Positions 1 through 64,000 of a stretch of DNA of 64,000 nt are shown here, in pieces. Source of the stretch: a virus (lineage: Duplodnaviria > Caudoviricetes). A program made the position numbers and the translations under genes. The DNA lies in IMG/VR virus record IMGVR_UViG_3300042139_000023; one strand, written 5' to 3'. A model generated the notes under the pieces. That model saw only the letters and a list, made by a program, of their open reading frames with translations. It ran no database searches and was not told the origin of the DNA. Numbering within the stretch: position 1 is the stretch's first letter; each line of letters starts with the position of its first letter.

Positions 1-197
1 GAGTAGCCGTTGTTCACGATGTTGACGGTGTTCTGGGTGCCACTGGTGACGGTGTGATGGATCATCACGCCATGCACGGCACCCCACGGTCCCTTGCTGT
101 TGCGGTTGTGGGTCTCCCAGTTGCCGACTTCGACAACCTCGACGCCTTCCGCCTTCAGAGCGGCCAGAAATCTGGCTGCGCTCATCGGTGTAGACAC
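1..197 (-). CDS. Endolysin, N-acetylmuramoyl-L-alanine amidase (Amidase_2), N-terminal part; runs off the window edge
   Basis: Manual translation from GTG at 197 (RBS GGAGGGAGG): MSTPMSAARFLAALKAEGVEVVEVGNWETHNRNSKGPWGAVHGVMIHHTVTSG, the typical N-terminus of Streptomyces amidases with the zinc-binding HHT motif. Confidence 0.88.
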   Translation of the reverse strand, partial: MSTPMSAARFLAALKAEGVEVVEVGNWETHNRNSKGPWGAVHGVMIHHTVTSGTQNTVNIVNNGY

Positions 198-299
198 GGG
201 TTCCTCCCTCCGTGTGATGGTCATAGCTTCGCACGAATCTACGAAGAAGCGACTCGACAACTTCCCGCTTTCCTGCAATACTGTTTCTAGGAAAGGGGA

Positions 300-968
300 T
301 TGACCGTGAACAAGAAGACCGTAGTGATCGCATCTGGGGCCGCTGGCATCATCCTGGCCGTCTCCGCGTGTGGTACCGACACCTACGACTACGAGGTTTC
401 CGGCCTCGTGCAGGGGCAGCAGGTCGACTACGACTGCCCCAACGAGCTGTCCATGGACGCCGTCGCGTTCGTGACCGGCAAGGGCGGCGGCGGAGGCAGG
501 AGCAGCAGCAAGAAGTCCTCCAGCGACAGCAGCAGCTCGGACTCCTCGGACTCCAGCGACAGCAGCAGCACCACCACGAACCGGCAGCAGAACCGCTCCT
601 CCGGCACGACGGCTTCGAAGGCGCCCTCCAAGGCTGCCTCGACCCCGGCCTCGAAGGCCCCGTCGACCAGCTCCGGAACGAACCAGCGCAGCTCCAGCCC
701 GAGCGCCGCGCCGCCCGTCAAGAACAAGGGCGTCAAGCTGAAGAAGAAGCCCGAGAAGCCGCAGAAGCTCAAGGGCAAGAAGCTCCCCAAGGTGAAGTAC
801 AAGTTCAAGCCGAAGGGCTGCGAGACGGAGTACGAGATCTTCGTCCTCGCCGACGACGGCTACCTGTACGAGCAGGACGTCCGCAAGGCCGACTACGACA
901 ACTGCGTGAAGGCCAAGATCCCGGCCGGGAAGAAGAACAAGCTCTTCCCGCTCTGCACCAAGGGCTGA
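300..968 (+). CDS. Lipoprotein with Ser-rich and Lys-rich low-complexity insert
   Basis: Basic N-terminus, hydrophobic stretch and lipobox VSAC; RBS AAAGGGGA; start TTG 300 or GTG 306. Confidence 0.8.
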   Translation: MTVNKKTVVIASGAAGIILAVSACGTDTYDYEVSGLVQGQQVDYDCPNELSMDAVAFVTGKGGGGGRSSSKKSSSDSSSSDSSDSSDSSSTTTNRQQNRSSGTTASKAPSKAASTPASKAPSTSSGTNQRSSSPSAAPPVKNKGVKLKKKPEKPQKLKGKKLPKVKYKFKPKGCETEYEIFVLADDGYLYEQDVRKADYDNCVKAKIPAGKKNKLFPLCTKG

Positions 969-1060
969 TGTCGTACGCGATCGAGTGGGTGGCCACCCTG
1001 GCTGGTTCCGGGGTGGCCGCTCGCGCGTTCCTGTTCCTGAAGGAGAGGGGAAGGCGTTGA
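968..1060 (+). CDS. Putative 30-aa membrane peptide (MSYAIEWVATLAGSGVAARAFLFLKERGRR)
   Basis: ATG overlaps the upstream stop (TGATG) and its stop overlaps the next start; hydrophobic core followed by basic tail. Confidence 0.4.
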   Translation: MSYAIEWVATLAGSGVAARAFLFLKERGRR

Positions 1061-1470
1061 GCTACACCGGATCGGTGAGCGGGGTGTTCACCATCGACCC
1101 GCCGCTCCCGTGGTCACAGATCAAGAACAGCCGGTTCTACCTGGACAACAAGCCCGACTCCCGGGACGACCCGAGCGTGGTTCTCGCGGTCGAGCGTTCC
1201 GAAGAGGAGACCGACACCGGCATCTCCACCGTCTTCACGTCGAGCGCGGCCATTCCGTGGCGCGAGTCCTTCGACTGTCGCGACCTGGAGAAGGACGTGA
1301 AGAAGCTGGTCGCCGAGATGACGGAGATCGACAGAACCGTTCAGGGCGTGATGGTGGTCGACGGCGAGTGGGCCGGTGACATCTGGCGCGTCGTCGCCGA
1401 CGAGGACGGGGTGCGCAGGGAGAACGCCCGCTTCGTGTGGCCCGACGGAACCGAAGTCCAGTTCAAGTGA
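1057..1470 (+). CDS. Actinophage hypothetical protein, DUF6205-like
   Basis: TTG start overlapping the previous stop; SYTGSVSGVFTIDPPLPWSQI pattern recalled for this family. Confidence 0.55.
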   Translation: MSYTGSVSGVFTIDPPLPWSQIKNSRFYLDNKPDSRDDPSVVLAVERSEEETDTGISTVFTSSAAIPWRESFDCRDLEKDVKKLVAEMTEIDRTVQGVMVVDGEWAGDIWRVVADEDGVRRENARFVWPDGTEVQFK

Positions 1471-1528
1471 GACCGCCTGGAGGGGCACGGCATCACGCCG
1501 TGCCCCTCTTTGGCGTGAAGGGAGACCG

Positions 1529-1813
1529 ATGAGGAACGACATGAGAACGATGCTCCGGACCGAGGTGTCGGAGTCCGTCAGGGCCCTTCTGGAGAAGCGG
1601 CGAAAAGACGTACTCGCCATGCTCGCTTCCTGTGGAGTGGACCCGATGGACATTCCGAGATGGCCGGAGATCTGGCGCGACGAGGAAGGGATCCACATCG
1701 ACCGGTACATGCGGACCGAAGACGGCAGACTTCGCCGAGACGACTTCGGGTTCATGGTCGAGGAGTCCGTCATCCAGCCGACGGTGATCCCCGACTGGAT
1801 CGCGTACGGCTGA
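1529..1813 (+). CDS. Hypothetical protein
   Basis: ATG 1529 with RBS AAGGGAG; GC3-biased codons; followed by a hairpin. Confidence 0.7.
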   Translation: MRNDMRTMLRTEVSESVRALLEKRRKDVLAMLASCGVDPMDIPRWPEIWRDEEGIHIDRYMRTEDGRLRRDDFGFMVEESVIQPTVIPDWIAYG

Positions 1814-1817
1814 ACGG

Positions 1818-1846
1818 AGGCCCGTCGGGAGACCGGCGGGCCTTTC
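1818..1846 (+). terminator. Intrinsic terminator
   Basis: Stem AGGCCCGTCGG / CCGGCGGGCCT with GAGA loop and T tail. Confidence 0.7.
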
Positions 1847-1859
1847 GTGTGCCATCAGC

Positions 1860-1972
1860 CTACCGTTCGGTAACTTTCCTTCGCCTCGAACCCGAAGAGA
1901 AGCTACCGAGAAGTAACAAGAATCGGGTCGGAAGACACCCGAATCCCGGAAGAAAAGCTACCGAAGGGTAAC
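1860..1972. repeat. Three copies of CTACCG-N4-GTAAC (1860-1874, 1903-1917, 1958-1972), probable operators
   Basis: Read directly in an intergenic, AT-richer segment. Confidence 0.7.
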
Positions 1973-2179
1973 TGACAGAACGGGTGAATCGGATGATTCG
2001 GGCTGTCCGTATCGACCACTTATGTCCTGCTGTAGCGTGTCGGAGATCCATAAAAAGTGGTCCGGTATGCCTGATTCGCAGGAGTTCATGGTGATTCGAG
2101 GAAGGCCAGAATCGCAACGAATCTGGACAAGGTGCCCCAGGAGGTGGCCTACCCGGGCGGTAGGCCATCGGGTAGGATC

Positions 2180-2189
2180 GGCCTAGGCC
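2180..2189. promoter_or_regulatory. GGCCTAGGCC palindrome, putative GntR operator
   Basis: Perfect 10-bp palindrome just upstream of the RBS of 2206; same motif recurs at other promoters. Confidence 0.6.
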
Positions 2190-2205
2190 GTTCGAAAGGA
2201 GGCAC

Positions 2206-2673
2206 ATGGACGCCCAATCGCAGCTAGAGGCAAGCAAGTTGGTCCTCAACTTGCCGTACTTCGAGCTGATCATCACCGGCTCCAGGGACTGGGCGGACCG
2301 CAGAGCGGTCCATCTGCCGCTGACCCGCCTGCTGAAACGCCACGGCCGCCTGCTCATCCGCAACGGAAAGAACAGGCGAGGCGCCGACAGGATCGTCAGC
2401 GACTGGTCCTCCCACTTCATCGACGTGCTGGTCCTGGAGAAGCCGTACCTGCCCGACTGGGACAGCCACGGCAACTACGCGGGCAACCTCCGCAACCAGG
2501 ACATGGTCGATGCCGGGGCCCAGGCCGTCATGGCGTGGGCCAACCCCTGCCGGAAGAACGGCCGCTGGTGCCCGCCGGGCGAACACCCCTCGCACGGCAC
2601 GGCCGACTGTGTCGAACGCGCCAGGAAGGCGAACATCCCCGTCTACTTCAGCCCCGAAGGGATGAGCTGGTAG
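2206..2673 (+). CDS. SLOG-family (DUF2493/YspA-like) protein
   Basis: IITGSRDW.D motif, GAD motif, GNLRNQDMVD motif; RBS AAGGAGG. Confidence 0.75.
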   Translation: MDAQSQLEASKLVLNLPYFELIITGSRDWADRRAVHLPLTRLLKRHGRLLIRNGKNRRGADRIVSDWSSHFIDVLVLEKPYLPDWDSHGNYAGNLRNQDMVDAGAQAVMAWANPCRKNGRWCPPGEHPSHGTADCVERARKANIPVYFSPEGMSW

Positions 2674-2733
2674 TTCGGCTCGAATTCCAGCGCGAACATC
2701 CGGAAGAACCTCGGAATCCAAGGAGATCGCACC

Positions 2734-3171
2734 ATGCAGAAGCTCACCACCGTCGCCCTGTCCACCGCGCTCGCGGGAGGGATGATGCTGACCGTGGCGC
2801 CCAGCGCCGATGCGGCCACCTCGATACGGGTGAAGGCCCTGAGTACCGCCGCCGCTCAGAAGGGGGACCCCTACAAGAGCGGCGCCGCTGGTCCGAACTA
2901 CTTCGACTGCTCGGGCCTGACGTACTACTCGTTCAAGAAGAACGGCAGGACGCTCCCCCGCACGGCCCAGGCCCAGTACAACAAGTCCACGAAGATCCCC
3001 GCGAGCAAGCGGACCAAGGGTGACCTGGTCTTCTTCGGCGGCGCGAACTCGATCTACCACGTCGGCATCTACGCGGGCAGCGGCTACATCTGGCACTCCC
3101 CGAAGCCCGGCAAGAAGGTCGAGAAGGTCAAGCTGTGGACCTCTTCGGTCCGGTACGGGCGGTTCGTCTGA
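2734..3171 (+). CDS. Secreted NlpC/P60 (C40) peptidoglycan endopeptidase
   Basis: Signal peptide ending ADA; GDPY..GAAGP..FDCSGL, GDLVFF and HVGIYAG motifs. Confidence 0.93.
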   Translation: MQKLTTVALSTALAGGMMLTVAPSADAATSIRVKALSTAAAQKGDPYKSGAAGPNYFDCSGLTYYSFKKNGRTLPRTAQAQYNKSTKIPASKRTKGDLVFFGGANSIYHVGIYAGSGYIWHSPKPGKKVEKVKLWTSSVRYGRFV

Positions 3172-3389
3172 TGGCTGCCTTCCTGGTCACGGTGCGACTC
3201 GCCAAGAACCCCGAGCACAACCCGCGCGAGAAGAAGACCGGCCCGTGTCCGGTCAACGGAAAGCCCTGCACGGACGTGACGGGCGAGCACCACACCTTCC
3301 TGGTCGAGCTGGACGACGTGGACGATGCGGAGGCGGCACGCGAGATCTACACGGGCCTCTACCGGGTGACCCGCATCGAGACCGTATGA
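3171..3389 (+). CDS. Hypothetical protein
   Basis: ATG coupled to the upstream stop (TGATG); 72 aa. Confidence 0.65.
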   Translation: MAAFLVTVRLAKNPEHNPREKKTGPCPVNGKPCTDVTGEHHTFLVELDDVDDAEAAREIYTGLYRVTRIETV

Positions 3390-3452
3390 CCGTGGGGATT
3401 CGCCTTGGATTCCAGGGCGAATCCCCGTAAGAACCCTCGGAATGGAGAGAAC

Positions 3453-3782
3453 GTGAGCTGGACCGGAGGAACGGAGATCTTCGAATCGGTCTCCGAGGCG
3501 ATCGAGCAGCGCGAGGAGGGCGAGATCTCCGGCAAGGAGCTGGTCGGCGCCCTCATCGAGGCGCTGAAGAAGCGGGGCTGGGACCCCACGGACTATGGCG
3601 TCGGCGGCCTCGCCGAGGACTCCATCATCCGTGAGGCCATGGCCGAGCACGGCAACGTGGAGAAGTGCGACGGCGAGCACCCCGTGCAGCCGTGGCAGTG
3701 CGAGGAAAGCAAGGGCCACTACCCGGCCACGAAGCACGAGGACTACCAGGGAAACACCTGGTCGGAAGAGGAGGAAGCGTGA
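3453..3782 (+). CDS. Hypothetical protein
   Basis: GTG start with RBS GGAGAG; coupled to the next gene. Confidence 0.7.
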   Translation: MSWTGGTEIFESVSEAIEQREEGEISGKELVGALIEALKKRGWDPTDYGVGGLAEDSIIREAMAEHGNVEKCDGEHPVQPWQCEESKGHYPATKHEDYQGNTWSEEEEA

Positions 3783-4048
3783 GCGAGATCCGCGCCCTGA
3801 ACAGCCTGGGCGACATCGACAGGAGCGCCCGGCTCGCCGTGGAGAAGAGCATGACCCCGGGGTGCCACATCGTCATCGGCGGCTTCGGCCCGGTGAAGAC
3901 GGGCTTCGGCGAGCGCATGACGGTACCGCTGGGGGACGCCCAGCTCGACGAGGACCCCGGCATCTTCGCCGAGCTGACCTACGAGCAGGCGCTGGACCTG
4001 AATGCGAAGCTGGCGGCGAAGCTGAACGAGCTGGCTTCCGAGCGCTGA
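3779..4048 (+). CDS. Hypothetical protein
   Basis: GTGA overlap with the upstream stop; GC3 bias. Confidence 0.7.
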   Translation: MSEIRALNSLGDIDRSARLAVEKSMTPGCHIVIGGFGPVKTGFGERMTVPLGDAQLDEDPGIFAELTYEQALDLNAKLAAKLNELASER

Positions 4049-4071
4049 GCAGCAGGAACGAGGAGAACGCG

Positions 4072-4281
4072 ATGAGCATGTACGAGAAGATGCTCTGTAC
4101 CGGCCCTTCGGGGTGCGGGCACCCCCGGCACGAGCACACCGGAACGCACGTGAAGGGCTCCCGGACGGCGTGCCGTCACAAGCTGGCGCAGGGCCGAGGG
4201 GTCTGCGCCTGCACCGAATTCAAGGAGGTTCGGGCTAATTCGTCCGTTTCGAAGCGGACTCCGGAAGCCGCTCGTGGCTGA
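4072..4281 (+). CDS. Small Cys/His-rich (possible zinc-binding) protein
   Basis: ATG with RBS GAGGAG; C-x4-CGH and CxC motifs. Confidence 0.6.
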   Translation: MSMYEKMLCTGPSGCGHPRHEHTGTHVKGSRTACRHKLAQGRGVCACTEFKEVRANSSVSKRTPEAARG

Positions 4282-4519
4282 GCGGCCGACCCCGCAGGAG
4301 GTCGAGACGAGCCGCCTGGCCAAGCTCCTGCTGGATCTGCACCGCTGCGAGCACGGCCGTCTGGAGGGGGACCCCTGTCTCTCGTGCGGCGGTCCGTCGG
4401 CGGGCAACCGCCTCATCCCACCAGGCACGCACATCGGGTACACCAGGTATGGGGACCGCATCGTGGTCCCCTCCTGGGAGGAGCACAACGACCCCAGAAA
4501 GTGGGTCCAAGGCCGCTGA
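4274..4519 (+). CDS. Actinophage hypothetical protein with RCEHGR..GD.C..C motif
   Basis: 81-aa ORF with Cys/His cluster. Confidence 0.65.
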   Translation: MAERPTPQEVETSRLAKLLLDLHRCEHGRLEGDPCLSCGGPSAGNRLIPPGTHIGYTRYGDRIVVPSWEEHNDPRKWVQGR

Positions 4520-4598
4520 AAAGTGGCCTGCAAGAACCAGCGAAAACGGCCCGCCGGAACGGCTCCGGCGGGCCACTCGGAGAGGAGATGAGGAGGTC

Positions 4599-6047
4599 AT
4601 GGCGATCCGCGTGAAGGTCCCGCAGGCAGCGGGAATCAGGCAGTCGATGGAGGTCCAGAACGGCTCCAAGGGCCTGGGCAGGATGTTCCGCAGGGGGCTG
4701 CACGGAAGCAAGAACTGGGTGCTGGAGCTGGACGAGAACGGCGAGCACCGCTCGGTGTGGGCCAAGGGTGGCCGGGCGTTCATCGTGCTCATCCCGGTCT
4801 GGGTGGTCCTGAGTGCGGCGACCGGCGGCCCGGAGCGGGGCGGCCACTCGACGAGCGTTCCGCAGGCGCTCGGCGCGGCTCTCCTTCTCACGGTGATCGG
4901 GCTGGCGGTGTTCTCCGCGCGTGAGCGGAAGCTGGGCCGCGAAGAGCCGTGGGTCACCGAGGGAGGCGACTCCAAGGGGATCACGGAAAGTGAGGATGGC
5001 GAGAACAAGACGCTCGTCGACCCCGCGCCGGAGAACTCCACGCAGATCCTCGAAAACCCGCAGGTCGAAGAGTCGGGTTCCGACGATGGGGCCGAACAGG
5101 AGATGGACGATTCGGAAGATTCGGTCGAAACCGAGCGATTCGAACAGCCGGATTTGCAGGAGCCGGTGCAGCAGGCCATTCCGTCCGAGGCGGAAACCCG
5201 CGTCATGACTGCGCCGGAGGCACCCACGACGGTGTTGCCGCAGGTCGTGCAGCAGGCCACTTCTGATGTCGCAGACCAGGACAAGTCGGGCCAGTCGTTC
5301 GAGGACATCGCCTCGGTGGCGAACGACTTTCGGACCGAAGCCTCGCAGCAGGCCAGTCAGGAACCGGCATATTCCCTGGTCAAGGACTCTGCGCCCGACA
5401 TGCAGGAGCCCGTGCAGCAGGCCACTCCCCAGTGGACGAAGCTGGACGTTTCCGGCGTCACCGAGGGTGATAACGGACTCATCCCTGACGAGCCCACCAC
5501 GCCCTTGCGGACCACCGTGCAGACGGCCTTGCACCAGAACCCCGATGCAAGCGAATCCGTGCAGGTCAGCCTGGAGAAGGAGCCCGTGCAGCAACCCTTG
5601 CAGGGGGAGTTGCAGGTCCAGTTCGCCCAGGCTGGGCCCTACCCGGCCGGGGAAGAGCCGGAGCACGAGGACTGGTGGGTGGTGGCACCCGACATCGAGC
5701 CCGCAGCGGAGGCGGAGGAAGTCGCCCTGGAGCCCGTTCAGGAAGATGTCGCGCCCGAGCCCGTCCCCGTCTTCGCGGAGGCCGCAGAAGCGGAGCAGGA
5801 GGCGTCTCAGGTTCCGGTCGGCCGTCACCCGATGGTCGTGCTCACCTACCTCGCCTCCCAGGCCCCGAAGTCCGGCTTCACGCCCGAGGAGAAGGAGGCG
5901 GCTCGCACGGCTGTCATCACGTGGCTGCACGGGGAGATCCAGCAGGGACACCTGAACCGCGCCGAAGGCGCTCGTGTTCTCGGCGTGGACGCCTCCACGG
6001 TCGGTCGCTGGCTGAGCGACCTGAACGACGACCCCTGGGCCGGGTGA
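4599..6047 (+). CDS. Membrane-anchored protein with acidic low-complexity linker and C-terminal HTH
   Basis: ATG 4599 with RBS AGGAGG; two hydrophobic segments near the N-terminus; C-terminal LNRAEGARVLGVDASTVGRWL. Confidence 0.75.
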   Translation: MAIRVKVPQAAGIRQSMEVQNGSKGLGRMFRRGLHGSKNWVLELDENGEHRSVWAKGGRAFIVLIPVWVVLSAATGGPERGGHSTSVPQALGAALLLTVIGLAVFSARERKLGREEPWVTEGGDSKGITESEDGENKTLVDPAPENSTQILENPQVEESGSDDGAEQEMDDSEDSVETERFEQPDLQEPVQQAIPSEAETRVMTAPEAPTTVLPQVVQQATSDVADQDKSGQSFEDIASVANDFRTEASQQASQEPAYSLVKDSAPDMQEPVQQATPQWTKLDVSGVTEGDNGLIPDEPTTPLRTTVQTALHQNPDASESVQVSLEKEPVQQPLQGELQVQFAQAGPYPAGEEPEHEDWWVVAPDIEPAAEAEEVALEPVQEDVAPEPVPVFAEAAEAEQEASQVPVGRHPMVVLTYLASQAPKSGFTPEEKEAARTAVITWLHGEIQQGHLNRAEGARVLGVDASTVGRWLSDLNDDPWAG

Positions 6048-6071
6048 CCAGGCCACACGAAATGGCCTACT

Positions 6072-6107
6072 CGAAGGGCCGCCAGACGATGTTCTGGCGG
6101 CCCTTCG
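6072..6107. terminator. 15-bp perfect hairpin, probable terminator
   Basis: CGAAGGGCCGCCAGA / TCTGGCGGCCCTTCG. Confidence 0.65.
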
Positions 6108-6150
6108 CCGTACGCTGATGCCCGACACGGATCACTGGAAAGGTGATGGC

Positions 6151-6582
6151 ATGAGCGAGAACGCCTACGACCGCAGCGCGCTGGGCCACGAGGCAGGAAA
6201 GCTGCTGGACGCCCTCCTGAAGCATGTGAACGAGATCGGGCGGGCCCAGGTGGCAACATCCGCCCTCCTGAAGGACAGCGGACTGACCCAGGGTGCCCTG
6301 GTGCGCGCCAGGGCGGAACTCACCCGGAACGGGCTGCTGCGAACGGAGCCGGGCTTCTCCTCTACCGGGCTGCGCGGGGCGAACGTCTACGTGCTGAACA
6401 TGACCGCGATCGAGCCCCCTTCCAAGGAGATTCTGGAAGACGAAACCGGACGAATCGAGGCAGACGATCCCGATGGTGCTGGTCACCAGGTTTCCGGAGA
6501 GGTTCCTGCCCCTTCCGGGCGGCATCGCAGCGAGCGGAAGGGCTTCCTTCGTGGCCTCTTCCGTGGGTCTCGTTCTTCCTGA
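6151..6582 (+). CDS. Winged-helix DNA-binding protein
   Basis: SALLKDSGLTQGALVRARAELTRNGLLRTE..ANVYVL pattern typical of wHTH domains. Confidence 0.65.
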   Translation: MSENAYDRSALGHEAGKLLDALLKHVNEIGRAQVATSALLKDSGLTQGALVRARAELTRNGLLRTEPGFSSTGLRGANVYVLNMTAIEPPSKEILEDETGRIEADDPDGAGHQVSGEVPAPSGRHRSERKGFLRGLFRGSRSS

Positions 6583-6750
6583 AGCACGGAAGGACTGCCG
6601 CCCTGTCGGAAGAAGCCGAAGAAGAGGTGGTTGTTCTCCACTCGAATCGGACGAATGAGGACACGACGGGGCGGCAGTTCGTGGCACGCTTCTCGAATCG
6701 CAGTGAATTCGGACAGAACGGACGACTTCCAGGATCCTGCCCTGGTTCGC

Positions 6751-6780
6751 TTGACACGGCCTAGGCCACGCTGGCACAGT
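6751..6780 (+). promoter_or_regulatory. Promoter of the spdB-like gene with GGCCTAGGCC operator in the spacer
   Basis: TTGACA (6751-6756), N18, CACAGT (6775-6780); palindrome at 6758-6767. Confidence 0.7.
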
Positions 6781-6845
6781 CATGCGTAACGCCCCCAAGC
6801 GAGGTTTCAGAAACCGGGGGTTTTCGGAAAGGGAGAAACCCAGAC

Positions 6846-8006
6846 ATGGACAAGACGGAAAACAACGAGAAGGTCGCGAAGGTCGACATCGACGAGGACG
6901 GTCCGAAGCGTTTCTCCGTTCTGGTTCTGATGGCGAGCATCCTCTCGATCGGCTCCCTCGCCTGGAGTACCTGGTCCTTCATCGACCTGTACAAGGTCGA
7001 CGCGCTCACCATCGACAAGCTGGGCGGGCTCAGCCTGATCTCCCTCTCGGCCGCCGCAACGATGGACGTCGTCTGGAGCGCGACGATGGTGGCCCAGTAC
7101 CAGGGCCAGAAGCTGATGGGGAAGCTGCCGAAGGTCAAGAAGTCCTTCGACTTCCTCCCGCTCATCGGGTGGATCGAGGCCCTGTTCGTCGCCGGACTGC
7201 TCGGCTACCACGGAACGACGATCGGCGGCGGCGCCGCAGGGTTCGCGGCGGTCCTCCCGGTCTTCACGAAGCTCACGTGGACGATGGCCCTGAACGGCCT
7301 GAAGGACCCGAGCGAACTGACCGACGAGGAGAAGGCCGAGATGGCGGCCGAGAAGCGGAAGTCGAAGCTCACCCGGGCCAAGGCCGACGCAACCCAGGAG
7401 CAGCATGCGGCCGACATGATCCTGAAGAACCGCGAGCACGAGGCGGCCCTGGCCGAGCAGCGGCGCCTGGCGGCCATCGAGCACGAGAAGGTCCAGGCCG
7501 AGATCGAGCGCAAGAAGCTGGAGCAGCAGGCCCAGTTCGAGCTGGAGAAGGCCCGGCTGGAGGGTGAGGCCGAGACCAAGCTGATGCGTCAGCAGCTCAA
7601 CGCGCGGCTCCAGATCGAGACCCTGCGCAGCCAGCAGGGCATCAGCCTGGAGCGCATGGACGCCGAGCAGGAGCTGCGCCTGCGGGCCCCGCTGGACCTC
7701 GGCTTCAACGTCATCCAGGGGCAGGTCTCCCGGCCGCAGCTCGCGAAGAGCAACGTCTCGTTCGAGGAGGAGGACGACGCGGAGGGCATCAGCCTGGACG
7801 GCCTGAACCTGACCGACGCCGAGCGCCGGAAGGTGAACCTGGCGGCCCGCTACTACGCCGCCGACGCGGCCGAGGGCGGCATCACCAAGGCCGCCTTCGC
7901 GAAGGCCAACCAGACGGGCGCCCCCCGGGTGACCGAGGCGACCACCGCCTTCCCGCTGGAGTGGTTCGTCGAGAACGGTCTCGCGAGCTGGATGAACCAG
8001 GGCTGA
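6846..8006 (+). CDS. spdB: SpdB-like plasmid spread protein (about four TM helices plus coiled coil)
   Basis: SLAWSTWSFIDL, DVVWSATMVAQYQG, PLIGW...LLGYHG, LPVFTKLTWTMAL and DPSELTDEE match the recalled pattern of Streptomyces plasmid SpdB proteins; long Glu/Gln/Arg coiled coil follows. Confidence 0.72.
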   Translation: MDKTENNEKVAKVDIDEDGPKRFSVLVLMASILSIGSLAWSTWSFIDLYKVDALTIDKLGGLSLISLSAAATMDVVWSATMVAQYQGQKLMGKLPKVKKSFDFLPLIGWIEALFVAGLLGYHGTTIGGGAAGFAAVLPVFTKLTWTMALNGLKDPSELTDEEKAEMAAEKRKSKLTRAKADATQEQHAADMILKNREHEAALAEQRRLAAIEHEKVQAEIERKKLEQQAQFELEKARLEGEAETKLMRQQLNARLQIETLRSQQGISLERMDAEQELRLRAPLDLGFNVIQGQVSRPQLAKSNVSFEEEDDAEGISLDGLNLTDAERRKVNLAARYYAADAAEGGITKAAFAKANQTGAPRVTEATTAFPLEWFVENGLASWMNQG

Positions 8007-8023
8007 CAAGCCCGCACGACAGA

Positions 8024-8056
8024 GAAGCCCCCGCCCCGGCGGGGGCTTCCTGTTTT
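8024..8056 (+). terminator. Intrinsic terminator
   Basis: GAAGCCCCCGCC / GGCGGGGGCTTC stem followed by CTGTTTT. Confidence 0.75.
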
Positions 8057-8105
8057 CCCCAACTTGCCTGTATTCTGGTTATGTTGAAGTGGAGAGGAGA
8101 ATGAC

Positions 8106-8420
8106 ATGGCGTGGCGAATCGAGGCATCCGGAGGAACCGGATCCGCCAATTACGTTGTGATCCAGCCGATGATGGACGACGACCCGGAGAGCGAAGTCCG
8201 GCACGCGCTCATCACCATCTCGCCGAAGGGCGGTCGCGAGCACCCGACGATTCCGATGCTTCCGCCGGGCGCCCTGTACCGGGATCGGCTCGGTATGGCG
8301 TATCGCATTCAGGAGGCAACCATCGTCGAGACAGGAACCGACGACGGTGAACACTCCATGTGGCGCTACGAGTACCTGGTCGCCTACAGCGCGACCCTTC
8401 CGCTCCGGCCCGTCTCATGA
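8106..8420 (+). CDS. Hypothetical protein
   Basis: ATG with RBS GAGGAG; 104 aa. Confidence 0.7.
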   Translation: MAWRIEASGGTGSANYVVIQPMMDDDPESEVRHALITISPKGGREHPTIPMLPPGALYRDRLGMAYRIQEATIVETGTDDGEHSMWRYEYLVAYSATLPLRPVS

Positions 8421-8626
8421 TGGAGAAGGTCGTCACCTGGGCCATCGCGAAGGCGGTCGAAGATGTTGACGACAGCGTGACCACGGCTGCCCTGATGGGC
8501 GCCGCACTGGATACCGCCACCTTCTCGGCGATCGGCGTACCGGCGACCGGGGCTGTGATCGCAGGGGCCGCCACGGGCGTGGGCCTGAACGTGGTACGCA
8601 AGCTGAGGAAGGGAGAAGGGGAATGA
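8417..8626 (+). CDS. Small Gly/Ala-rich membrane protein
   Basis: ATGA overlap; hydrophobic AIGVPATGAVIAGAATGVGL segment. Confidence 0.6.
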   Translation: MMEKVVTWAIAKAVEDVDDSVTTAALMGAALDTATFSAIGVPATGAVIAGAATGVGLNVVRKLRKGEGE

Positions 8627-9282
8627 CCGACTGGTGGAACACGTCCGCGCCGCGACAGGAGGGCGAGCCGGTTCGCGCTGAACCCGCTATCGGGTGGGAC
8701 CCGGAACCCATGCCGTCGATGCCCGCCTCTCCGCCCGAGCCTCCGGCCCAGCAGGAGGAGCCGGAAGCGCAGAAGCCGGATCGCCGCAAGAGCCTTCTCC
8801 TCGGTGCGGCCGGTGCTGCCGCCGTGGGGGTCCTGGTTTTCACCGTCATGCCGCACGACGGCTCGACTCCGGCCGACGTTCCCGGTGTGTCCGCATCATC
8901 GTCCGTCGGGGACTTCCCCCCTGCGGCCGGTGGCGGGCCCTCGGAAGGTGCACAGGACCGCGCTGAAGAATCCCGGGCACCCGCCCCGCAGAAGCCGAAG
9001 GTGGTCACCCTCTCTGCCACACCCAGTGGCTCCGGCAGCGTCGGCGCGATCGTGAAGCTGACGGTCGTGAACAACACCGACGAGGCCGTGGTCGTCATGT
9101 CGTCGATGGTGAAGGGTGACGGCCGCCCGGCGGTCATCGGAGAGGGCACGCTGGCGCCCGGCTCCCGGCGCGTAGAGCCCGGAGAGACGGCGACCGGAAC
9201 CGTGGAGTTCGCCACGAAGAAGGCGCCCGCCCAGGTGGCTCTCGTCGACCTCAGCGGGAACGTGGTGGCGGCCAGTGGCTGA
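8623..9282 (+). CDS. Single-pass membrane protein with extracellular Ig-like (DUF4352-like) domain
   Basis: TM segment LLLGAAGAAAVGVLVFTVM; C-terminal beta-rich VKLTVVNNT...VEPGETATGTVEF. Confidence 0.65.
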   Translation: MTDWWNTSAPRQEGEPVRAEPAIGWDPEPMPSMPASPPEPPAQQEEPEAQKPDRRKSLLLGAAGAAAVGVLVFTVMPHDGSTPADVPGVSASSSVGDFPPAAGGGPSEGAQDRAEESRAPAPQKPKVVTLSATPSGSGSVGAIVKLTVVNNTDEAVVVMSSMVKGDGRPAVIGEGTLAPGSRRVEPGETATGTVEFATKKAPAQVALVDLSGNVVAASG

Positions 9283-9994
9283 ACCCCTGCTGCACCGCCT
9301 TCCGTCGACCGGGAAGTACGACAAGAAGTACCAGGTGCACGGTCACGACCACCTGATCGTCGAGGCGTACTACTCCGACGCCGAAGACAGCAAGCCGGAG
9401 TTCGGGTGCTGGTGGGTGATCGACGCCCGCTTCACCGCCCTCGACCGGTACCGTCGGCAGATCGTCTTCTCCTCCACGTACCTCTCCGACATCCGGAGCT
9501 GGCTGAAGGCTGGAGGGGCGAGCCTGTGGGACCCCGAGAAGAGGAAGGCCGACAAGGACTGGAAGCCGATTCCCGAAGGGTGGTCCCCCGACGACAGCCG
9601 ACTGGAGGCGAAGCGTCGTACACCCTTCAGGCCGTTCGGCGAGAAGGGGTCACGGGCACACAGGTCGGCGCGCAGGCCCGAGGAGCCGGAGCCCAGCGAC
9701 TACCCGCTCTACCCAAGGGGCCTGACGGGCAAGAAGTACGCCGTCGTCCCCGGGTGGGTCACCTCCGTCAACGACGGTCAGCGGCACTGGATCGGATTCG
9801 GTGCACTCACCTGGCTGTACGGGGTTAATCCGGCCGAGTGCATCAAGGTCGACGACGAGACCGAACGTGGCTGGAACGACGACCTGCGGGCACATCTGAT
9901 CTGGCTGTATCCGCAACGCAGGCACGAGGACTACGAATCGATGAAGGAGGAGCTGGCCAGGGGCGAGGACGCCTTCAAGCTGATCGAGCCCTGA
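9275..9994 (+). CDS. Two-domain phage hypothetical protein
   Basis: 239-aa ORF; C-terminal KYAVVPGWVTSVNDGQRHWIG..L..LYGV pattern recalled from phage proteins. Confidence 0.7.
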   Translation: MAEPLLHRLPSTGKYDKKYQVHGHDHLIVEAYYSDAEDSKPEFGCWWVIDARFTALDRYRRQIVFSSTYLSDIRSWLKAGGASLWDPEKRKADKDWKPIPEGWSPDDSRLEAKRRTPFRPFGEKGSRAHRSARRPEEPEPSDYPLYPRGLTGKKYAVVPGWVTSVNDGQRHWIGFGALTWLYGVNPAECIKVDDETERGWNDDLRAHLIWLYPQRRHEDYESMKEELARGEDAFKLIEP

Positions 9995-10003
9995 GCATGC
10001 GAA

Positions 10004-10033
10004 AGCCCCCGTCGCACCGTTGCGACGGGGGCT
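10004..10033. terminator. Bidirectional terminator between convergent genes
   Basis: Perfect 13-bp stem AGCCCCCGTCGCA / TGCGACGGGGGCT. Confidence 0.75.
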
Positions 10034-10054
10034 CTGCACATCCGCATGGGGTCC

Positions 10055-10789
10055 TCACAGGGGCACGTGGAACGAGACCGGCCTGTTGCCCTCGCAGACC
10101 TTCACGGCGACCTCGACGACCTTGCCGTTGGCCAGGAGGACCCGACGCGCCGTCTGCGTGACGATCGCGTACGCGCCCTTCAGTTCCAGCAGCTCCCGCT
10201 CCCGGTCCGTCGCCAGACGCGACGTGATGACGGGGATCAGGTCCTTCTGCCGGGAGCCCATGCGTTCGGCCGCCAGCTCCCGCGAACCGCGCGGGGTGGA
10301 CTCGGCCATCGCCAGCTCGGGCGTCACGGCCGTCACCTCGGGCGGGTAGTACGAGTGTCCGGTGGCGACCGGCTTGCCGTCGATCTTGTTCAGGCGCTCC
10401 CGGTACACGACCCCCTCGCCGGGCTCGACGCCCAGCGCGGAAGCGATGCTGGCCGGGCACGGCACCGTCTCCACCCGCAGGATCTCCGAGGTCTCTCGGG
10501 CGCCCAGCGCCTTGCCGCTCGCCGCGTAGTTCCCGACGCGGTCCTGGACCGTCGCCGTGCGTCCCGAGATGTCCGCCACGACCGGCGGCCGGTTGCCGCT
10601 GGACGGCTCCAGGACCCCTTCCGCCGTCAGCAGCTCCACGACCTTGTCGATGGTGACGCGCGACGTCTTGTGGGTCTTGGCGAGCCTGCGGCGCGACTCC
10701 AGCGGGGTACCCGGCGCCAGATCACCAGAGGTGATCCTGGATCGGTAATGTGCCGCAATGGCACGGTACTTGGGAATCTGCTCGCTCAC
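10055..10789 (-). CDS. GntR-family (HutC/UTRA) repressor, KorA/KorSA/TraR type
   Basis: GTG 10789 with RBS GAGGAG; PKYRAIAAHYRSRITSGDLAPGTPLESRRRLAKTHKTSRVTIDK wHTH plus UTRA motifs (VVYRERL, SYYP, RLATDRERELL). Confidence 0.9.
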   Translation of the reverse strand: MSEQIPKYRAIAAHYRSRITSGDLAPGTPLESRRRLAKTHKTSRVTIDKVVELLTAEGVLEPSSGNRPPVVADISGRTATVQDRVGNYAASGKALGARETSEILRVETVPCPASIASALGVEPGEGVVYRERLNKIDGKPVATGHSYYPPEVTAVTPELAMAESTPRGSRELAAERMGSRQKDLIPVITSRLATDRERELLELKGAYAIVTQTARRVLLANGKVVEVAVKVCEGNRPVSFHVPL

Positions 10790-10808
10790 TTTTTCTCCTC
10801 GCGTTCGC

Positions 10809-10837
10809 TTGTGGCCTAGGCCGTATTGTGTCATGCT
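10809..10837. promoter_or_regulatory. Divergent promoter region with GGCCTAGGCC operator (10813-10822)
   Basis: Palindrome 24 bp upstream of the gntR start; possible rightward TTGTGG-N17-CATGCT promoter overlaps it. Confidence 0.65.
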
Positions 10838-10876
10838 GGACTCCACAACGCCAGCAGGGACCGAAGAGAGGGCGAC

Positions 10877-11041
10877 ATGGAAGGTAACGGGGAGGTTCAG
10901 GAGCCGGTTGTGCCGCAACCTCAGCACGTGCCGGAGGCTTCTCTGGGGCAGCTTTCTGACTTCGCTGCCAACCAGGATATCGCCCGATTGGAGGCAACCG
11001 TAGAGGCCAACATCGGACTAGCTTCCGACGGAAAGCCGTAA
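10877..11041 (+). CDS. Small acidic hypothetical protein
   Basis: ATG 10877 with RBS GAGAGGG; 54 aa; first gene of the divergent unit. Confidence 0.45.
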   Translation: MEGNGEVQEPVVPQPQHVPEASLGQLSDFAANQDIARLEATVEANIGLASDGKP

Positions 11042-11056
11042 CGCGGAAGGAGAAAC

Positions 11057-12019
11057 GTGGCGACGAAGGCAGCCATTCCGCCGAAGCCGAAGACGGCCCC
11101 CACCGTGCACCTCAAGGGCCAGAAGCGGAAGCCGCCACGGACCCTGAAGGGCGACCTCAAGGCACTGAAGGGGAAGCTCGGTTCGGCCACCACTCGGTGG
11201 ACCGAGAGTCAGGGCAAGGCGGAAGAGAAGAAGGAGAAGGTACGCCAGGAGGCCGAGAAGATCCTGGCCCCCGTCAAGGAAAAGGCCGCAGAGGAGAAGA
11301 AGCTCGCGGCCGAAGTGATGAAGCCCGTTCAGGCGGCTGCCGCCGCCATCAAGAACGGGTTGGATCCGGCCAACGGAAAGACCCGGCCGTACGTCACTTC
11401 GTTCATGATCTCCTCGGTGATGTCGTGGGCTGTCGGACCGCAGATTCTGACCGCTCTGTACGAGCGAATCCGCTTCGGCACCTCGACCACCGGATGGGGA
11501 ATCCTGAACGGCCCTGGCAGGTGGTTCAGGGACACGATCGGCATGGCGTACGAGTCGGACCGGCTCGGCAGCCTGATCTGGGCAGCGATCATGGGGCTCA
11601 CCCCCATGATCCTGATGTTCACCCGGAACCAGGTCGCCGGATACCTGGCCCAGAGCACGTACCGGGGGCGGATGGTCGCCTTCAGCATCAAGTGGCTGAC
11701 CCGTTCGGCCTGGCTGGTTCCGGTCCTGTTCTTCGTGGGGGTCTCGTACCCCGACGAGGTGACGGCGATCTTCGGTTCGCCGTGGACCTTCCAGATGTGG
11801 CAGTTCTGGGTCGCCGGTCTGTTCTGCATGGCGTTCTACGCGACCATGTGGGTCTTCGACCGGATCGAACGGCTCAACCGCGAGCGGTCGGCCATGTCGG
11901 AGGAGGAGCGCGAGAAGTCCCAGAGCATGGGGCCGGGCATCTTCCACGCCGTACTCATGATCCCGCTGGCGTCGATCGTCACGGGGATCCTGCTCTACGC
12001 ACCGGGCGCCGCCTGGTGA
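11057..12019 (+). CDS. Integral membrane protein with Lys/Ala-rich cytoplasmic N-terminus
   Basis: RBS GAAGGAG; several hydrophobic helices in the C-terminal two thirds. Confidence 0.8.
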   Translation: MATKAAIPPKPKTAPTVHLKGQKRKPPRTLKGDLKALKGKLGSATTRWTESQGKAEEKKEKVRQEAEKILAPVKEKAAEEKKLAAEVMKPVQAAAAAIKNGLDPANGKTRPYVTSFMISSVMSWAVGPQILTALYERIRFGTSTTGWGILNGPGRWFRDTIGMAYESDRLGSLIWAAIMGLTPMILMFTRNQVAGYLAQSTYRGRMVAFSIKWLTRSAWLVPVLFFVGVSYPDEVTAIFGSPWTFQMWQFWVAGLFCMAFYATMWVFDRIERLNRERSAMSEEEREKSQSMGPGIFHAVLMIPLASIVTGILLYAPGAAW

Positions 12020-12244
12020 TGCACAAGGGCCTCCGCTGCCGTGTGGCAGCCCAGCTACCGCTGGAAGCCGGTTCGCATCCGGCCGGAGGTACGAAGCGGA
12101 CGAACGAGCCGCTTGGAAAGGGGACGAGTCGTGTTCCAGAAGGACGACGACCTCGACGGGCTGCCGGTACTGAAGCCCGCCGGTCCCGGCCGGTGAGTCT
12201 GTGGGGCCGCTGGAGGGCGGCCCCACAGGGAAGGTGAGGGAAAA

Positions 12245-12823
12245 GTGATTCTGGCACTCACGCAGCAGCAGCAGATCGAGGTTCCGGAGAATTCGTGGAT
12301 CGGTCACACCACGATGGCAGGCTTCGGAATCATCCTGCTGGTGCTCTCGTTCCTCTGCATCAAGGGGAACAAGAAGGGTCAGCAGATGTTCCTCTGGGGC
12401 GGGCTGACCAAGGCGCTGATGACCAAGGCCGTGCAGCAGCCGACCAGCCGCATGATGACGAAGGTCCACGGAGGTCCGAGCGAAGGGTTCGACTGGCGGT
12501 CCGCAATGACATTCCTCGTGGGAATGTGGGCCATGACGTCGATCGTCAGCTCGACCGGTGGGTTCGTCGTCGACCTGGTCGACTGGTTCCAGGGTCTGGT
12601 CATGGCGCTGGCCGACTGGCCGGTCCTGTCCGACATCGGAGCCGGAGGCATCTGCCTCTTCCTCGGGTTCCTCGCGATGCGGAACAAGGATGACGACAAG
12701 CAGGATCTGATGTACGGCGCCATCTGCGGGTTCTTCTTCCCGCTCGGCGGCGGCACCTGGGCCGAGATCACACTCCAGATCGGCAACTGGATCCCGCAGC
12801 TCATGCAGAGCCCGTTCCACTGA
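12245..12823 (+). CDS. Multi-pass membrane protein
   Basis: At least four hydrophobic segments; RBS GAGGGA. Confidence 0.75.
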   Translation: MILALTQQQQIEVPENSWIGHTTMAGFGIILLVLSFLCIKGNKKGQQMFLWGGLTKALMTKAVQQPTSRMMTKVHGGPSEGFDWRSAMTFLVGMWAMTSIVSSTGGFVVDLVDWFQGLVMALADWPVLSDIGAGGICLFLGFLAMRNKDDDKQDLMYGAICGFFFPLGGGTWAEITLQIGNWIPQLMQSPFH

Positions 12824-12836
12824 GGTGGGCGGTTCC

Positions 12837-12875
12837 AACGGCCGGGCCCTTCGCGGGTCCGGCCGTTCGGCTTTT
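12837..12875 (+). terminator. Intrinsic terminator
   Basis: AACGGCCGGGCCC / GGGTCCGGCCGTT stem followed by CGGCTTTT. Confidence 0.7.
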
Positions 12876-12896
12876 CAACTCCAGTACAGGTTCACC

Positions 12897-12926
12897 TTGT
12901 TGGCTGGCCTAGGTCAATGTTAGAGT
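12897..12926 (+). promoter_or_regulatory. HrdB-type promoter of the cell-wall hydrolase operon with GGCCTAGGTC in the spacer
   Basis: TTGTTG (12897-12902), N18, TAGAGT (12921-12926); operator variant at 12906-12915. Confidence 0.7.
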
Positions 12927-12948
12927 GGAGCCCGGAGAAGGGAGGAAC

Positions 12949-13587
12949 GTGATGCGCAGGGCAGGCGGAGTATTCGTCGGCGTGTTTCTGGCAGTTGGGG
13001 CAGTTCAGGCCGTCACCGGTTTCATTCCGGCGGTCCCGTCTGCCGCGTCCGTCGCGGCGCCTCCGAAGCAGGAGGCCACCGGGGACTACAAGTTCACGGG
13101 CACCTCTGCCCCGATCCGGCCCGGCTCGGTCCCGAAGAAGCGCTGGGAAGAGCTGATCAACAAGTGGGGCAACAAGTGCAAGACGTTGACCCCCGCCCTC
13201 CTGGCGGCCCAGCTCGATCAGGAGAGCATGGGATTCAAGCCTGAAGTCATCGACGGACGACTGGACTCCCCGGCCTCCGCCAAGGGCATGGCCCAGTTCA
13301 TCGACGGCACGTGGGCCACCGAGGGGATCGACGCAAACGGGGACGGCAAGCGCAACAAGTACGACCCCGAGGACGCCATCCCCTCGGCCGCGACGCTGGA
13401 CTGCAAGCTCGCGAACGGCCTGAAGGACATACCTGGCCCCACCTGGAAGAACATGCTCGCCGGATACAACGCGGGCGGCTTCCGGGTGAAGCAGTACAAC
13501 GGCGTCCCGCCGTGCTCGTTCGCCAGGTGCGAGACCTACAACTACGTGAAGTTCATCGAGCGGAAGACGAGGAAGTACGAGCAGTGA
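12949..13587 (+). CDS. Secreted lytic transglycosylase (SLT)
   Basis: N-terminal hydrophobic/signal segment; LLAAQLDQES (catalytic Glu), AKGMAQF..GTW, YDPEDAI, AGYNAG, ETYNYV motifs. Confidence 0.9.
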   Translation: MMRRAGGVFVGVFLAVGAVQAVTGFIPAVPSAASVAAPPKQEATGDYKFTGTSAPIRPGSVPKKRWEELINKWGNKCKTLTPALLAAQLDQESMGFKPEVIDGRLDSPASAKGMAQFIDGTWATEGIDANGDGKRNKYDPEDAIPSAATLDCKLANGLKDIPGPTWKNMLAGYNAGGFRVKQYNGVPPCSFARCETYNYVKFIERKTRKYEQ

Positions 13588-14183
13588 ACCGGACTCAGCG
13601 AGCGGCCCTGGCGGTCGCCTCCGTGGCGCTGCTCGTGCCCGTCACGTCATCCTGTGCCGCGCTCAACGCGGCGCCCATCTCGAACGCCACGGCGAACCCC
13701 AACCCGGAGATCGAGAAGATCAACTGGTACTCGCCCGAGCAGCGCGCCAAGGAGGCGAAGCGACAGGAGCGGGACACCAAGGTCTCCAGTTCCCGGTCGG
13801 GCGACGCGGCGGCCGTGGCCATCGCGTACGCCCGCACGAAGATCGGAGTTCCCTACCTCTGGGGCGGCACCGGCACCAGCGCCCAGGGCGGTCGCTTCGA
13901 CTGCTCCGGCCTGACGCAGGCCGCGTACGCCAAGGCGGGGATCAGGATCCCTCGGGTCGCGAACGACCAGTACAACACGACCAGCAATCATCCATCCTGG
14001 GATGAACTGGAGCCGGGTGACCTGGTCTTCTTCGGCCAGAAGGGGAATTCGCGCTCGATTCATCACGTCGGCATCTACATCGGTGGCGGCAAGATGCTGC
14101 ACGCGCCACGGACCGGAACGAAGATCCGCGTCAACGACGTGCACTACATGAACGACTACTTCGGAGCGACGAGGGTGGCCTGA
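13584..14183 (+). CDS. NlpC/P60 peptidoglycan endopeptidase, lipoprotein
   Basis: GTGA overlap; lipobox VTSSC; IGVPYLWGG, FDCSGLTQAAY, GDLVFF, HHVGIY motifs. Confidence 0.92.
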   Translation: MNRTQRAALAVASVALLVPVTSSCAALNAAPISNATANPNPEIEKINWYSPEQRAKEAKRQERDTKVSSSRSGDAAAVAIAYARTKIGVPYLWGGTGTSAQGGRFDCSGLTQAAYAKAGIRIPRVANDQYNTTSNHPSWDELEPGDLVFFGQKGNSRSIHHVGIYIGGGKMLHAPRTGTKIRVNDVHYMNDYFGATRVA

Positions 14184-14479
14184 TGGCTGAACACACGGTG
14201 CGCGTATGGCGCAGGACAAGGCCCCTCACGGGTGACCCGACCCGGGTCATCGGCCTGGAGCGGGACGAGATCACCCTTGAGGCGCCGAGCTTGAAGTCGG
14301 CCCTGGAGCAGGTGGTCGACGCCGAGTACAAGGAGGGCGGCAAGCAGCTCCGGGTGTACGCCCAGATCGAGCGGCCCGAAGGAGGTCACCTCGGGATCGG
14401 CGATTACACCCTCTGCGAGCTGGCTTTCGCGGAAGACGAGAAGCGCCGGGCGGAGCAGTCCGGCGACATCGAGAAGTAA
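14183..14479 (+). CDS. Hypothetical protein
   Basis: Coupled start (TGATG); 98 aa. Confidence 0.7.
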   Translation: MAEHTVRVWRRTRPLTGDPTRVIGLERDEITLEAPSLKSALEQVVDAEYKEGGKQLRVYAQIERPEGGHLGIGDYTLCELAFAEDEKRRAEQSGDIEK

Positions 14480-14496
14480 CGGAAACGGAGAAACAC

Positions 14497-14967
14497 GTGG
14501 AATCCAGTCTCGGAACGCCGGACGACATGCTGCGCCAGTCGATGAAGCAGCTCGGCATCGACCGTGAGACGGCCATCTCCCTGGCCGTGAAAGGCTTCGA
14601 GGCGGCCCTGCGGGTCGAGGGCGAGGTGACCGAGGAGAAGGTGGACCGCAAGCTGGCCGAACTCTTCGTCGCCGAGAGCCGCAACCGGTCCCCCTGGTTC
14701 GTGACGCTGATGCAGGCGCACTACCGCAAGAACCTCCCCGCCTGGGAGAAGCTGCACGACGACGCGGTGGAGCGCGGCCAGGACCCGGCGACGAAGATGT
14801 CCATCACCGAGAGCGTGATCATGGAGATGGCGCAGGAACGCGTCGAGCTGGTGAAGCTCGCCAAGCAGGGCAAGTCGATCGAGGAGATCACTGAGGCGGC
14901 CTTCGCCTTCGACGACGCGCGGCCCGACGGCGAGCTGTACCTGCTCCTCGCGCGACAGATGGGCTGA
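14497..14967 (+). CDS. Hypothetical helical protein
   Basis: GTG start with RBS GGAG; 156 aa; strong GC3 bias. Confidence 0.7.
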   Translation: MESSLGTPDDMLRQSMKQLGIDRETAISLAVKGFEAALRVEGEVTEEKVDRKLAELFVAESRNRSPWFVTLMQAHYRKNLPAWEKLHDDAVERGQDPATKMSITESVIMEMAQERVELVKLAKQGKSIEEITEAAFAFDDARPDGELYLLLARQMG

Positions 14968-14979
14968 CGGAGAACCCCG

Positions 14980-15010
14980 GACGGGCGGCCGATGTGAACG
15001 GCCGCCCGTC
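14980..15010. terminator. Hairpin, probable terminator
   Basis: GACGGGCGGCCG / CGGCCGCCCGTC perfect 12-bp stem. Confidence 0.55.
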
Positions 15011-15036
15011 GTCACATCTCGGAAGGGAAGAAGGGC

Positions 15037-15366
15037 ATGACGAAGAACGCCAAGCGAGCGGGCGTCATCACGATCGAGGTCGAGCTGCTGAAGCCGCTCA
15101 GCCGGATGCGGAAGGTGGCTCTGGAGCTGGCCTGGGAGGACATGCTGGACCTCCCGCTGTCGACCGACAAGCTCCAGATCGACCGCATGGAGATCAACCT
15201 GACGCTCGGCCCGGCCGACGACGGAACGATCCTCGACGCGCCGAACTCGCTTCAGGACTTCACCTGGCAGGGCACCTACGACAGCGGCGAGTGGGTGGCC
15301 GCCGAGACCTTCATCGCCAACGCCCGGCACGACCGTCGAGTGCTGAACGTCAAGGCGATCCGGTGA
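15037..15366 (+). CDS. Hypothetical protein
   Basis: RBS GAAGGG; 109 aa. Confidence 0.65.
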   Translation: MTKNAKRAGVITIEVELLKPLSRMRKVALELAWEDMLDLPLSTDKLQIDRMEINLTLGPADDGTILDAPNSLQDFTWQGTYDSGEWVAAETFIANARHDRRVLNVKAIR

Positions 15367-16076
15367 AGGGGTCGGTGCACGCGGCGATCGGAGCCTCGGC
15401 ACCGGCAGGGCTCGTGCTCACTCAGCACGTCAGCATCCTTCAGGGTGTGGTGATGGCGGCGGTCTCGGCGGGTTTCTCCCTGATGCCCGACCTGGACCAC
15501 CCCAACGCCTGCGCCACGAAGGCCCTGGGCAAGCCCGTCCACAGGGTCGTCCACACCCTGTGCAAGGCGGTCGTGAAGGGCACGGCACTGGGCCGCGATC
15601 GAAGCTACCTGACCTTCCGGAAGGCCCGTGGCCAGGACCCCTACCACCGGACCCTGACGCATACCTTGCTCGTCTCGGTGGCGATGGGTGCCCTGGCGTA
15701 CATCCTGGCGATGGCTTCGCCCATCGCCTGCGGGGCCGTGGCCGCGCTCGGGGTCTTCACGCTCTGGCCGTTGTACCGGAAGACCATCGGCCTGGTCGTC
15801 CTCGGTGCCGCCGTTGCGGCCGTCGGGTCAGTGATCTACCTGGATCCCTGGTTGATGGCACTGGCCGTGACCGGCGGATACGCAAGTCACGTGGTGGCCG
15901 ACGGCTGCACGACGGCCGGGGTTCCGGCGTTCTGGCCGCTGACCATCCAGGGCAAGCGCTGGTGGAACATCCGGCTCCTTGGAGGATCCGTCTCTTCGGG
16001 GTCGGCCGCAGAGAAGGGACCGGCGATCGGGGTGGCAATGGCCTCCAACGCACTTCTGGTCCTGCTCAGCATGTAG
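15363..16076 (+). CDS. Membrane-bound metal-dependent hydrolase (YdjM/DUF457-like)
   Basis: GTGA overlap; G..H, PDLDHP, HRTLTHT, GYASHVVADGCT..GVP.FWP motifs; multiple TM segments. Confidence 0.85.
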   Translation: MKGSVHAAIGASAPAGLVLTQHVSILQGVVMAAVSAGFSLMPDLDHPNACATKALGKPVHRVVHTLCKAVVKGTALGRDRSYLTFRKARGQDPYHRTLTHTLLVSVAMGALAYILAMASPIACGAVAALGVFTLWPLYRKTIGLVVLGAAVAAVGSVIYLDPWLMALAVTGGYASHVVADGCTTAGVPAFWPLTIQGKRWWNIRLLGGSVSSGSAAEKGPAIGVAMASNALLVLLSM

Positions 16077-16078
16077 GG

Positions 16079-16104
16079 AAGCCCGGCCTCTGGCCGGGCT
16101 TTTC
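16079..16104 (+). terminator. Intrinsic terminator
   Basis: AAGCCCGGCC / GGCCGGGCTT stem with T tail. Confidence 0.75.
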
Positions 16105-16176
16105 TGCTCTTGGCGAATGACCCACATCTGGCGCACAATTGAAGACGGAAGTGGAGGGAAAGGTGATGCGATTCCG

Positions 16177-16611
16177 GTGACGTACGAGAAGGACGAGGTC
16201 TACGGCACGACGACGCGCCGGACTCTGGCGTACACGCGCGCCCAGGACGAGCTGCTCACGGCAGACTTCCGGCCCCGCGCGGTGCCTGCGCCTGTTCAGC
16301 CCCAGGAGCGCATGGCCCCGCTGCCGCCCGAGGAGACCAGCCCGTACGGACCGGAGGCGATCGTCCGGGCCCGCGAGATGGACTACGAGCTGACGACACG
16401 CATCCAGCAGGAGTCGCCGTACGTGGCGCAGGAGGTGGTCGAGCACAAGATCCACGACTACCGGCTGTACGTCGGCATGTGGATCGTGGCCGGTCTGAGC
16501 GCCGTGACGGCCTTCCTCACGTTCGACCTCGTCCACCTGGCCATAGCCGGTGTCGCGGTCGTCTTCGCTCTGATGTCCTCCCCCGGTCAGCAGTACCGGG
16601 ATGCGGATTGA
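16177..16611 (+). CDS. Membrane protein with two C-terminal TM helices
   Basis: GTG 16177 (alternative ATG 16117); C-terminal LYVGMWIVAGLSAVTAFLTF and LAIAGVAVVFALM. Confidence 0.65.
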   Translation: MTYEKDEVYGTTTRRTLAYTRAQDELLTADFRPRAVPAPVQPQERMAPLPPEETSPYGPEAIVRAREMDYELTTRIQQESPYVAQEVVEHKIHDYRLYVGMWIVAGLSAVTAFLTFDLVHLAIAGVAVVFALMSSPGQQYRDAD

Positions 16612-25392: not shown

Positions 25393-26235
25393 ATGACAGC
25401 AGAAGATCAGGAAAATATTCGCACTTTCGTCGAGGGAATCGCGGTGGCCACCATCACCCGGCCGTCGACCCGCGACAAGCAGAAGGCCCCCGGCCCGAGC
25501 GACCTTGCCGACAAGTGCGACCTCTGCGTGGCACGGAAGATCGCCGCATCACTGGGCATGGGCTCCCACACCGAGCGAGGGTTCAGCCTGAAGGCGTGGC
25601 TCGGCACGGCTGTGCACGAGAAGCTGGAGCGCGACCTGCCTGCGGTGTACGCCCACGCCGAGCAGGAGATCACCGTGGACGTGGCACAGGTCCCGGGCAT
25701 CGGCCTGGTGCAGGGGCATGTGGATGTCTTCCTCCCCCGGAAGAAGACCCTGGTCGACTGGAAGACGACCGACCTGAAGAAGCTGAAGAAGTACCAGACC
25801 CAGGCGGGTCCCGGCGCCTACGTCCACGGGCTGACGGCTCCGGAGCGCGAGGATCTGACCAAGCTCAAGGCGATGGACCGGGCGGGCCTGCTGACCGAGG
25901 CCGACCTGGGCCGGATGGTCATGCTGATGTCGCGGTCCGAAGAGCACTCGGGCGGCGTGCCGTCGGAGTACATGGGCCAGACGATGCTGTACCTGTACGG
26001 ACTGCGGGCGATGGGGCGTGAAGCGGACTACGCTGTCCTCGCGTTCATCCCCCGGGACTCGAACAACGTGAGCGACATCTGGGTGGCCTCCTGTGCCTAC
26101 CGGCCCGACGTGGCCCAAGGCGTCATCAACAGGGCCGCTCACCTGGCCTCTCTCGTGCGCACCGGCAAGATCGGTGAGCTTTCGGCCCACCCCGAGTGCT
26201 TCCCGTGCTCGATTCGGCCTAGGCTGCGCGGCTAA
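25393..26235 (+). CDS. Cas4-like PD-(D/E)XK exonuclease
   Basis: GPSDL..C..C, GTAVHE, GHVD, VDWKT, Q..LY and C-terminal C..C. Confidence 0.85.
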   Translation: MTAEDQENIRTFVEGIAVATITRPSTRDKQKAPGPSDLADKCDLCVARKIAASLGMGSHTERGFSLKAWLGTAVHEKLERDLPAVYAHAEQEITVDVAQVPGIGLVQGHVDVFLPRKKTLVDWKTTDLKKLKKYQTQAGPGAYVHGLTAPEREDLTKLKAMDRAGLLTEADLGRMVMLMSRSEEHSGGVPSEYMGQTMLYLYGLRAMGREADYAVLAFIPRDSNNVSDIWVASCAYRPDVAQGVINRAAHLASLVRTGKIGELSAHPECFPCSIRPRLRG

Positions 26236-26318
26236 ATAGTGGTAGAGTGGAGACACAAGAACACGACACCACGCGAACCAAAAACGACACAAGAACAAGC
26301 ACTGAAAACGAGGCACGC

Positions 26319-27476
26319 ATGACTGAGCTTGTCCGTCGTACGACCGGCGAGGTGGATCCCGCCGAAGCAGCGCGGCTGTCGAAGTCGAAGCTGATGCCGG
26401 AGCACATCGCAGGTGATGCAGCCTCCGCCGAGTACATGATGCGCTTCGGCGCCGCCCTGGGCATCGACCCGATGTCCTCCTTCCAGCACATCTTCGTCTT
26501 CCCCGACGGCAAGGGGCGCCTGAAGGCGGGCATGAGTGCTCACCTGATGCAGGCGCTCGCCGTTGCCGCCGGTCACACCGTGCACATCGAGGGCAATGCC
26601 GTGAAGGCGACCGCCGTCCTGGTGCGCAAGACGTCCGACGAAGACCTCCAGCGCTTCCAGCGGATGCGCGAGGAGGAGCGGCGCCAGAAGCTGGCCCGGC
26701 TGGAGGACATGGACCGGCTGTACAAGATGCAGCGCGGCCAGATCCTGGAGCGGATCGAAGACCTCCGAGCCCTTGCCGAGTTCGACGAGAAGGCGTCTCC
26801 CGAGGAGATCGCGGCCCTGCGCAAGCAGATCGCGGCCCTGCACGGGCAGTACAACTTCGACGAGCTGCGCGAATCCATCTCCACCACGAACTTCGACCTG
26901 TCCAAGCTGGTCCGGTTCGAGTCCGTGTGGTCGATGGCGCGAGCCAACCAGATCGGCCTCAACTCCAAGAGCACCTGGCAGAACTACGGTCCCGAGATGC
27001 TGAAGAGCCGGGCCAAGTCGGGTGTGGTGCGAGACGGCGCGATCGACGTCATCCTCGGCGTCAAGAACATCCTCGGCGAGATGGGCCTGTCCCTCTCCGA
27101 GGACGACCACGACCACCTGGCCATGGCCTCCGCCGCCTACACCCCCGAGGAACTGGGGGCCGAGGTGAACGAGGAAGGCGTGCCGATCCAGGGTGAGGTC
27201 ATCGACGTCACCAAGGGCGGCAGCAAGAAGCAGAAGGCCATGCTCGACGCAGCCCGCAAGGCCGTCGACAAGGGGACCCCGCAGCAGCTCGCCGACTGGG
27301 CCTCCCGCATGACCGGCGACGACAGCTCGTCTGTCGACGACAAGATCTCCCGCATCTACGCCATTCAGGAAGCGGCGCGAGAAGCGGGCAAGGGGGATCA
27401 GGCGGTGGGCCAGGGCGACGCCCAGGTTCCGCTGAGCCTCCACCTGGAATCCATCGTCAACTCCCTCCGCAACTGA
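26319..27476 (+). CDS. RecT-like single-strand annealing protein with coiled-coil insertion
   Basis: GAALGIDPMSSFQHIFV, MSAHLMQAL, WS.ARA..IGL..K.TWQNY..EML..RA pattern; follows the exonuclease. Confidence 0.7.
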   Translation: MTELVRRTTGEVDPAEAARLSKSKLMPEHIAGDAASAEYMMRFGAALGIDPMSSFQHIFVFPDGKGRLKAGMSAHLMQALAVAAGHTVHIEGNAVKATAVLVRKTSDEDLQRFQRMREEERRQKLARLEDMDRLYKMQRGQILERIEDLRALAEFDEKASPEEIAALRKQIAALHGQYNFDELRESISTTNFDLSKLVRFESVWSMARANQIGLNSKSTWQNYGPEMLKSRAKSGVVRDGAIDVILGVKNILGEMGLSLSEDDHDHLAMASAAYTPEELGAEVNEEGVPIQGEVIDVTKGGSKKQKAMLDAARKAVDKGTPQQLADWASRMTGDDSSSVDDKISRIYAIQEAAREAGKGDQAVGQGDAQVPLSLHLESIVNSLRN

Positions 27477-27507
27477 CGCGGACCACAAGGACAAGGACAA
27501 GAACACC

Positions 27508-28746
27508 ATGAGCGACAACACCGAGTTCGACCCGTTCAACCAGCCCGAGGGTGCCCAGGGCGCCGACGTGAACGACGCGGTCCCGGCGGGCGACGACGTC
27601 CTCGCGGGTGTCGACCTGGACGCCGAGCTGGACGACCTCTTCGCGGGCGCCGAGATGGAGCTGGAGGAGGAGGAGTCCGACGAGGAGGTGCGCGTCTACG
27701 AGGCGGGCAACACCTACGTCAACCCGCTCGACGTCGGCCTCAAGGACAAGATGTGGGTCCCGATCCGGATCTCCGTCGCCGAGTTCAAGGAGAAGCACAC
27801 CCCCCGCCTCTCCTCCAAGGTCTGCGTCGCGGTGAAGGTCGGCGAGGACGGCAAGAAGCGCGTCTACGTGCCGTTCGACCAGGTCGAGGCCGCGCTTCAG
27901 ACCGGCGCCACCGAGGTCGTCACCGAGATGGAGCTGCCCTACTTCATCTGCGAGGCCAACCACGTCGCCCCCGAGTTCGGCCAGCGCCGCTACCCGTACG
28001 AGATCGAGTCCCCGGCGCTCACCATCAAGACGGCCTTCTTCAAGGAGCAGCGCTCCGGCCGCAAGGGCTACAAGAACGAGGACGGCCGCACCCTGCGCGT
28101 CGCCGCCAGCGCCACGCAGCCCGGCGAGAAGGTCAGCCTGAAGACCATGCCGGATATCGCCAAGCGCATCGAGGGCAAGATCGTGATGGCGTGCATCTCG
28201 CTCTCCACGAAGACGAAGACCCGCCCGCGCCTCGACGGCAACAACCAGCCGATCAACGTGCTGGTCGACCCGGAGACCGGCGCCCCGGTCACCGTCTTCT
28301 CCCCGCAGGACGGCACCGGCTACATCCTCAACGACGGCTCCGGCCAGGTCTGGGAGGGCAACGAGAAGCTGCTGGTCAAGGTCGACGACCGGGTCTACGC
28401 CATCGCCGACCGGGGCGAGAACTCCGCGCCGCTCATGGAGGAGTACGCGCAGACCACCGACTACCTGAAGACCAAGTTCCTGCCGGTGCCGGAGCGCAAG
28501 GTCGAGGTCGAGCTGCGCAACGGCGAGACCGTCAAGGGCGAGATCACCTGGGGCACCGTCGGCGCCATCGCGCAGGACAAGACGCCCGGCGTGTTCGTGG
28601 ACGTCATGCTCGGTGCGGGCGCGGGCGACATGACCGGCAAGACGATCACCGCCGTCTGGCTGGGCACCCAGTGGACGGAGGTCGCCAAGGACGGCGAGGG
28701 TGAGGGCGGCGGGCTCGACGAGTTCGCGGGCGCCAAGAACCTCTGA
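27508..28746 (+). CDS. Acidic protein, possible ssDNA-binding/replication accessory protein
   Basis: Highly acidic N- and C-termini, beta-rich core, position between RecT-like and primase genes. Confidence 0.5.
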   Translation: MSDNTEFDPFNQPEGAQGADVNDAVPAGDDVLAGVDLDAELDDLFAGAEMELEEEESDEEVRVYEAGNTYVNPLDVGLKDKMWVPIRISVAEFKEKHTPRLSSKVCVAVKVGEDGKKRVYVPFDQVEAALQTGATEVVTEMELPYFICEANHVAPEFGQRRYPYEIESPALTIKTAFFKEQRSGRKGYKNEDGRTLRVAASATQPGEKVSLKTMPDIAKRIEGKIVMACISLSTKTKTRPRLDGNNQPINVLVDPETGAPVTVFSPQDGTGYILNDGSGQVWEGNEKLLVKVDDRVYAIADRGENSAPLMEEYAQTTDYLKTKFLPVPERKVEVELRNGETVKGEITWGTVGAIAQDKTPGVFVDVMLGAGAGDMTGKTITAVWLGTQWTEVAKDGEGEGGGLDEFAGAKNL

Positions 28747-28759
28747 TCGCAACAAGATG

Positions 28760-28830
28760 AGCTGGGCGGATACGATCGGTTATCCGCCCGGTTCATGACG
28801 GGCGGGGCCTTCCGGGGTCCCGCCCGTTCT
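28760..28830. terminator. Two tandem hairpins after the acidic protein gene
   Basis: GGGCGGATA / TATCCGCCC and GGGCGGGGCC / GGTCCCGCCC stems. Confidence 0.5.
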
Positions 28831-28867
28831 GCGTCCGGAAAGTCGCACAAGAAAAGGAGGGACGCAG

Positions 28868-31153
28868 GTGAGCTTCGTCTTCTTCGACACCCTCTTTCCG
28901 AAGATCAATGACGACGGAAAGGATCTGGGGTTCGTCGCGATCTCGTTGTTCCCGGGCGGCACGTACGACCCGGATGAAAAGACGGGGCCGACGCAGACCA
29001 CCTTCTTCGCGTGGCCGTCGCAGCGCGACGACCTCGTTGCCTTCTGCCTGGGGAGCAGCGACAAGGACGTCTACACCGTCCCCGCGCTGTTCCGCACCCG
29101 GAGCAGTCGCAAGGGCAGCAACATCGCCCACCAGTGGGCCGCGTACGCCGACGCCGACACGCTCCCCCTGGACCGGCTCAAGGTCGAGCCGACGATGATC
29201 GTCGAGACGTCCGAGGGGCGCCACCACCTGTACTGGGTGACCGAGACCGACGACCCCCAGCAGCTCATCGACATCTCCCGGGCCATCGCCTCCGAGCACA
29301 CCCGCGACGGCTGCGACCCCAGCGGATGGGACGCGGGCCAGCTCCTGCGCGTGCCTGGCACGGCGAACAACAAGTACTCCCGGCACGGCCGCCCGCGCTG
29401 GCAGGTTCCGCAGCCGAAGATGGGCGCCACGTACACGATGAAGGCGCTGGCCAGCGCCTATCCGCCCTACAGCACGCAGGACCGGCCGAGCGTCGCCAGC
29501 GACATGCCGCCGAAGAGCGACTGGTACTTCTCGCAGCAGTCCATCCGCGAGTCTGCCGAGGTCTTCCGTTCCAGTCCCGAGGTGCACGACCTGTACGCGG
29601 CCGACCTGAAGCCGGACCAGGACCGCTCGAAGACCCTGTGGAAGCTGCTCAGTCTGCTCTCCCGGCTGAACGTCTCCCGCATCACAGCCATGCACATCGC
29701 GTGGTCGGCGAAGTGCAACAAGTACAAGATCGATGGACGTCCCGAGGAAGAGCTGTGGCAGCAGCTCTGCAAGGCGTACGACCACCCCGACAACCAGCCC
29801 AAGCGCAACAGCTTCTCCGACCTCGGGTTCCGCAAGGAGGCCGACGAAAGTGAGGAGAACCCGGAGAAGAAGCTCGCCGACTTCGCCGAGGCCGTCTCGA
29901 TCCTCCTGCCGGAGGAGCGTGACCGGGTCCCGATGGACACCTTCATCGACCGGTACCAGCAGTGGGCCGAGACGCGCACCGACGCCCCGTCCTGCTACCA
30001 CCGGGCGGGCGCCGCGACGGTCCTGTCCACCGTGCTGGGCGAGTTCGGCAAGTGCCCGACGAAGTTCGACACGAACCTGACCCTGTGGTTCTTCATCCTC
30101 GGCCCGACCACTCGGGCCAGGAAGACGACCGCGATGATGATGTGGGTCGACTTCCTGGACGAGCTGTCCAACGACACCTTCCCGTACCTGCTCGGCTCCG
30201 ATGTCACGTCGGAGGCCCTGAGCGTCATCCTCCCCGACCGCAACGGCCGCTCCTCGGTGTTCTACCGGGACGAGGCTCACGGTCTGCTGTACGAGCAGGC
30301 CGCGAAGCGATACCTGGCGGGCGTGCGCGAGCACATGACGGAGCTGTTCACCGGCCGCGTCCGTATCGCTCTGCGTGTCGGCAACCTGAAGGAGCACGAG
30401 GACCGCGACCTGTCGGTCATCCGCACGAACTTCCTGATGTTCCTGTGCGGCACGCTCCAGCAGGTCACCGAGCACCTGACGATCGGCGACTACCAGTCCG
30501 GCCACCTGGCCCGCTTCCTCATCGCGGAGGCCGACCCGCCGCCGATGACCGAAGAGGGCATGTTCACCGAACAGTTCGACGGCCAGACCCCGGCCGACGA
30601 CGTGATGCGCCAGGGGCTGCTCAACGACATGTTCGCGGCGCGGGCCTTCTGGATGGAGGAGACCAAGCCGGGCGACACGGTGATGATCCCCTTCGACGAC
30701 CCGACCTGGCGCCGCCTCCAGAAGGCCAAGTGGGAGCTGTACGCGGCGGCCGACAAGCACGAGCTGGCCGAGGTGCTGCTGCCCACAACTTCCCGCATGG
30801 GCGACTCGATGATGAAGATGGCCGTCCTCATCGCGATGTCCGAACGGGAGAAGATCGTGCGGATGCCGCACCTCCTGAAGGCGATGCACCTGACCGAGGA
30901 GTGGTACCGGTCTACGGCGCGCGTCGCGGGCAAGATTCTCCACTCGGAATGGGCTGCCCGGCAGAACGAAATCCTCACTGCGATCCAGGCACGGAAGGAG
31001 GGCGTCACGGAGCAGGACATCTACTCGCGGTTCCGCTCTAAGATCCAGGAGAGGGACATCGAGTCGGACCTGCACGTGCTCGCCAAGGCGGGCCTGATTC
31101 ACAAGACGATGGAACGCGGAAGGGTTCGTTACGTACCGATCGCGCGGAGCTGA
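28868..31153 (+). CDS. DNA primase (RepB-like) fused to a DUF3987/helicase-like domain
   Basis: YADAD, IVETSEGRHHLYW, LLRVPGT.N.K primase motifs; C-terminal degenerate P-loop GPTTRARKTT and FYRDE. Confidence 0.85.
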   Translation: MSFVFFDTLFPKINDDGKDLGFVAISLFPGGTYDPDEKTGPTQTTFFAWPSQRDDLVAFCLGSSDKDVYTVPALFRTRSSRKGSNIAHQWAAYADADTLPLDRLKVEPTMIVETSEGRHHLYWVTETDDPQQLIDISRAIASEHTRDGCDPSGWDAGQLLRVPGTANNKYSRHGRPRWQVPQPKMGATYTMKALASAYPPYSTQDRPSVASDMPPKSDWYFSQQSIRESAEVFRSSPEVHDLYAADLKPDQDRSKTLWKLLSLLSRLNVSRITAMHIAWSAKCNKYKIDGRPEEELWQQLCKAYDHPDNQPKRNSFSDLGFRKEADESEENPEKKLADFAEAVSILLPEERDRVPMDTFIDRYQQWAETRTDAPSCYHRAGAATVLSTVLGEFGKCPTKFDTNLTLWFFILGPTTRARKTTAMMMWVDFLDELSNDTFPYLLGSDVTSEALSVILPDRNGRSSVFYRDEAHGLLYEQAAKRYLAGVREHMTELFTGRVRIALRVGNLKEHEDRDLSVIRTNFLMFLCGTLQQVTEHLTIGDYQSGHLARFLIAEADPPPMTEEGMFTEQFDGQTPADDVMRQGLLNDMFAARAFWMEETKPGDTVMIPFDDPTWRRLQKAKWELYAAADKHELAEVLLPTTSRMGDSMMKMAVLIAMSEREKIVRMPHLLKAMHLTEEWYRSTARVAGKILHSEWAARQNEILTAIQARKEGVTEQDIYSRFRSKIQERDIESDLHVLAKAGLIHKTMERGRVRYVPIARS

Positions 31154-31165
31154 CCCGGAGGAAGC

Positions 31166-32113
31166 GTGGCCCGAAAGCCGACCGGGCGACCACCGGGAAG
31201 GCCGCCTGGGGACCGCTACGGAACGCCCCAGGAGCGCGTCTCCCGGGCCAGGACGCTCGTTCCCTCACTGCACCGCTTCCCGCACCTCGTGAGGGCCGTG
31301 GAGCGCGTCATGGAGGCTCCCAACCGGACCGTCTTCCGCAGCCCGTACAACACCAATCCAGCCGACGTCGACCTGCTCCACGTGTACAGCCCGGCGGAGA
31401 GGGGGCAGATCCTCTCCTTCACCTGGTGGGCCCACGTGAACCGCCGCAGGTGGAGCAGGCGGCGTCGGCTGGCTGCGGTGACCCTGCTCAGCCCGTTGCT
31501 GCTCTTCAGCTCCTCCTTCTTCGAGGAGATGACCGAGCTGCCCTCGGCGACCTGCCAGAAGTGGATGGTCCGGCCCGAGGGGATGCAGGCCACGCGGGTG
31601 CTCGGTTCGTGCGACATGCGGGTGATCCACCTGGCCCTGGAAGCGGCGACGCGCGGCGACACGGCCTTCCGGCTGTTCGCTGCCGACATCGTCCGCGACA
31701 AGGGCGTTCCCGAGGCCATGGCCTCCCGGCTCACGGGCGTCCCCAAGGTCGTCCTGCTGGAGCCGTCCCGTGGTGTTCAGTTCACGCCGGTCGGTCCGGA
31801 CCTGGACACCCTGTCGGTGCGTTCGCGTGAAGACCAGATGTTCTGGCAGGGCATGGCGAGCGAGCGCGAGGTGGAGCTGGCGCCGTACGTCTACGGCCAG
31901 GAGTGGGTGCGCGACCTGTTCCCGGAAATGCTCCTGAAGGAGAACATCTTCACTGCGACGCCCGTCCCCAGAAACGGTGAGGACTGCTACCATTTGTGCA
32001 TCCCCGAGCTGCCTAGGCCACATCGCGCCCGGCACCTCGGCAGCAGGTACTACGACCTGCTCTACTCGTGGGAGGAGAAGTACCTCCTGCCCGCGACCAC
32101 GGGAATCGCGTGA
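31166..32113 (+). CDS. Hypothetical protein with AT-hook-like N-terminus
   Basis: MARKPTGRPPGRPP; 315 aa between primase and polymerase. Confidence 0.65.
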   Translation: MARKPTGRPPGRPPGDRYGTPQERVSRARTLVPSLHRFPHLVRAVERVMEAPNRTVFRSPYNTNPADVDLLHVYSPAERGQILSFTWWAHVNRRRWSRRRRLAAVTLLSPLLLFSSSFFEEMTELPSATCQKWMVRPEGMQATRVLGSCDMRVIHLALEAATRGDTAFRLFAADIVRDKGVPEAMASRLTGVPKVVLLEPSRGVQFTPVGPDLDTLSVRSREDQMFWQGMASEREVELAPYVYGQEWVRDLFPEMLLKENIFTATPVPRNGEDCYHLCIPELPRPHRARHLGSRYYDLLYSWEEKYLLPATTGIA

Positions 32114-32127
32114 CGGAGGGGAAGAAG

Positions 32128-34095
32128 ATGGCCGGTGTAGTCGGCTTCGACATCGAGACCGCCAGCGCCGACCTGCTCTTCAAGGGGGGATACGAGGGTC
32201 CGTTCGTCCGGCTCGTCGGCTGGGTGGTCGACGACGGCGAGCCGCAGATCTCCACGGACCCGCAGGATCTGCTCGACGTCCTGCGCGACGCGAACGTGAT
32301 CTACGGCCACAACATCCTCGGATTCGACCTTGTCGCCCTGGCCGTGCATTGCGGCGCCAACTACCACGACCTGGCCGAGAAAGCGATCGACACCCTCGTG
32401 GGCGAGCGCACCATCAACCCGCCCTACCCGAAGCTGCGGCCCGGCGTGAAGGTCAACTTCAGGGCGCTCGCGCGGCGCGGTCTCACGCCGTCCGACCTGC
32501 GCATCAGCTACCGGCTCAACGACGTGGCCGAGCGCTACGGGTTCGAGGGGAAAACCGATCACCTGCCGCGCATGGCCGCGCAGTACGGCGGCTACGACAA
32601 AATCCCCCTCATGCTGGCGGAGTACTGGGACTACCTCCGTGGCGACCTGATCGCTTCTCGGGACGTCTACCGCGAGATGGGCCAGCGGGCCTACCGCAAG
32701 AACCTGATTCCCGTGGTCAAGCGCGAGATGCTGATCGCCGCCATCCAGAACGGCATGTACCTCAAAGGTCTCGGCGTCGACATGGACGAGATCCACCAGC
32801 AGATCAAGCTGGCCGAGCAGCAGCGCACCCAGGCGTACGAGCTGCTGCACGAGAAGGCCGGGGTGCCGTTGCCGAACTCCGAGGTCCGGTGGCAGGAACG
32901 CGTCGAGGTGCGCATCCCCCGCACGACCAGGCACGGCAAGCTGGTGCGCTCCCGGTACGAGTCGCTGTTCAACCGGCCGTGCCCCGATCTGCGCATGGGC
33001 TGGAAGTGGCGCAGCAAGACGATCGGCCCGTCCCCCCTCACGACGAACGAGGGGCGTGACGCGTTCGAGCGGGCGCTGCGCCGGGCCGGGGTGCGTGACG
33101 AGGATGTTCCGTACACGCCCAACGGCGGCAAGCTCGCACTGTCCAAGGACGCTCTCGGGAAGGATGCCTGGCTGCGCGGCAACGAGTCCGTCCCGGGCCT
33201 GAGCCGGAAGTACGCCGACAACCCCGATGTGCTGGAGCTGTGCGAGGCGGCCATCATGGTCGGATCTGCCAGCGCCAAGGCCGAAGAGGTGCTGGAGAAC
33301 GTCTGCCCCGACGGCCGGGTCCACCCGCAGATCGGCGACATTCAGGCATCCGGCCGCTGGGCCCACATCAAGCCGTCCGTGACGAACATCGGCAAGCGCG
33401 GCGCGGCGCTGCTCCAGCGCCGGATGTTCAAGGCGAAGCGGGGGCACGTCTTCATCGCCATCGACCTCGACCAGGTCGACGCCCGCGCCGTGGCCGGATG
33501 GTGCCAGGACCCCGAGTACATGAAGCTCGCCCGGCCGGGGATGGACATGCACCGCGAGGTCGCGTTCCGCGTCTTCGGCAGCCGCGACGACGATGCGCGC
33601 GGCCGGGCCAAGGCGATCACCCACGCCTGGAACTACGGCCAGGGCCCGAAGGGTGCCTCGGCCCACACCGAGCTGCCGCTGGAGGTCACCAGGAAGTTCG
33701 ACGACGGGATGAAGAGGGCGTTCCCGGTGCTGTGCCGCTGGCGCGACCGCATCCGGCGCCGAGCCGAGCAGACGGGCCTGGTGCCCAGCAAGTGGGGCCG
33801 GGTTCTGCGCGTCATCCCAGGTCAGGAGTACACGCAGGCGCCCGCCCAGGTCGGCCAGTCGACGACTCGCGATCTGCTCTGCGACGGCCTGCTGAGGATG
33901 GACCGCGAGGTGCTGGAGATGCTGGTCCTCGTGATCCACGACGAGATCGTGCTGGAGGTCCCCCAGGACCGGGTCGAGGAGATCTCGGCGAGGGCCATGA
34001 AGGCGCTGACGACCTTCTTCGAGACCGTCCCGATCACGTGCGGCGCGAGCCCGGCTTCACGGACGTGGATCGGCTGCTACGAGAAGGCGGCGTAG
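32128..34095 (+). CDS. polA: Family A DNA polymerase with 3'-5' exonuclease domain
   Basis: FDIET, GHNILGFDL exo motifs; motif A IDLDQVDAR, motif B RAKAITHAWNYG, motif C IHDEIV; ATG 32128 with RBS GGAGGGG. Confidence 0.95.
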   Translation: MAGVVGFDIETASADLLFKGGYEGPFVRLVGWVVDDGEPQISTDPQDLLDVLRDANVIYGHNILGFDLVALAVHCGANYHDLAEKAIDTLVGERTINPPYPKLRPGVKVNFRALARRGLTPSDLRISYRLNDVAERYGFEGKTDHLPRMAAQYGGYDKIPLMLAEYWDYLRGDLIASRDVYREMGQRAYRKNLIPVVKREMLIAAIQNGMYLKGLGVDMDEIHQQIKLAEQQRTQAYELLHEKAGVPLPNSEVRWQERVEVRIPRTTRHGKLVRSRYESLFNRPCPDLRMGWKWRSKTIGPSPLTTNEGRDAFERALRRAGVRDEDVPYTPNGGKLALSKDALGKDAWLRGNESVPGLSRKYADNPDVLELCEAAIMVGSASAKAEEVLENVCPDGRVHPQIGDIQASGRWAHIKPSVTNIGKRGAALLQRRMFKAKRGHVFIAIDLDQVDARAVAGWCQDPEYMKLARPGMDMHREVAFRVFGSRDDDARGRAKAITHAWNYGQGPKGASAHTELPLEVTRKFDDGMKRAFPVLCRWRDRIRRRAEQTGLVPSKWGRVLRVIPGQEYTQAPAQVGQSTTRDLLCDGLLRMDREVLEMLVLVIHDEIVLEVPQDRVEEISARAMKALTTFFETVPITCGASPASRTWIGCYEKAA

Positions 34096-34276
34096 TCCGG
34101 CACCAACAGGTCGGCAGGTGGACGTAGCGCACCCGCCTGGTCTCCGCGTTCTCCTGGTACTGCACCTGGTGCCGGTTCCCGGCCGTGTCGGTCATGGGTA
34201 CGGGCCACGCGTGTACGTACCGCCAGGACTTTTCGCTCATTAGGCACCAATTACCGGAAGGGAAAGGGATGTTGAG

Positions 34277-34858
34277 ATGGATTCCGAAACGGCTGCACAG
34301 GGGTACTTCATGGACTGCATGGACCCCGGCGGCGAAACGGGGATGAGCCTGCTGCACATCCGCCCGCGCGAGTTCGAGCTGATCGACTGGGCCACGGTCC
34401 CCTATGATCCTCGGCTGGGCAGCCTGGGCGCCATGCCGTCGATGAAGCTCATCGAGTGGAACGCGCAGTACCCCGGAAGGCACCATCTGCTCTACGAGAA
34501 CTTCCACCTGCGCAACAACGACGCCCAGAAGGACGTCACGGCCCTGCGGGTCATCGGATCCGTGGAACAGGTCATGTTCGAGCGGGACCTGTTCGAGGCC
34601 GTGCACCCCCAGGAGCCCGTCGAGGCCAAGCACATGGTCCCCGACGAGGTGCTGGAGGCGCTGGGCCTCCACATGGGCCACGAGCACGCCCAGCGCCACG
34701 TCAGGGACTCCCTGCGGCATGCCGTGGCCCACCTGACCCGCATGCGGTATCTGCCGGTGTGCCGGGTGGCCTATCCGAGGGGTGGCCGGACTACGACCCC
34801 TCCAGCCCCTCGTTCGCGCCGGTCAGGCGGTTCCACTCGGGCCACGTCAGCACCGTGA
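34277..34858 (+). CDS. RuvC-like Holliday junction resolvase
   Basis: MDPGGETG, YENF, H.RDSLRHA pattern of actinophage RuvC-like proteins. Confidence 0.7.
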   Translation: MDSETAAQGYFMDCMDPGGETGMSLLHIRPREFELIDWATVPYDPRLGSLGAMPSMKLIEWNAQYPGRHHLLYENFHLRNNDAQKDVTALRVIGSVEQVMFERDLFEAVHPQEPVEAKHMVPDEVLEALGLHMGHEHAQRHVRDSLRHAVAHLTRMRYLPVCRVAYPRGGRTTTPPAPRSRRSGGSTRATSAP

Positions 34859-35264
34859 CGGTGCCCAGCTCGATGGTTTCGGTCATCGTGCTGGGCTCGC
34901 CGCCCTCGTCCGGATTCAGGGCGCCCGTACCGGACTCGGTCTGGGCGCCCCAGGCGTAGGCGGTGATGATGCAGCCGGGCTCCAGCGAGATGCCCTCGTT
35001 CACCCAGACCTCCGCCTGCTGCGGAGCGTCCAGTGGGGCGGGGAGCTGCGCGATGAAGGTCCGGCTCATCGGGCCGGTGGCACTCTCGGTGAGGGTGTAG
35101 TTCACGCCTCCCAGCAGGAGCCTCGGCTGGAACGGGCTTGGGTTGTCCTGCCCGAAGGTGAAGTAGACGCGCACCCCGCCGATGGTGGGGAAGTCGCCCG
35201 GCTGAGGCACCTCGAAGGGGAGCTTCGCGATCACGCCAGACGGCGGAATCTGCATGTCGGTCAC
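34791..35264 (-). CDS. Hypothetical protein at the end of the tail operon
   Basis: 157 aa; GTGA coupling to the upstream small gene; 3' end overlaps the resolvase 3' end. Confidence 0.65.
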   Translation of the reverse strand: MTDMQIPPSGVIAKLPFEVPQPGDFPTIGGVRVYFTFGQDNPSPFQPRLLLGGVNYTLTESATGPMSRTFIAQLPAPLDAPQQAEVWVNEGISLEPGCIITAYAWGAQTESGTGALNPDEGGEPSTMTETIELGTVTVLTWPEWNRLTGANEGLEGS

Positions 35265-35440
35265 GGCATCTCCTGCGGGTCGGCCTGATCAGTCGGCTGG
35301 CTGGCGATACGGGCCTGAGCGGCGGCCCGGCGCTCACGCTCCAGGGCGGCCTCCAGCATGGCGATCTTCCTGTGAGCCTCGGTGAGCTGGCGTTCGTACG
35401 AACCCAGCACATCCTCCGAGGACACCGTCCCTACATCCAC
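35261..35440 (-). CDS. Small coiled-coil protein
   Basis: Manual translation MDVGTVSSEDVLGSYERQLTEAHRKIAMLEAALERERRAAAQ...; RBS GGAGGAG. Confidence 0.65.
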   Translation of the reverse strand: MDVGTVSSEDVLGSYERQLTEAHRKIAMLEAALERERRAAAQARIASQPTDQADPQEMP

Positions 35441-36201
35441 GTGTTCTCCTCCAGAATGCCGCGCCTGACGGCGGCGGCCACCACCCGCTTGCGCATGATC
35501 TCCGGCACGTTGCTCGTCATCAGGGCGTGGCTCACGAACCCGTCCCGGGCCGTCTCCAGCTCGCTCTCCCGGTCGGTCAGGAGCTGGCGCACCTCGTCGA
35601 GCGGACCGGAGGAGACCAGCTCCAGTCGCTGGGTCTGCTCCTCCATGCGCGTCATCGTGTCAGTCCGAGCCCCGACCGTATCGGTCGACAGTCCGGTCAT
35701 CCCCTTACAGGGGAAAGTCTGCTGCTGGTCCGATGCCAGGCAGCCCTTCACGTCGTCGATTCCCGACAGCACCGTGTCCAGGCACATCTTCACCGCGCCG
35801 TCCGTCGTCCCGGGCAGCGCGGTGAGCCGGGATTCGACGCGGTCCAGAACGTAGTCCGGGCGGAAGGACTTCATGCGGACCGGGGGCGCATCGAAGTAGT
35901 GCTCCGTGATGGTCGCAAGCGGATGCACGCCATAGTCCTCATTGTCGGACTCCCGGGCGTAGTACCGCTCCAGATCCTTCAGCTCCATGTCGATGGTGCT
36001 GGCGTAGTCCCCCAGCCCCCACATCTCCTTGCGATAGGCGACCACACTCAGGCGGATGTGGTGACCGAACTCCACTGGATCATCCGGATCGTTGGGGTTC
36101 CTGTGGACGACGATCAGCATGTCCTGTGTCGGGTCGTACTCCTCACCCTTGGCGGGCTGGTGCGGCCGGATTACGTGCCGGATCACGTCGATTTCAGCCA
36201 T
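35431..36201 (-). CDS. Hypothetical protein, possible tail fibre assembly factor
   Basis: 256-aa ORF directly after the large tail protein. Confidence 0.65.
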   Translation of the reverse strand: MAEIDVIRHVIRPHQPAKGEEYDPTQDMLIVVHRNPNDPDDPVEFGHHIRLSVVAYRKEMWGLGDYASTIDMELKDLERYYARESDNEDYGVHPLATITEHYFDAPPVRMKSFRPDYVLDRVESRLTALPGTTDGAVKMCLDTVLSGIDDVKGCLASDQQQTFPCKGMTGLSTDTVGARTDTMTRMEEQTQRLELVSSGPLDEVRQLLTDRESELETARDGFVSHALMTSNVPEIMRKRVVAAAVRRGILEENTWM

Positions 36202-36207
36202 CTTTCC

Positions 36208-39200
36208 TCACGGAGTTCCACAGACGGCGATGAAGAATACCTCGGTGGTTCCCGAGGAGGAAACGTACTGGAATCCACCCTCGGTTCCGCTGGGGAAGGT
36301 GACGATTGAACTGGTTGCGGGCGTACTTCCAGCGTTCGGGGTGATGATCGGGTAGTACCGGCGAGTGGTGACCGATCCGTACGAATACGTACCGTTCTGG
36401 AACCCGACCCGGTCCATCCGGAACATGTCGTTCTGGAAATGGCCGGTGTTGAACATGCCACCGATACGGAAACGAGCCACCGAGGAATCCCAGTAGATTC
36501 CCTGAACGGAGATCGTCTCGGTTCCGTACTGTCGAGTAATCTTCGAACCGTTCACACCGTAGGCAAACTGAAGGTCCACCCGGCCGGAGGAGTTCACCGT
36601 CTGCTCCGGGCCGGTGATGACGAAGCCGCGCGGGTCCCACCCCCCAGTACCGGATGCGTCGGCCTGAAAAATGCGGGGGCCGTAGTTCGTCAGGCCGTCC
36701 CAGCGGATACCGGACTGACCGTTGAAGTTGGCATTCTCCGTGATCTTGATGACGGCGCCGCCGGACTGGCTCGTCATCTCGTAGTAAGCCGACCTGATCG
36801 AGTGCTTGGCCGTGATGGCGTCGGCGTTCAGGACGTCGGTGGTCACCGCGTTGGCGGCGAGCAGTGGAGTCTTGATCAGGCCGTTGCCGATGAAGACCGA
36901 CTGCTCCTGCCAGATCTCGATCTGGGTGAACTCCAGAGCCACGGCCGGGTCCACCGTGTTCTCGAACTTTACATACAGATAAGGGATGTAGCTGACCGTA
37001 CCGGCCGCCGGGTTCCATCCGGTCGTCGACTCAACCGTGTAGGTGCCATTCGCCGAGATCGTGAAGTCCGACCGGATCGTTCCCGAAGTGGCGATGGGGG
37101 CACCACTGCTCTGGAACTGACGCGCCAGCATGGCCACGTTGATCGTTGCTGCGCCCGGACTGGCCGGAATGCCGGTCGCCGTGACGACGAACCGGCACTT
37201 GATACTTCCGGTGGAAATGCCGTCCGTGTTGCCCGGCCGGGTGAAGGGGATCGCCAGTTCGTTGCTGCTCAGGGACGGACCGGGGAAGGTCTGGAGCGGG
37301 TAGTTCACCAGCGTGTTGTTGGTGAAACCGAACCGGTTGAAGTTGTTCGCGCCGGAGTTGTTGTCGATCCGGAGGGCGCCCCCGGCGGTTATCGACCAAG
37401 CCACACCGCTACCGGAAGTAGCGGTCGCCTGAGTGAGGCGCGCGGTGTTCAGCGGGGCCGAGGAGAACGTCGGGTCGACGACCAGATTCGACGGGTTGCC
37501 GACCGCCAGGTTCTCCACGGTGAGACTGTGGGCCTTGATCTGCTCGGCCGTCAGGGTGCCGGTGGCGATGTTGTTCGCCGTGATCGTGTTCGCCGCGATG
37601 TCCGGGCCACTGACACCGAGCACGACGATCGAGCTGACTGCCGAAGTCGCCGAGATGACCGAGGCGCTGTTCATCGCCTTGAAGCGGACGTAGACGGTGT
37701 TGCCGACGTTCCAGGTCGGCAGGCCGCCCTTGCCGCTCATGATGAGCCCGGCGCCGCCCGAGAAGATGTCGCCCGCGTGGAACCACGTGGAGTTGTTGGT
37801 CGACACCTCGACCTGGACTTCGCGAAACTCCGGTGGGTAGGCGTTGCCGTCCTCGTCCTTGCCGTCCCACTCGGCCTTCACCGTGCTGAGCTTCGACGAG
37901 AGGATCGGCGCCGAGGGGATCTCGGGGGCCGTCGTCGGGTAACCCATCGTCTGGGTGATGGCGTTCGACCAGTCCGAGGCGTAGCCCGAATCGCGGATGG
38001 CCTGCACCCGGAACTCGTAGCTGTAGCCCGAGTCCAGCAGCGGCACCTTGGCGTGGATCACCTGGCCGGTGGACGGCGAATCAGGCTGGGTCACCTGGAC
38101 GGTGAACGCCTGCTGCCAGTTGAAGTCCGACCGGCGCGCGGCCACGTTGTACCGCAGGATGTCGATCGTGCGGTTCTCGACGTCCTTGGTGGAGACCTGG
38201 AAGGCGACGTCGGCCATCGAGACCGGGTCGCCCAGCGAGGAGAAGTACGGCTCGTTGGTCACCGAGTTCAGGATCGGCGCCTTGGGGGGCGTGGAGTCGA
38301 TCGGAGCGGGCTTCTGGGGCTTCGTACCGGCGCCCGTGCCTCCGCCGCCCGTGGGGCCGCCCGCGCCCGACACACGGGAAACCCAGCGCTCCGTCTGGAG
38401 GGCGCGGTCGGTGAACCGGTCGTTGAGGGTGAGCGCTACACCGACGCCGTACGGATCCGTCCCGGAGAGGGTGATCTGGTAGACACGCATCGACGCCTTC
38501 TGGGCGCCGGTCGTCGCGTCACTCATCGCCCGGATGAAGTCGCCCGGCCGGTAGTCCACGAGCGGCACCGGGGCACCCTCGGTCCAGACGAACTTCTTCG
38601 TGTACTGGGTGCGGCTCTTGTACTTCGTGAGCAGCAGGTTGTCGGTGATCTGAGCGAGGGTCTGCACATCGGTGACGCCTGACGCCGAGATCGATTCGTC
38701 CCACTTCCCCCAGGGGTACTCGACGGAGTCCGGCGCCTCGACCATGCCGGAGATGAGCTGCTGGTCGCCGACGGCCACGATGAATCCGGCCAGGTCTTCC
38801 CAGGTGCGCTCGACCGGCTCTTCGGTGGTGCCGACCATGCTGTGGACGTGAACGCCCGTGTCGCTGTCGAGCTGGCGCCGCAGTGTCGTGTCGGCCTTGT
38901 ACATCTGGAGAACGCGCTTGTTCATCCGCCAGTCGAAGAAGCCCTGACGGGAGAGGGCGTCGATCATCGACCAGGCGTCCTGGCCGTAATCGAAGTTGCC
39001 CTTCATCGTGACGCCCCAGGCAGTGCCTGCGGAATCCACACTGCCGGTGAAGTCGTACGTCAGGCCGGGGATGTTCCCCCGGTTCCTGGCGAGGTCGATG
39101 ATGTCCTTGACGGGAAGCGCCGGGGACACGGACGTCTTGTAAGCGATCTGCCCGTCCTTGTTCAGGCGCGGGTTGTCCGGGTCCATCCAGCGGACCTTCT

Positions 39201-39528
39201 TGAGCTGCCATCCGTACGACGGCATCGTGAAGGAGAGGATGCGCGGCCGGGCGGCGAGGTCGAACGACCGGCGGACGTTCATGAACCGGCACCCGGGGTG
39301 TTCGGTGAAGGTGCCCGTGTTGGGGTCGCGCAGCTCAAGCGCCACTTCGCAGGGCGACTTCAGCAGGTTGGCCGCGTCCGACCCGTCCGGGTAGGTCATC
39401 GTCAGCGAGGGCATGTCGTTGAGCGGAATGCCAGCTTCCCAGGAAAGCGGATGCGGCAGGATTCCGATCGCCGCGCCGTTTGCGGCGTACGCCCGGAAGC
39501 GAACGACCAGCGTATTCACCAGCGCCAT
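36208..39528 (-). CDS. Large minor tail / tail tip-fibre protein with Fn3-like domains
   Basis: Follows the distal tail gene; YSYEFRVQAI...SDWS Fn3 motif; ITANNIATGTLTAEQI and AVTTDVLNADAITAK fibre repeats. Confidence 0.85.
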   Translation of the reverse strand: MALVNTLVVRFRAYAANGAAIGILPHPLSWEAGIPLNDMPSLTMTYPDGSDAANLLKSPCEVALELRDPNTGTFTEHPGCRFMNVRRSFDLAARPRILSFTMPSYGWQLKKVRWMDPDNPRLNKDGQIAYKTSVSPALPVKDIIDLARNRGNIPGLTYDFTGSVDSAGTAWGVTMKGNFDYGQDAWSMIDALSRQGFFDWRMNKRVLQMYKADTTLRRQLDSDTGVHVHSMVGTTEEPVERTWEDLAGFIVAVGDQQLISGMVEAPDSVEYPWGKWDESISASGVTDVQTLAQITDNLLLTKYKSRTQYTKKFVWTEGAPVPLVDYRPGDFIRAMSDATTGAQKASMRVYQITLSGTDPYGVGVALTLNDRFTDRALQTERWVSRVSGAGGPTGGGGTGAGTKPQKPAPIDSTPPKAPILNSVTNEPYFSSLGDPVSMADVAFQVSTKDVENRTIDILRYNVAARRSDFNWQQAFTVQVTQPDSPSTGQVIHAKVPLLDSGYSYEFRVQAIRDSGYASDWSNAITQTMGYPTTAPEIPSAPILSSKLSTVKAEWDGKDEDGNAYPPEFREVQVEVSTNNSTWFHAGDIFSGGAGLIMSGKGGLPTWNVGNTVYVRFKAMNSASVISATSAVSSIVVLGVSGPDIAANTITANNIATGTLTAEQIKAHSLTVENLAVGNPSNLVVDPTFSSAPLNTARLTQATATSGSGVAWSITAGGALRIDNNSGANNFNRFGFTNNTLVNYPLQTFPGPSLSSNELAIPFTRPGNTDGISTGSIKCRFVVTATGIPASPGAATINVAMLARQFQSSGAPIATSGTIRSDFTISANGTYTVESTTGWNPAAGTVSYIPYLYVKFENTVDPAVALEFTQIEIWQEQSVFIGNGLIKTPLLAANAVTTDVLNADAITAKHSIRSAYYEMTSQSGGAVIKITENANFNGQSGIRWDGLTNYGPRIFQADASGTGGWDPRGFVITGPEQTVNSSGRVDLQFAYGVNGSKITRQYGTETISVQGIYWDSSVARFRIGGMFNTGHFQNDMFRMDRVGFQNGTYSYGSVTTRRYYPIITPNAGSTPATSSIVTFPSGTEGGFQYVSSSGTTEVFFIAVCGTP

Positions 39529-39531
39529 ATG

Positions 39532-40374
39532 TCACACCACCGCGTACCTGGATCGCACCTGCACTCCGTTGTTTCCGCCAGCAGTTGTAACGGTGAATGT
39601 ACCGGTCCTGTTCCCGAAAGAACCGGAACCGCGCGACGTAAAAGTCAGCGGTCCGTTTCCACGGAATTCCAGGGCGCCCGTGACGTTCGTTCCCGTGGTG
39701 AAAGTCCAGACTTCCGAGGACTGAAGGCGAGCCCTCATGTAGCGGGGGTCGATGAGCAGCCACTGCGCCGAGCTGACCGAGGACGACCCGTCACCCCAGA
39801 AGACCGAGGTCGTCGAGGTGTTGTCGGTGACCGTGAGGGAGGTGGCCGGACCCTTCAGCAGCAGGAGCGAATCGGCGATGGGCACCGTCGAGGAGAGCGC
39901 GTTGGCCAGGGTGTTCGAGGAGCTGTTGAAGAAGGTCACCGTGGTCTCGGTGCCCCGCCAGGCGCCGCCGGGGATGTTGAAGATGATCGTCGCGTCGGCC
40001 CGGTTGCTCGGGCAGGAGAAGTCCGGAGTGTTCATCGAGACGAGCTGGGCATCGGCCGTCTCCTCGATCGTCCCCCGGACCCGGGTGAGGGTGATGGGCT
40101 GGTTCGTACCCATGCCGAGCAGGCCCATCAGAGTGTTCCACCGCGAGGCCAGCGCCTCTGGCGTGAGATCGACGATGCGGATCTTCAGGGAGACCGTGAT
40201 CTGCGACAGCGGATCGTCCCACTGGGGGATCGCGTAGTGCGTGTTCGGTACCTCGATGACGGCACGGCGCGGCGCCAGGGCCGGTGCGTACTCGGTGCCC
40301 TCCAGGAGGTACATCCCCGAGGTGATGGCCTTGCCGCCGATCGTGAACCCGTTGATCTTGTATGCCGTCGCCAT
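39532..40374 (-). CDS. Distal tail (Dit-like) minor tail protein
   Basis: Immediately downstream of the tape measure gene; 280 aa, beta-rich. Confidence 0.75.
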   Translation of the reverse strand: MATAYKINGFTIGGKAITSGMYLLEGTEYAPALAPRRAVIEVPNTHYAIPQWDDPLSQITVSLKIRIVDLTPEALASRWNTLMGLLGMGTNQPITLTRVRGTIEETADAQLVSMNTPDFSCPSNRADATIIFNIPGGAWRGTETTVTFFNSSSNTLANALSSTVPIADSLLLLKGPATSLTVTDNTSTTSVFWGDGSSSVSSAQWLLIDPRYMRARLQSSEVWTFTTGTNVTGALEFRGNGPLTFTSRGSGSFGNRTGTFTVTTAGGNNGVQVRSRYAVV

Positions 40375-40377
40375 CGC

Positions 40378-43300
40378 TCACACCCCGCTGATCGTCGCTG
40401 CGTAGGCCAGCGACCTGTTGATCGTAGTCGACGTGGGCTCGGCCTGCGGGTACTGGTTGTTGATGTTGAAGACGTTCGTCGGACCCTGTGACGGGGCGGC
40501 CAGACGGGCGGTGAACACCGACACGCTCTCCGGCGGAACCTGCTGCACCGCACTGCTGCCGCCGAGCATCGTCGTCCCCGCGCCTCCCTGCCGCGCCCGG
40601 ACCTGCTTCGAGCCGCCCGTCACGCCGGAGTCCAGCAGGCGCTTGGCCACACCGGAGAAGCCCCGGCCGCCGTGCCGGTTGATGACCTCCAGCAGGGCGC
40701 CGAAGCGCTTGGCCGAGGCAGCGTTCACGACGAACTCGCCGTTGGAGAGCATCGCCGGAATCACGTCGGACTTCGGGCCGCCAGGCCCGTTGATCCAGCC
40801 ACCGTTGGCCGCCGCGTAGCTCTTCGGCGGGGAGTTCTTCTGGTAGTAGTAGTAACCCACCGAGACGGTTGCCGACCTGGTCAGCGCGTTGGTGATCCGG
40901 CCACCGGCCGTATACGCGGCCTGGACGATTCCGCCGAGCTGCCGGTTGAAGGTGCCGACACCGGCCAGGGTGACGGTGCCCTTCGGGTTCAGCTTCCCCT
41001 TGTTCGCGTCGGCGACCGCGCGCTTCAGAGCTTCCAGCAGAGCCTTGAACTCGTCGTCGTCGAGCTTGCCGTCACCGTTGACGTCGAACTCACCGGCCGC
41101 CTCCTTGCCCAGGATGAGCTGGGCAAGGGCGGTCATCTGGGCCCGGTACTCCTTGTCGTTGAGCTGGGCCTTGCCCTTCGGGTTGAGCAGACCCTGGCCC
41201 TCCGTGGACGCCAGGAACTCGGTCATCGCGAGCACCTTCGCCCGGTACTCCGCGTCGCTCAGCTTGCCCTTGCCCTTCGCGTCCAGCTTGCCCTCGGCCT
41301 CCAGGCCGTCCACGAACGTGGTGAGCTGGGTGAGCTGCGACTGGAAGATCAGGGTGTTGAGGGTGGCCTTGCCCTCCTTGTTCAGGTTCGCGTTCTTCAG
41401 CAGCTCCTGGAGCTTGGCGATGTCACCCTGCGCCTTGATGATGTCGATGGCGACCTCGGGCTTGACCTTCTTCTTGCCGACGAGGTCGATGTACAGACTC
41501 AGGTCGCTCAGCGACTTGAACGCCTTGGCGTCGTCGGCCGAAATGTCGATCTTCACGCCCTTGACCTGGCTGAGCTGGGTCACCAGCTTGGCGTACTGGT
41601 TCGAGACGTCGGCGAAGTCCTCGCTGGTCTTCGCCTTGTCGATCAGGTTGCCGAAGACATCGGCGATGATCGTGCGCGTCTGGAGTGTGGCGTTCTCGAT
41701 CTTCCCGGAGTTCTGAATGATGGCCGCCGCGAGGTTGCTGGTGGCGTCGCCGCCGATCTCGGCCAGGCGCGGGCCCAGCTTCTCCAGCTCCTTAGCCGAG
41801 AGGTCGGCCAGCTCGGCGACGGCGGGCGCCGCCTCCGGACCCATCTTGCGGAACTGCTCGGCGACCTCCGGCCCGAGGGTCGCGGAGATCTTGATCAGGT
41901 TCGCCGACCAGTCGCGCTGCGCCTTGGCGATCTTCTCCAGTTCCTTGATATAGGCATCCAGGCCACCCTTGGTCTTCAGCGAGAACTTGTCGATCGCGTC
42001 CTCGGCCTTGCCGAATGCCGACTCGGCCGCCGACTTGAAGGCGTCGAGCGGAGTGCCGAACTTCTCGAAGGTCTGGGCAAGCTGGTCGATCGCCTGCTGC
42101 GCCTCTTCGCCCGTGGTGTCCAGATCCTCCAGGGCGGACTTCGTCAGCTTGATCTTGCCGCTCGCCGAGCTGGCCGAGGTGCCGGTCTCGTCGAGCGCGT
42201 CGGCCAGCAGGCCCTTGGTGATCGAGAGCTTCGTCGAGGCGCTGTCTTCGGCGGAGATCGTCGTACGCAGGGCCTCCAGGAAGTTCTTCAGGCGGATGGC
42301 TGCGGCGGCCTCGTTATTGATCTGCTCACCGAGCTTGCCGGAGCCCGACGGTGCGTAGTTGTCGGCCGTCTTGCCGACTTCCTTGATCGCAGCGTCGAGC
42401 TGCCGAAGCGCCTTGTCGGGGTCGGAGAGGGACAGCTCCAGCAGGCTGCCGACGTTCACGCCCGCCTCGCCGAGCTGTTCCAGGGAGCGTCGGCTGAGGT
42501 CACTTCCGTCGGCCAGCTTCGACGTCTCCACTGCGGCCTGGGCGGTGTCGAGCAGCCACTGCTTGGTGTTCTCACCGATGGCCGCCGTGTTCTGGCCCAG
42601 CGCCTCGGTCGTCTTGTTGATGACGCCCTCTTCCTTCGCGATCTCGCGAAGGTAGCGCTGCGCCGCCTGGGCTCCGGTGCCGTGCCCCTTGGCCTGCTCC
42701 TCCAGGGCTTCCTTCGAACCCTTCGTCGCCTCGATCGCGCGCAGCCGCTCCTTGGCCTCCGTGCGCGCCGCCTCGGCCGAACGCACGTCGGCATCGGCCA
42801 GGTCGCCCTTCGTGGTGGTGATCGTGCGGTAGACGCCGATGGACTCCAGAGCACTCTTCGAGCCGTCCTTGATCGCCGCGTTGTACTGCCTCACGCCACC
42901 GGCCGCCAGCACCGCCGCGTCGGTGTCGGCCTTGATCGCGTTGGCCAGGGCCTGCGTGCCACCACTTGCCTCGAACGCGGCGTCGGCGATCTTCTCCGAC
43001 TCCGATCGGAAGTCGAACATTTTGCCGATGAGCGGACCGAGCAGGATGCCCGCCGTGGCGATGGCGATACCCCAAGGGCCGAACGCGAAGGCTGCGGCGC
43101 GGGCCGCCAGACCCGAGGCCGTGATGCCGGTGGTTGCCCGGGTGAAGGCACCGGCCGCAACGGTGCTGGACGCGGCAGCCGTTCCCATACCGGCGCCCAT
43201 CTGGGCACCGGCCGCCGCCGCGTTGCGCATGGAGGCCGACATCAGGTTGGTCGTCGGCACCGCGCGGGCGGTCGCGGTGTTCAGGCCCGCCACGGCCGTT

Positions 43301-45597
43301 GCGGAGATGGCCGTCTGGCCAGCGAACACCCGGGAGGAGTTTGCGATCTGCGTCTGGGTGAGCGCCAGGTTCCGGTTGACGTTCGAGACGTTGGCCATGG
43401 CCAGGGCGGAGGCGGTCGCCTGGGCGCTGAGCTGGCGCATCGAGGTCTGCGTGGCGAGCGTAGAGGCGAACAGGGCGTCCTGGCCTCGCACCGCGTTGGC
43501 GCTGGCCGTGCTCATCGCGTTCAGCCCGGTCGCCGACTGGGCCGCCGCCAGCGAGTAGCCCCGGATCGTCGTCGAGGACGCGGCGAGCGCCGTCGACAGA
43601 GCCTCCGTGCTGACCGTGAGCTGACGCTGCGAGTTGGCCGCCGCAGCCTGCGCGGCCGTCGTGCCCTGGAAGCCGTTGCGGTAGATGTCGAGCGCGACAC
43701 GAGCGCTCAGCGTGCTGACCTTCAGGCGCTCCTGGAGTTCGCGGGCCGCGATCAGAGACTGGATTGTCTTCGACAGGGCCACCTGGTAGAGCGCCCACCC
43801 GGCGGCAGCCGTGACCGCCAGGGCGCCGAGCGTACCGATGATGGGCACGACCGGACCGAGGTGGGCGAAGAAGCCGATGACATCGGCCAGGTGCCCGGCG
43901 ATCGAGCCGATGGCCGAGGCCAGGGGGCCGCCGAGGGTGGCCAGCAGGGTACCGAAGGCGTCGGAGAGGTTCTGGAGTTCGGCCGCCGTGGTCTCGTAGA
44001 TACCCTTCGACTGCCGGTTCAGCTCGGTGCCCTTGGCGAACTCCTGGTTGGCCCGGTCGAAGGACTCGCTGACGATATCGGCGTTGTTGGCCAGGCGGGA
44101 GAACACGTCGATGTCTCGGACCGCGTTGACACCCAGTTCACGGAGCACGCCCTGGACGTCACCACCGGCTCCTGCCGCCCGACTGAGTCCCTGGATGAAG
44201 GCCAGCAGGAAGTCGCCGCGCGTCGCCGGGTTGTTGTAGAGCTTCGAGACCTCGGCGTCGGTCATCCCCATGACCTTGGCCAGCTTGCTCAGCTCCGTAC
44301 CGCCGTCGGAGACGGCCGTGGACAGCTCGTTGAACACGCGGGTCAGGGCACCACGTGACAGCTCGGGCCGGACCTGGAGGGTGGCCAGGGCTGCGGAGAG
44401 ACCGGCCGTCTGCTGGGCGGTGAGGCCGAACAGGTTCGATACGGTGGCGATCGAGGCGTTGACGCGCAGGATCTCCTGGTCGGTTGCGGCCGACGCGGTA
44501 CCGAGGGCGAGGATCGCAGAGCCGAGCTGGTCGATCTCGGAGATCGGCACGTCCTGCATCTGTGCGATGCGGCCGAGAAGCAGCGTCGCCTCATCGGCCG
44601 CCACGCCCGTGGTCAGCGAGAACTTCACGATGGTGTCGGTGAAGTCGCCGAGGTTCTGTTCGGAGATACCGATGGCCGCACCGAGCTGACCGATACGGGC
44701 CACTTCCTCGAAGGAGATCGGCGCCTGCTGGGCGATCTCCTGGAACCTTGCGAGCAGGCCGACCGAGGCAGCCTCGGCCTCGCCCACGACTCGGGCCACC
44801 TGGGCGAACGCCTGCTCCTGAGAGATGGCCGCCCCGGCGAGTGCCGTGGGCACCTTCGACAACACGTTGAACAGCGACTGGAAGGAGCTTTCCAGCTCAC
44901 CAACGGTGTTACGCAGGGCGAACGTGGAGCCCGAGTAGGAGACGGTCGACTGGTGGGCGCTCTGCGTCGCCTGAGCAGTACGGGCTCGGGCGGCGGCCAG
45001 GGCCTGCTCCTGCTGGGCAATGCGCTGGGCCGACTGCGCCAGCTTCTCCCGCTGGATCGCCAGCTTCTGCTCTTCGAGCGCGAGTCGCTGGGAAGTCTCG
45101 GCCGCCTTCCGCTTGGCCTGCTCCTCCTTCTGCTGCGCGGCGATGGCGTTCTGGGTGATCGACGACATCGACTTCTGCGCGTTGGCCAGCGTGCTGATGA
45201 CCGAGGCCAGCTTCTGGTACAGCGTGACCGTGCGATTCAGGCGCTGGTACTCCTTCTCGCTCAGACCCTGAACAGAGGCCAGGGCGGAGCGGAGCTGCTG
45301 GAATGCCTGCGTCATCAGCTTGGCGCCGTTGGCGCTGTTCGCTTCGTTCTTCTGGAGAGCCTGAACTGCGGAGGCGTAGTTCTTGGTGGCCGACGTGATC
45401 TGGTTGTAGACGGTCAGCGAGGTGCGGAGCTTGGCGGCAAGGCCGCTCTCCACGAGAGCGACCTTGCTCAGGACGGAGTTCAGGTTGGAGAAGACCTTCT
45501 CCATCTGGCCGCCGGACTTCGTGACGGCCTGAGCGCCCTGGGCGAAAGAACGGATGTCCAGGTTGATGCGAGCTGTTGCATCGAAGCCCGTTGCCAC
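40378..45597 (-). CDS. Tape measure protein
   Basis: 1739 aa Ala-rich helical protein; TP901-type core (ARIGQLGAAIGI...FTDTIVKFS); C-terminal GGWINGPGGPKSDVIPAMLSNGEFVVNA. Confidence 0.95.
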   Translation of the reverse strand: MATGFDATARINLDIRSFAQGAQAVTKSGGQMEKVFSNLNSVLSKVALVESGLAAKLRTSLTVYNQITSATKNYASAVQALQKNEANSANGAKLMTQAFQQLRSALASVQGLSEKEYQRLNRTVTLYQKLASVISTLANAQKSMSSITQNAIAAQQKEEQAKRKAAETSQRLALEEQKLAIQREKLAQSAQRIAQQEQALAAARARTAQATQSAHQSTVSYSGSTFALRNTVGELESSFQSLFNVLSKVPTALAGAAISQEQAFAQVARVVGEAEAASVGLLARFQEIAQQAPISFEEVARIGQLGAAIGISEQNLGDFTDTIVKFSLTTGVAADEATLLLGRIAQMQDVPISEIDQLGSAILALGTASAATDQEILRVNASIATVSNLFGLTAQQTAGLSAALATLQVRPELSRGALTRVFNELSTAVSDGGTELSKLAKVMGMTDAEVSKLYNNPATRGDFLLAFIQGLSRAAGAGGDVQGVLRELGVNAVRDIDVFSRLANNADIVSESFDRANQEFAKGTELNRQSKGIYETTAAELQNLSDAFGTLLATLGGPLASAIGSIAGHLADVIGFFAHLGPVVPIIGTLGALAVTAAAGWALYQVALSKTIQSLIAARELQERLKVSTLSARVALDIYRNGFQGTTAAQAAAANSQRQLTVSTEALSTALAASSTTIRGYSLAAAQSATGLNAMSTASANAVRGQDALFASTLATQTSMRQLSAQATASALAMANVSNVNRNLALTQTQIANSSRVFAGQTAISATAVAGLNTATARAVPTTNLMSASMRNAAAAGAQMGAGMGTAAASSTVAAGAFTRATTGITASGLAARAAAFAFGPWGIAIATAGILLGPLIGKMFDFRSESEKIADAAFEASGGTQALANAIKADTDAAVLAAGGVRQYNAAIKDGSKSALESIGVYRTITTTKGDLADADVRSAEAARTEAKERLRAIEATKGSKEALEEQAKGHGTGAQAAQRYLREIAKEEGVINKTTEALGQNTAAIGENTKQWLLDTAQAAVETSKLADGSDLSRRSLEQLGEAGVNVGSLLELSLSDPDKALRQLDAAIKEVGKTADNYAPSGSGKLGEQINNEAAAAIRLKNFLEALRTTISAEDSASTKLSITKGLLADALDETGTSASSASGKIKLTKSALEDLDTTGEEAQQAIDQLAQTFEKFGTPLDAFKSAAESAFGKAEDAIDKFSLKTKGGLDAYIKELEKIAKAQRDWSANLIKISATLGPEVAEQFRKMGPEAAPAVAELADLSAKELEKLGPRLAEIGGDATSNLAAAIIQNSGKIENATLQTRTIIADVFGNLIDKAKTSEDFADVSNQYAKLVTQLSQVKGVKIDISADDAKAFKSLSDLSLYIDLVGKKKVKPEVAIDIIKAQGDIAKLQELLKNANLNKEGKATLNTLIFQSQLTQLTTFVDGLEAEGKLDAKGKGKLSDAEYRAKVLAMTEFLASTEGQGLLNPKGKAQLNDKEYRAQMTALAQLILGKEAAGEFDVNGDGKLDDDEFKALLEALKRAVADANKGKLNPKGTVTLAGVGTFNRQLGGIVQAAYTAGGRITNALTRSATVSVGYYYYQKNSPPKSYAAANGGWINGPGGPKSDVIPAMLSNGEFVVNAASAKRFGALLEVINRHGGRGFSGVAKRLLDSGVTGGSKQVRARQGGAGTTMLGGSSAVQQVPPESVSVFTARLAAPSQGPTNVFNINNQYPQAEPTSTTINRSLAYAATISGV

Positions 45598-45610
45598 CTA
45601 GACCTCCGCT

Positions 45611-46040
45611 TCAGTCGCCGTCCGGCATGTCGTGCTGGTAGGAGTGCGCCCGGGAAGGGAGCGGAGTGCCCGCGCCCCATACGTTACGTGCAGACACGTA
45701 CCGGGTCTCTCCCTTCTGGCGGATCTTCCCGCGCCGCTTCTCGCTGTCCTCGCGATCCTTCTCGATCTCCGCGCAGCCGTAGCAGACAGCGCCCTTCAGA
45801 TCGAAGACGATCTCGTTGTTCGTCGACATGCCGATCCAGGCAGGAGTGCCGCACTGCTTGCACGTCTCCTCCTCCAGGATCGTCAGCGCCATGGCCAGCT
45901 TGCGGTTGCGCTCATCAGCCCAGTCAGAGGGCTGCCCCGTCAGCATTGTCAGCGGGGGCACGGACCACGACCTCGCCGTTTTCAACAGAGGTCGCACCCA
46001 TGCCGATTTCTTCCAGGTGAGAGCTTCGGCCAAGAAACCC
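45611..46040 (-). CDS. Tail assembly chaperone, C-terminal (frameshift) part
   Basis: LLKTARSW..P..ML.G...W...NRKLAMAL...EEETCKQCG; overlaps the upstream chaperone in the +1 frame. Confidence 0.75.
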
Positions 46041-46724
46041 GGCATCGAGCTTGTCGGCCCAGTCACGCGAAGCCGACAGTCCGGTCCCCACGGACTCCAT
46101 CAGGCGCATGGTCTCCGAGGAGATGAGCTTCTTCAGGAGGAGGTCGGCGCCGTTCTGCGTCGGCGGCGGAACCTTCCGGCCGTCGGGCAGCTCGACCTCG
46201 ATGCAGAAGTGGGAGATCTGCGCGGTCAAGGTGTAGCGGCTGCGGGCGGTGATGTAGTCGAGGTCGTTCTCGCTCGCGTCCTTGTAGTGCGGGTTCTCCT
46301 TGTGGAACTTGCGGGTCGCCTCGCGGGTGACCGTGCCCAGCTCCTCGGGCGTCTTGACCTGGAAGACGAGCGTGATGCCCGACTTCACGATCTTCTCCTT
46401 CAGTTCCTCGACCCGAGCGGAGAGCTTGTCGATCTCCTCTTCCAGCTCGGTGCGCTGCTCCTGGAGGCTGTCGAGCACCGAGTCCACGAACGAGTTCGCG
46501 GAGGTCTCCGTGCGCTTGCGGATGTCCTTCTCGACGCTCTCCAGCCTGCCGACCAGGTCGTCCAGCTCTTCGAGCACCGCGCCGAGTTCGGCTCCGCTCT
46601 TCTGGTCCAGGAAGGCCGTGTGCTTGAACACGGGGAACGTGGAGTTCCCCTCCAGGTAGTCCTCGAAGCTGAAGTTGTCGGGGCCGGGCTCCGGGTTGCC
46701 CGGCTCCGCAATGTCCTGCGCCAT
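45924..46724 (-). CDS. Tail assembly chaperone
   Basis: Between major tail and tape measure genes; coiled-coil N-terminal half. Confidence 0.8.
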   Translation of the reverse strand: MAQDIAEPGNPEPGPDNFSFEDYLEGNSTFPVFKHTAFLDQKSGAELGAVLEELDDLVGRLESVEKDIRKRTETSANSFVDSVLDSLQEQRTELEEEIDKLSARVEELKEKIVKSGITLVFQVKTPEELGTVTREATRKFHKENPHYKDASENDLDYITARSRYTLTAQISHFCIEVELPDGRKVPPPTQNGADLLLKKLISSETMRLMESVGTGLSASRDWADKLDAGFLGRSSHLEEIGMGATSVENGEVVVRAPADNADGAAL

Positions 46725-46750
46725 GTCCGTTCCTTCGGTCGTACGGGTTG

Positions 46751-47317
46751 TCAGCTCGCGGTGCTGCCGACCTGCACGAGGCCGTCCGAGGACTGGCCCT
46801 GTGCGTACATGGTCGGCTGAAGCTGAAGGGGGGCGGTCGCGTCGTTGATGACGTTGGGATCGCCGGAGAGGAACTTGAAGACCGTGACCCAGTCGTCGTC
46901 CACCGCGTTCGGGTCACGAACGGGGTGCTTCGAGATCCGCTGGACCAGGAACCCCGAGCGCAGGGGCTTCTTGAACAGGCGCATCACGTCGTTGTAGATC
47001 GACGGGTCGAGCTTGTTCGGGTCGCGGTCCAGGAAGACGTTGAGCTGGCCTTCGTAGTTTTTCGCGGTCGGGGTCGCCACGTTCGAGTCGTCGCAGAGGC
47101 CACGCGTGTCGTCCGTGTCGCGGTCCGTCCAGCCGAGCGTGATGTCGGTGGTCAGTGCGCACGAGATGTTCAGACCCGCGTTGATCTCTGCGGCGGTCGG
47201 GTGGTCGATGTCCGCGAAACCCTCGCCGTACGTGCCCTCGTACCCCTCGGACGTCTGGTCCGATTCGTCGACCCACCAGATGGTGAGCGACGGGGGGAGG
47301 CTCTTCACTGCTGCCAT
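46751..47317 (-). CDS. Major tail (tube) protein
   Basis: PTAAEINAG.NISCAL, DDTRGLCD, G.LVQR, V.VFKF pattern of actinophage tail tube proteins. Confidence 0.88.
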   Translation of the reverse strand: MAAVKSLPPSLTIWWVDESDQTSEGYEGTYGEGFADIDHPTAAEINAGLNISCALTTDITLGWTDRDTDDTRGLCDDSNVATPTAKNYEGQLNVFLDRDPNKLDPSIYNDVMRLFKKPLRSGFLVQRISKHPVRDPNAVDDDWVTVFKFLSGDPNVINDATAPLQLQPTMYAQGQSSDGLVQVGSTAS

Positions 47318-47409
47318 TCGTACCTCCGGCCGGAAGGCATGATCGTGCCTGACCGGAGTCTAACCGCGAAAGCCCCTGCCTGGGACGTCGGGCGCCCGAA
47401 GCGAATTCT

Positions 47410-47895
47410 TCACGAACCCGTTCCGGTGTGCTGACCGACATTCACGATGCCCTGGAACCCGATCGCCAGGTAGAAACGCAGCGTGTCGCCGACACCAACC
47501 GGGTACGGATCGCGGACTGTTCCCGATCCCGCTTCGCTGATCTCGCCCTGCTCGGCAGGCGTGTATCCGACCAGGAGATCCCGGCATGCCTGAGCAAGCT
47601 GGAGAAGCGAAAGGCCGGAAGGCGCAACGGATTCGACGATGAACCCCGCCTTCTTCGTGACACCCTTGTCCTCTCCGGAAACACCGCAGAGATCTGCCAC
47701 AGACAGACGGCCGCCGAATCCGGAGATGTCGAATGCCTGGCCGAACCAGAGGATGACGCTCGGCTTGTAGAAGCCCGACGGGTCCTTGATGATGTCGGTG
47801 TTCTCGGGCACGCCTTCCAGAAAAACGGGCGTGTTGGGCAGGCCCGTGTCCAGGCGCTGGTAGATGTCGAGCTGCCAGTCCAGCAGGGAAGTCAT
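47410..47895 (-). CDS. Tail terminator / neck protein
   Basis: Position upstream of the major tail gene; ATG 47895 coupled to the upstream stop. Confidence 0.65.
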   Translation of the reverse strand: MTSLLDWQLDIYQRLDTGLPNTPVFLEGVPENTDIIKDPSGFYKPSVILWFGQAFDISGFGGRLSVADLCGVSGEDKGVTKKAGFIVESVAPSGLSLLQLAQACRDLLVGYTPAEQGEISEAGSGTVRDPYPVGVGDTLRFYLAIGFQGIVNVGQHTGTGS

Positions 47896-48308
47896 CAACG
47901 CCCCCCGATCCGGGCCTGGAGTTCGGCGGTCACCTGGTTGAAGGCGTCGAGCACGGCCATCATCGGAGTGATCCCGGTACGCGTACCGAACTCCTGGAAC
48001 GGGGCGTAGTACGGGTTCATCGACTCCCACCCGAAGGAGATCTTCAGGATGTCCGTGCCGAAGTCGCCCGTGCCGGTGACCGAGGACTTCATCCGGCCGG
48101 TGTCCACGCGGGACTTCGCCCTCACCAGACCCTCGCCCCGGCGCCGGGCGTTCGACATGTCGAGCACGAGGCGCTGACGGGACTTGTTCAGGTGGTCGAC
48201 GACGAAGGCGGAGAGGCCGATGTCGAAGGCGCCGTTCGGCGTGCCGCTCCCGTAGTACCGCTGGGCGCCGCCGAACCGGTAGTTGTACTTGATCCCGATC
48301 TGGGCCAT
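47895..48308 (-). CDS. HK97 gp10-like neck protein
   Basis: RVDTGRMKSS and YAPFQEFGT motifs. Confidence 0.8.
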   Translation of the reverse strand: MAQIGIKYNYRFGGAQRYYGSGTPNGAFDIGLSAFVVDHLNKSRQRLVLDMSNARRRGEGLVRAKSRVDTGRMKSSVTGTGDFGTDILKISFGWESMNPYYAPFQEFGTRTGITPMMAVLDAFNQVTAELQARIGGR

Positions 48309-49138
48309 TACAGGGCCTCCCTCACCTCGTCGACCGGCAGGTTCTCATCCAGGTCGATGACCTCATGGTCCTTCATCAGGCCCGCCATCGCATTCATCTC
48401 CTCCGAGGTCATCGAGAGGATCTTCTCCGACCGGCGCTCGATCGAGCCCGAGAGTTTCCGGCCGGTCCGGTTGTACCCGTAGAACCCGGCATGGAAGGCC
48501 CGGGGCCGCTCCGGGTACACCGTCACGCCGCTCTGGCGCTCCCGGATCCGGTTGAACAGGCCGTCCTGCTCCGCATGCCCCGGCGGGATGAGGCTCCCGG
48601 GGAAAGTCCGGCGGCAGTACCCGACCATGTCGCCGTAGTAAACGGGCTTGTTGTGCTCGACCGCCTGACGGGCAACGTTGGGCCGGAAGGAAACGCCCAG
48701 CGACTGATAGGAGGGGTGCCGGTATGCCGCAGCCGGAGGCTCCCCGACCAGGTTCTGGTTCCGGCAGGCGCTGACCGAGAAGGCGTCAGGAGCAGCCTCG
48801 TGGGCGGCTTCGTGGTAGGCGAAGTAGCCGAGCGAGACCATGATGTCGTCCTCGACCACGTGAATCAGATCCGCAGGAATGACCAGGGAGTCCTTCAGGC
48901 CCGACAGGATGTTGTAGGAATTCCCGTGAAACTGGTGATGGTGCATCACCCGCAGGAATATCTCGGAGAAGGAGCTGGAGAACGACTCGGCCACCTGACG
49001 GCATTCGAGTGTCCCCTTGCGGTCGAGAGTGACCACCACACGCACGTCATATCCGGCTGCCGCCTTGGCCAGCCGGGTGAGACAGGCGTGCAGCATGTCG
49101 GGCCTGCGCCACGCTGGAACCAGAACCGTGTGCTTCAC
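48308..49138 (-). CDS. GT-A fold glycosyltransferase
   Basis: VLVPAWRRPDMLHACL, HVVEDDI motifs. Confidence 0.85.
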   Translation of the reverse strand: MKHTVLVPAWRRPDMLHACLTRLAKAAAGYDVRVVVTLDRKGTLECRQVAESFSSSFSEIFLRVMHHHQFHGNSYNILSGLKDSLVIPADLIHVVEDDIMVSLGYFAYHEAAHEAAPDAFSVSACRNQNLVGEPPAAAYRHPSYQSLGVSFRPNVARQAVEHNKPVYYGDMVGYCRRTFPGSLIPPGHAEQDGLFNRIRERQSGVTVYPERPRAFHAGFYGYNRTGRKLSGSIERRSEKILSMTSEEMNAMAGLMKDHEVIDLDENLPVDEVREAL

Positions 49139-50049
49139 CGCTCCACCAGCCTCAGTGCGACTTCCTTGAATTCTGCATTGCGCTTCAAGAAGCGGGCGCG
49201 GGCCGCCTTGCCGATCTGTTCACGGCGCTCCGGAGTGAGGGCGGCAGCCCGGCGCACCGCCTCGGCGATGAGCGTCGGGGAGGTGTACGTGAGAATCGCC
49301 TGGTGATGGTTGCGCGTACTGGTCACCCCGACCAGGTAGCCCCACTCCGGCCGGATGTGCTCGTTCATCGGCGAGGCGTCCGTCGTCACCACGATGGCCC
49401 CCACCGACATGGCCTCGGTGATGTAGTGGCCCCACCCCTCCGCGATGGAGGGGCAGACGTGGATCTCCGCCTCGTTCATCAGGCGGTTGCGTTCCTCGTC
49501 CGAGGGTGAGAGGACGACCGTGATGCGGTCTTCCAGCCCGGCCGGGATGTGCACCTCGTCCTTCGAGATGATCGTGAGCGGAGGCAGCGTGGAGTCCTTC
49601 TGCCAGGCGCCGATGACCTGCTCGGTGCCCTTCATGCCCGACCGGCCGCGCAGGTGCATGCACTTCAGCTCGCGCTTCACGTCCGGATCGTAGAGATCTG
49701 TCCCCAGAAAGCCGGTGAGCTGCACGTTTTTACCGCCTCGATTGCGGCAGAAGCGCAGTGCGTAGTGACTTTTCGCCCAGATCTGGTCGAATGCCGGAAG
49801 GTACTTCATCCACTCTCGCGGATACCATTCCAGATTCAGAATGGCGATGTTCTTGTCGGCAAACTGAGCGAGGTTCCGGCTGACCAGTTCCAGGTGAAAG
49901 GCGACGTCCGTCCGGGGCATCTCCTTCGCCTGCCAGTCGTGGAATTCGACCTCGTGTCCAGCCGATTCGAAAAGTTCGGTGAGCAGCGCGGTGTCCAGCG
50001 ACAGGCCCACGCCATTGTCCCGGCTGAGCAGCGCAATCTTCAGGCCCAC
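49135..50049 (-). CDS. GT-B fold (GT4-like) glycosyltransferase
   Basis: GHEV, HVCPSIAEGWGHYITEAMSVGAIVVTTDASPMNE motif. Confidence 0.88.
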   Translation of the reverse strand: MGLKIALLSRDNGVGLSLDTALLTELFESAGHEVEFHDWQAKEMPRTDVAFHLELVSRNLAQFADKNIAILNLEWYPREWMKYLPAFDQIWAKSHYALRFCRNRGGKNVQLTGFLGTDLYDPDVKRELKCMHLRGRSGMKGTEQVIGAWQKDSTLPPLTIISKDEVHIPAGLEDRITVVLSPSDEERNRLMNEAEIHVCPSIAEGWGHYITEAMSVGAIVVTTDASPMNEHIRPEWGYLVGVTSTRNHHQAILTYTSPTLIAEAVRRAAALTPERREQIGKAARARFLKRNAEFKEVALRLVER

Positions 50050-50068
50050 GTGGTTCCCTCTCCCCTGG

Positions 50069-50638
50069 TCAAGGACCCATCACGCCGTTGTTCATGGCGA
50101 CAGGCTCCATGGAGAACGGCGGCGGCAGCGTCTGCGGGTGCGCCGCGTCCACGTCACAGAGGACATTCCTCAGCCATGCGTTGGAGGACATGAGCGGGTT
50201 GCGTACGTGGAAAAGGTAATGGACCAACTCCGGATCCCCGAGGATCAGGTGACCGAGTTCCGGATCGTTCGGGTCGGGCTCAAGTGCGCGCACCAGATCG
50301 TTGGCGTGTACCGGCGGGCATGTGCGGATGGGAACCTGCACACGGATCGCATGGTCCGTACCCATGTCACCGCGCTGGGTACGCACTCGGGCACGCCAGT
50401 CCTTGTTGTTGACGATGCGGCCCGGACCCCGGTACAGCAGGATCAGTTCGGGGAACTTCTCGCCGCCCTGGCCGTCGGGAATCGTGAGGCCGCCAGAGAT
50501 CGGATCGAAGCCGTACTCACCACCCTGCGACGGCCGCCGGAAGATCTCCACCGCCGCGTTCATGTGGCCGCGAGGAACCGACCGCTGGTGCAGTTGCCAG
50601 CGGGGATCCAGGGCGCTGCGCCTGTTGAGTGAGGCCAT
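50069..50638 (-). CDS. Head-to-tail stopper
   Basis: ATG 50638; ALDPRW..H, YRGPGRI, RVQVPI, D..L..Y.F.V..P..SSN.W.R pattern; position after the adaptor. Confidence 0.65.
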   Translation of the reverse strand: MASLNRRSALDPRWQLHQRSVPRGHMNAAVEIFRRPSQGGEYGFDPISGGLTIPDGQGGEKFPELILLYRGPGRIVNNKDWRARVRTQRGDMGTDHAIRVQVPIRTCPPVHANDLVRALEPDPNDPELGHLILGDPELVHYLFHVRNPLMSSNAWLRNVLCDVDAAHPQTLPPPFSMEPVAMNNGVMGP

Positions 50639-50643
50639 GGGGC

Positions 50644-50832
50644 CTATTCTGCACGCAGACGCCCCGGAAGATCGCACTTCAGCGCGTTGAAGATGCGGCA
50701 GGCGAGGGGTGGGGTGCCGCTGGGTACCGGTCCGTTCTCAGGGATGGAGACCTCGGTCTGATCGTAGGAGATGGTGATCTTTCCACCTCCCTCGGAGACG
50801 GTGATCGGCGGCTCGTATTCCTTCTTTTCCAT
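50644..50832 (-). CDS. Small hypothetical protein
   Basis: ATG 50832 with RBS-like GCAGGGA; 62 aa. Confidence 0.4.
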   Translation of the reverse strand: MEKKEYEPPITVSEGGGKITISYDQTEVSIPENGPVPSGTPPLACRIFNALKCDLPGRLRAE

Positions 50833-50934
50833 GATCCCTGCTCTCCCAGAAGCTGGATCCATGGAAGCTACCCGCCTACGCGCCAGTAGGATCCAAGTTC
50901 AGGGAATCTTCACCCGAATCCCGGATCTCCCTTG

Positions 50935-51423
50935 TCACAGCCAGCGCGCGAGAGTAGAGCCGCCGATTCCCGCCATCCATCCCTGCGGGAAACCGTGCAG
51001 GGCGAAGGGGAAGCCGTCCTGCGGCACCGGCTGGAAGTCCACGATCATCATGATCTCGGAATCCTCGTCGGCCGCATCTGCCCGGTCTTCGAGCTGCTTC
51101 GCTCCGGCGAGCAGGGCACCGGCCAGCTTCGCGCCGTCGGTCTGGAGGTCTTCGGTACGGATGACCTTCTGGATCAGACCTTCGGAAACGGCGAGCGCCC
51201 GAAGAGCCGATGCCGCCGCCCGGTAGATCCTCGCCGACCCCTCCCCGATGGCGATTGTGTACAGCCCGCGCAGGTGGGCGTCGCTGAACATGTACTCCGC
51301 GATGCCGGAGTCCGAGTAGTCGACCTGCTCGACGTCCGGCACGAGGGCGCGGATCTGACCGATCACGGATCCGAAATCCGGCGGGTACACGTCCTGCGAA
51401 GCGGTCGTTCCTACGGCTGCCAT
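50935..51423 (-). CDS. Head-to-tail adaptor
   Basis: ATG 51423 with RBS GGAGG; GQIRALVPD, FSDA, AAASALRALA.SE.LI.KVIRTEDLQTDGAK pattern. Confidence 0.8.
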   Translation of the reverse strand: MAAVGTTASQDVYPPDFGSVIGQIRALVPDVEQVDYSDSGIAEYMFSDAHLRGLYTIAIGEGSARIYRAAASALRALAVSEGLIQKVIRTEDLQTDGAKLAGALLAGAKQLEDRADAADEDSEIMMIVDFQPVPQDGFPFALHGFPQGWMAGIGGSTLARWL

Positions 51424-51474
51424 CAGCCACCTCCCGGGTCTGTTGTCCCTGATCGTACGGGGCGCCACCTCCAT

Positions 51475-52305
51475 GGTCAGCCCGCTGTCGACAGCCTTCG
51501 AAGGTACGAAGATCCTCCCAGGATGTCCTGATTCGACGGGTGGTCCAGACGGTCAACTTGACATGCCACCAACAAGGGTAGCCCGAGTTGAGGAGTTTAT
51601 TGCCAATAAGTCCGAATTAATACCCGTCGAGGGTATGACTCCCCTGACCTGCGGTTTCATTTGGTTCGGGGACCGAATCTGACTTGGAAGTTGAGGGGTA
51701 TCCCGAATCTGCCAAGGGGTAGTCATCACTGCGTGCACATATACACAGGTCAGAGGGTGTGGCGGGCGTCGGGCGAGCAGGGGCTTCAATGTCGACATTG
51801 GACCCTGGCAGTCCGGGGGCAGGGAGGGGTATGTCGTGTCCGATTCGCACCCATTCATGGCGATTAACTTTGGCTGCCAGTCGTCCGGAAAAACGAGAGT
51901 ATCGAACCCCCGACTTATGCCCTGACCTGCGGAACCACCCACTCTTTAAGAACAGAAACATCCTCCTCTCTCCTGTCTGTACCTGTAGGCAAGGGCCCGC
52001 CATCCGGGCTGGCGCCCGGCCTGGCGGCGGGAGGACGGAGGAGTCGCTTCGCTCCAAAAAGATCTGGTGGCTGAGGCGGTCGGCAGGGTGAGGCCCGGAG
52101 GGCGGCTGGGCGGCGCTCCAGGGCGCGCGTAGGGGTCGGTGCGGCCCTGCGGCGGTCGGTGGGTGGCTGAGGCCGTCAGGCGGGCGCAGGCGGCTTCGTG
52201 GTGAAGGAGGTACGTGATGCTCACGGGCTTCAAAGGTGCTTCTCGCTAAGCCTTGCGCTCGACGGTGGAAAAGGGTGTACTGTGGTTCTCGGAAAGGAGA
52301 AGCAC
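51475..52305. other. About 830-bp non-coding, partly AT-rich divergent control region with CTGACCTG repeats
   Basis: No ORF with phage-like codon bias; CCCTGACCTGCGG at 51642-51654 and 51920-51932; inverted CAGGTCAG at 51746-51753. Confidence 0.65.
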
Positions 52306-52662
52306 ATGCAGCCGACCGACCGCGTCCTCGCGGCAGCCCTGACCCCGAACGTCCCGCACGGCGCCTTCCGGCTCTACGTGATCCTCGACGCGGCCTCACG
52401 AGAGGCGGGTGCCGAGGATGAGTACTTCCCGGTGACGCTGGACGGGCTGATGCAGCTCCACCCCGGCATCGCCGGTCGCAACGCCGGAGCCACCACGATC
52501 ATCAAGCAGGTGGCGGCACTGCGCGGGGCCGGACTGCTGGAGACCCGGGCGGCCATGCACCGCAACGAGCCGAAGATGCCGGTTCTCGTGAAGCTCCTCT
52601 CGCCCCACGTCGGGCCCGAGGGCAAGACCGTCGCGGTTGCGGCCGTCGCAAACTCGCAGTAA
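52306..52662 (+). CDS. Winged-helix protein resembling replication-initiator N-terminal domains
   Basis: ATG 52306 with RBS AAGGAG; AFRLYVILD...VTLDGL...TTIIKQVAALRGAGLLET. Confidence 0.65.
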   Translation: MQPTDRVLAAALTPNVPHGAFRLYVILDAASREAGAEDEYFPVTLDGLMQLHPGIAGRNAGATTIIKQVAALRGAGLLETRAAMHRNEPKMPVLVKLLSPHVGPEGKTVAVAAVANSQ

Positions 52663-52767
52663 CCGGATACCTGCATATCGAACATTCCTGTTTCACAGGC
52701 AAGTTCCATTCGAACAGTGCGCTATCCTCCATGCGGCCCGGCTCGCCGGGTGGAAGGGAGGAAGCGC

Positions 52768-52932
52768 ATGTGCATGGACGCAGAAGGTCCACCGGAAGGG
52801 GTTGACCCCGGCCAGTGGGCTCTCGACCAGTACAGAGCATGGAGGGTCGTCACCTTCGGGGACGGCCGCACCCCGCCGGTCGGCTCGCTGGATGAGCTGA
52901 TGGCGCGGATGCGAGAAGAGCCGCCCGGCTGA
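52768..52932 (+). CDS. Small hypothetical protein
   Basis: ATG 52768 with RBS GGGAGG. Confidence 0.45.
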   Translation: MCMDAEGPPEGVDPGQWALDQYRAWRVVTFGDGRTPPVGSLDELMARMREEPPG

Positions 52933-52959
52933 CGGGCGGAATCGGAGAGGAGAAGGAAC

Positions 52960-53253
52960 GTGGCGACGAAGAGGCCCACCTACACCTGGAAGTACGTGCC
53001 GTTCACGGCGGCGGCGCCGCTCCCAGAGAAGAAGTTCCGCTCGAAGTCCACCTGCTACGCGGGCATCAACGGCGAGCGCGAGCTGATCCGTGAGGGCTCC
53101 AGCCGGATCATCCGCGTGACGGTCTACGAGTGGCAGAAGGACACCGGCCGCTGGATGACCTACGAGCGGCTGGACCTGAAGGCCGACATCGACGCCGAGA
53201 AGGCGCACCAGGAGAAGCTGGCGAACGAGGCCGCGAAGGGTGGCGAGAAGTGA
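52960..53253 (+). CDS. Hypothetical protein
   Basis: GTG with RBS GAGGAG; 97 aa. Confidence 0.7.
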   Translation: MATKRPTYTWKYVPFTAAAPLPEKKFRSKSTCYAGINGERELIREGSSRIIRVTVYEWQKDTGRWMTYERLDLKADIDAEKAHQEKLANEAAKGGEK

Positions 53254-53750
53254 AGCTCGCCGTCGCGCTGATGTCGCTCACCGAGGGATCCAACACGGTC
53301 TACGTCTCCCGCAGGGCGAGGCGTTTCCACGAGGACCCTGAGTGCCGGGCCCGTGGGGCTGGCCACATGATCTTCGCCTGCCGGTGCGGCGACCCGTACT
53401 GCGGCTGCGCCGGGGACAAGCCTCCGGCCGCCGAGGCGATCTCGATCGACCTGGCCGCGATCCGCGACCTGGAGCCCTGCGCCGTCTGTTACCCGCGCTT
53501 CCAGGAGATCGCGGTTCAGCTCGTCGCCGACGACGACTTCGGGCACCGGCCCACCGACGAGTACGGCGCGAACCGGGCCAACGTGAGCCGGAAGGTCTGC
53601 GCCCGCTGTGTCGACTGGAAGTGGGTCAAGGTCCGCAACCAGGACACCGGTTCCGACGAGTTCTACCGCATGGGCCGCCGCGTTTCCTGGCCCTGCACGA
53701 GCGCCCAGATCCTGAACATCGCACCCCGCCAAGAGGAGTGGATTTCGTGA
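53250..53750 (+). CDS. Cys-rich probable zinc-binding protein
   Basis: FHEDPEC, CRCGDPYCGC, CAVC, CARC motifs. Confidence 0.7.
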   Translation: MKLAVALMSLTEGSNTVYVSRRARRFHEDPECRARGAGHMIFACRCGDPYCGCAGDKPPAAEAISIDLAAIRDLEPCAVCYPRFQEIAVQLVADDDFGHRPTDEYGANRANVSRKVCARCVDWKWVKVRNQDTGSDEFYRMGRRVSWPCTSAQILNIAPRQEEWIS

Positions 53751-54085
53751 GGCAGTACGCGAGGGGTTACCTGGCCTTCTGCGTGAAGGTCGGCAGCCAC
53801 TTCAAGGAACTCCTGGAAGAGAAGGGCGCCCTGCGGAAGTACAACGCGGAGACCGGGGCCGACCTGGGTTACCTGGAGGCGGGCAGCTACGCCAGCCAGG
53901 AGCTGTTCATCACCACGTACTGCGAGAGCGCCGAGCCGCTGGAGCCGCACCCGGTCGACATGGCCGACTTCACCGAGGAGCAGATGGCGGTCTGGCGCGG
54001 TCAGATCCAGCGCTTCCTGCGACAGGCCGAGATCCCGCCGGTCAACGCGATCGGTTTCCGGATCATCGCGGATCTGAGCAACTGA
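53747..54085 (+). CDS. Hypothetical protein
   Basis: GTGA overlap; GC3 bias. Confidence 0.65.
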   Translation: MRQYARGYLAFCVKVGSHFKELLEEKGALRKYNAETGADLGYLEAGSYASQELFITTYCESAEPLEPHPVDMADFTEEQMAVWRGQIQRFLRQAEIPPVNAIGFRIIADLSN

Positions 54086-54492
54086 TGGCCGCGCTCGATG
54101 CAGCCGAGGTCGAAGCCGCCAGGAATGAGATCCGGGCCGCGCGCAAGATCCTCATGCGGCTGTACACCGTCTCCGGCAACGACTCGGGGATGGACTGGCA
54201 GCTCGCGGTCGAAGAAGCCGAGGACGACCGGCGCGTGGTCGGGGTGATGAACGAGCGCGGCGACATGGTCATGGGTGACTGCATGTCGGACCCGAACAAC
54301 GAGGTGACCCTGGCCGATGCGCAGCTCATCGCGCTGATGGATCCTCGGTTCGTTCGGATGGTGATCGATCTCTTCAACGCGGCACTGGAGGAGATCGACC
54401 GGTACGGCGCCTTCGAACATTTCGTGATCCACGCGAGAAGGATGGCGCAGAAGATCGTCAAGCAGTGGGAAGGAGGGGTGAGCGCACAATGA
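54085..54492 (+). CDS. Ead/Ea22-like protein
   Basis: ADAQLIALMDPRFVRMVIDL motif. Confidence 0.55.
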   Translation: MAALDAAEVEAARNEIRAARKILMRLYTVSGNDSGMDWQLAVEEAEDDRRVVGVMNERGDMVMGDCMSDPNNEVTLADAQLIALMDPRFVRMVIDLFNAALEEIDRYGAFEHFVIHARRMAQKIVKQWEGGVSAQ

Positions 54493-55007
54493 CGTCTGCA
54501 CAGTACGAAGCGGTCGGCTACTTCACGCTGGATCCACATGCCGAAATCGGCGACGGATCCGGCTACATCCCCATCGACGTGATCGCCTCGCGGGTCTACG
54601 GCAAGAAGTACAACTCCTTGCGCGGCTGCCAGAGGGACAGTCCCAACCTCTGCAACGACGCGGAGAAGGTGTACATGTTCGCCTCGGAAGATGACTTCGA
54701 GGAGGAGCTGTACGGCTTCGACCAGACCGAGATCTACCTGGGCTGGGACCGCGAGGCAGGAGAGTCGAAGGTCAAGCAGGGCATGACCCAGCTCGACTAC
54801 TGGCTGAGTATCAAGATCGCCGAGCGCCCCGAGGACGTGACGGTGGACGCCAACCCGCCGGAACACATGGACCTCGAAGGAGCCGTCTTCGAGAGCGAGT
54901 TCTTCGCCGCCCGCGCATTCACTCCATCACTGGGCGGTGTCATCGCCGATCTGATCCGGCGCGGAGAACTGCCGCGAGGGAACTACATCTACCGCCACTG
55001 GTGGTGA
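54489..55007 (+). CDS. Hypothetical acidic protein
   Basis: ATGA overlap; 172 aa. Confidence 0.7.
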   Translation: MTSAQYEAVGYFTLDPHAEIGDGSGYIPIDVIASRVYGKKYNSLRGCQRDSPNLCNDAEKVYMFASEDDFEEELYGFDQTEIYLGWDREAGESKVKQGMTQLDYWLSIKIAERPEDVTVDANPPEHMDLEGAVFESEFFAARAFTPSLGGVIADLIRRGELPRGNYIYRHWW

Positions 55008-55023
55008 GGAAGAGGGAAGGGCC

Positions 55024-55290
55024 GTGAGTGGAGAACCGCTGAAGATCGGTGACGTGATCCACGGATTCGCCCAGGGCGGATTCGGCCGGGATCACTACGA
55101 CTGCGTGAAGATCGAGGCGGCTGGCACGGACTGGATCGTCGCCCGGGATGCCGACGGAGACGTGGCGTTCGCCAGCGGCGAGCGCAGCCTGAAGCACCTC
55201 ATCATGGTCCGCGACACGGACCGGTGCCCCGAGGACGAGTGCCCGGTGGAGAAGAAGGCGACTGGCCTGACGGCCCCGGGCGGATGGTGA
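55024..55290 (+). CDS. Hypothetical protein
   Basis: RBS GAAGGG; LKIGDVIHGFAQGGFGRDHYDC motif. Confidence 0.7.
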   Translation: MSGEPLKIGDVIHGFAQGGFGRDHYDCVKIEAAGTDWIVARDADGDVAFASGERSLKHLIMVRDTDRCPEDECPVEKKATGLTAPGGW

Positions 55291-55365
55291 CATGAATATC
55301 TACGAAACGCCCAGTAAGTGCAGCAGGAAATTCGTATACCGATAACGAAGAAAAGGGATTCGATC

Positions 55366-55920
55366 ATGACGTATCAGAGGCTCACCGCCGACACCGCCAT
55401 CTCCGCACGGCAGGTCATCAATCAGGCGATCAACATGATCGACGACGCTCTGCGTGAGCGTTTCCCGGAGATGGGCTCAGCAAGTCGTCCGTTGCGCATG
55501 ACGATTCACCTTGCCGTCAAGGATCTTGACGGTGACGATCCGGAACTTGCCAGCCAGTATGCCGAGACCGGCTACAAAACGATGCAGGCGAATACCGTTC
55601 AGGAGGCTCGGGCCATCCTCGATCAGGCGCTACGCATGGTCGCTGTGGAATCGGCGGCCCGTCCCGCTTGCCGCCGGTACCGCAATGTGGAGTGCGACCG
55701 TCAGCTTCGGATTTTCGTCCACTTTGACCTTGACGATCTCGATCGCGAGGACTCGCCGCATGTGAGCGAATGTCTGCATCTTCCATACGACAGGATCCCA
55801 GCGGGCCTTCAGCCGCATAACACACACCCTGAACACCGTCTTCGTGACCGGAGGAGTGAATCCAAATCACGCGATCAGGGGCGCCTTCCCCTGCGACGTT
55901 GGTTGCTGGGCGGAAGCTGA
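55366..55920 (+). CDS. Hypothetical protein with atypical codon usage
   Basis: ATG 55366 with RBS AAAGGGA; visibly more A/T third positions. Confidence 0.5.
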   Translation: MTYQRLTADTAISARQVINQAINMIDDALRERFPEMGSASRPLRMTIHLAVKDLDGDDPELASQYAETGYKTMQANTVQEARAILDQALRMVAVESAARPACRRYRNVECDRQLRIFVHFDLDDLDREDSPHVSECLHLPYDRIPAGLQPHNTHPEHRLRDRRSESKSRDQGRLPLRRWLLGGS

Positions 55921-55962
55921 AGAAATTCAGGACCCCGAGACCGGACTGAAGAAGAGGAAATC

Positions 55963-56583
55963 ATGAGCGAGGCAACGGAAGGTCTTGGCGAAGTCCTGCT
56001 GGATGTGCTGAAGCAGGTATCACCCAAGAGCGCAAAGAAGCTCTCCGCCGAAGACGCCCAGACTGTCGTCGAAGCTGTCCTGGATGATGCGGTCGCCCAG
56101 CGGTGGATCACGGAGCAGATGGCGCAGGTCGGCATCCGGGCAGCCGAGTACCGCAACGGCACCGCGACGATGGACCTGGAGCCCGCCCGTGAAATGGTCG
56201 CGATGTGGGTCGGCGCCTGCCGGGGCCTGATCGGCGCCGGGCCGAACTACTCCGAGACGGTTCTCACCGATCGCGTGGACCACCTGGCCAACCGTGGCGA
56301 CAAGGTGGAGATGGGCGTGAAGGTGGCCGAGTCCACCGACAAGTACATCATCACGGTGCAGCGCGACGCCTTCGGCACGATGACGCCCCACGAGGCGCGC
56401 GTGAAGGCCGAGCAGCAGCGCGACGACCTGGTGAGGGCGGTCTGGAAGTGGATCGCTGACGTCAACGACGGCGCCGGATACGACACGGGTGACCTGGGCT
56501 GGACTCTGGAGAAGATGGGCTTCCCGCCACCACCCGACGAGGAGGAGCCGGACGAGGAGCGGGACTCCCGTCAGCTCCCGTAA
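55963..56583 (+). CDS. Hypothetical protein
   Basis: RBS GAGGA; 206 aa. Confidence 0.7.
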   Translation: MSEATEGLGEVLLDVLKQVSPKSAKKLSAEDAQTVVEAVLDDAVAQRWITEQMAQVGIRAAEYRNGTATMDLEPAREMVAMWVGACRGLIGAGPNYSETVLTDRVDHLANRGDKVEMGVKVAESTDKYIITVQRDAFGTMTPHEARVKAEQQRDDLVRAVWKWIADVNDGAGYDTGDLGWTLEKMGFPPPPDEEEPDEERDSRQLP

Positions 56584-56610
56584 GTACCGCAAGGCGGAGA
56601 GGAGAGAAAC

Positions 56611-57306
56611 GTGAATGTTCTGCTGAAAGGTGTCGTGGGCTCCACGGCATACGGACTGAACCACGAGAATTCCGATGTGGATTACATGGGGGTTTTCGCG
56701 GCGCCGACGAGCGAAGTTCTCGGCCTCGGAAAAGTGCAGGAGTCGGTGGTCTCGAAGGATCCCGACACGACGCTGCACGAGGCAAAGAAGTTCGTCACGC
56801 TCTGCCTGAACGGCAACCCGTCGGTTTCCGAGCTGCTGTGGCTGGACCGGTACGAGTACGTCGACAACCTGGGAGACGACCTGATCGGACTCCGGCGCTC
56901 GTTCCTGTCGGCCAAGAAGGTGCGCGACTCCTACCTCGGCTACGCCACCAGTCAGTTCGAGCGGCTGAAGAACCGGGGTGACGGCAGCTTCTCGGCCGAC
57001 ACCCGCAAGCGCACGGAGAAGCACGCCCGGCACCTGGTGCGTCTGGTCGAGCAGGGCTTCCACCTCTACCGCTCCGGCGAGCTGGTGGTGAACCTGCGCA
57101 GCAACGCCAGCGAGATCGATCCGGACTGGGTCTTTCAGGTGGGCAGCCAGATCGCAGACGACCCTTCGCGCGCCAAGAAGTACATGCGCCAGGCGGAGGT
57201 CCGGTTCGACTCGACGAAGACGGCCATCCTGGGTGAGCCCGACGTCGCTGCGGTCGAGCGCTGGCTGCTCCGGGTGCGCCGTGCCGACTGGGGGCTGTCG
57301 GGATGA
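56611..57306 (+). CDS. Pol-beta-superfamily nucleotidyltransferase (YcgL/Nuc-transf-like)
   Basis: VVGSTAYGL...SDVDYMGVF and L.GNPSV.ELLW motifs. Confidence 0.85.
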   Translation: MNVLLKGVVGSTAYGLNHENSDVDYMGVFAAPTSEVLGLGKVQESVVSKDPDTTLHEAKKFVTLCLNGNPSVSELLWLDRYEYVDNLGDDLIGLRRSFLSAKKVRDSYLGYATSQFERLKNRGDGSFSADTRKRTEKHARHLVRLVEQGFHLYRSGELVVNLRSNASEIDPDWVFQVGSQIADDPSRAKKYMRQAEVRFDSTKTAILGEPDVAAVERWLLRVRRADWGLSG

Positions 57307-57647
57307 TCATTCCTTCCCGCACCCGCTGGGAGTTCAGGCTTTCCGACGACGGCTACGTGATGGCCTTCTGGGATCCGGGCAACGAACCCTGGTTCGTCCC
57401 GGTCGCCAACATGCAGGGCAGGTTCTACGGCCCCGTCGAGCTGGACACGATGAAGAACCACAACGGCCGGAAGATCGACTGGGTGAGGTTCCTGCCCACC
57501 GACCGGGCGGCCCGCGAAGTCCTTCAGGTGGTGGCCGAATGGGCGGAAGGTGAACCCGCAGACAGTGAGGCTGTCGGCCGTCTGGCTTTCCAGCTCGGCC
57601 GCAAGGGCTACCGGATCCCGGAGCCTGGAGAGGAAGACGATGAGTGA
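57303..57647 (+). CDS. Hypothetical protein
   Basis: ATGA overlap; 114 aa. Confidence 0.65.
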   Translation: MIIPSRTRWEFRLSDDGYVMAFWDPGNEPWFVPVANMQGRFYGPVELDTMKNHNGRKIDWVRFLPTDRAAREVLQVVAEWAEGEPADSEAVGRLAFQLGRKGYRIPEPGEEDDE

Positions 57648-57891
57648 CGAGCGCGTTCGCGCCCTGGAGATCAGCCTGCGTCAGCTCCGCGTGGCCAGCG
57701 CCCTGCTGATCGACGAGTACGAGCGGATGCAGAAGACCGGCCAGTTCGAGAACCCACAGCTCGCCGCTGCGGCGCTGCACGAGGTCGACCGGATGGTCAC
57801 CTCTCTCGGCGTGGCCGGTCTGGACAAGGTCAGGTACGACGGCAGCCACGTGAACGAACTGCGGCGCCGTGGCGAGGAGGAAGAATCGTGA
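57640..57891 (+). CDS. Hypothetical protein
   Basis: ATG 57640 with RBS GAGGA. Confidence 0.65.
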   Translation: MSDERVRALEISLRQLRVASALLIDEYERMQKTGQFENPQLAAAALHEVDRMVTSLGVAGLDKVRYDGSHVNELRRRGEEEES

Positions 57892-58262
57892 GCGAGGACA
57901 AGACGACCGCCGAAGAGGACACGATCAGCGTGCCGCTCCCGGAGGTCGAGCAGGAGCCCGAGCCCGAGCAGGTGAGCGACGCCGAGCGCCTGGAGAAGCT
58001 GGCCGTCGATCTCGGTGACGTGCGTGCCGCAATGGAGTCGGTGGGACGGGCCCTGGCCGTCCTGTCGACCGAGTTCGAGCGGCTGAGCACGCTCGTGATC
58101 GGCGAGGAGGACACCATCGTCCACGCCTGCCCGCCCGAAGGGTCGGGGCTGATGCCGTGCTGCGGCCGGAGCCCGATCGACGTACCGCTCACGGAGCGCA
58201 TCTCCATGGACGGCACGGCCGTTACCTGTGTCGGAACCCGGAAGGCGCTTCCGCCGAGCTGA
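57888..58262 (+). CDS. Hypothetical protein with coiled coil and C-terminal HACPP..SGLMPCC motif
   Basis: GTGA overlap; RBS GAGGAGG. Confidence 0.65.
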   Translation: MSEDKTTAEEDTISVPLPEVEQEPEPEQVSDAERLEKLAVDLGDVRAAMESVGRALAVLSTEFERLSTLVIGEEDTIVHACPPEGSGLMPCCGRSPIDVPLTERISMDGTAVTCVGTRKALPPS

Positions 58263-58276
58263 AGGAGGTGAGCTGC

Positions 58277-58684
58277 ATGGCCAGCCATCAGAAGAACGCG
58301 TTCAGGGACTTCTCCGCGTCGCTCGGGTGTGTCGCCGTGAGCGTCCTGTTCGTGGTGGCTGGCCTGTGGCCGTTCTCCATCATCTCTCTGTATGTCGCGA
58401 CGTTCCTGCTGTGGAGCGGATGGCGGCAGAAGGCCAAGGCTGCACGTTGTGAAGCCGAAATCGAATGGTGGGCCCGAGCGAAGAAGGGGATCGAGCAGGA
58501 TCCGCTGCATCCCTGCTGCCTTCAGTTCGACGACACCGGCTACCTGCACGACGAAGCGGTATGCACTCGGTACAGGTATCGGCGGCCCAGGCCGATCACG
58601 CGCGAGGAGCGCATGGAGATCGATCGGGAATGGCAGCAGATCATTTCGCATCTGCGCGATCCCGAATACGGAGAAGAGGCGTGA
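58277..58684 (+). CDS. Membrane protein with two TM helices
   Basis: ATG 58277 with RBS AAGGAGG; hydrophobic LGCVAVSVLFVVAGLWPFSIISLYVATFLLW. Confidence 0.65.
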   Translation: MASHQKNAFRDFSASLGCVAVSVLFVVAGLWPFSIISLYVATFLLWSGWRQKAKAARCEAEIEWWARAKKGIEQDPLHPCCLQFDDTGYLHDEAVCTRYRYRRPRPITREERMEIDREWQQIISHLRDPEYGEEA

Positions 58685-59316
58685 TGCTGGAAGACCTGAA
58701 CACGGTGCATGACCTGACGGGGCAGATCGAGAGACTGCGCGCAGGAGAGGACCGCAGCGAGCCCGCTGAAGGGGTGTGTCTCACGCCCGGCCAGTGGTGG
58801 CACCGCCTCCTGGAGCTGGACCCGCAGGCCCGGCTGACCCGTCTGGAAGAACTCCTGAAGTGCGTCGACAAGGGACTCGCCTGCGAAGCCCACATGCACG
58901 AGGAGAACCTGGAAGACCTCCGGCAGCACGCCGTTCTGGTGTCGCACCGGAGCCAGCAGTGGCAGACGGCCAGAAGGCTGCTCAGCGTCTACGTCCAGAC
59001 GCTCCGCAAGGACGCTGAAGGGGACATTGGCAGGGGCCACGTGGCCGACAAGCTGGAACTGTTCCTGACGTCCGGTGAGGAGAAGGTGGACAGCCGGTGC
59101 CGCCGGGTTCTCTGCGGCCACACCTGGACGGAGGCGGGCCGCACCTTCGAATGCGCCGAGCCGGTCGGTCCCGACGGTGGCCACTTCGGCGAGCACTACG
59201 CATACGTGCGTGAGGGCTCGGCGGCCGATGAGGAGCTGAGGATGCAGTACCTGGAGGAGGAGAATCGTGAGCTTCGTGCCCGTCTGGGTCTCCCGCCGAA
59301 CCCCACCAGGACGTGA
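58684..59316 (+). CDS. Hypothetical protein
   Basis: Coupled start (TGATG); C-terminal Cys/His motif. Confidence 0.65.
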   Translation: MLEDLNTVHDLTGQIERLRAGEDRSEPAEGVCLTPGQWWHRLLELDPQARLTRLEELLKCVDKGLACEAHMHEENLEDLRQHAVLVSHRSQQWQTARRLLSVYVQTLRKDAEGDIGRGHVADKLELFLTSGEEKVDSRCRRVLCGHTWTEAGRTFECAEPVGPDGGHFGEHYAYVREGSAADEELRMQYLEEENRELRARLGLPPNPTRT

Positions 59317-59569
59317 ACCCGCGCTGGACCGTCTGACCGAACTGTGGTGGGCGGTGTTCCGCTGGCCGGAGAGTGAGCGGGAGGCGGCCCGGCGCGACGT
59401 CAACCAGCAGCAGCGCGAGAGGGAAGCGCGCAATGGGTGAACACGCCGCACCCCGGACGTACGGAGTGCGCTCCGTATGGAGCAAGCTGATGCGCTGCCT
59501 CCGGTGGCGCACGGCGAAAGAGCTTTCAGAGAGGTGGGGCGGCTGGCGCCGCTCCTGAGAAAGGAAGAC

Positions 59570-59779
59570 GTGGAGAGCTTTACGGCGCAGGGGCGCTGGA
59601 ACGATCAAGGCAAGAAGTGGGTCGTCTCGGTGGACAACCCGCCGCACTTCGGGGCGGCAACCGCAGAAGGGCACAGCAGGACCGAGGCGAAGGACGGCAT
59701 CACAGACCTGCTCGCCATGCTGCTGGGTCACCGCAACTTCAACGTGCAGGTGTCGTTCGAGGAGGAGCTTCGTGGCTGA
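59570..59779 (+). CDS. HicB-antitoxin-like small protein
   Basis: GTG 59570 with RBS AAAGGA; GKKWVVSVDNPP...AEGHSRTEAKDGITDLLAMLL beta-beta-beta-alpha pattern. Confidence 0.5.
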   Translation: MESFTAQGRWNDQGKKWVVSVDNPPHFGAATAEGHSRTEAKDGITDLLAMLLGHRNFNVQVSFEEELRG

Positions 59780-60200
59780 CGTCAGAGATCCCGAGAGGGA
59801 TCAGCCCGCACCCAAGCCGGGCAAGCTGCCGGTGCAGGAGATCATGATCCTGGCGATTCAGGAGCGCCGCGCCTACGGCAAGAGGAAGTACGGCCGGATC
59901 CTGGAGACCGACAACGGTCGCGACGCCCTGAAGGACGCCTGGGAAGAATCCCTCGATCTGTTCACGTATCTCACCCAGGCCCGCCTGGAGCGAGGGGATC
60001 ACATCGAGGGTATGGAGAACCTGGCCGGATCGCCCGAGCTGGAGTTCGACCCGGACCAGGGTCTGGCTGAACAGCGCGTCGCCTCCGACGTGAGGGCGCT
60101 CATCCCGGAGAACTGCACCCTGTGCAGGCATGAACCCCACGTACCGGGCCGCTGCCGGTTCCGGGCGCCTGGTCGGCCGGAGTGCATCTGCGGACTGTGA
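59772..60200 (+). CDS. Phage protein resembling all-alpha (MazG-like) NTP pyrophosphatases
   Basis: ERRAYGKRKYG..L.TDNGRDAL.DAWEE.LD...Y motif. Confidence 0.5.
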   Translation: MADVRDPERDQPAPKPGKLPVQEIMILAIQERRAYGKRKYGRILETDNGRDALKDAWEESLDLFTYLTQARLERGDHIEGMENLAGSPELEFDPDQGLAEQRVASDVRALIPENCTLCRHEPHVPGRCRFRAPGRPECICGL

Positions 60201-60207
60201 GCATGCC

Positions 60208-60240
60208 GAAGGCCCGGCCCCTCGGGGGAGCCGGGCCTTC
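60208..60240. terminator. Bidirectional terminator between convergent blocks
   Basis: GAAGGCCCGGC / GCCGGGCCTTC stem. Confidence 0.75.
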
Positions 60241-60253
60241 GGTGTCTTCCGGG

Positions 60254-61069
60254 TCAGGCGGTGAACGGAACCGTCACGGCCTGGCTGCCGCCACGGGTGG
60301 CGTTGTCGTCGTCGGTGACCACGAGGGTGTAGTCGCCCGGCGCCGTGTAGACGTGGGTGACCGGCGTGCCGTCGCCCGGGTTGGCCAGGACGCCACTGCC
60401 GTCGCCCGGATCCACGGAGACCGCGCCCTCGCCCTTGTTGTCGACGGTGACGGTGACCGTCATGCGAGAGGCGTCGGAGGTGTCCTCGGTGACGGTGAGC
60501 GCCAGCGGGTCGGGCTGCGGGTCCTGCTCCGGAACGGCCGGACCGGCGTTGATCTGGACGGTCGCGGTCCCGGCGGGAACCACGTCCACGGCCAGGGTCG
60601 CCTCCAGCGGGGGCTCGACGTCGGTGACGCGTACGGTCAGCACGGTGCTGCCCGGGGCGCCGGAGATGACCCAGCCCTTCTGGTCGTCGCCCGCGTCGAG
60701 CTGGACGGTCGCGATCGTCTCGTCGGCCACCGACCACTCCACGGTGGCGTCGGTCGGGTAGCCCGCCGCGTCCCGGGTGTCGATCGCGACGCTGAACTTC
60801 TCGCCAGTGTTGATCTGCACGGTTTCTCCCTCTTCGGCAGTGTGCTTCGGCCAGGTCACGTCGGAGTCTTCGCCGACCGCTGGGCCGACTCTGAGGATGA
60901 GCCGGGTTACGCCAACGAGCCAGCCGTAGAAGCGGTTCGCCCTCTCCAGCATCACCTGCGTCGCCGCGTCGGTGTACTCACCCGGCTCCGGCAGGGTGGT
61001 GGCGAAGGTGCCCGCCGCTTCCCGGAGAGCTGCGATCCTGAGATCCCGCGTCTCGTCGGGTGTTGCCAC
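60254..61069 (-). CDS. Putative virion accessory protein with Ig-like and PKD-like domains
   Basis: GTG 61069 with RBS AAGGAG; VEWSVADETIATV (Big_2-like) and DPGDGS...THVYTAPGDYTLVVTD (PKD-like). Confidence 0.75.
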   Translation of the reverse strand: MATPDETRDLRIAALREAAGTFATTLPEPGEYTDAATQVMLERANRFYGWLVGVTRLILRVGPAVGEDSDVTWPKHTAEEGETVQINTGEKFSVAIDTRDAAGYPTDATVEWSVADETIATVQLDAGDDQKGWVISGAPGSTVLTVRVTDVEPPLEATLAVDVVPAGTATVQINAGPAVPEQDPQPDPLALTVTEDTSDASRMTVTVTVDNKGEGAVSVDPGDGSGVLANPGDGTPVTHVYTAPGDYTLVVTDDDNATRGGSQAVTVPFTA

Positions 61070-61446
61070 GGTCACTCCTTGTCTCTCAGGAGGAGCGTAC
61101 GGCATCGCGGACCAACGGCAGGAAAACGGCCCAGAAAATCCGGAAGCCCCCACCTTGCGGCGGGGGCTCTTCGGAAAGGAGAAGAAACGTGGCCGTGACG
61201 GAGTCCTAGGGGGACTCGCACAAGGACGGTTCCTTCTTGGGCGGGGAGGGTGAGTCCTCGCCACACCCATAAGATACCCGAGGTGGGGGGCTTTACGCCA
61301 GTTCCTGCTGGCTACCTCGTGCAATTGCACGCGAAGAGGGCCCCCCAGTCGCACATGGGGGACCCTCTCGCTGCCCGGCAGGAACGGGGACCGGGCAGGG
61401 GCGGTCGGGATCAATCCCGGGTCACCCGCCGCCCGGCTTCACCGGT

Positions 61447-62760
61447 TCAGGAACCCGAGGGACCCGAGACCGAGCCGCCGCCGATGGAGGCCATGGACAG
61501 CGCCGCCTCCTCGCCCGTGCCCAGCGAGACCGCCACCGCCGAGGCGTCGATACCGGCAGCGCCGATGATCGAGCGAACCCGGTACTGGATGTCGTCGTGG
61601 GAGAACGAGCCCTCGAAGGCGTTGATCTCGCCGCCGCCGAGCGCACGGCCCGTGTCGCCCATCACGCGGACCTCGGGGGTCTCGTGACCGCGCAGGAACG
61701 CGGTGACGATGGCCGGGCCGCGCTCCGTCTGGCCACCGGCCGGAACCAGGTACCAGGTCGAAGCGGCGTTCGCCGAGGTGTCGATGAGCGGCAGCCACGG
61801 GGACTCCACGACCGTGAAGCGACCCGCGACCGGCGAGGAGACGTTCTGGCGCATCTCCGTGCCGTCGGGAAGCTGGCGCACCCGGAGATACGTGGTTCCC
61901 TGGGCGATCTCCTGCGCCGTGAGCGCGAGAGACGGCGGAACGAGGAGCACGAAGTTCTGCACCCGGACCTGGCGGCCGTTGACCTGCCGCATCCCGATGT
62001 AGTTGATCGCGTGCTCCAGCGCGTCGAGCGTCAGCGGCGGGTTGCCCGGCACGTAGTTGCCCGCCGGGGCCTGACCGCCGAAGTCCTCGGTCGTGTTGAA
62101 GAAGTCCGCGTTCGGGCCCGTTGCCGTGGCCAGAACACCGGTCGTCAGCACGTCCTCGGTGTCGCGCGCCCACCGCGCCATCTCGGTGGGAAGCTGCTGG
62201 AGAACCCGCAGCTCGTCGTTCATGAACGCTTCCCACGAGAAGGGGAAGCGGGCGCCGTACTTGTTGACGAAGTAGTCCGTGCCCTCGGTGGTGAGGTTGA
62301 AGGTCGGGTACTCCGTCAGCTCCGGGATGCGCGGCAGGGCCCGGACGTGACGCTCGGCGCCGCCGTTGTAGTCGGTCGTCTGCGACTGACCGGCCACGGT
62401 GTCCCAGCGGACCATGCGGGCCGGACGGAAGTCCGGAACCGTGGTACGCACCGAGAAGGTCGGCCACTGCTGCGGCAGATCCGCGTACTGGCCGAGCATG
62501 CTCGCCTGCGAGATCGACTGGAACAGCAGCGGGAAGTCGCCACTGGAGACGGCCTCGCGCAGGCGGCCCATCGCGACCGGGGAGCCGAACTCCGCCTCAC
62601 GCTTGAGGCGCAGGAACTCGACGGCCTTGTTGAGCTTCAGCAGGCGGGAGTCCGCCGACTCGCGGAGGGCGACCCGACGCTTGTTGTGGGCCTCGGCGAT
62701 GCGCTCGAACTCGGGGTTCGTGGTCGCCTTGATTCCGTCGAGGAAGGTGATCGCGCTCAT
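61447..62760 (-). CDS. Major capsid protein (Mu gpT-like HK97 fold)
   Basis: KYGARFPFSWEAFMNDEL, LLVPPSL, WYLV, FLRGHETPEV motifs; 437 aa after the decoration gene. Confidence 0.9.
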   Translation of the reverse strand: MSAITFLDGIKATTNPEFERIAEAHNKRRVALRESADSRLLKLNKAVEFLRLKREAEFGSPVAMGRLREAVSSGDFPLLFQSISQASMLGQYADLPQQWPTFSVRTTVPDFRPARMVRWDTVAGQSQTTDYNGGAERHVRALPRIPELTEYPTFNLTTEGTDYFVNKYGARFPFSWEAFMNDELRVLQQLPTEMARWARDTEDVLTTGVLATATGPNADFFNTTEDFGGQAPAGNYVPGNPPLTLDALEHAINYIGMRQVNGRQVRVQNFVLLVPPSLALTAQEIAQGTTYLRVRQLPDGTEMRQNVSSPVAGRFTVVESPWLPLIDTSANAASTWYLVPAGGQTERGPAIVTAFLRGHETPEVRVMGDTGRALGGGEINAFEGSFSHDDIQYRVRSIIGAAGIDASAVAVSLGTGEEAALSMASIGGGSVSGPSGS

Positions 62761-62777
62761 GTCTCAGATTCCTCCTC

Positions 62778-63266
62778 TCAGGAACCGGTGGCCAGCTTGT
62801 CGGCCACTGCGTTGGTGTCGCCCGGCGTGGGCTGGACGACTCGGACGATCGGAACTCCGGCCGTGGTCTGGCCGACGATGACGCCGAACCACCCGTCGGC
62901 CTCGGAGTTCGCGACCAGCGTGGCGCGCGTCGAACCGGCGGCGACGTTGATGCCGACCGGCGTACCGGAGCCCATCTCCTCCGCGTCCCAGCCCGTGACC
63001 GGGAAGGCGAAGGCACCGGTGAGGGCGATGGACGCCCAGCCCGGCTCCAGCGAGTTCGCGGTGTTGCGCGCGACGGAGACCGTGGTCATGCCGGTCGTGT
63101 AGGTGACCGGCTTGCCGCCGACCTCCTGCGCGAAGCCGACGATCGAGCCGATCTTGACCGGGTCGCCGTTGATCGTGGGGTCGTCGTTGACCGCCGGGTC
63201 ACTGCCCCGGAGCGGCAGCGGAAGGGAGATCCAGTCCGCGTACTTGAAGATCTCGTTCGTGGCCAT
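62778..63266 (-). CDS. Capsid decoration/cement protein (DUF2190-like)
   Basis: MATNEIFK...GDPVKIGSIVGFAQ; position between protease and capsid genes. Confidence 0.7.
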   Translation of the reverse strand: MATNEIFKYADWISLPLPLRGSDPAVNDDPTINGDPVKIGSIVGFAQEVGGKPVTYTTGMTTVSVARNTANSLEPGWASIALTGAFAFPVTGWDAEEMGSGTPVGINVAAGSTRATLVANSEADGWFGVIVGQTTAGVPIVRVVQPTPGDTNAVADKLATGS

Positions 63267-64000
63267 CAGTAGGCACCTCCGCCCAGCAGGCTTCGGATCT
63301 CGGCGAGATCGCTGTCGCCCGTGGAGGAGAAGGACGTCGAGGACTCGGTCAGGCCGAGGCCCGACGGCTCGCGGCCCTCGTTGAGCGCGCCGCGCTCGGT
63401 CTCCCGTCGGAGCTGCTTCAGGTACTCGCGCTCGTGGGTGATCGACTCGTGCAGGTCCTGGTCCGGACGGTAGGACTGCGCGATGCGGATCATGGAGGGA
63501 AGCGGCAGCTTCGCCTCCAGGAGTTCGGTGAGGACGTCACCGGTCGTCTTGCTCTCCTTGAGCGCCTTGTCGGCGGTCTCGGCGCGGTCACGCAGGTACG
63601 TGATCGCTTCCTGGAGCTTGGCGTTCTCGGCTGCCTGCTTCTCGGACTGGCGGCGCGACTCCTGGATCTGCGAAGCCATGCGCGCCACGTCGACGGAAAG
63701 CTGCTCGACGCGGTCGGAGAGGGTGTCCTTGAGGGCGGCCACCTCGCTGAGGAGGGCGCCCGTTCCGATGGTGGACGGAATCGCGGCTGCGGCCTGAGTG
63801 GCGGCATTCGCGGTCTGCTCGGCCGGAGGGGACTCCGGCGTGGCCGACTCGGTCATGGTGACGAGCCTTCCTCCCGCTCCAGCGCGGGTGACGAGGTCAA
63901 CAGAGAGACCTTGCTGAATGCTGCGCACAATACGCTGCCCAGCGGTCTCCTCGATCTGGCCTGCTGCACGGATCGAGAGACCGATCACGCTGTGCAGCTC
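63266..64000 (-). CDS. Capsid maturation protease / scaffold, C-terminal part; 5' end beyond the window
   Basis: Frame open to base 64000; IGLSIRA and SVDLVTRAGAGG motifs followed by a coiled-coil scaffold region. Confidence 0.8.
   Translation of the reverse strand, partial: ELHSVIGLSIRAAGQIEETAGQRIVRSIQQGLSVDLVTRAGAGGRLVTMTESATPESPPAEQTANAATQAAAAIPSTIGTGALLSEVAALKDTLSDRVEQLSVDVARMASQIQESRRQSEKQAAENAKLQEAITYLRDRAETADKALKESKTTGDVLTELLEAKLPLPSMIRIAQSYRPDQDLHESITHEREYLKQLRRETERGALNEGREPSGLGLTESSTSFSSTGDSDLAEIRSLLGGGAY

Follow-up and report, generated by a model that had tools for sequence, protein, structure and literature searches.

A 12-bp palindrome, YGRCCTAGGYCR, lies in 15 promoter regions across a Streptomyces phage and its relatives, and is probably the operator of a GntR repressor of the HutC type that the phage itself encodes, forming a circuit that spans the genome. 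The window analysed here, a stretch of 64,000 nucleotides, comes from a cluster BM phage of Streptomyces with a 168-kb genome and a predicted lytic lifestyle; its relatives are Frankenweenie, Kela, Satis and JustBecause. Cluster BM phages are Streptomyces siphoviruses of 185–200 kb in which ~80% of genes have no known function, and the papers describing their genomes say that they lack a repressor (PMC10652959).

The core of the motif, GRCCTAGGYC, is found in 15 copies in the genome, against 0.1–1.0 expected under Markov models of orders 1–4. Fourteen of the 15 are intergenic, though intergenic DNA makes up 13% of the genome (P = 7e-12), and within intergenic DNA the motif is the only palindrome that stands out; the palindrome of the initial annotation is thus confirmed as exceeding chance by far. 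In the window there are 12 matches at ≤1 mismatch where 2.9 are expected, and none of 100 shuffles reaches 12. All 120 half-sites have C at position −3 and a pyrimidine at position −6, the latter though it lay outside the search pattern, while position −7 has no conservation. The flanking Y/R positions therefore extend the motif to a 12-mer, an extension absent from the initial annotation, and 11 further sites lie beyond the range it covered, giving a total of 15 and one weak site. Its remark that CTAG is rare also holds for this phage, with 11 occurrences in the window against ~85 in dinucleotide shuffles, and 42 in the genome against 1387 of GATC. Members of this motif family account for 6 of the 11 in the window and 17 of the 42 in the genome, and outside the motif both CTAG and CCTAGG are strongly avoided. 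A reversed-pattern control (6 vs 5) was misleading because GATC, part of the reversed word, outnumbers CTAG by 33 to 1; the control was set aside and the Markov expectations were used in its place.

Conservation and placement agree with these counts. Each of four relatives carries exactly 15 copies, all at orthologous positions. Across the four phages compared (~77–88% identity), each core column is invariant at 13–15 of the 15 sites, against 3–9 of 15 in the flanks, and core substitutions are confined to the R/Y positions. The 12-mer is real and under selection. Eight of the 15 sites are found in a long arm whose small genes share one strand, and others lie upstream of a tRNA/Ro-like region or adjoin the terminase region. 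Conserved TANNNT hexamers occur at offsets of −14 to −6 for seven sites and +11 to +22 for five, the site covering the −35 in some cases and falling shortly past the −10 in others, with positions between, and such variability fits an operator rather than a promoter element.

The coordinates given previously for the copies in the first part of the window are all correct (GGCCTAGGCC at 2180–2189, 6758–6767 and 10813–10822; GGCCTAGGTC at 12906–12915), and so is the claim of an identical 14-mer, ACGGCCTAGGCCAC at 6756–6769 being the reverse complement of 10811–10824. The promoter contexts described for the copies at 2180, 6758 and 12906 also hold. Numbered among the 15, the first of these is site 3 (cGGCCTAGGCCg, 2179..2190), which lies 16 nt before the ATG (2206) of a SLOG (YAcAr) gene (2206–2673, + strand), the first gene after the site, followed by an NlpC/P60 hydrolase gene (2734–3171, +). 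A −10-like hexamer, TAGGAT (2173–2178), stands 1 nt upstream, with AGGAGG and the ATG downstream. The site is kept in Frankenweenie and Kela, and Satis has GACCTAGGCC with TATGCT as the −10. Site 4 (cGGCCTAGGCCa, 6757..6768) occupies the 18-nt spacer between TTGACA (6751–6756) and CACAGT (6775–6780), upstream of a gene for a 386-aa protein (6846..8006, +) that is a membrane protein in the Frankenweenie annotation; four phages share an identical core and TTGACA, and the upstream flank diverges. The label "spdB" given earlier to this gene has no support, as the protein has no Pfam match and BLAST showed no resemblance to a plasmid DUF2637 protein.

Site 5 (tGGCCTAGGCCg, 10812..10823) is in a divergent region, with the GntR gene (− strand, GTG start 23 nt away) on one side and a small ORF (10910–11041) and a membrane gene (11057–12019, +) on the other. 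Read in the orientation of the GntR gene, an invariant block takes in ~13 nt ahead of the core, the core itself and the 5 nt that follow, and is unchanged even in viral contig L087, whose GntR is just 71% identical. The GntR gene's own promoter is weak or unclear (CACAAT or ATGACA). Site 6 (tGGCCTAGGTCa, 12905..12916) is in the spacer of TTGTTG (12897–12902)-N18-TAGAGT (12921–12926), upstream of genes for an SLT transglycosylase (12952–13587, +) and an NlpC/P60 protein (13584–14183, +); in relatives the −10 is TAGAGT, TAGGCT or TACTGT, always TANNNT, around a fixed core. The SLOG, SLT and NlpC/P60 labels of the initial annotation were confirmed. A one-mismatch copy, GGCCTAGGCT (26216..26225), lies over the −35 zone of an extended −10 promoter (TGgTAGAGT), and is a candidate weak 16th operator, its mismatch and promoter both being retained in Frankenweenie and Satis. 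Another, TGCCTAGGCC (32010..32019), is inside a coding sequence and is probably not functional; it is found in Frankenweenie, and Satis has no counterpart CCTAGG. Rfam gave no matches at two operator-bearing loci and ARAGORN found no tRNA in window positions 1–16000. Four metatranscriptome/RNA runs compared with the same 1–16000 gave short, low-depth contigs without starts or ends, for which DNA carry-over is possible, and these were set aside as uninformative.

The putative repressor is a 244-aa protein with a winged helix-turn-helix (wHTH) and a UTRA domain, encoded at 10055..10789 by the only − strand gene of its block. Residues 8–65 match PF00392 (30.2 bits vs a cut-off of 27) and residues 96–236 match PF07702 (59.3 bits vs 23.8), and among PDB entries the protein matches DasR and NagR, with full-length matches to 3eet and NagR. 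Judged by these matches it is a member of the HutC subfamily of the GntR family, in agreement with the initial annotation. In NagR, Arg38, Arg48 and Gly69 read G−5, G−4 and the minor groove, with half-sites six bases apart in GTGGTCTAGACCAC (PMC4333415). An ungapped alignment to the NagR DNA-binding domain (offset 4) places R34, R44 and G65 of the phage protein at R38, R48 and G69, and four BM phages have the identical recognition helix, TSRVTIDKV. The HutC consensus operator is GT-M-TA-K-AC, in which 4 nt separate GT from AC (PMC4494728). The motif, R-C-C-TA-G-G-Y, has the geometry of HutC and dre sites, with a G-R step either side of a six-base spacer and a central TA, in line with the initial annotation. 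It agrees with the consensus in its spacing, at the central TA and at M (C) and K (G), and departs from it at the T of GT, which is always C. This C at −3 in place of the canonical HutC T counts against a GntR reader, and contacts like those of NagR, which touches spacer bases via the backbone alone, would not account for the invariant CCTAGG.

The closest relatives of the protein are GntR genes of Streptomyces plasmids, at 41–45% identity over the full length. A first scan of genome contigs returned no close cellular homologues, and a profile scan of genome contigs gave relatives at ≤46% identity, mostly on small contigs or plasmids. BM phages with 71–98% identical GntR proteins retain R34, R44 and the site, whereas plasmid and ZL12-like homologues (39–45% identical) have Q, N or H at 44 and other palindromes upstream of their own genes, and one 42% homologue has Q and M at the two arginine positions and yet another upstream sequence. 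The residues and the upstream sites thus appear to co-vary, if loosely. For the genes beside those plasmid GntR genes, described as "ATP-binding" or large, Pfam gave no family, and a link to TraB was not found.

We infer that GntR binds the motif, represses upon binding and responds to a ligand. A GntR dimer would place one wHTH on each half-site, the two conserved arginines reading the G(−5) R(−4) steps that flank CCTAGG, as NagR and DasR do on dre sites. All copies would overlap a core promoter, covering either the −35 and spacer or the stretch from the −10 to the transcription start, so that a bound dimer should block the host RNA polymerase. GntR would in this way repress its own gene, as is typical of the family (PMC8584621), together with ~15 transcription units across the phage, namely the SLOG/NlpC, membrane-protein, SLT/NlpC, tRNA/Ro-like and replication-gene units and eight in the small-gene arm. 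The GntR circuit proposed in the initial annotation keeps its putative autoregulatory site, 23 nt upstream of the regulator's own gene, but its scale changes from four local sites to the genome-wide set. The protein is probably ligand-sensing, and its UTRA domain would release, or tighten, repression on a small-molecule signal. Control by ligand is uncertain because, in an alignment read by hand, N134 appears to replace R144 of DasR, one of two phosphate-binding arginines.

Any dimeric HTH protein could read a palindrome, which counts against GntR as the reader. Frankenweenie, the closest relative, has genes for an HU-like protein and for three or more further HTH proteins, and short palindromes are also read by dimers of the Cro/C1 type. 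The operator might then belong to a homologue of the Cro/C1-like Frankenweenie proteins gp240, gp243 or gp164, with GntR merely one of the regulated genes. We regard this as unlikely, since no copy of the motif lies near the gp240, gp243 or gp164 genes and the GntR gene alone has one, the motif is spaced as in HutC/dre sites and has TA at its centre while GntR retains both of the arginines that read G-G, and no second enriched palindrome remains for GntR to bind.

A reader supplied by the host, either DasR, as the initial annotation had suggested, or another HutC protein, would bring the phage promoters under the influence of host physiology. Two symmetric positions distinguish the core from the dre core GGTCTAGACC, the G-G step is one that DasR also reads (PMC4918961), and native dre sites are degenerate. 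However, the T of dre, the favoured base for a DasR reader, never occurs at the invariant C of −3, position −7, which is read by the wing in NagR, is unconserved in the motif, and all 15 sites differ from the 12-mer dre core TGGTCTAGACCA by more than two mismatches. In five Streptomyces genomes (not those of the actual hosts) the 12-mer is ~300-fold rarer per base than in the phage, at 1–3 copies per 7–8 Mb genome, none of which adjoins a GntR homologue; no sizeable host regulon therefore uses it, and we consider a host reader improbable. That the motif instead serves a modified polymerase as a core-promoter or start-site element, or is a hairpin in the 5′-leader RNA or a leftover of CCTAGG restriction avoidance, has very little likelihood, for although many copies follow just after a −10-like hexamer and so would be transcribed, and CTAG and CCTAGG are avoided elsewhere, the offset to conserved −10 hexamers varies from −14 to +22, at least five sites lie upstream of the −10 and hence outside the RNA, a stem of 3 bp closing a 4-nt loop makes a poor hairpin, and avoidance accounts for rarity but not for 15 conserved intergenic copies with fixed flanks.

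With GntR as the probable reader, the motif offers a first regulatory map of the BM phages, with 15–16 promoters and one candidate master regulator. We found no paper describing this motif in such a context, nor one on a phage GntR/UTRA regulon. Should the UTRA domain bind a metabolite, phage expression would be tied to host physiology via a module borrowed from conjugative plasmids. A bolder proposal, for which we see a small chance only, is that a phage without an integrase took a plasmid Kor-type HutC sensor and spread its operator over ~15 promoters, including most units of the presumed early arm, so that a host metabolite gates the lytic programme. Were this true, infection of spores or of mycelium that is not growing could stay silent, in a reversible and carrier-like state that ends when the effector arrives, and a phage annotated as repressor-free would possess a small-molecule decision switch. 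The compact promoter–operator cassettes and the orthogonal 12-mer might also provide a tight, host-neutral switch for Streptomyces engineering.

Among known systems, DasR of Streptomyces and NagR/YvoA of Bacillus, with their dre operators, share with the phage protein the pairing of wHTH and UTRA domains and the same three DNA-reading residues (Arg, Arg and the wing Gly). In both types of site, G-G/R steps at −5/−4 flank a six-base spacer that has CTAG at its centre, and both types overlap promoters at which the protein is, in the phage presumably, a repressor. The phage spacer is CCTAGG, however, and not TCTAGA, its −7 is unconserved and its −4 may be A. The phage protein is itself distant (E ~1e-8 over the DNA-binding domain and part of the UTRA domain), and would control phage genes from within a predicted-lytic phage. 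With one phosphate-binding arginine apparently replaced, GlcN-6-P or GlcNAc-6-P is not implied as the effector.

The Kor/TraR-type repressors of Streptomyces conjugative plasmids and AICEs (KorSA of pSAM2, SCO3932) are likewise HutC-type, autoregulated and central to a mobile element, as the phage protein would be. The plasmid GntR genes are its nearest relatives, which fits the kor-like part of the kil/kor circuit put forward previously; its other half is unsupported, as no kil, tra or spd gene under such control was identified, the candidate at 6846–8006 included. The plasmid homologues also differ in R44 and in their upstream palindromes, and KorSA and SCO3932 have few targets compared with 15–16 across a virus of 170–200 kb. 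The stoperators of cluster A mycobacteriophages, bound by the L5 gp71 repressor, are 12–13 bp sites repeated at many intergenic places. They are asymmetric and oriented with transcription, are read by the immunity repressor of a temperate phage and partly block elongation. The BM phage system would resemble them in having one phage repressor act through a short site at many intergenic places genome-wide, and differs in that its sites are palindromic and at promoters, its candidate repressor is of the HutC type and the phage is predicted to be lytic.

Copies of GGCCTAGGCC at 2180, 6758 and 10813 and of GGCCTAGGTC at 12906 were described in the initial annotation, and all are present, together with the promoter and ribosome binding site (RBS) contexts reported around them; two 14-mers said to be identical in opposite orientation are indeed mutually reverse complementary. 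CTAG is very rare, with 11 in the window against ~85 expected. Across the genome there are 42, against ~90 expected from trinucleotides and 1387 for GATC. This motif family holds 6/11 of the CTAG in the window and 17/42 in the genome, and copies of the proposed operator account for 40% of the CTAG surviving in the whole genome. The palindrome GRCCTAGGYC occurs 15 times genome-wide, where 0.1–1.0 copies would be expected by chance (Markov orders 1–4), and the four-site regulon originally proposed was therefore too narrow, as only 4 of the 15 copies fall inside its range of 2180–12926. Alignment of all copies gives the real unit as the 12-mer YGRCCTAGGYCR. Counting outward from the palindrome centre, position -6, which lay outside the search pattern used to collect the copies, is a pyrimidine in all 30 half-sites of this genome and in 120/120 across four phages, while position -7 and beyond are free of constraint in the half-site alignment of those phages.

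Fourteen of the 15 copies are intergenic, in a genome that is 13% intergenic (P = 7e-12), according to a crude GC3-based gene call which reproduces the Frankenweenie annotation. The fifteenth is probably intergenic as well, because a strong RBS and an ATG lie 16 nt downstream. No other palindrome is enriched in intergenic DNA. Motif-bearing gaps number 14 of the ~121 intergenic gaps of at least 50 nt, so the motif is a feature of some promoter regions only.

The window corresponds to positions 69046–133045, minus strand, of a 168,372-bp virus record. Over its first 14 kb the closest relative is Streptomyces phage Frankenweenie (88% identity), with Kela, JustBecause, Satis, Kradal and others at ~77%. 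All belong to cluster BM, whose members are prolate-headed siphoviruses of 184–200 kb (PMC10652959; cluster description PMC6687918). Frankenweenie has been reported to have "no integrase or repressor" and to be an unlikely temperate phage (PMC10652959). Frankenweenie, Kela, Satis and JustBecause carry exactly 15 copies each, and every site fetched from the first three is orthologous (15/15). Core columns are identical in all four genomes at 13–15 of the 15 sites, against 3–9 for flanking columns. The core changes solely by G/A exchange at -4 and at the position mirroring it; one half of site 3 is changed in Satis, and the two halves of site 8 are swapped in Kela. The -10-like hexamers beside the sites vary (TAGAGT, TAGGCT, TACTGT; TAGTGT, TAGACT), with TANNNT retained.

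Outside the range first proposed, copies precede a tRNA/Ro-like RNA region and a block that reaches a helicase and SpoT-like gene, and occur in a divergent gap close to the terminase; eight lie in a long arm of small genes of unknown function, all on one strand. At 26216, a copy with one mismatch may be a weak sixteenth site, because it is conserved together with a TGgTAGAGT promoter; another, at 32010, is coding and absent from Satis. Among the genes in the originally proposed regulon, Pfam supports the labels SLOG/YAcAr (2206–2673), NlpC/P60 (2734–3171 and 13584–14183) and SLT (12952–13587). The name spdB finds no support for 6846–8006, whose product falls in no Pfam family and does not resemble a plasmid DUF2637 protein. 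A tRNA-SeC(tca) is annotated in Frankenweenie at the counterpart of window 12041–12196; ARAGORN returned zero tRNAs on window 1–16000.

The position of the palindrome within these promoters is not fixed. At some sites a conserved TANNNT lies upstream of the core (offsets -14, -10, -7 and -6, the last at four sites), which places the motif over the stretch between the -10 and the start. At five others it lies downstream (+11, +12, +15, +19, +22), and there the motif overlaps the -35 or else the spacer. Clear -35 hexamers (TTGACA, TTGACG, TTGCGA, TTGACC) are present at several sites. Because it occupies many different positions inside core promoters, the palindrome looks like a repressor operator, unlike a fixed-phase promoter element.

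Outside the window, at sites 12 and 13 (window-frame ~110220–110262 and 116990–117030), the -35 hexamers TTGACG and TTGCGA are located in hairpin loops; these GC-rich hairpins resemble terminators of the unit before them. Next come the -10 and, after it, the operator, forming compact terminator-promoter-operator cassettes kept in four phages. The leader in the ~50 nt after site 10 (window-frame ~97007–97060, outside the window; locus L001, minus strand) is near-identical in four phages and contains a 7-bp GCGGCCG/CGGCCGC hairpin with a variable loop; it has no Rfam match. Three more CTAG palindrome-like words outside the window (window-frame ~86849, 98484 and 99792; GCCCTAGGCG once, GCCCTAGGGT twice) are each preceded by a ...GAG(C)GGGAG(A/G)C context, and in the same arm Frankenweenie and Satis likewise show three additional CCTAGG. 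These words look like a different element rather than the operator, and are possibly part of structured RNAs.

The candidate reader of the motif is encoded by the lone minus-strand gene, at 10055–10789, whose 244-residue product has GntR and UTRA domains, both above Pfam cut-offs, and matches SauR-like 3eet, DasR and NagR in the PDB. One copy of the putative operator lies 23 nt upstream of its GTG start, in a block that stays unchanged even in a viral contig encoding a protein of just 71% identity. Four BM phages share an identical recognition helix, despite only ~80% identity over the whole protein. The GntR proteins of Satis and JustBecause, two phages that can be grown on S. lividans, are gp101 and gp98 respectively. 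Within the UTRA part, R130, R132, SYYP (146–149) and SRELA (169–173) are kept across the whole 40%-identity clade, which suggests a functional pocket that plasmid Kor-type proteins have in common with it. In a hand reading of the DasR alignment, N134 appears to replace one of DasR's two phosphate-binding arginines, and a GlcN-6-P-type ligand is therefore not to be assumed. The initial annotation was right in kind in proposing a GntR operator with autoregulation, and too narrow in extent; repression is what we infer. Literature searches for the motif or this regulator found nothing.

It is possible that another phage protein reads the operator, since the Frankenweenie annotation includes three further HTH proteins, with weak Cro/C1-type Pfam signals, and an HU-like protein; however, no motif copy lies near the other HTH genes, and intergenic DNA holds no second enriched palindrome that would be left for GntR. 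A host reader, DasR having been suggested earlier, is unlikely: T at -3, expected under DasR selection, occurs in 0/120 half-sites, no phage site is within two mismatches of the 12-mer core of dre (the DasR/NagR operator), and a host regulon on this 12-mer is improbable because the word is so sparse in five Streptomyces genomes of 7–8 Mb, which are not the isolation hosts (1–3 copies each, ~300-fold fewer per base than in the phage), with no copy beside a GntR homologue. Separately, TGGTCTACACCA at window-frame 95904, outside the window, is the genome's only 12-mer to match the dre core with no more than one mismatch; it may be a true DasR site or have arisen by chance.

With the phage GntR as reader, the most likely mechanism is that host RNA polymerase would use the sigma-70-like promoters and a GntR dimer on the 12-mer would block them, its own included. 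Such a block would set the level or timing of ~15 units, and a metabolite may modulate it through the UTRA domain.

The nearest non-BM relatives of GntR are encoded by small Streptomyces plasmids and ZL12-like phage-plasmids (39–45% identity). They retain the first arginine, but position 44 is Q, N or H, and different palindromes of the GCGCTAGTACTAGCGC kind precede their own genes. Perfect palindromes of the GCGCTA-GTAC-TAGCGC or AGCGCTACTAGTAGCGCT type, at L034:4860–4900, L035:4875–4905 and L036:3893–3912 and upstream of position 3001 in L090 and L091 (loci fetched for comparison), are candidate operators of this Kor-like clade. In a 42% homologue from a viral contig of 151 kb, the two arginine positions are Q and M, and its upstream sequence is different again. 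This pattern fits, without proving, a clade in which repressors regulate themselves and operators change along with the recognition residues. Of the kil/kor analogy drawn earlier, repressor ancestry and the predicted self-regulation stand (PMC8584621), but no kil or spd gene was identified.

R34, R44 and G65 of GntR correspond, in an ungapped alignment, to Arg38, Arg48 and Gly69 of NagR, which read G-5, G-4 and the minor groove in the NagR-DNA structure (PMC4333415). NagR binds GTGG half-sites six bases apart in GTGGTCTAGACCAC (PMC4333415), and both guanines are also conserved in DasR dre sites (PMC4918961). The phage GntR also has basic residues R33, R35, K38, H40 and K41 that are missing from NagR and are candidates for reading the G opposite C-3. 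The phage motif shares the architecture of these NagR/DasR sites, with an invariant G-5, G or A at -4, and a six-base spacer around a central TA. Its fit to the HutC consensus GT-M-TA-K-AC (PMC4494728) is partial: the spacing, the central TA, M = C and K = G agree, but an invariant C takes the place of T.

What the first reader, a model, noticed from the sequence alone, without database searches (positions are those of the whole stretch)
4599..16611. Phage carrying a plasmid-type mycelial spread module (SpdB + KorA-like repressor + membrane proteins + wall hydrolases) without TraB
Seen: about a dozen predicted membrane, secreted or lipoproteins are packed between 0.3 and 17.4 kb, including an SpdB-like protein (6846), a GntR-UTRA repressor divergent from a membrane-protein operon (10055-12823), an SLT and an NlpC/P60 (12949-14183), a TM-anchored Ig-like protein, a TM-HTH protein and a YdjM-like hydrolase. 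Known: spd genes with KorA/TraR/KorSA-type GntR repressors are hallmarks of Streptomyces conjugative plasmids and integrative elements, where they support spread of DNA within the mycelium (pock formation), normally with the FtsK-like TraB translocase. No TraB/FtsK is in this window. Inference: the phage may have co-opted this module to pass its genome or virions through hyphal cross-walls or between hyphae, or to remodel the envelope for superinfection exclusion. This would be a phage spread system that bypasses lysis and re-adsorption.
Basis: partly seen in the sequence, partly recalled or inferred. Interest (0 to 1): 0.92.

Follow-up and report, generated by a model that had tools for sequence, protein, structure and literature searches.

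The report
Plasmid-like SpdB envelope regulon in phage
A large Streptomyces phage carries a conserved, repressor-controlled block of membrane and wall-cutting genes that includes a relative of the plasmid 'spread' protein SpdB. The block is real and testable, but SpdB relatives on actinophages, and the idea that they help phage DNA spread through hyphae, were already published.

Summary
The window is a cluster-BM-type Streptomyces siphovirus, 89.7% identical in DNA to phage Frankenweenie.

- **SpdB:** ORF 6846-8006 is an SpdB-family protein: four TM helices, a ~120-aa helix and a C-terminal HTH-like bundle. Close homologues carry Pfam SpdB_N. Its nearest non-phage relatives lie in tra/spd operons of ~85-95 kb Streptomyces plasmids.
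- **GntR:** The GntR-UTRA gene (10055-10789, minus strand) is 40-42% identical to Kor-position GntRs of those plasmids and of an AICE.
- **Core block:** SpdB, GntR, two orphan polytopic membrane proteins, SLT and YdjM are syntenic across divergent large actinophage-like contigs, including a 260-kb jumbo phage and a Rhodococcus-derived contig.
- **Operator:** The palindrome YGGCCTAGGCCR sits in the promoters of spdB, gntR with its divergent operon, SLT-NlpC/P60 and a YAcAr-NlpC/P60 pair. It is conserved where the proteins are only 44-70% identical.

Two corrections. Only SpdB and GntR have plasmid counterparts. The genome also encodes an anchor-less FtsK-like translocase about 13 kb upstream of the window.

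Function is untested. Thoma et al. 2015 already proposed spread of phage DNA for phiC31 and VWB SpdB2 homologues. I rate this a new variant of a known kind, of moderate interest. First readers of this scan noted a similar cluster in another genome (e1-3420520).

The parts
2180..2189 (.). Operator copy O1 (GGCCTAGGCC), directly after a TAGGAT -10-like hexamer and upstream of the 2206 gene
   Evidence: conserved at the same place in L014-L019 and L010
2206..2673 (+). YAcAr/DprA-like protein, first gene behind O1
   Evidence: phrog_289; the orthologue in L010 carries PF10686 YAcAr
2734..3171 (+). Secreted NlpC/P60 endopeptidase with a Sec signal peptide
   Evidence: PHROG tail-lysin NlpC/P60 families; DCSG and HVGIY motifs
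4599..6047 (+). Protein with two TM segments, a ~300-aa acidic spacer and a C-terminal HTH
   Evidence: weak HTH_28 hit; TM prediction; sequence; the orthologue in L023 hits HTH_3; syntenic in all relatives
6751..6780 (+). spdB promoter: TTGACA, an 18-nt spacer holding operator O2 (6758-6767), then CACAGT
   Evidence: the operator lies ~88 bp upstream of spdB in every BM-type relative and in the 260-kb relative
6846..8006 (+). SpdB-family membrane protein (P0001): four TM helices, a ~120-aa continuous helix and a C-terminal 4-helix HTH-like domain
8024..8049 (+). Intrinsic terminator (11-bp stem, 9 G-C pairs) that makes spdB monocistronic
8623..9282 (+). Single-TM protein with a beta-rich C-terminal ectodomain. 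It belongs to the variable insert between spdB and gntR.
   Evidence: absent from L007 and L008, where spdB abuts gntR
10055..10789 (-). GntR/HutC-type repressor (wHTH + UTRA), Kor-like in position
   Evidence: Pfam GntR 4e-7 and UTRA 7.6e-16; phrog_10724; 40-43% identity to plasmid, AICE and L011 GntRs
10813..10822 (.). Operator O3, in the gntR 5' region and in the spacer of the divergent + strand promoter (TTGTGG, 17 nt, CATGCT)
10874..11041 (+). Small ORF, first gene of the operon divergent from gntR
   Evidence: a 39-43-aa ORF lies at this place in L007, L008 and Frankenweenie
11057..12019 (+). Orphan polytopic membrane protein (P0228): basic N-terminal helix and conserved SW.IGPQ, GPGRWFRD and PLASV motifs
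   Evidence: no Pfam, atlas or fold match
12245..12823 (+). Orphan ~4-TM membrane protein (P0229)
12906..12915 (.). Operator O4 (GGCCTAGGTC, one mismatch) in the spacer of TTGTTG, 18 nt, TAGAGT, upstream of SLT
   Evidence: the same variant at the same place in L014-L018, and the exact form in L019 and L010
12949..13587 (+). Exported or membrane-anchored SLT lytic transglycosylase
   Evidence: Pfam SLT 4.7e-9; catalytic motifs; orthologues in L008 and L010
13584..14183 (+). Exported NlpC/P60 endopeptidase; its start overlaps the SLT stop
   Evidence: Pfam NLPC_P60 1.9e-28; 58% identity to the L011 orthologue
15363..16076 (+). YdjM-family membrane-bound putative metal hydrolase
   Evidence: Pfam YdjM 9.9e-18; orthologues in L008-L011
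16186..16611 (+). Protein with two C-terminal TM segments; the last gene of the flagged stretch. The start coordinate is mapped from the Frankenweenie gp98 annotation and was not checked in the window.

Best explanation
**Shown.**
- This is a conserved cell-envelope gene block of large prolate-head actinophages.
- Its genes share an inferred operator. The operator has the shape of a HutC/DasR-type site and probably belongs to the block's own GntR-UTRA repressor.
- Two genes, spdB-like and gntR, are homologous to the Spd/Kor genes of Streptomyces conjugative plasmids and AICEs.
- The other core genes are phage-lineage-specific: two polytopic membrane proteins, an exported SLT, an exported NlpC/P60 and YdjM.

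**Inferred mechanism.**
1. GntR keeps these potentially lethal envelope genes off, as Kor does for kil genes on plasmids, until a signal relieves it.
2. The SpdB-like protein then oligomerises in the membrane as a DNA-binding pore.
3. The two orphan membrane proteins act with it.
4. The Sec-exported glycan and peptide cutters thin the peptidoglycan locally, most plausibly at vegetative cross-walls.
5. Replicating phage DNA or other phage products can then reach neighbouring hyphal compartments before lysis. The anchor-less FtsK-like ATPase encoded ~13 kb upstream may drive this.

My confidence is about 0.8 in the anatomy and regulon, and about 0.35 in the spread mechanism.
For: - **SpdB membership and plasmid homology:**
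- **Published SpdB2 properties** (pore former, DNA and peptidoglycan binding, required for intramycelial spreading), and the earlier suggestion of such a role for phage homologues: PMC4447253.
- **Six-gene synteny** at 23-51% protein identity in L007-L009 and L011; 44-86% in L010 and L019. L009 comes from a Rhodococcus assembly.
- **Operator:**
  - All 6 exact genome copies lie in promoter or 5'UTR positions on the strand of the downstream gene.
  - Three copies lie in -35/-10 spacers.
  - Positions are conserved in relatives whose SpdB is 44-85% identical.
  - The Rhodococcus relative has a different shared motif upstream of both spdB-like and gntR.
- **Hydrolases:** intact catalytic motifs and export signals. 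A separate endolysin-holin cassette exists next door.
- **FtsK-like ATPase** with a C-terminal HTH is conserved in all five relatives tested.
Against: - There is no experiment of any kind.
- Only SpdB and GntR have plasmid counterparts; SpdB3, Spd79 and other Spd homologues were not found.
- spdB is monocistronic, with its own promoter and terminator, and is not coupled to a translocase.
- The FtsK-like protein is 19-24 kb away, has no TM anchor and shows no BLAST similarity to plasmid TraB.
- The operator also precedes unrelated genes elsewhere in the genome, so the regulon is broader than an envelope module.
- The count of exact palindromes (6) is no higher than that of a control palindrome (5). 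Only their placement is non-random.
- The phage looks lytic: no integrase, resolvase or ParB was found (PMC10652959).
- SpdB2's pore activity fits a holin-like or kil role equally well.
Confidence: 0.35

Rival explanations
1. **Host-takeover or exclusion module.** The SpdB-like protein and its membrane partners act as 'kil' functions. They would arrest hyphal growth, septation or development, as Spd/Tra expression does in pocks. Alternatively they would block entry of other phage or plasmid DNA (superinfection exclusion). GntR would be the kill-override timer.
For: - Pocks reflect growth retardation caused by Tra/Spd expression, and GntR-type Kor/TraR proteins control these genes (PMC4447253).
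- The architecture is the same here: a GntR divergent from membrane genes, with the operator in the promoter spacers.
- The regulon also includes an HTH gene followed by small membrane proteins elsewhere in the genome.
Against: - Exported SLT, NlpC/P60 and YdjM are not expected for exclusion or growth arrest.
- The module is conserved in apparently lytic phages, where long-term exclusion brings little benefit.
Confidence: 0.25
2. **Accessory lysis or wall-softening module.** A pore former and Sec-exported glycan and peptide cutters pre-weaken the thick hyphal wall, so that the ~300-nm prolate virions can leave. They would work with the neighbouring endolysin-holin cassette.
For: - The block starts directly beside, and divergent from, the endolysin/holin/membrane-protein cassette.
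- SpdB2 let cytoplasmic T7 lysozyme reach the wall in E. coli, which is holin-like behaviour (PMC4447253).
- The SLT and NlpC/P60 hit PHROG lysis and tail-lysin families.
- Capsids are 285-334 nm long.
Against: - A full lysis cassette already exists.
- A C-terminal HTH-like domain and a 120-aa coiled coil have no known role in holins.
- Repression from sigma-70-like promoters resembles early or conditional expression more than late lysis timing, but this is untested.
Confidence: 0.2
3. **Plasmid-state function or remnant.** The lineage includes, or descends from, phage-plasmids. On this reading Spd/Kor serves, or once served, to spread an extrachromosomal prophage through the mycelium.
For: - A relative on a 185,382-bp contig of a cultured Streptomyces assembly has a ParA/MipZ-type ATPase and a partner gene directly behind gntR.
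- Contigs of 203, 253 and 272 kb from cultured Rhodococcus and Streptomyces isolates carry the module.
- The nearest plasmid homologues include pSAM1, which has a terminase gene next to its tra region.
- Streptomyces plasmid-phages such as pZL12 are documented.
Against: - This genome has no ParA-like gene, ParB, integrase or resolvase, although the record is only 89% complete.
- Frankenweenie is reported to have no integrase or repressor.
- The module's proteins are well conserved rather than decaying.
Confidence: 0.1
4. **No functional unit.** These are unrelated accessory genes that merely sit together in a variable early region.
For: - Several genes between spdB and gntR vary between relatives.
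- NlpC/P60 is absent from L008, L009 and L010 at this position.
Against: - The same six genes keep their order and orientation down to 23-35% protein identity.
- They share a conserved operator.
Confidence: 0.05

Closest known systems
Streptomyces plasmid spread/transfer system (pSVH1 spdB3-spd79-spdB2, TraR, TraB; pIJ101 spd/kor/tra)
   Same: - An SpdB-family four-TM protein.
- A GntR-type repressor encoded divergently from membrane-protein genes, with an operator in the intergenic region.
- Control of probably lethal envelope genes by a Kor-like repressor.
   Different: - No SpdB3, Spd79 or SpdA homologues were found.
- spdB is monocistronic.
- There is no membrane-anchored TraB. The only FtsK-like gene is distant, anchor-less and not TraB-like in sequence.
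- The block adds exported SLT, NlpC/P60 and YdjM and two orphan polytopic proteins that the plasmids lack.
tra/spd loci of ~85-95 kb Streptomyces plasmids (pSAM1 NZ_CP012383, pCQ3 NC_013449, NZ_CP108975)
   Same: - These hold the nearest non-phage homologues of both the SpdB-like protein (31-35% identity over the TM domain and the start of the helix) and the GntR (40%).
- The GntR is divergent from the operon that holds the spdB-like gene.
   Different: - In the plasmids the spdB-like gene lies inside a long operon that ends in TraA/TraB or an FtsK-type translocase.
- The C-terminal parts do not align.
- The plasmids have no P0228-like protein and no YdjM.
SpdB2 homologues of temperate actinophages phiC31 and VWB (VWB gp24)
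   Same: - A DUF2637/SpdB-type protein encoded by a Streptomyces phage.
- Spread of phage DNA was already suggested for them (PMC4447253).
- VWB gp24 is hit by an AICE DUF2637 protein.
   Different: - It is a different SpdB sublineage. P0001 finds only the 7 BM-type phages among 50,697 phage records.
- Here the gene sits in a conserved six-gene regulon with its own GntR, in 170-260 kb apparently lytic phages.
DasR/HutC-type GntR regulators and the dre operator (own knowledge: dre core TGGTCTAGACCA)
   Same: - wHTH + UTRA architecture.
- A 12-bp palindrome, YGGCCTAGGCCR, that differs from the dre core only at one symmetric position pair.
   Different: - No ligand or binding data exist.
- Its best NCBIfam scores, to PhnF and HutC models, are far below their cut-offs.
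- The resemblance to dre is recalled from memory, not tested.
Wall hydrolases of Gram-positive conjugation systems (CwlT, TcpG, PrgK type; own knowledge)
   Same: - A glycan cutter and an NlpC/P60 peptide cutter that are exported together.
   Different: - Here they are two separate, overlapping genes.
- No VirB4/VirD4-type machinery was seen nearby.
- NlpC/P60 is not part of the conserved core.

Membership tests
SpdB / SpdB2 (Pfam SpdB_N PF27080 + HTH_SpdB_C PF27079) | N-terminal four-TM domain that matches the SpdB_N profile | tested here: met
   This is indirect. The local Pfam copy lacks PF27080, so P0001 itself could not be scanned. Homologues at 54-78% identity and the syntenic homologues in L007, L008 and L023 carry precomputed PF27080 hits. 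AF2 gives 4 TM helices. Foldseek gives full-length matches to DUF2637 and HTH proteins.
SpdB / SpdB2 | C-terminal HTH_SpdB_C domain | tested here: inconclusive
   AF2 gives a 4-helix bundle at 324-376 with pLDDT 80-88. The nearest atlas clusters carry PF27079, but scores are below 0.9. The C-terminus does not align with the plasmid homologues.
SpdB / SpdB2 | Encoded in a translationally coupled spd operon next to traB | tested here: not met
   The gene has its own promoter with an operator and its own terminator. No translocase gene is adjacent.
SpdB / SpdB2 | Oligomeric pore, DNA and peptidoglycan binding, required for pock formation and spreading | not testable with these tools
   These properties are known for pSVH1 SpdB2 only (PMC4447253).
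KorA / TraR / KorSA-type GntR repressors | GntR wHTH and a UTRA effector domain (HutC subfamily) | tested here: met
   Pfam GntR 30 bits and UTRA 58.6 bits, both above their cut-offs.
KorA / TraR / KorSA-type GntR repressors | Divergent from the genes it controls, with operators in its own promoter and in the spd promoters | tested here: met
   The position and conservation of YGGCCTAGGCCR meet this. Binding by this protein is inferred, not shown.
KorA / TraR / KorSA-type GntR repressors | Closest relatives are the Kor proteins of plasmids and AICEs | tested here: inconclusive
   It is 40-42% identical to GntRs in the Kor position of plasmids and an AICE. It is 46% identical to a chromosomal GntR with no mobile-element context.
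TraB (FtsK-like conjugative translocase) | FtsK/SpoIIIE motor domain encoded with the spd genes | tested here: not met
   None lies in the window. The one genome match is ~13 kb upstream, at 21.4 bits against a cut-off of 24. It does match phrog_17958, 'FtsK/SpoIIIE-like', at 7.8e-42.
TraB (FtsK-like conjugative translocase) | N-terminal membrane anchor and sequence similarity to plasmid TraB | tested here: not met
   No hydrophobic segment is visible in the 433-aa sequence. BLAST against the plasmid FtsK-type (TraB-position) translocases of L003 and L004 gives E > 0.8.
TraB (FtsK-like conjugative translocase) | C-terminal wHTH that reads clt/TRS repeats | tested here: inconclusive
   There is a weak HTH_IclR hit at 382-425 (E 0.0012). 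No repeat target was sought systematically.
Phage-plasmid (pZL12-type) | Partition and replication genes for a plasmid state | tested here: not met
   The 168-kb record (89% complete) has no ParB, ParA-like gene, integrase or resolvase. One relative does carry a ParA/MipZ-type gene in the module.

The most novel reading that the evidence does not exclude
Large prolate-head actinophages would possess a dedicated, repressor-gated apparatus that moves replicating phage DNA through vegetative cross-walls from compartment to compartment. The parts would be an SpdB-type pore, two orphan membrane proteins, exported SLT/NlpC-P60/YdjM and a soluble FtsK-like motor. This would be virion-independent cell-to-cell spread of a bacterial virus. 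In ParA-bearing relatives the same apparatus would sustain a plasmid-like carrier state in the mycelium.
Probability: 0.15. Interest if true: 0.9.

Novelty: new variant of a known kind. Interest (0 to 1): 0.55.

Why it matters
How phages propagate inside a compartmented mycelium is poorly understood. The suggestion that actinophage SpdB homologues help spread phage DNA has stood untested since at least 2015.

This analysis turns it into a concrete, testable unit:
- a defined six-gene core;
- a defined operator;
- a candidate motor;
- cultured, sequenced phages (Satis, JustBecause, Frankenweenie) on tractable hosts (S. lividans, S. scabiei).

It also shows that the Spd/Kor pair has been joined to phage-specific wall-remodelling genes. 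That is a new combination, and it separates what came from plasmids from what did not.

Tried and rejected
- **Local Pfam, NCBIfam and PHROGs scans of P0001.** No usable hit. DUF2637 (PF10935) did not match anywhere in the genome or in ten remote family members.
- **Names for remote SpdB-profile hits.** None were informative.
- **P0228 and P0229.** They have no Pfam hit and only uninformative atlas neighbours. The AF2 model of P0228 (pLDDT 64) found no fold match. The family carries no Pfam domain in 77 members.
- **Genome-contig scan with the SpdB alignment.** No confirmed relatives.
- **Fetching SCP2 by an accession recalled from memory, and reading the pZL12 paper.** Neither is held.
- **'Phage-plasmid' for this genome.** Rejected: no ParA-like gene, ParB, integrase or resolvase.
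- **'The whole block is plasmid-type'.** Rejected: only 2 of the ~26 ORFs compared across 0.3-18 kb match the plasmid loci.
- **Enrichment of the palindrome by count alone.** Rejected: 6 copies against 5 for a control palindrome. The argument rests on placement and conservation.
- **tRNA.** The tRNA that Frankenweenie annotates between the two membrane genes was not found by ARAGORN in this window.

Full report
**What the window is**

- The flagged 12 kb is 89.7% identical in DNA to Streptomyces phage Frankenweenie (200 kb). It is 76-78% identical to Satis, Kradal, JustBecause, Kela, EhyElimayoE and Quantum.
- These are cluster-BM siphoviruses with very long prolate heads, 184-200 kb genomes and ~1 kb terminal repeats. 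Frankenweenie is reported to have no integrase or repressor.
- The window is the minus strand of a 168-kb IMG/VR record, 89% complete.
- I found no integrase, resolvase, ParB or ParA-like gene in that record.
- Frankenweenie's annotation gives the gene map. It calls the key genes only 'membrane protein', 'helix-turn-helix DNA-binding domain protein', 'glycosyltransferase' (the SLT) and 'hydrolase'.

**Checking the observation**

- Pfam confirms GntR+UTRA, SLT, NlpC/P60 and YdjM at the stated places.
- A further secreted NlpC/P60 lies at 2734-3171.
- Catalytic motifs and export signals can be read directly from the sequences.
- A strongly hydrophobic 19-mer occurs in 8 of 19 ORFs here, against 15 of 178 elsewhere in the genome (p = 3e-4).
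- The GntR start is 10789, not 10927.

**Is 6846-8006 an SpdB?**

- The local libraries were silent.
- Eight homologues at 54-78% identity carry PF27080. The atlas names that family SpdB_N. The nearest atlas clusters combine SpdB_N with HTH_SpdB_C.
- tblastn against 72,556 plasmids finds 13 records, 12 of them Streptomyces plasmids. The match is 31-35% identity over the TM domain (E down to 2e-16).
- In the three plasmids I inspected, the hit lies inside an operon divergent from a GntR gene. The operon ends in TraA/TraB, an FtsK translocase or a 'conjugative DNA transfer' protein.
- The AF2 model has four TM helices, one continuous helix at 160-278 and a confident 4-helix C-terminal bundle.
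- Foldseek returns full-length matches to DUF2637 and HTH proteins.
- An exhaustive profile search finds only 67 clusters among 1.84 billion representatives, so this is a narrow SpdB sublineage.
- Among 50,697 phage records, only the seven BM-type phages have it.

**What is and is not plasmid-like**

- All-against-all BLAST of ~26 window ORFs (0.3-18 kb) against the plasmid loci matches only SpdB and GntR (40% identity over 230 aa).
- A 42%-identical GntR sits in the Kor position of a textbook AICE. That element runs serine recombinase, Prim-Pol/D5 replication genes, GntR, small genes, DUF2637, large proteins.
- A 46%-identical GntR sits in an ordinary chromosomal context. 'Kor-like' is therefore plausible but not exclusive.
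- The plasmids have no relative of the 320-aa membrane protein and no YdjM.

**A deeply conserved block**

Context look-ups of remote SpdB and GntR homologues show the same order each time:

1. SpdB-like gene
2. 0-6 variable small genes
3. GntR, on the opposite strand
4. a ~40-aa ORF
5. a ~290-330-aa polytopic protein
6. a ~170-220-aa membrane protein
7. SLT
8. optionally M23 or NlpC/P60
9. YdjM
10. further on, a UvrD-type helicase

- It is seen in two metagenome contigs, a 203-kb Rhodococcus qingshengii contig, and 253-kb and 272-kb Streptomyces contigs. It is also seen in a 259.6-kb jumbo phage with terminal repeats.
- The short L007 contig ends within the SLT gene, so its later genes were not seen.
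- In the 272-kb contig a set of fatty-acid-synthase-like genes separates gntR from a weak SpdB-like match.
- Orthology holds at 23-51% identity in the distant cases. In BM relatives the whole 0.3-18 kb stretch is collinear.
- The P0228 family has 77 members and no Pfam domain, mostly on short metagenome contigs; its longest contigs are of BM-phage size, up to 253 kb.

**Regulation**

- The lead was a first-reader note on GGCCTAGGCC (e1-5404597).
- The window has three exact copies and one single-mismatch copy. They precede the 2206 gene, spdB, gntR with its divergent operon, and SLT.
- In three of these the palindrome lies in the spacer of a TTGnnn / 17-18 nt / nAnnnT promoter.
- The genome holds 6 exact copies, no more than a control palindrome.
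- All six lie just upstream of a gene on the matching strand.
- The four local sites are kept in relatives whose SpdB is only 44% identical, and in L007.
- L011 has GCCTAGGC twice in its gntR intergenic region. The Rhodococcus relative shares a different motif between its spdB-like and gntR upstream regions.
- spdB ends in a strong terminator.
- The flanks extend the site to YGGCCTAGGCCR. From my own knowledge, this is one symmetric change away from the DasR dre core.

**The missing TraB**

- The only FtsK/SpoIIIE signal in the genome is a 433-aa ORF ~13 kb upstream of the window, on the same strand.
- It matches phrog_17958, 'FtsK/SpoIIIE-like', at 7.8e-42 and has a weak C-terminal HTH.
- Frankenweenie gp156 is annotated 'FtsK-like DNA translocase'.
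- It is conserved in all five relatives tested.
- It has no membrane anchor and no BLAST similarity to plasmid TraB.

**Prior knowledge**

- Thoma et al. 2015 (PMC4447253) showed that pSVH1 spdB3, spd79 and spdB2 are needed for spreading and pock formation.
- They showed that SpdB2 forms pores and binds peptidoglycan, citing earlier work for its DNA binding, and that TraR is a GntR regulator.
- An AICE DUF2637 protein does hit VWB gp24.
- No paper I could find describes the BM-type block or its operator.

**Verdict**

- The anatomy is real, conserved and co-regulated.
- Its plasmid ancestry is limited to the SpdB/GntR pair.
- The spread mechanism remains an inference. I hold it at about one in three, against kil/exclusion, accessory-lysis and plasmid-state readings.
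- It is a new variant of a known kind, of moderate interest, and ready for genetics in cultured phages.

Noticed in passing
L023:8881-10676 (GCA_024295805.1, contig of 185,382 bp): This BM-type relative comes from the assembly of a cultured Streptomyces isolate. Directly downstream of gntR it carries a ParA/MipZ-type ATPase (above the Pfam cut-offs) and a 309-aa partner gene. That hints that some members of the lineage are plasmid-like prophages. This window's genome has no such gene.
   Followed up: partly
L009, L010, L011 (contigs of 203, 253 and 272 kb): Contigs of whole-phage size that carry the module occur in assemblies of cultured Rhodococcus qingshengii and two Streptomyces isolates. 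In L011 a set of fatty-acid-synthase-like genes is inserted between gntR and the SpdB-like gene. L010 has two adjacent GntR paralogues.
   Followed up: partly
G000:C1:145863-147164, ~13 kb upstream of the window start (L002:838-2139, minus strand): FtsK/SpoIIIE-like ATPase of 433 aa with a C-terminal HTH and no TM anchor. It is conserved in all relatives tested.
   Followed up: yes
window 1860-1973: Three copies of CTACCG-N4-GTAAC, spaced 43 and 55 bp apart, lie in a non-coding stretch. Longer 27-nt direct repeats and a 22-nt inverted repeat overlap them. The stretch sits just upstream of operator O1. It could be an origin or another protein-binding array.
   Followed up: partly
G000:C1:36040, 44564 and 140569 (outside the window): Three further exact operator copies, each just upstream of a gene. 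One precedes an HTH protein followed by two small membrane proteins. The putative GntR regulon therefore extends beyond the envelope block.
   Followed up: partly
L004:16703-18229 (pSAM1): A 'terminase family protein' gene lies immediately after the tra region of the plasmid that holds one of the closest SpdB/GntR homologues. This suggests that the plasmid family may be related to the documented plasmid-phage pZL12.
   Followed up: no
window 12020-12244: Frankenweenie annotates a tRNA-Sec(tca) between the two membrane-protein genes. ARAGORN finds no tRNA anywhere in window 1-20000.
   Followed up: partly
window 12949-13587: The SLT lytic transglycosylase orthologue is annotated 'glycosyltransferase' in Frankenweenie (gp104), which is probably a misnomer.
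   Followed up: yes
window 300-968: Lipoprotein with a signal peptide, a LAVSAC lipobox and a long Ser/Lys-rich low-complexity region. It lies between the lysis cassette and the block. Only its two ends are conserved in relatives.
   Followed up: partly

Follow-up and report, generated by a model that had tools for sequence, protein, structure and literature searches.

A putative phage member of the SpdB family of plasmid spread proteins, encoded as a single-gene transcription unit with a candidate operator in a lytic Streptomyces phage

Here we have analysed a 64,000-nt stretch of viral DNA (hereafter the window) that is part of a 168-kb Streptomyces phage of cluster BM, with 88% DNA identity to phage Frankenweenie. 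The gene under study encodes a protein, P0001, whose N-terminus is kept in 35 of 35 aligned relatives. A sequence-only reading of the window had described this gene as a stand-alone transcription unit, and the comparison bears this out, as the gene is monocistronic and its promoter and terminator are conserved in four phages. A gene for a GntR/HutC regulator lies 2 kb downstream in convergent orientation, and a gene for a Tra/TraB-like translocase is found elsewhere in the genome, outside the window. Both the SpdB-like and the Tra-like gene are present in all seven sequenced BM phages, and the SpdB-like, GntR and Tra-like genes occur together in every BM phage examined. The features of the locus are collected in Table 1.

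Table 1. Features of the P0001 gene, its product and the associated regulatory sites (window coordinates)
Feature	Position	Strand	Basis or remark
Palindrome, identical to that in the P0001 promoter, directly following the -10-like hexamer TAGGAT and preceding ORF 2206-2673	2180..2189		exact in three phages; Satis has GACCTAGGCC
-35 hexamer TTGACA	6751..6756	+	from sequence; invariant in four phages
Perfect palindrome GGCCTAGGCC, candidate GntR/HutC operator in the promoter spacer	6758..6767		conserved in four phages
-10 hexamer CACAGT (Satis: CAGAGT)	6775..6780	+	18-nt spacer from -35; matches TAGAGT at 4/6
Ribosome-binding site AAGGGAG	6829..6835	+	from sequence; GGGAG 10 nt 5' of ORF 6846-8006
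CDS, 386-aa putative SpdB-family protein P0001	6846..8006	+	90% identical to Frankenweenie gp114 (annotated 'membrane protein')
Four-TM SpdB_N-type domain, residues 22-151	6909..7298	+	hydropathy, AlphaFold2, HMM, hhalign
Single long charged cytoplasmic helix, residues 160-278 (119 residues)	7323..7679	+	AlphaFold2, pLDDT >90 at centre
Small helical HTH-like C-terminal domain, residues 324-386	7815..8003	+	domain model, pLDDT 85
Intrinsic-terminator-like hairpin and T run	8024..8056	+	hairpin 8024-8049
GntR/HutC (GntR + UTRA) regulator gene	10055..10795	-	ORF open up to 10927
Same palindrome, divergent gntR / small-ORF promoter region	10813..10822		conserved in four phages
Variant GGCCTAGGTC between TTGTTG and TAGAGT, upstream of SLT lytic transglycosylase gene	12906..12915		conserved in four phages

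The promoter belongs to a block of ~55 nt that is invariant in four phages despite diverged flanking intergenic DNA. It had been called near-consensus, which is true of the -35 hexamer but not of the -10 hexamer when set against the Streptomyces sequence TAGAGT; a scan for E. coli-type, TATAAT-based promoters found none for the P0001 gene. At the other end of the transcript the terminator proposed earlier is indeed present, as an 11-bp stem with nine G-C pairs followed by a T run. All four phages have a strong hairpin (-25 to -53 kcal/mol) in this position, with a differing stem sequence, and Rfam returned only sub-threshold matches here, due to the hairpin alone. A hairpin in the 5' UTR (6790-6822) was considered as an attenuator and rejected, its folding being no better than that of shuffles (z 0.08). 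Contigs identical to the window were found in soil metatranscriptomes from three studies and, within 5500-9100, fall only inside 6796-7943. This is weak evidence of transcription: the RNA runs were chosen for holding this stretch, contaminating DNA is a possible source of the contigs, and contig-free parts are no evidence of silence. RNA run X17 and most of X19 contribute only 90%-alike relatives or unrelated pieces.

The palindrome in the spacer of this promoter had been read as an operator of the P0001 gene. A conserved palindrome is there, but it is not specific to this gene: the pattern GGCCTAGG[CT]C or G[AG]CCTAGGCC, counted genome-wide, has at least 15 sites, mostly intergenic, and at least 11 lie in the ~19% of the DNA that is non-coding (P ~6e-6). 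The exact palindrome shows no excess across the genome (six occurrences versus five for the reversed control), and the case for it therefore rests on position and conservation. Its placement relative to the -35 and -10 hexamers varies, as it is found in the spacer, over the -35 and after the -10. The ORF at 2206-2673, downstream of one exact site, has a counterpart annotated as DprA-like in Frankenweenie and JustBecause and as hypothetical in Satis. That these sites form a candidate regulon had escaped the earlier reading.

Which protein might occupy these sites is suggested by the nearby regulator. Both of its domains score over the Pfam cut-offs (GntR 4e-7, 30 bits; UTRA 7.6e-16, 58.6 bits), an arrangement of GntR winged HTH and UTRA effector domain shared with DasR/NagR; it matches DasR at E 1.8e-8 and is 40% identical to the GntR protein of the plasmids that hold the nearest SpdB-like genes. 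Its assignment to the KorA/TraR kind of regulator is supported. The phage palindrome has, like the dre operators of DasR/NagR, a 10-bp core of the form GG-N-CTAG-N-CC with guanines at -5 and -4; eight of ten positions match, and the difference is one symmetric change, C/G in the phage where dre has T/A at -3/+3. The phage protein retains the arginines with which NagR reads G-5 and G-4. Given the dre-like sequence, the site in gntR's own promoter and the conserved DNA-reading arginines, it is plausible that the phage GntR binds the palindrome and represses the P0001 gene. It is possible, if doubtful, that some non-GntR regulator binds there, or that the palindrome serves as an element in the promoters or leaders of a single temporal class of genes, with GntR unrelated to control of the P0001 gene. 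Such a reading would suit a motif that occurs at so many promoters genome-wide and often directly after the -10 hexamer, in a phage that encodes other HTH proteins; furthermore, the GntR-spd intergenic regions of the plasmids lack GGCCTAGGCC and carry different repeats. Set against this are the variable position of the motif relative to -35/-10, which is expected of an operator, the presence of one site in the gntR promoter region in four of four phages, and the combination of a match to a HutC-type dre palindrome with conserved base-reading residues.

Turning to the protein, the prediction of about four TM helices is upheld by two methods, with hydrophobic segments at residues 23-41, 59-82, 101-119 and 125-149 and AlphaFold2 helices at 25-48, 64-85, 104-126 and 129-151. 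An N-in/C-in topology fits the positive-inside rule (Lys/Arg counts of five in the N-tail, five in loop 2 and two in loop 1). Within this domain Asp74, Trp77, Gly108-Trp109, His122, Pro138 and Trp145 are conserved, and the polar and aromatic positions (Asp74, His122 and the three Trp) are common to the phage, plasmid and SpdB groups. The cytoplasmic region that follows had been described as a coiled coil of roughly 120 residues. A helix of about that length is predicted, but a coiled coil is not supported: the helix has neither heptad periodicity nor a consistent register, the Fourier power of the 3.5-residue hydrophobic periodicity being ~0 (p 0.97 versus shuffles) and each heptad position holding only two to four Leu/Ile/Val/Met/Phe of 17. 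Short local heptad registers within the helix would still be compatible with these figures. In hhalign alignments the helix matches the plasmid family at both ends, around a central insertion of ~80 residues.

A predicted acidic, disordered linker joins this helix to the C-terminal domain. The latter is confined to the phage family of P0001: in a set of 1.84 billion proteins it occurs in 17 clusters, each time at the C-terminus. Matches to known HTH domains are weak (VIA-align Z at most 5.4), with scores too low to tell true relatives from proteins that have a common arrangement of helices. Foldseek returned nothing against the PDB at E <0.001, and profile searches of PDB sequences and Pfam gave nothing meaningful. 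Compared with the SpdB family, including HTH_SpdB_C (PF27079), the domain shows no sequence relation (hhalign probability 0.5%); the two C-terminal domains may be analogous, or homologous beyond detection. The difference between the C-terminal domains of P0001 and SpdB was a further point that the initial reading had missed.

It is the N-terminal TM domain, and this domain only, that P0001 has in common with the SpdB family. The earlier label 'SpdB-like' was checked by profile search and holds through plasmid intermediates, but not in direct comparison with pIJ101 SpdB: BLASTP of the two proteins is not significant, nor is hhalign of the phage profile against the SpdB profile (probability 6%, E 0.006), an HMM built on SpdB only fails to reach P0001, and a tblastn search of the phage collection with pIJ101 SpdB as query gave no match. 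An HMM seeded on the true pIJ101 SpdB and extended only with proteins of 85-93-kb Streptomyces plasmids, on the other hand, finds P0001 at E 8.7e-28 (92 bits, residues 22-212) and recovers all 42 phage relatives. Each step of this path is also seen between profiles, as hhalign links the phage family to the plasmid family (probability 99.9%, E 1.8e-32) and the plasmid family to the true pIJ101 SpdB family (probability 96%, E 3.7e-9). Precomputed Pfam annotation assigns SpdB_N (PF27080) to pIJ101 SpdB, to every plasmid relative listed and to eight of 41 phage-family clusters; our own comparison of P0001 with Pfam, PHROG and NCBIfam models gave no direct match. ABC_export, EdmS and TrbI were dismissed as sub-threshold noise in these scans, and DUF2637 (PF10935) had no match at E up to 1 in either a protein or a six-frame genome search.

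Structure comparison points the same way. Among 550,129 Swiss-Prot models pIJ101 SpdB (P22408) ranks first for P0001 with an end-to-end alignment, a weak match in itself (E 0.044, probability 0.85), and Foldseek of the whole P0001 model against the PDB found nothing at E <0.001. Convergence through common hydrophobic-helix composition, making P0001 an unrelated four-TM protein, would agree with the non-significant direct comparisons and with an identity to pIJ101 SpdB of only ~19%, but is very improbable given that shuffled and reversed controls reach at most 8.4 bits with the combined HMM versus 92 for P0001, that all three pairwise profile alignments have an identical register with common motifs in each of TM2 to TM4 and, past TM4, an LT motif, that SpdB is the first structural match, and that the intermediate sequences sit in tra/spd loci. 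Taken on sequence and profile evidence, the proposal that P0001 is a phage member, if a remote one, of the SpdB family of Streptomyces plasmid spread proteins is thus supported by way of its four-TM N-terminal domain.

The nearest non-phage relatives are SpdB_N 'hypothetical proteins' of circular Streptomyces plasmids of 85-93 kb (pSAM1 of S. ambofaciens and NZ_CP108975 of S. platensis), which is the size class of the plasmid-phage pZL12 / pSLE1; in pSAM1 a gene annotated as a terminase lies beside the transfer region. These proteins are 33-37% identical to P0001 across the TM domain and into the first part of the helix, but have a shorter helix and other C-termini, some with a winged HTH (PF13412). 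The plasmid homologues are flanked by a divergent GntR gene on one side and, on the other, by a gene with the annotation of an FtsK- or T4SS-type DNA-transfer ATPase, and the ATPase at one such locus (L002) has a strong FtsK-gamma match. Unlike the phage gene, the plasmid gene is about the eighth of its operon, which runs divergently from gntR, and it precedes the gene for the FtsK-type translocase. A tblastn search of the phage collection with a plasmid relative found only the seven BM phages, and neither phiC31 nor VWB.

Against pIJ101 itself, a plasmid of Streptomyces lividans, the likeness extends beyond the single protein. Its SpdB (SpdB_N PF27080 followed by HTH_SpdB_C PF27079) has, like P0001, a four-TM N-terminal domain with the common Asp, Trp, Gly-Trp, His, Pro and Trp, then a cytoplasmic helical region and a small helical C-terminal domain, so that the structural match is collinear over the whole length; the plasmid also encodes, as the phage does, a GntR regulator (KorA-type) and a Tra translocase. 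The differences are equally clear. Homology is detectable only via intermediates, the P0001 helix is ~80 residues longer, and its C-terminal domain is not recognisably HTH_SpdB_C; moreover, pIJ101 spdB is read within a tra-spdA-spdB-kilB operon, whereas the P0001 gene is monocistronic in a lytic phage of ~170-200 kb.

The translocase of the phage is a protein of 433 aa that is 31% identical to pIJ101 Tra over 356 residues (E 2e-45). Its gene lies ~20 kb from that of P0001 in a separate operon, and no palindrome is found in front of that operon. The P0001 gene is thus not arranged in the tra/spd-operon layout, in which the gene stands beside the translocase with a divergent GntR repressor of the KorA/TraR kind. 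The sequence-only reading had missed that a Tra/TraB-like translocase is encoded in this genome.

The explanation that best joins these observations, to which we give a probability of roughly 60%, is that P0001 is an SpdB-family protein derived from plasmid transfer machinery, with its own repressible promoter and a possible role as a DNA-handling or channel component. P0001 would sit in the inner membrane by its four-helix SpdB_N-type domain with both termini in the cytoplasm, and its HTH-like domain, judging by the model, probably touches DNA. The gene would have a host-type promoter of its own, from which a transcript of this one gene would run to the hairpin terminator, and a repressor on the dre-like palindrome in the spacer would obstruct RNA polymerase. 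The likeliest candidate for this repressor is the GntR/HutC protein encoded by the phage itself; it could act at the other sites as well and be released by a small ligand. As a membrane-anchored component, P0001 may help a Tra/TraB-like dsDNA translocase carry phage DNA across hyphal cross-walls.

What is known of more distant relatives gives some shape to this proposal. For plasmid pSVH1, SpdB2 is described as an oligomeric, dsDNA-binding and pore-forming protein that is required for pock formation, and SpdB3 as toxic to E. coli (PMC4447253). The sequence-only reading had taken P0001 for a pore or channel former kept silent by the GntR repressor; oligomerisation, pore formation and toxicity are known only from these distant relatives, and P0001 may share them. 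SpdB2 and its putative homologues in the actinophages phiC31 and VWB (PMC4447253) are likened to P0001 by description only, as a four-TM spread protein family of which SpdB2 is oligomeric. Carried furthest, the proposal becomes one of a minimal, split version of plasmid-type dsDNA transfer in a virulent phage of 170-200 kb, in which an N-terminally shortened Tra/TraB-like ATPase docks on P0001 and pumps genomes across cross-walls, with P0001 under a ligand-responsive GntR/HutC regulon (at least 15 promoters) that senses host state, e.g., through wall-derived amino sugars. We offer this fuller version tentatively and hold it, as a whole, to be rather unlikely; were it true, infection could spread inside the mycelium without virions.

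Other functions could be built on the same architecture. A membrane anchor joined by a long spacer helix to an HTH-like cytoplasmic domain might serve as a tether that holds replicating or packaging phage DNA at the membrane, or that partitions DNA, with no transfer across septa. This appears unlikely, as the conservation of specific polar and aromatic TM-domain residues across three groups exceeds the needs of a simple anchor, and a TraB-like pump co-occurs in seven of seven phages. P0001 might alternatively act in lysis timing as a holin-like permeabiliser, making late lesions in the cytoplasmic membrane that let wall hydrolases out or collapse the membrane potential and moving no DNA. SpdB2 gives T7 lysozyme access to the E. 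coli wall, an experiment that amounts to a holin assay (PMC4447253), the same palindrome lies upstream of the SLT lytic transglycosylase gene, and the lysis cassette is only ~7 kb from the P0001 gene; even so, we regard this role as distinctly unlikely, since Frankenweenie already has an annotated holin adjoining its endolysin, neither a cytoplasmic helix of 119 residues nor an HTH-like domain is a feature of holins, and the plasmid relatives of P0001 work in DNA transfer loci. Exclusion, by which P0001 would block DNA entry by other phages or conjugative plasmids through occupying or poisoning the host- or plasmid-side transfer apparatus, agrees with a membrane domain shared with Spd proteins beside a differing C-terminal domain, and with expression as a lone gene outside any transfer operon, but is highly unlikely in BM phages, which are described as having neither integrase nor repressor (PMC10652959), so that the long-term residence in which exclusion pays is not expected.

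The preferred reading, that of a component from plasmid transfer machinery, touches on a general problem in actinophage biology. Streptomyces grows as compartmented hyphae, which plasmids cross with TraB and Spd proteins, and the travel of phage infection through the mycelium is poorly understood. Homologues of SpdB2 in actinophages were noted in 2015 and suggested to move phage DNA through hyphae (Thoma et al., PMC4447253). New here is the presence of a pIJ101 Tra/TraB-like translocase in the same phage genome as an SpdB-family gene. The joint occurrence of an SpdB-family gene, a Tra-like pump and a KorA-like regulator in culturable lytic phages makes the idea of phage-borrowed plasmid transfer accessible to experiment; indeed, S. 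lividans or related strains serve as hosts for Satis, JustBecause, Kradal and others, so deletion, localisation and interaction work is directly feasible. Beyond P0001, the dre-like palindrome at its many promoters offers a defined candidate regulon for ligand-controlled gene timing in a large actinophage.

The product of the spdB-like gene, P0001, is a remote member of the SpdB family through its membrane domain. Direct family scans of P0001 gave no useful match, and DUF2637 was not matched; three converging lines, namely plasmid intermediates, profiles and independent annotations, nonetheless identify it as SpdB-like. By tblastn, residues 20-194 share 33-37% identity with hypothetical proteins encoded on Streptomyces plasmids of 85-93 kb, including pSAM1. 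Profile comparison joins the phage family to this plasmid family with a probability of 99.9% (E 1.8e-32) and the plasmid family to that of the true pIJ101 SpdB with 96% (E 3.7e-9), while phage and SpdB families compared directly reach E 0.006 only, in an unchanged register. When an HMM started from true SpdB was enlarged solely with plasmid proteins, it retrieved P0001 at E 8.7e-28, plus 42 of 42 phage relatives, with shuffled and reversed control sequences at or below 8.4 bits. pIJ101 SpdB and all the listed plasmid relatives carry Pfam 38.1 SpdB_N (PF27080; family names from Atlas) as a recorded domain, as do 8 of 41 phage-family clusters. Furthermore, pIJ101 SpdB (P22408) ranks first in a structure search of 550,129 Swiss-Prot models, aligning end to end (E 0.044, probability 0.85), and Ala30, Ser37, Asp74, Trp77, Gly108, Trp109, His122, Pro138, Trp145, Leu158 and Arg270 are invariant across the phage, plasmid and SpdB groups.

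The architecture of P0001 agrees in part with the sequence-only reading, which had described an SpdB-like protein with about four TM helices and a roughly 120-aa coiled coil. AlphaFold2 models each of the four hydrophobic segments as a TM helix, and from the enrichment of Lys/Arg in the N-terminal tail and loop 2 the N- and C-terminus are both assigned to the cytoplasm. In the model, residues 160-278 run as a single unbroken, charged helix (119 residues; high confidence at its centre), so that the long helix stands; the coiled coil is not confirmed, as the helix has neither a 3.5-residue hydrophobic periodicity nor a heptad register, nor any excess of i/i+4 salt bridges. Beyond an acidic, disordered stretch (277-314), the model ends in a small domain whose helices are laid out as a helix-turn-helix (HTH; 324-386, pLDDT 85). 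Its fold matches are nearly all DNA-binding HTH proteins or domains (DeoR, TetR, sigma region 4, ParB, KorB, GerE, Trp repressor), with scores too low to establish kinship (Z of 5.4 or less, Foldseek E above 0.9). The SpdB likeness does not extend to this domain, for which no sequence relation to the C-terminal HTH of SpdB was detected; its profile, run against 1.84 billion representative proteins, found 17 clusters only, always at the C-terminal end of proteins of 330-395 aa. P0001 thus differs from SpdB in a lengthened helix and a C-terminal domain specific to the phage family, and this combination of SpdB_N, expanded helix and private HTH-like domain is a new subfamily.

Features of the spdB-like gene and its candidate partners (window positions unless labelled; G000, whole viral record; L011, genome stretch holding the Tra-like gene)
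Feature	Position	Strand	Remarks
Palindrome site	2180		before gene annotated DprA-like
-35 hexamer TTGACA	6751-6756	+	consensus; invariant in four phages
Perfect palindrome GGCCTAGGCC	6758-6767		inside 18-nt promoter spacer
-10 hexamer CACAGT	6775-6780	+	4/6 match to Streptomyces TAGAGT
spdB-like ORF	6846-8006	+	386 aa; GGGAG ribosome-binding site; N-terminus kept in all relatives
GntR/HutC regulator ORF	10055-10927	-	GntR and UTRA, both over Pfam cut-offs
Palindrome site	10813		gntR/small-ORF divergent region
Palindrome site	12906		before SLT gene
Palindrome site	26216		window
Tra/TraB-like FtsK-family translocase	G000:C1:145863-147164 (= L011:838-2139:-)		433 aa; ~20 kb upstream of spdB-like gene in window orientation

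A conserved promoter block, a hairpin and a separate block before the next gene make the spdB-like gene a conserved single-gene unit, upholding its earlier description as a stand-alone transcription unit with its own terminator and a near-consensus promoter, save that the last term suits the -35 and not the -10; a TATAAT-based scan reported no promoter for the gene. In the alignment of four phages the -35/palindrome/-10 block is invariant, and DNA 30-100 nt farther upstream is diverged and hard to align. The hairpin 3' of the stop codon has an 11-bp stem with nine G-C pairs, followed by a T run, and a strong hairpin (-25 to -53 kcal/mol) occupies the same spot in all four phages with differing stem sequences. 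Contigs from soil metatranscriptomes (three studies) that are identical to the window are confined to 6796-7943 within 5500-9100, which weakly fits a transcript start near 6787, given that these are contigs only, that DNA carry-over is possible and that runs were selected for containing this stretch. Past the terminator and before the next gene (8106-8420) comes a conserved block at 8058-8100 (CCCAACTT..TGTATTCTGGTTGTGTTGA); TGTATTCTGG, within it, occurs once in the whole genome, which argues for a gene-specific promoter-like element rather than a shared motif. Separately, a block of ~45 nt at 6630-6680 (TTCTCCACTCGAATCGGACGAAT ... GGGGCGGCAGTTC) is kept in the four phages amid the diverged 263-nt spacer upstream of the spdB-like promoter; it has no match in Rfam and may represent a binding site, small RNA or remnant.

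The palindrome GGCCTAGGCC, or a one-base variant, is kept in the four phages at four window places (2180, 6758, 10813 and 12906). Across the whole record, no fewer than 15 sites carry GGCCTAGG[CT]C or G[AG]CCTAGGCC, nearly all just 5' of genes, with at least 11 in the ~19% of DNA outside genes by a crude gene call (P ~6e-6); counted genome-wide, the exact 10-mer does not exceed a reversed control. Placement relative to the promoter varies among the sites: some fall in the spacer, others overlap the -35 or directly follow the -10, which is more consistent with an operator than with a promoter element. Taken together, these sites define a putative regulon that spans the phage genome and uses a dre-like operator, and both a stand-alone regulated unit for an SpdB-family gene and its membership in such a regulon of at least 15 sites would be new. 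Eight of the motif's 10 positions agree with the idealised DasR/NagR dre palindrome, the difference being one symmetric change at -3/+3. Arginines of NagR read G-5 and G-4 of its operator (PMC4333415), and alignment with DasR indicates that they are conserved in the phage GntR. We reason from this that the phage GntR probably acts on the palindrome; alternatively, another regulator may do so, and the repeats in plasmid GntR regions differ from the phage palindrome. Near one palindrome site, the ORF at 12925-13587 has a match to Pfam SLT, a lytic transglycosylase domain (E 4.7e-9); its positional counterpart in Frankenweenie appears to be a gene annotated 'glycosyltransferase', a label that looks like a mis-annotation.

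The viral record spans 168 kb, and the window is 88% identical in DNA to Streptomyces phage Frankenweenie and ~75% to Satis, Kradal, JustBecause and Kela, all cluster-BM siphophages. In this cluster, heads are prolate and genomes measure 184-200 kb; its phages are described as without integrase or repressor (PMC6687918, PMC10652959). The spdB-like gene is the equivalent of Frankenweenie gp114, annotated solely as 'membrane protein'. An annotated tRNA-Sec(tca) follows the membrane-protein gene in Frankenweenie (L001, the Frankenweenie stretch, 13036-13108); ARAGORN found no tRNA at the equivalent place, 11800-12400. A six-frame search of the genome located, outside the window, the Tra/TraB-like translocase, which the sequence-only reading did not include; it combines a Walker-A ATPase with a winged helix at its C-terminus and is 31% identical over 356 residues to residues 187-526 of pIJ101 Tra (KilA/TraB; E 2e-45) but lacks the N-terminal 186 residues of Tra. 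It is labelled 'FtsK-like DNA translocase' in seven of seven BM phages, the same seven that have the SpdB-like gene, and the pairing of that gene with a truncated Tra-like pump in phages that are lytic and culturable is new. No palindrome was found upstream of the Tra-like operon.

In plasmid transfer, TraB is a dsDNA pump, and spread within the recipient mycelium requires SpdB-type proteins. SpdB2 forms oligomers and unstable pores, binds both dsDNA and peptidoglycan and is co-purified with TraB, and SpdB3 is toxic to E. coli; the system is held in check by a GntR repressor (PMC4447253). Putative SpdB2 homologues in phiC31 and VWB have been proposed to aid phage DNA spreading (PMC4447253). 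By homology and architecture, P0001 would be a membrane-embedded partner carrying a putative DNA-binding head on a long cytoplasmic stalk, made only once the palindrome-binding repressor releases; it may form a channel, dock the anchor-less Tra-like ATPase and assist passage of phage DNA across septa. For a role in spreading proper we put the probability at roughly 0.35. P0001 might instead be a holin-like permeabiliser, a simple DNA tether or an exclusion factor.

The plasmids with the nearest SpdB-like genes show the classic kor/tra/spd layout: the operon of that gene is divergent from a GntR gene, with kilB close by, and downstream of the SpdB-like gene lies one whose annotation is a DNA-transfer ATPase of the FtsK or T4SS type. 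The phage GntR is 40% identical to the GntR of these plasmids, and among proteins of the plasmid tra/spd loci only GntR and the SpdB-like protein match the window clearly, one further match being marginal (E 0.004). A gene annotated terminase adjoins the transfer region on the 85-93-kb plasmids (pSAM1, L003 15703-16360, and a second plasmid locus, L002), which fall in the size class of plasmid-phages pZL12 and pSLE1; conjugal transfer of pZL12 is reported to need a tra gene and two adjoining genes. The terminase gene and this size class suggest that the SpdB-GntR pair may circulate among phage-plasmids and BM phages.
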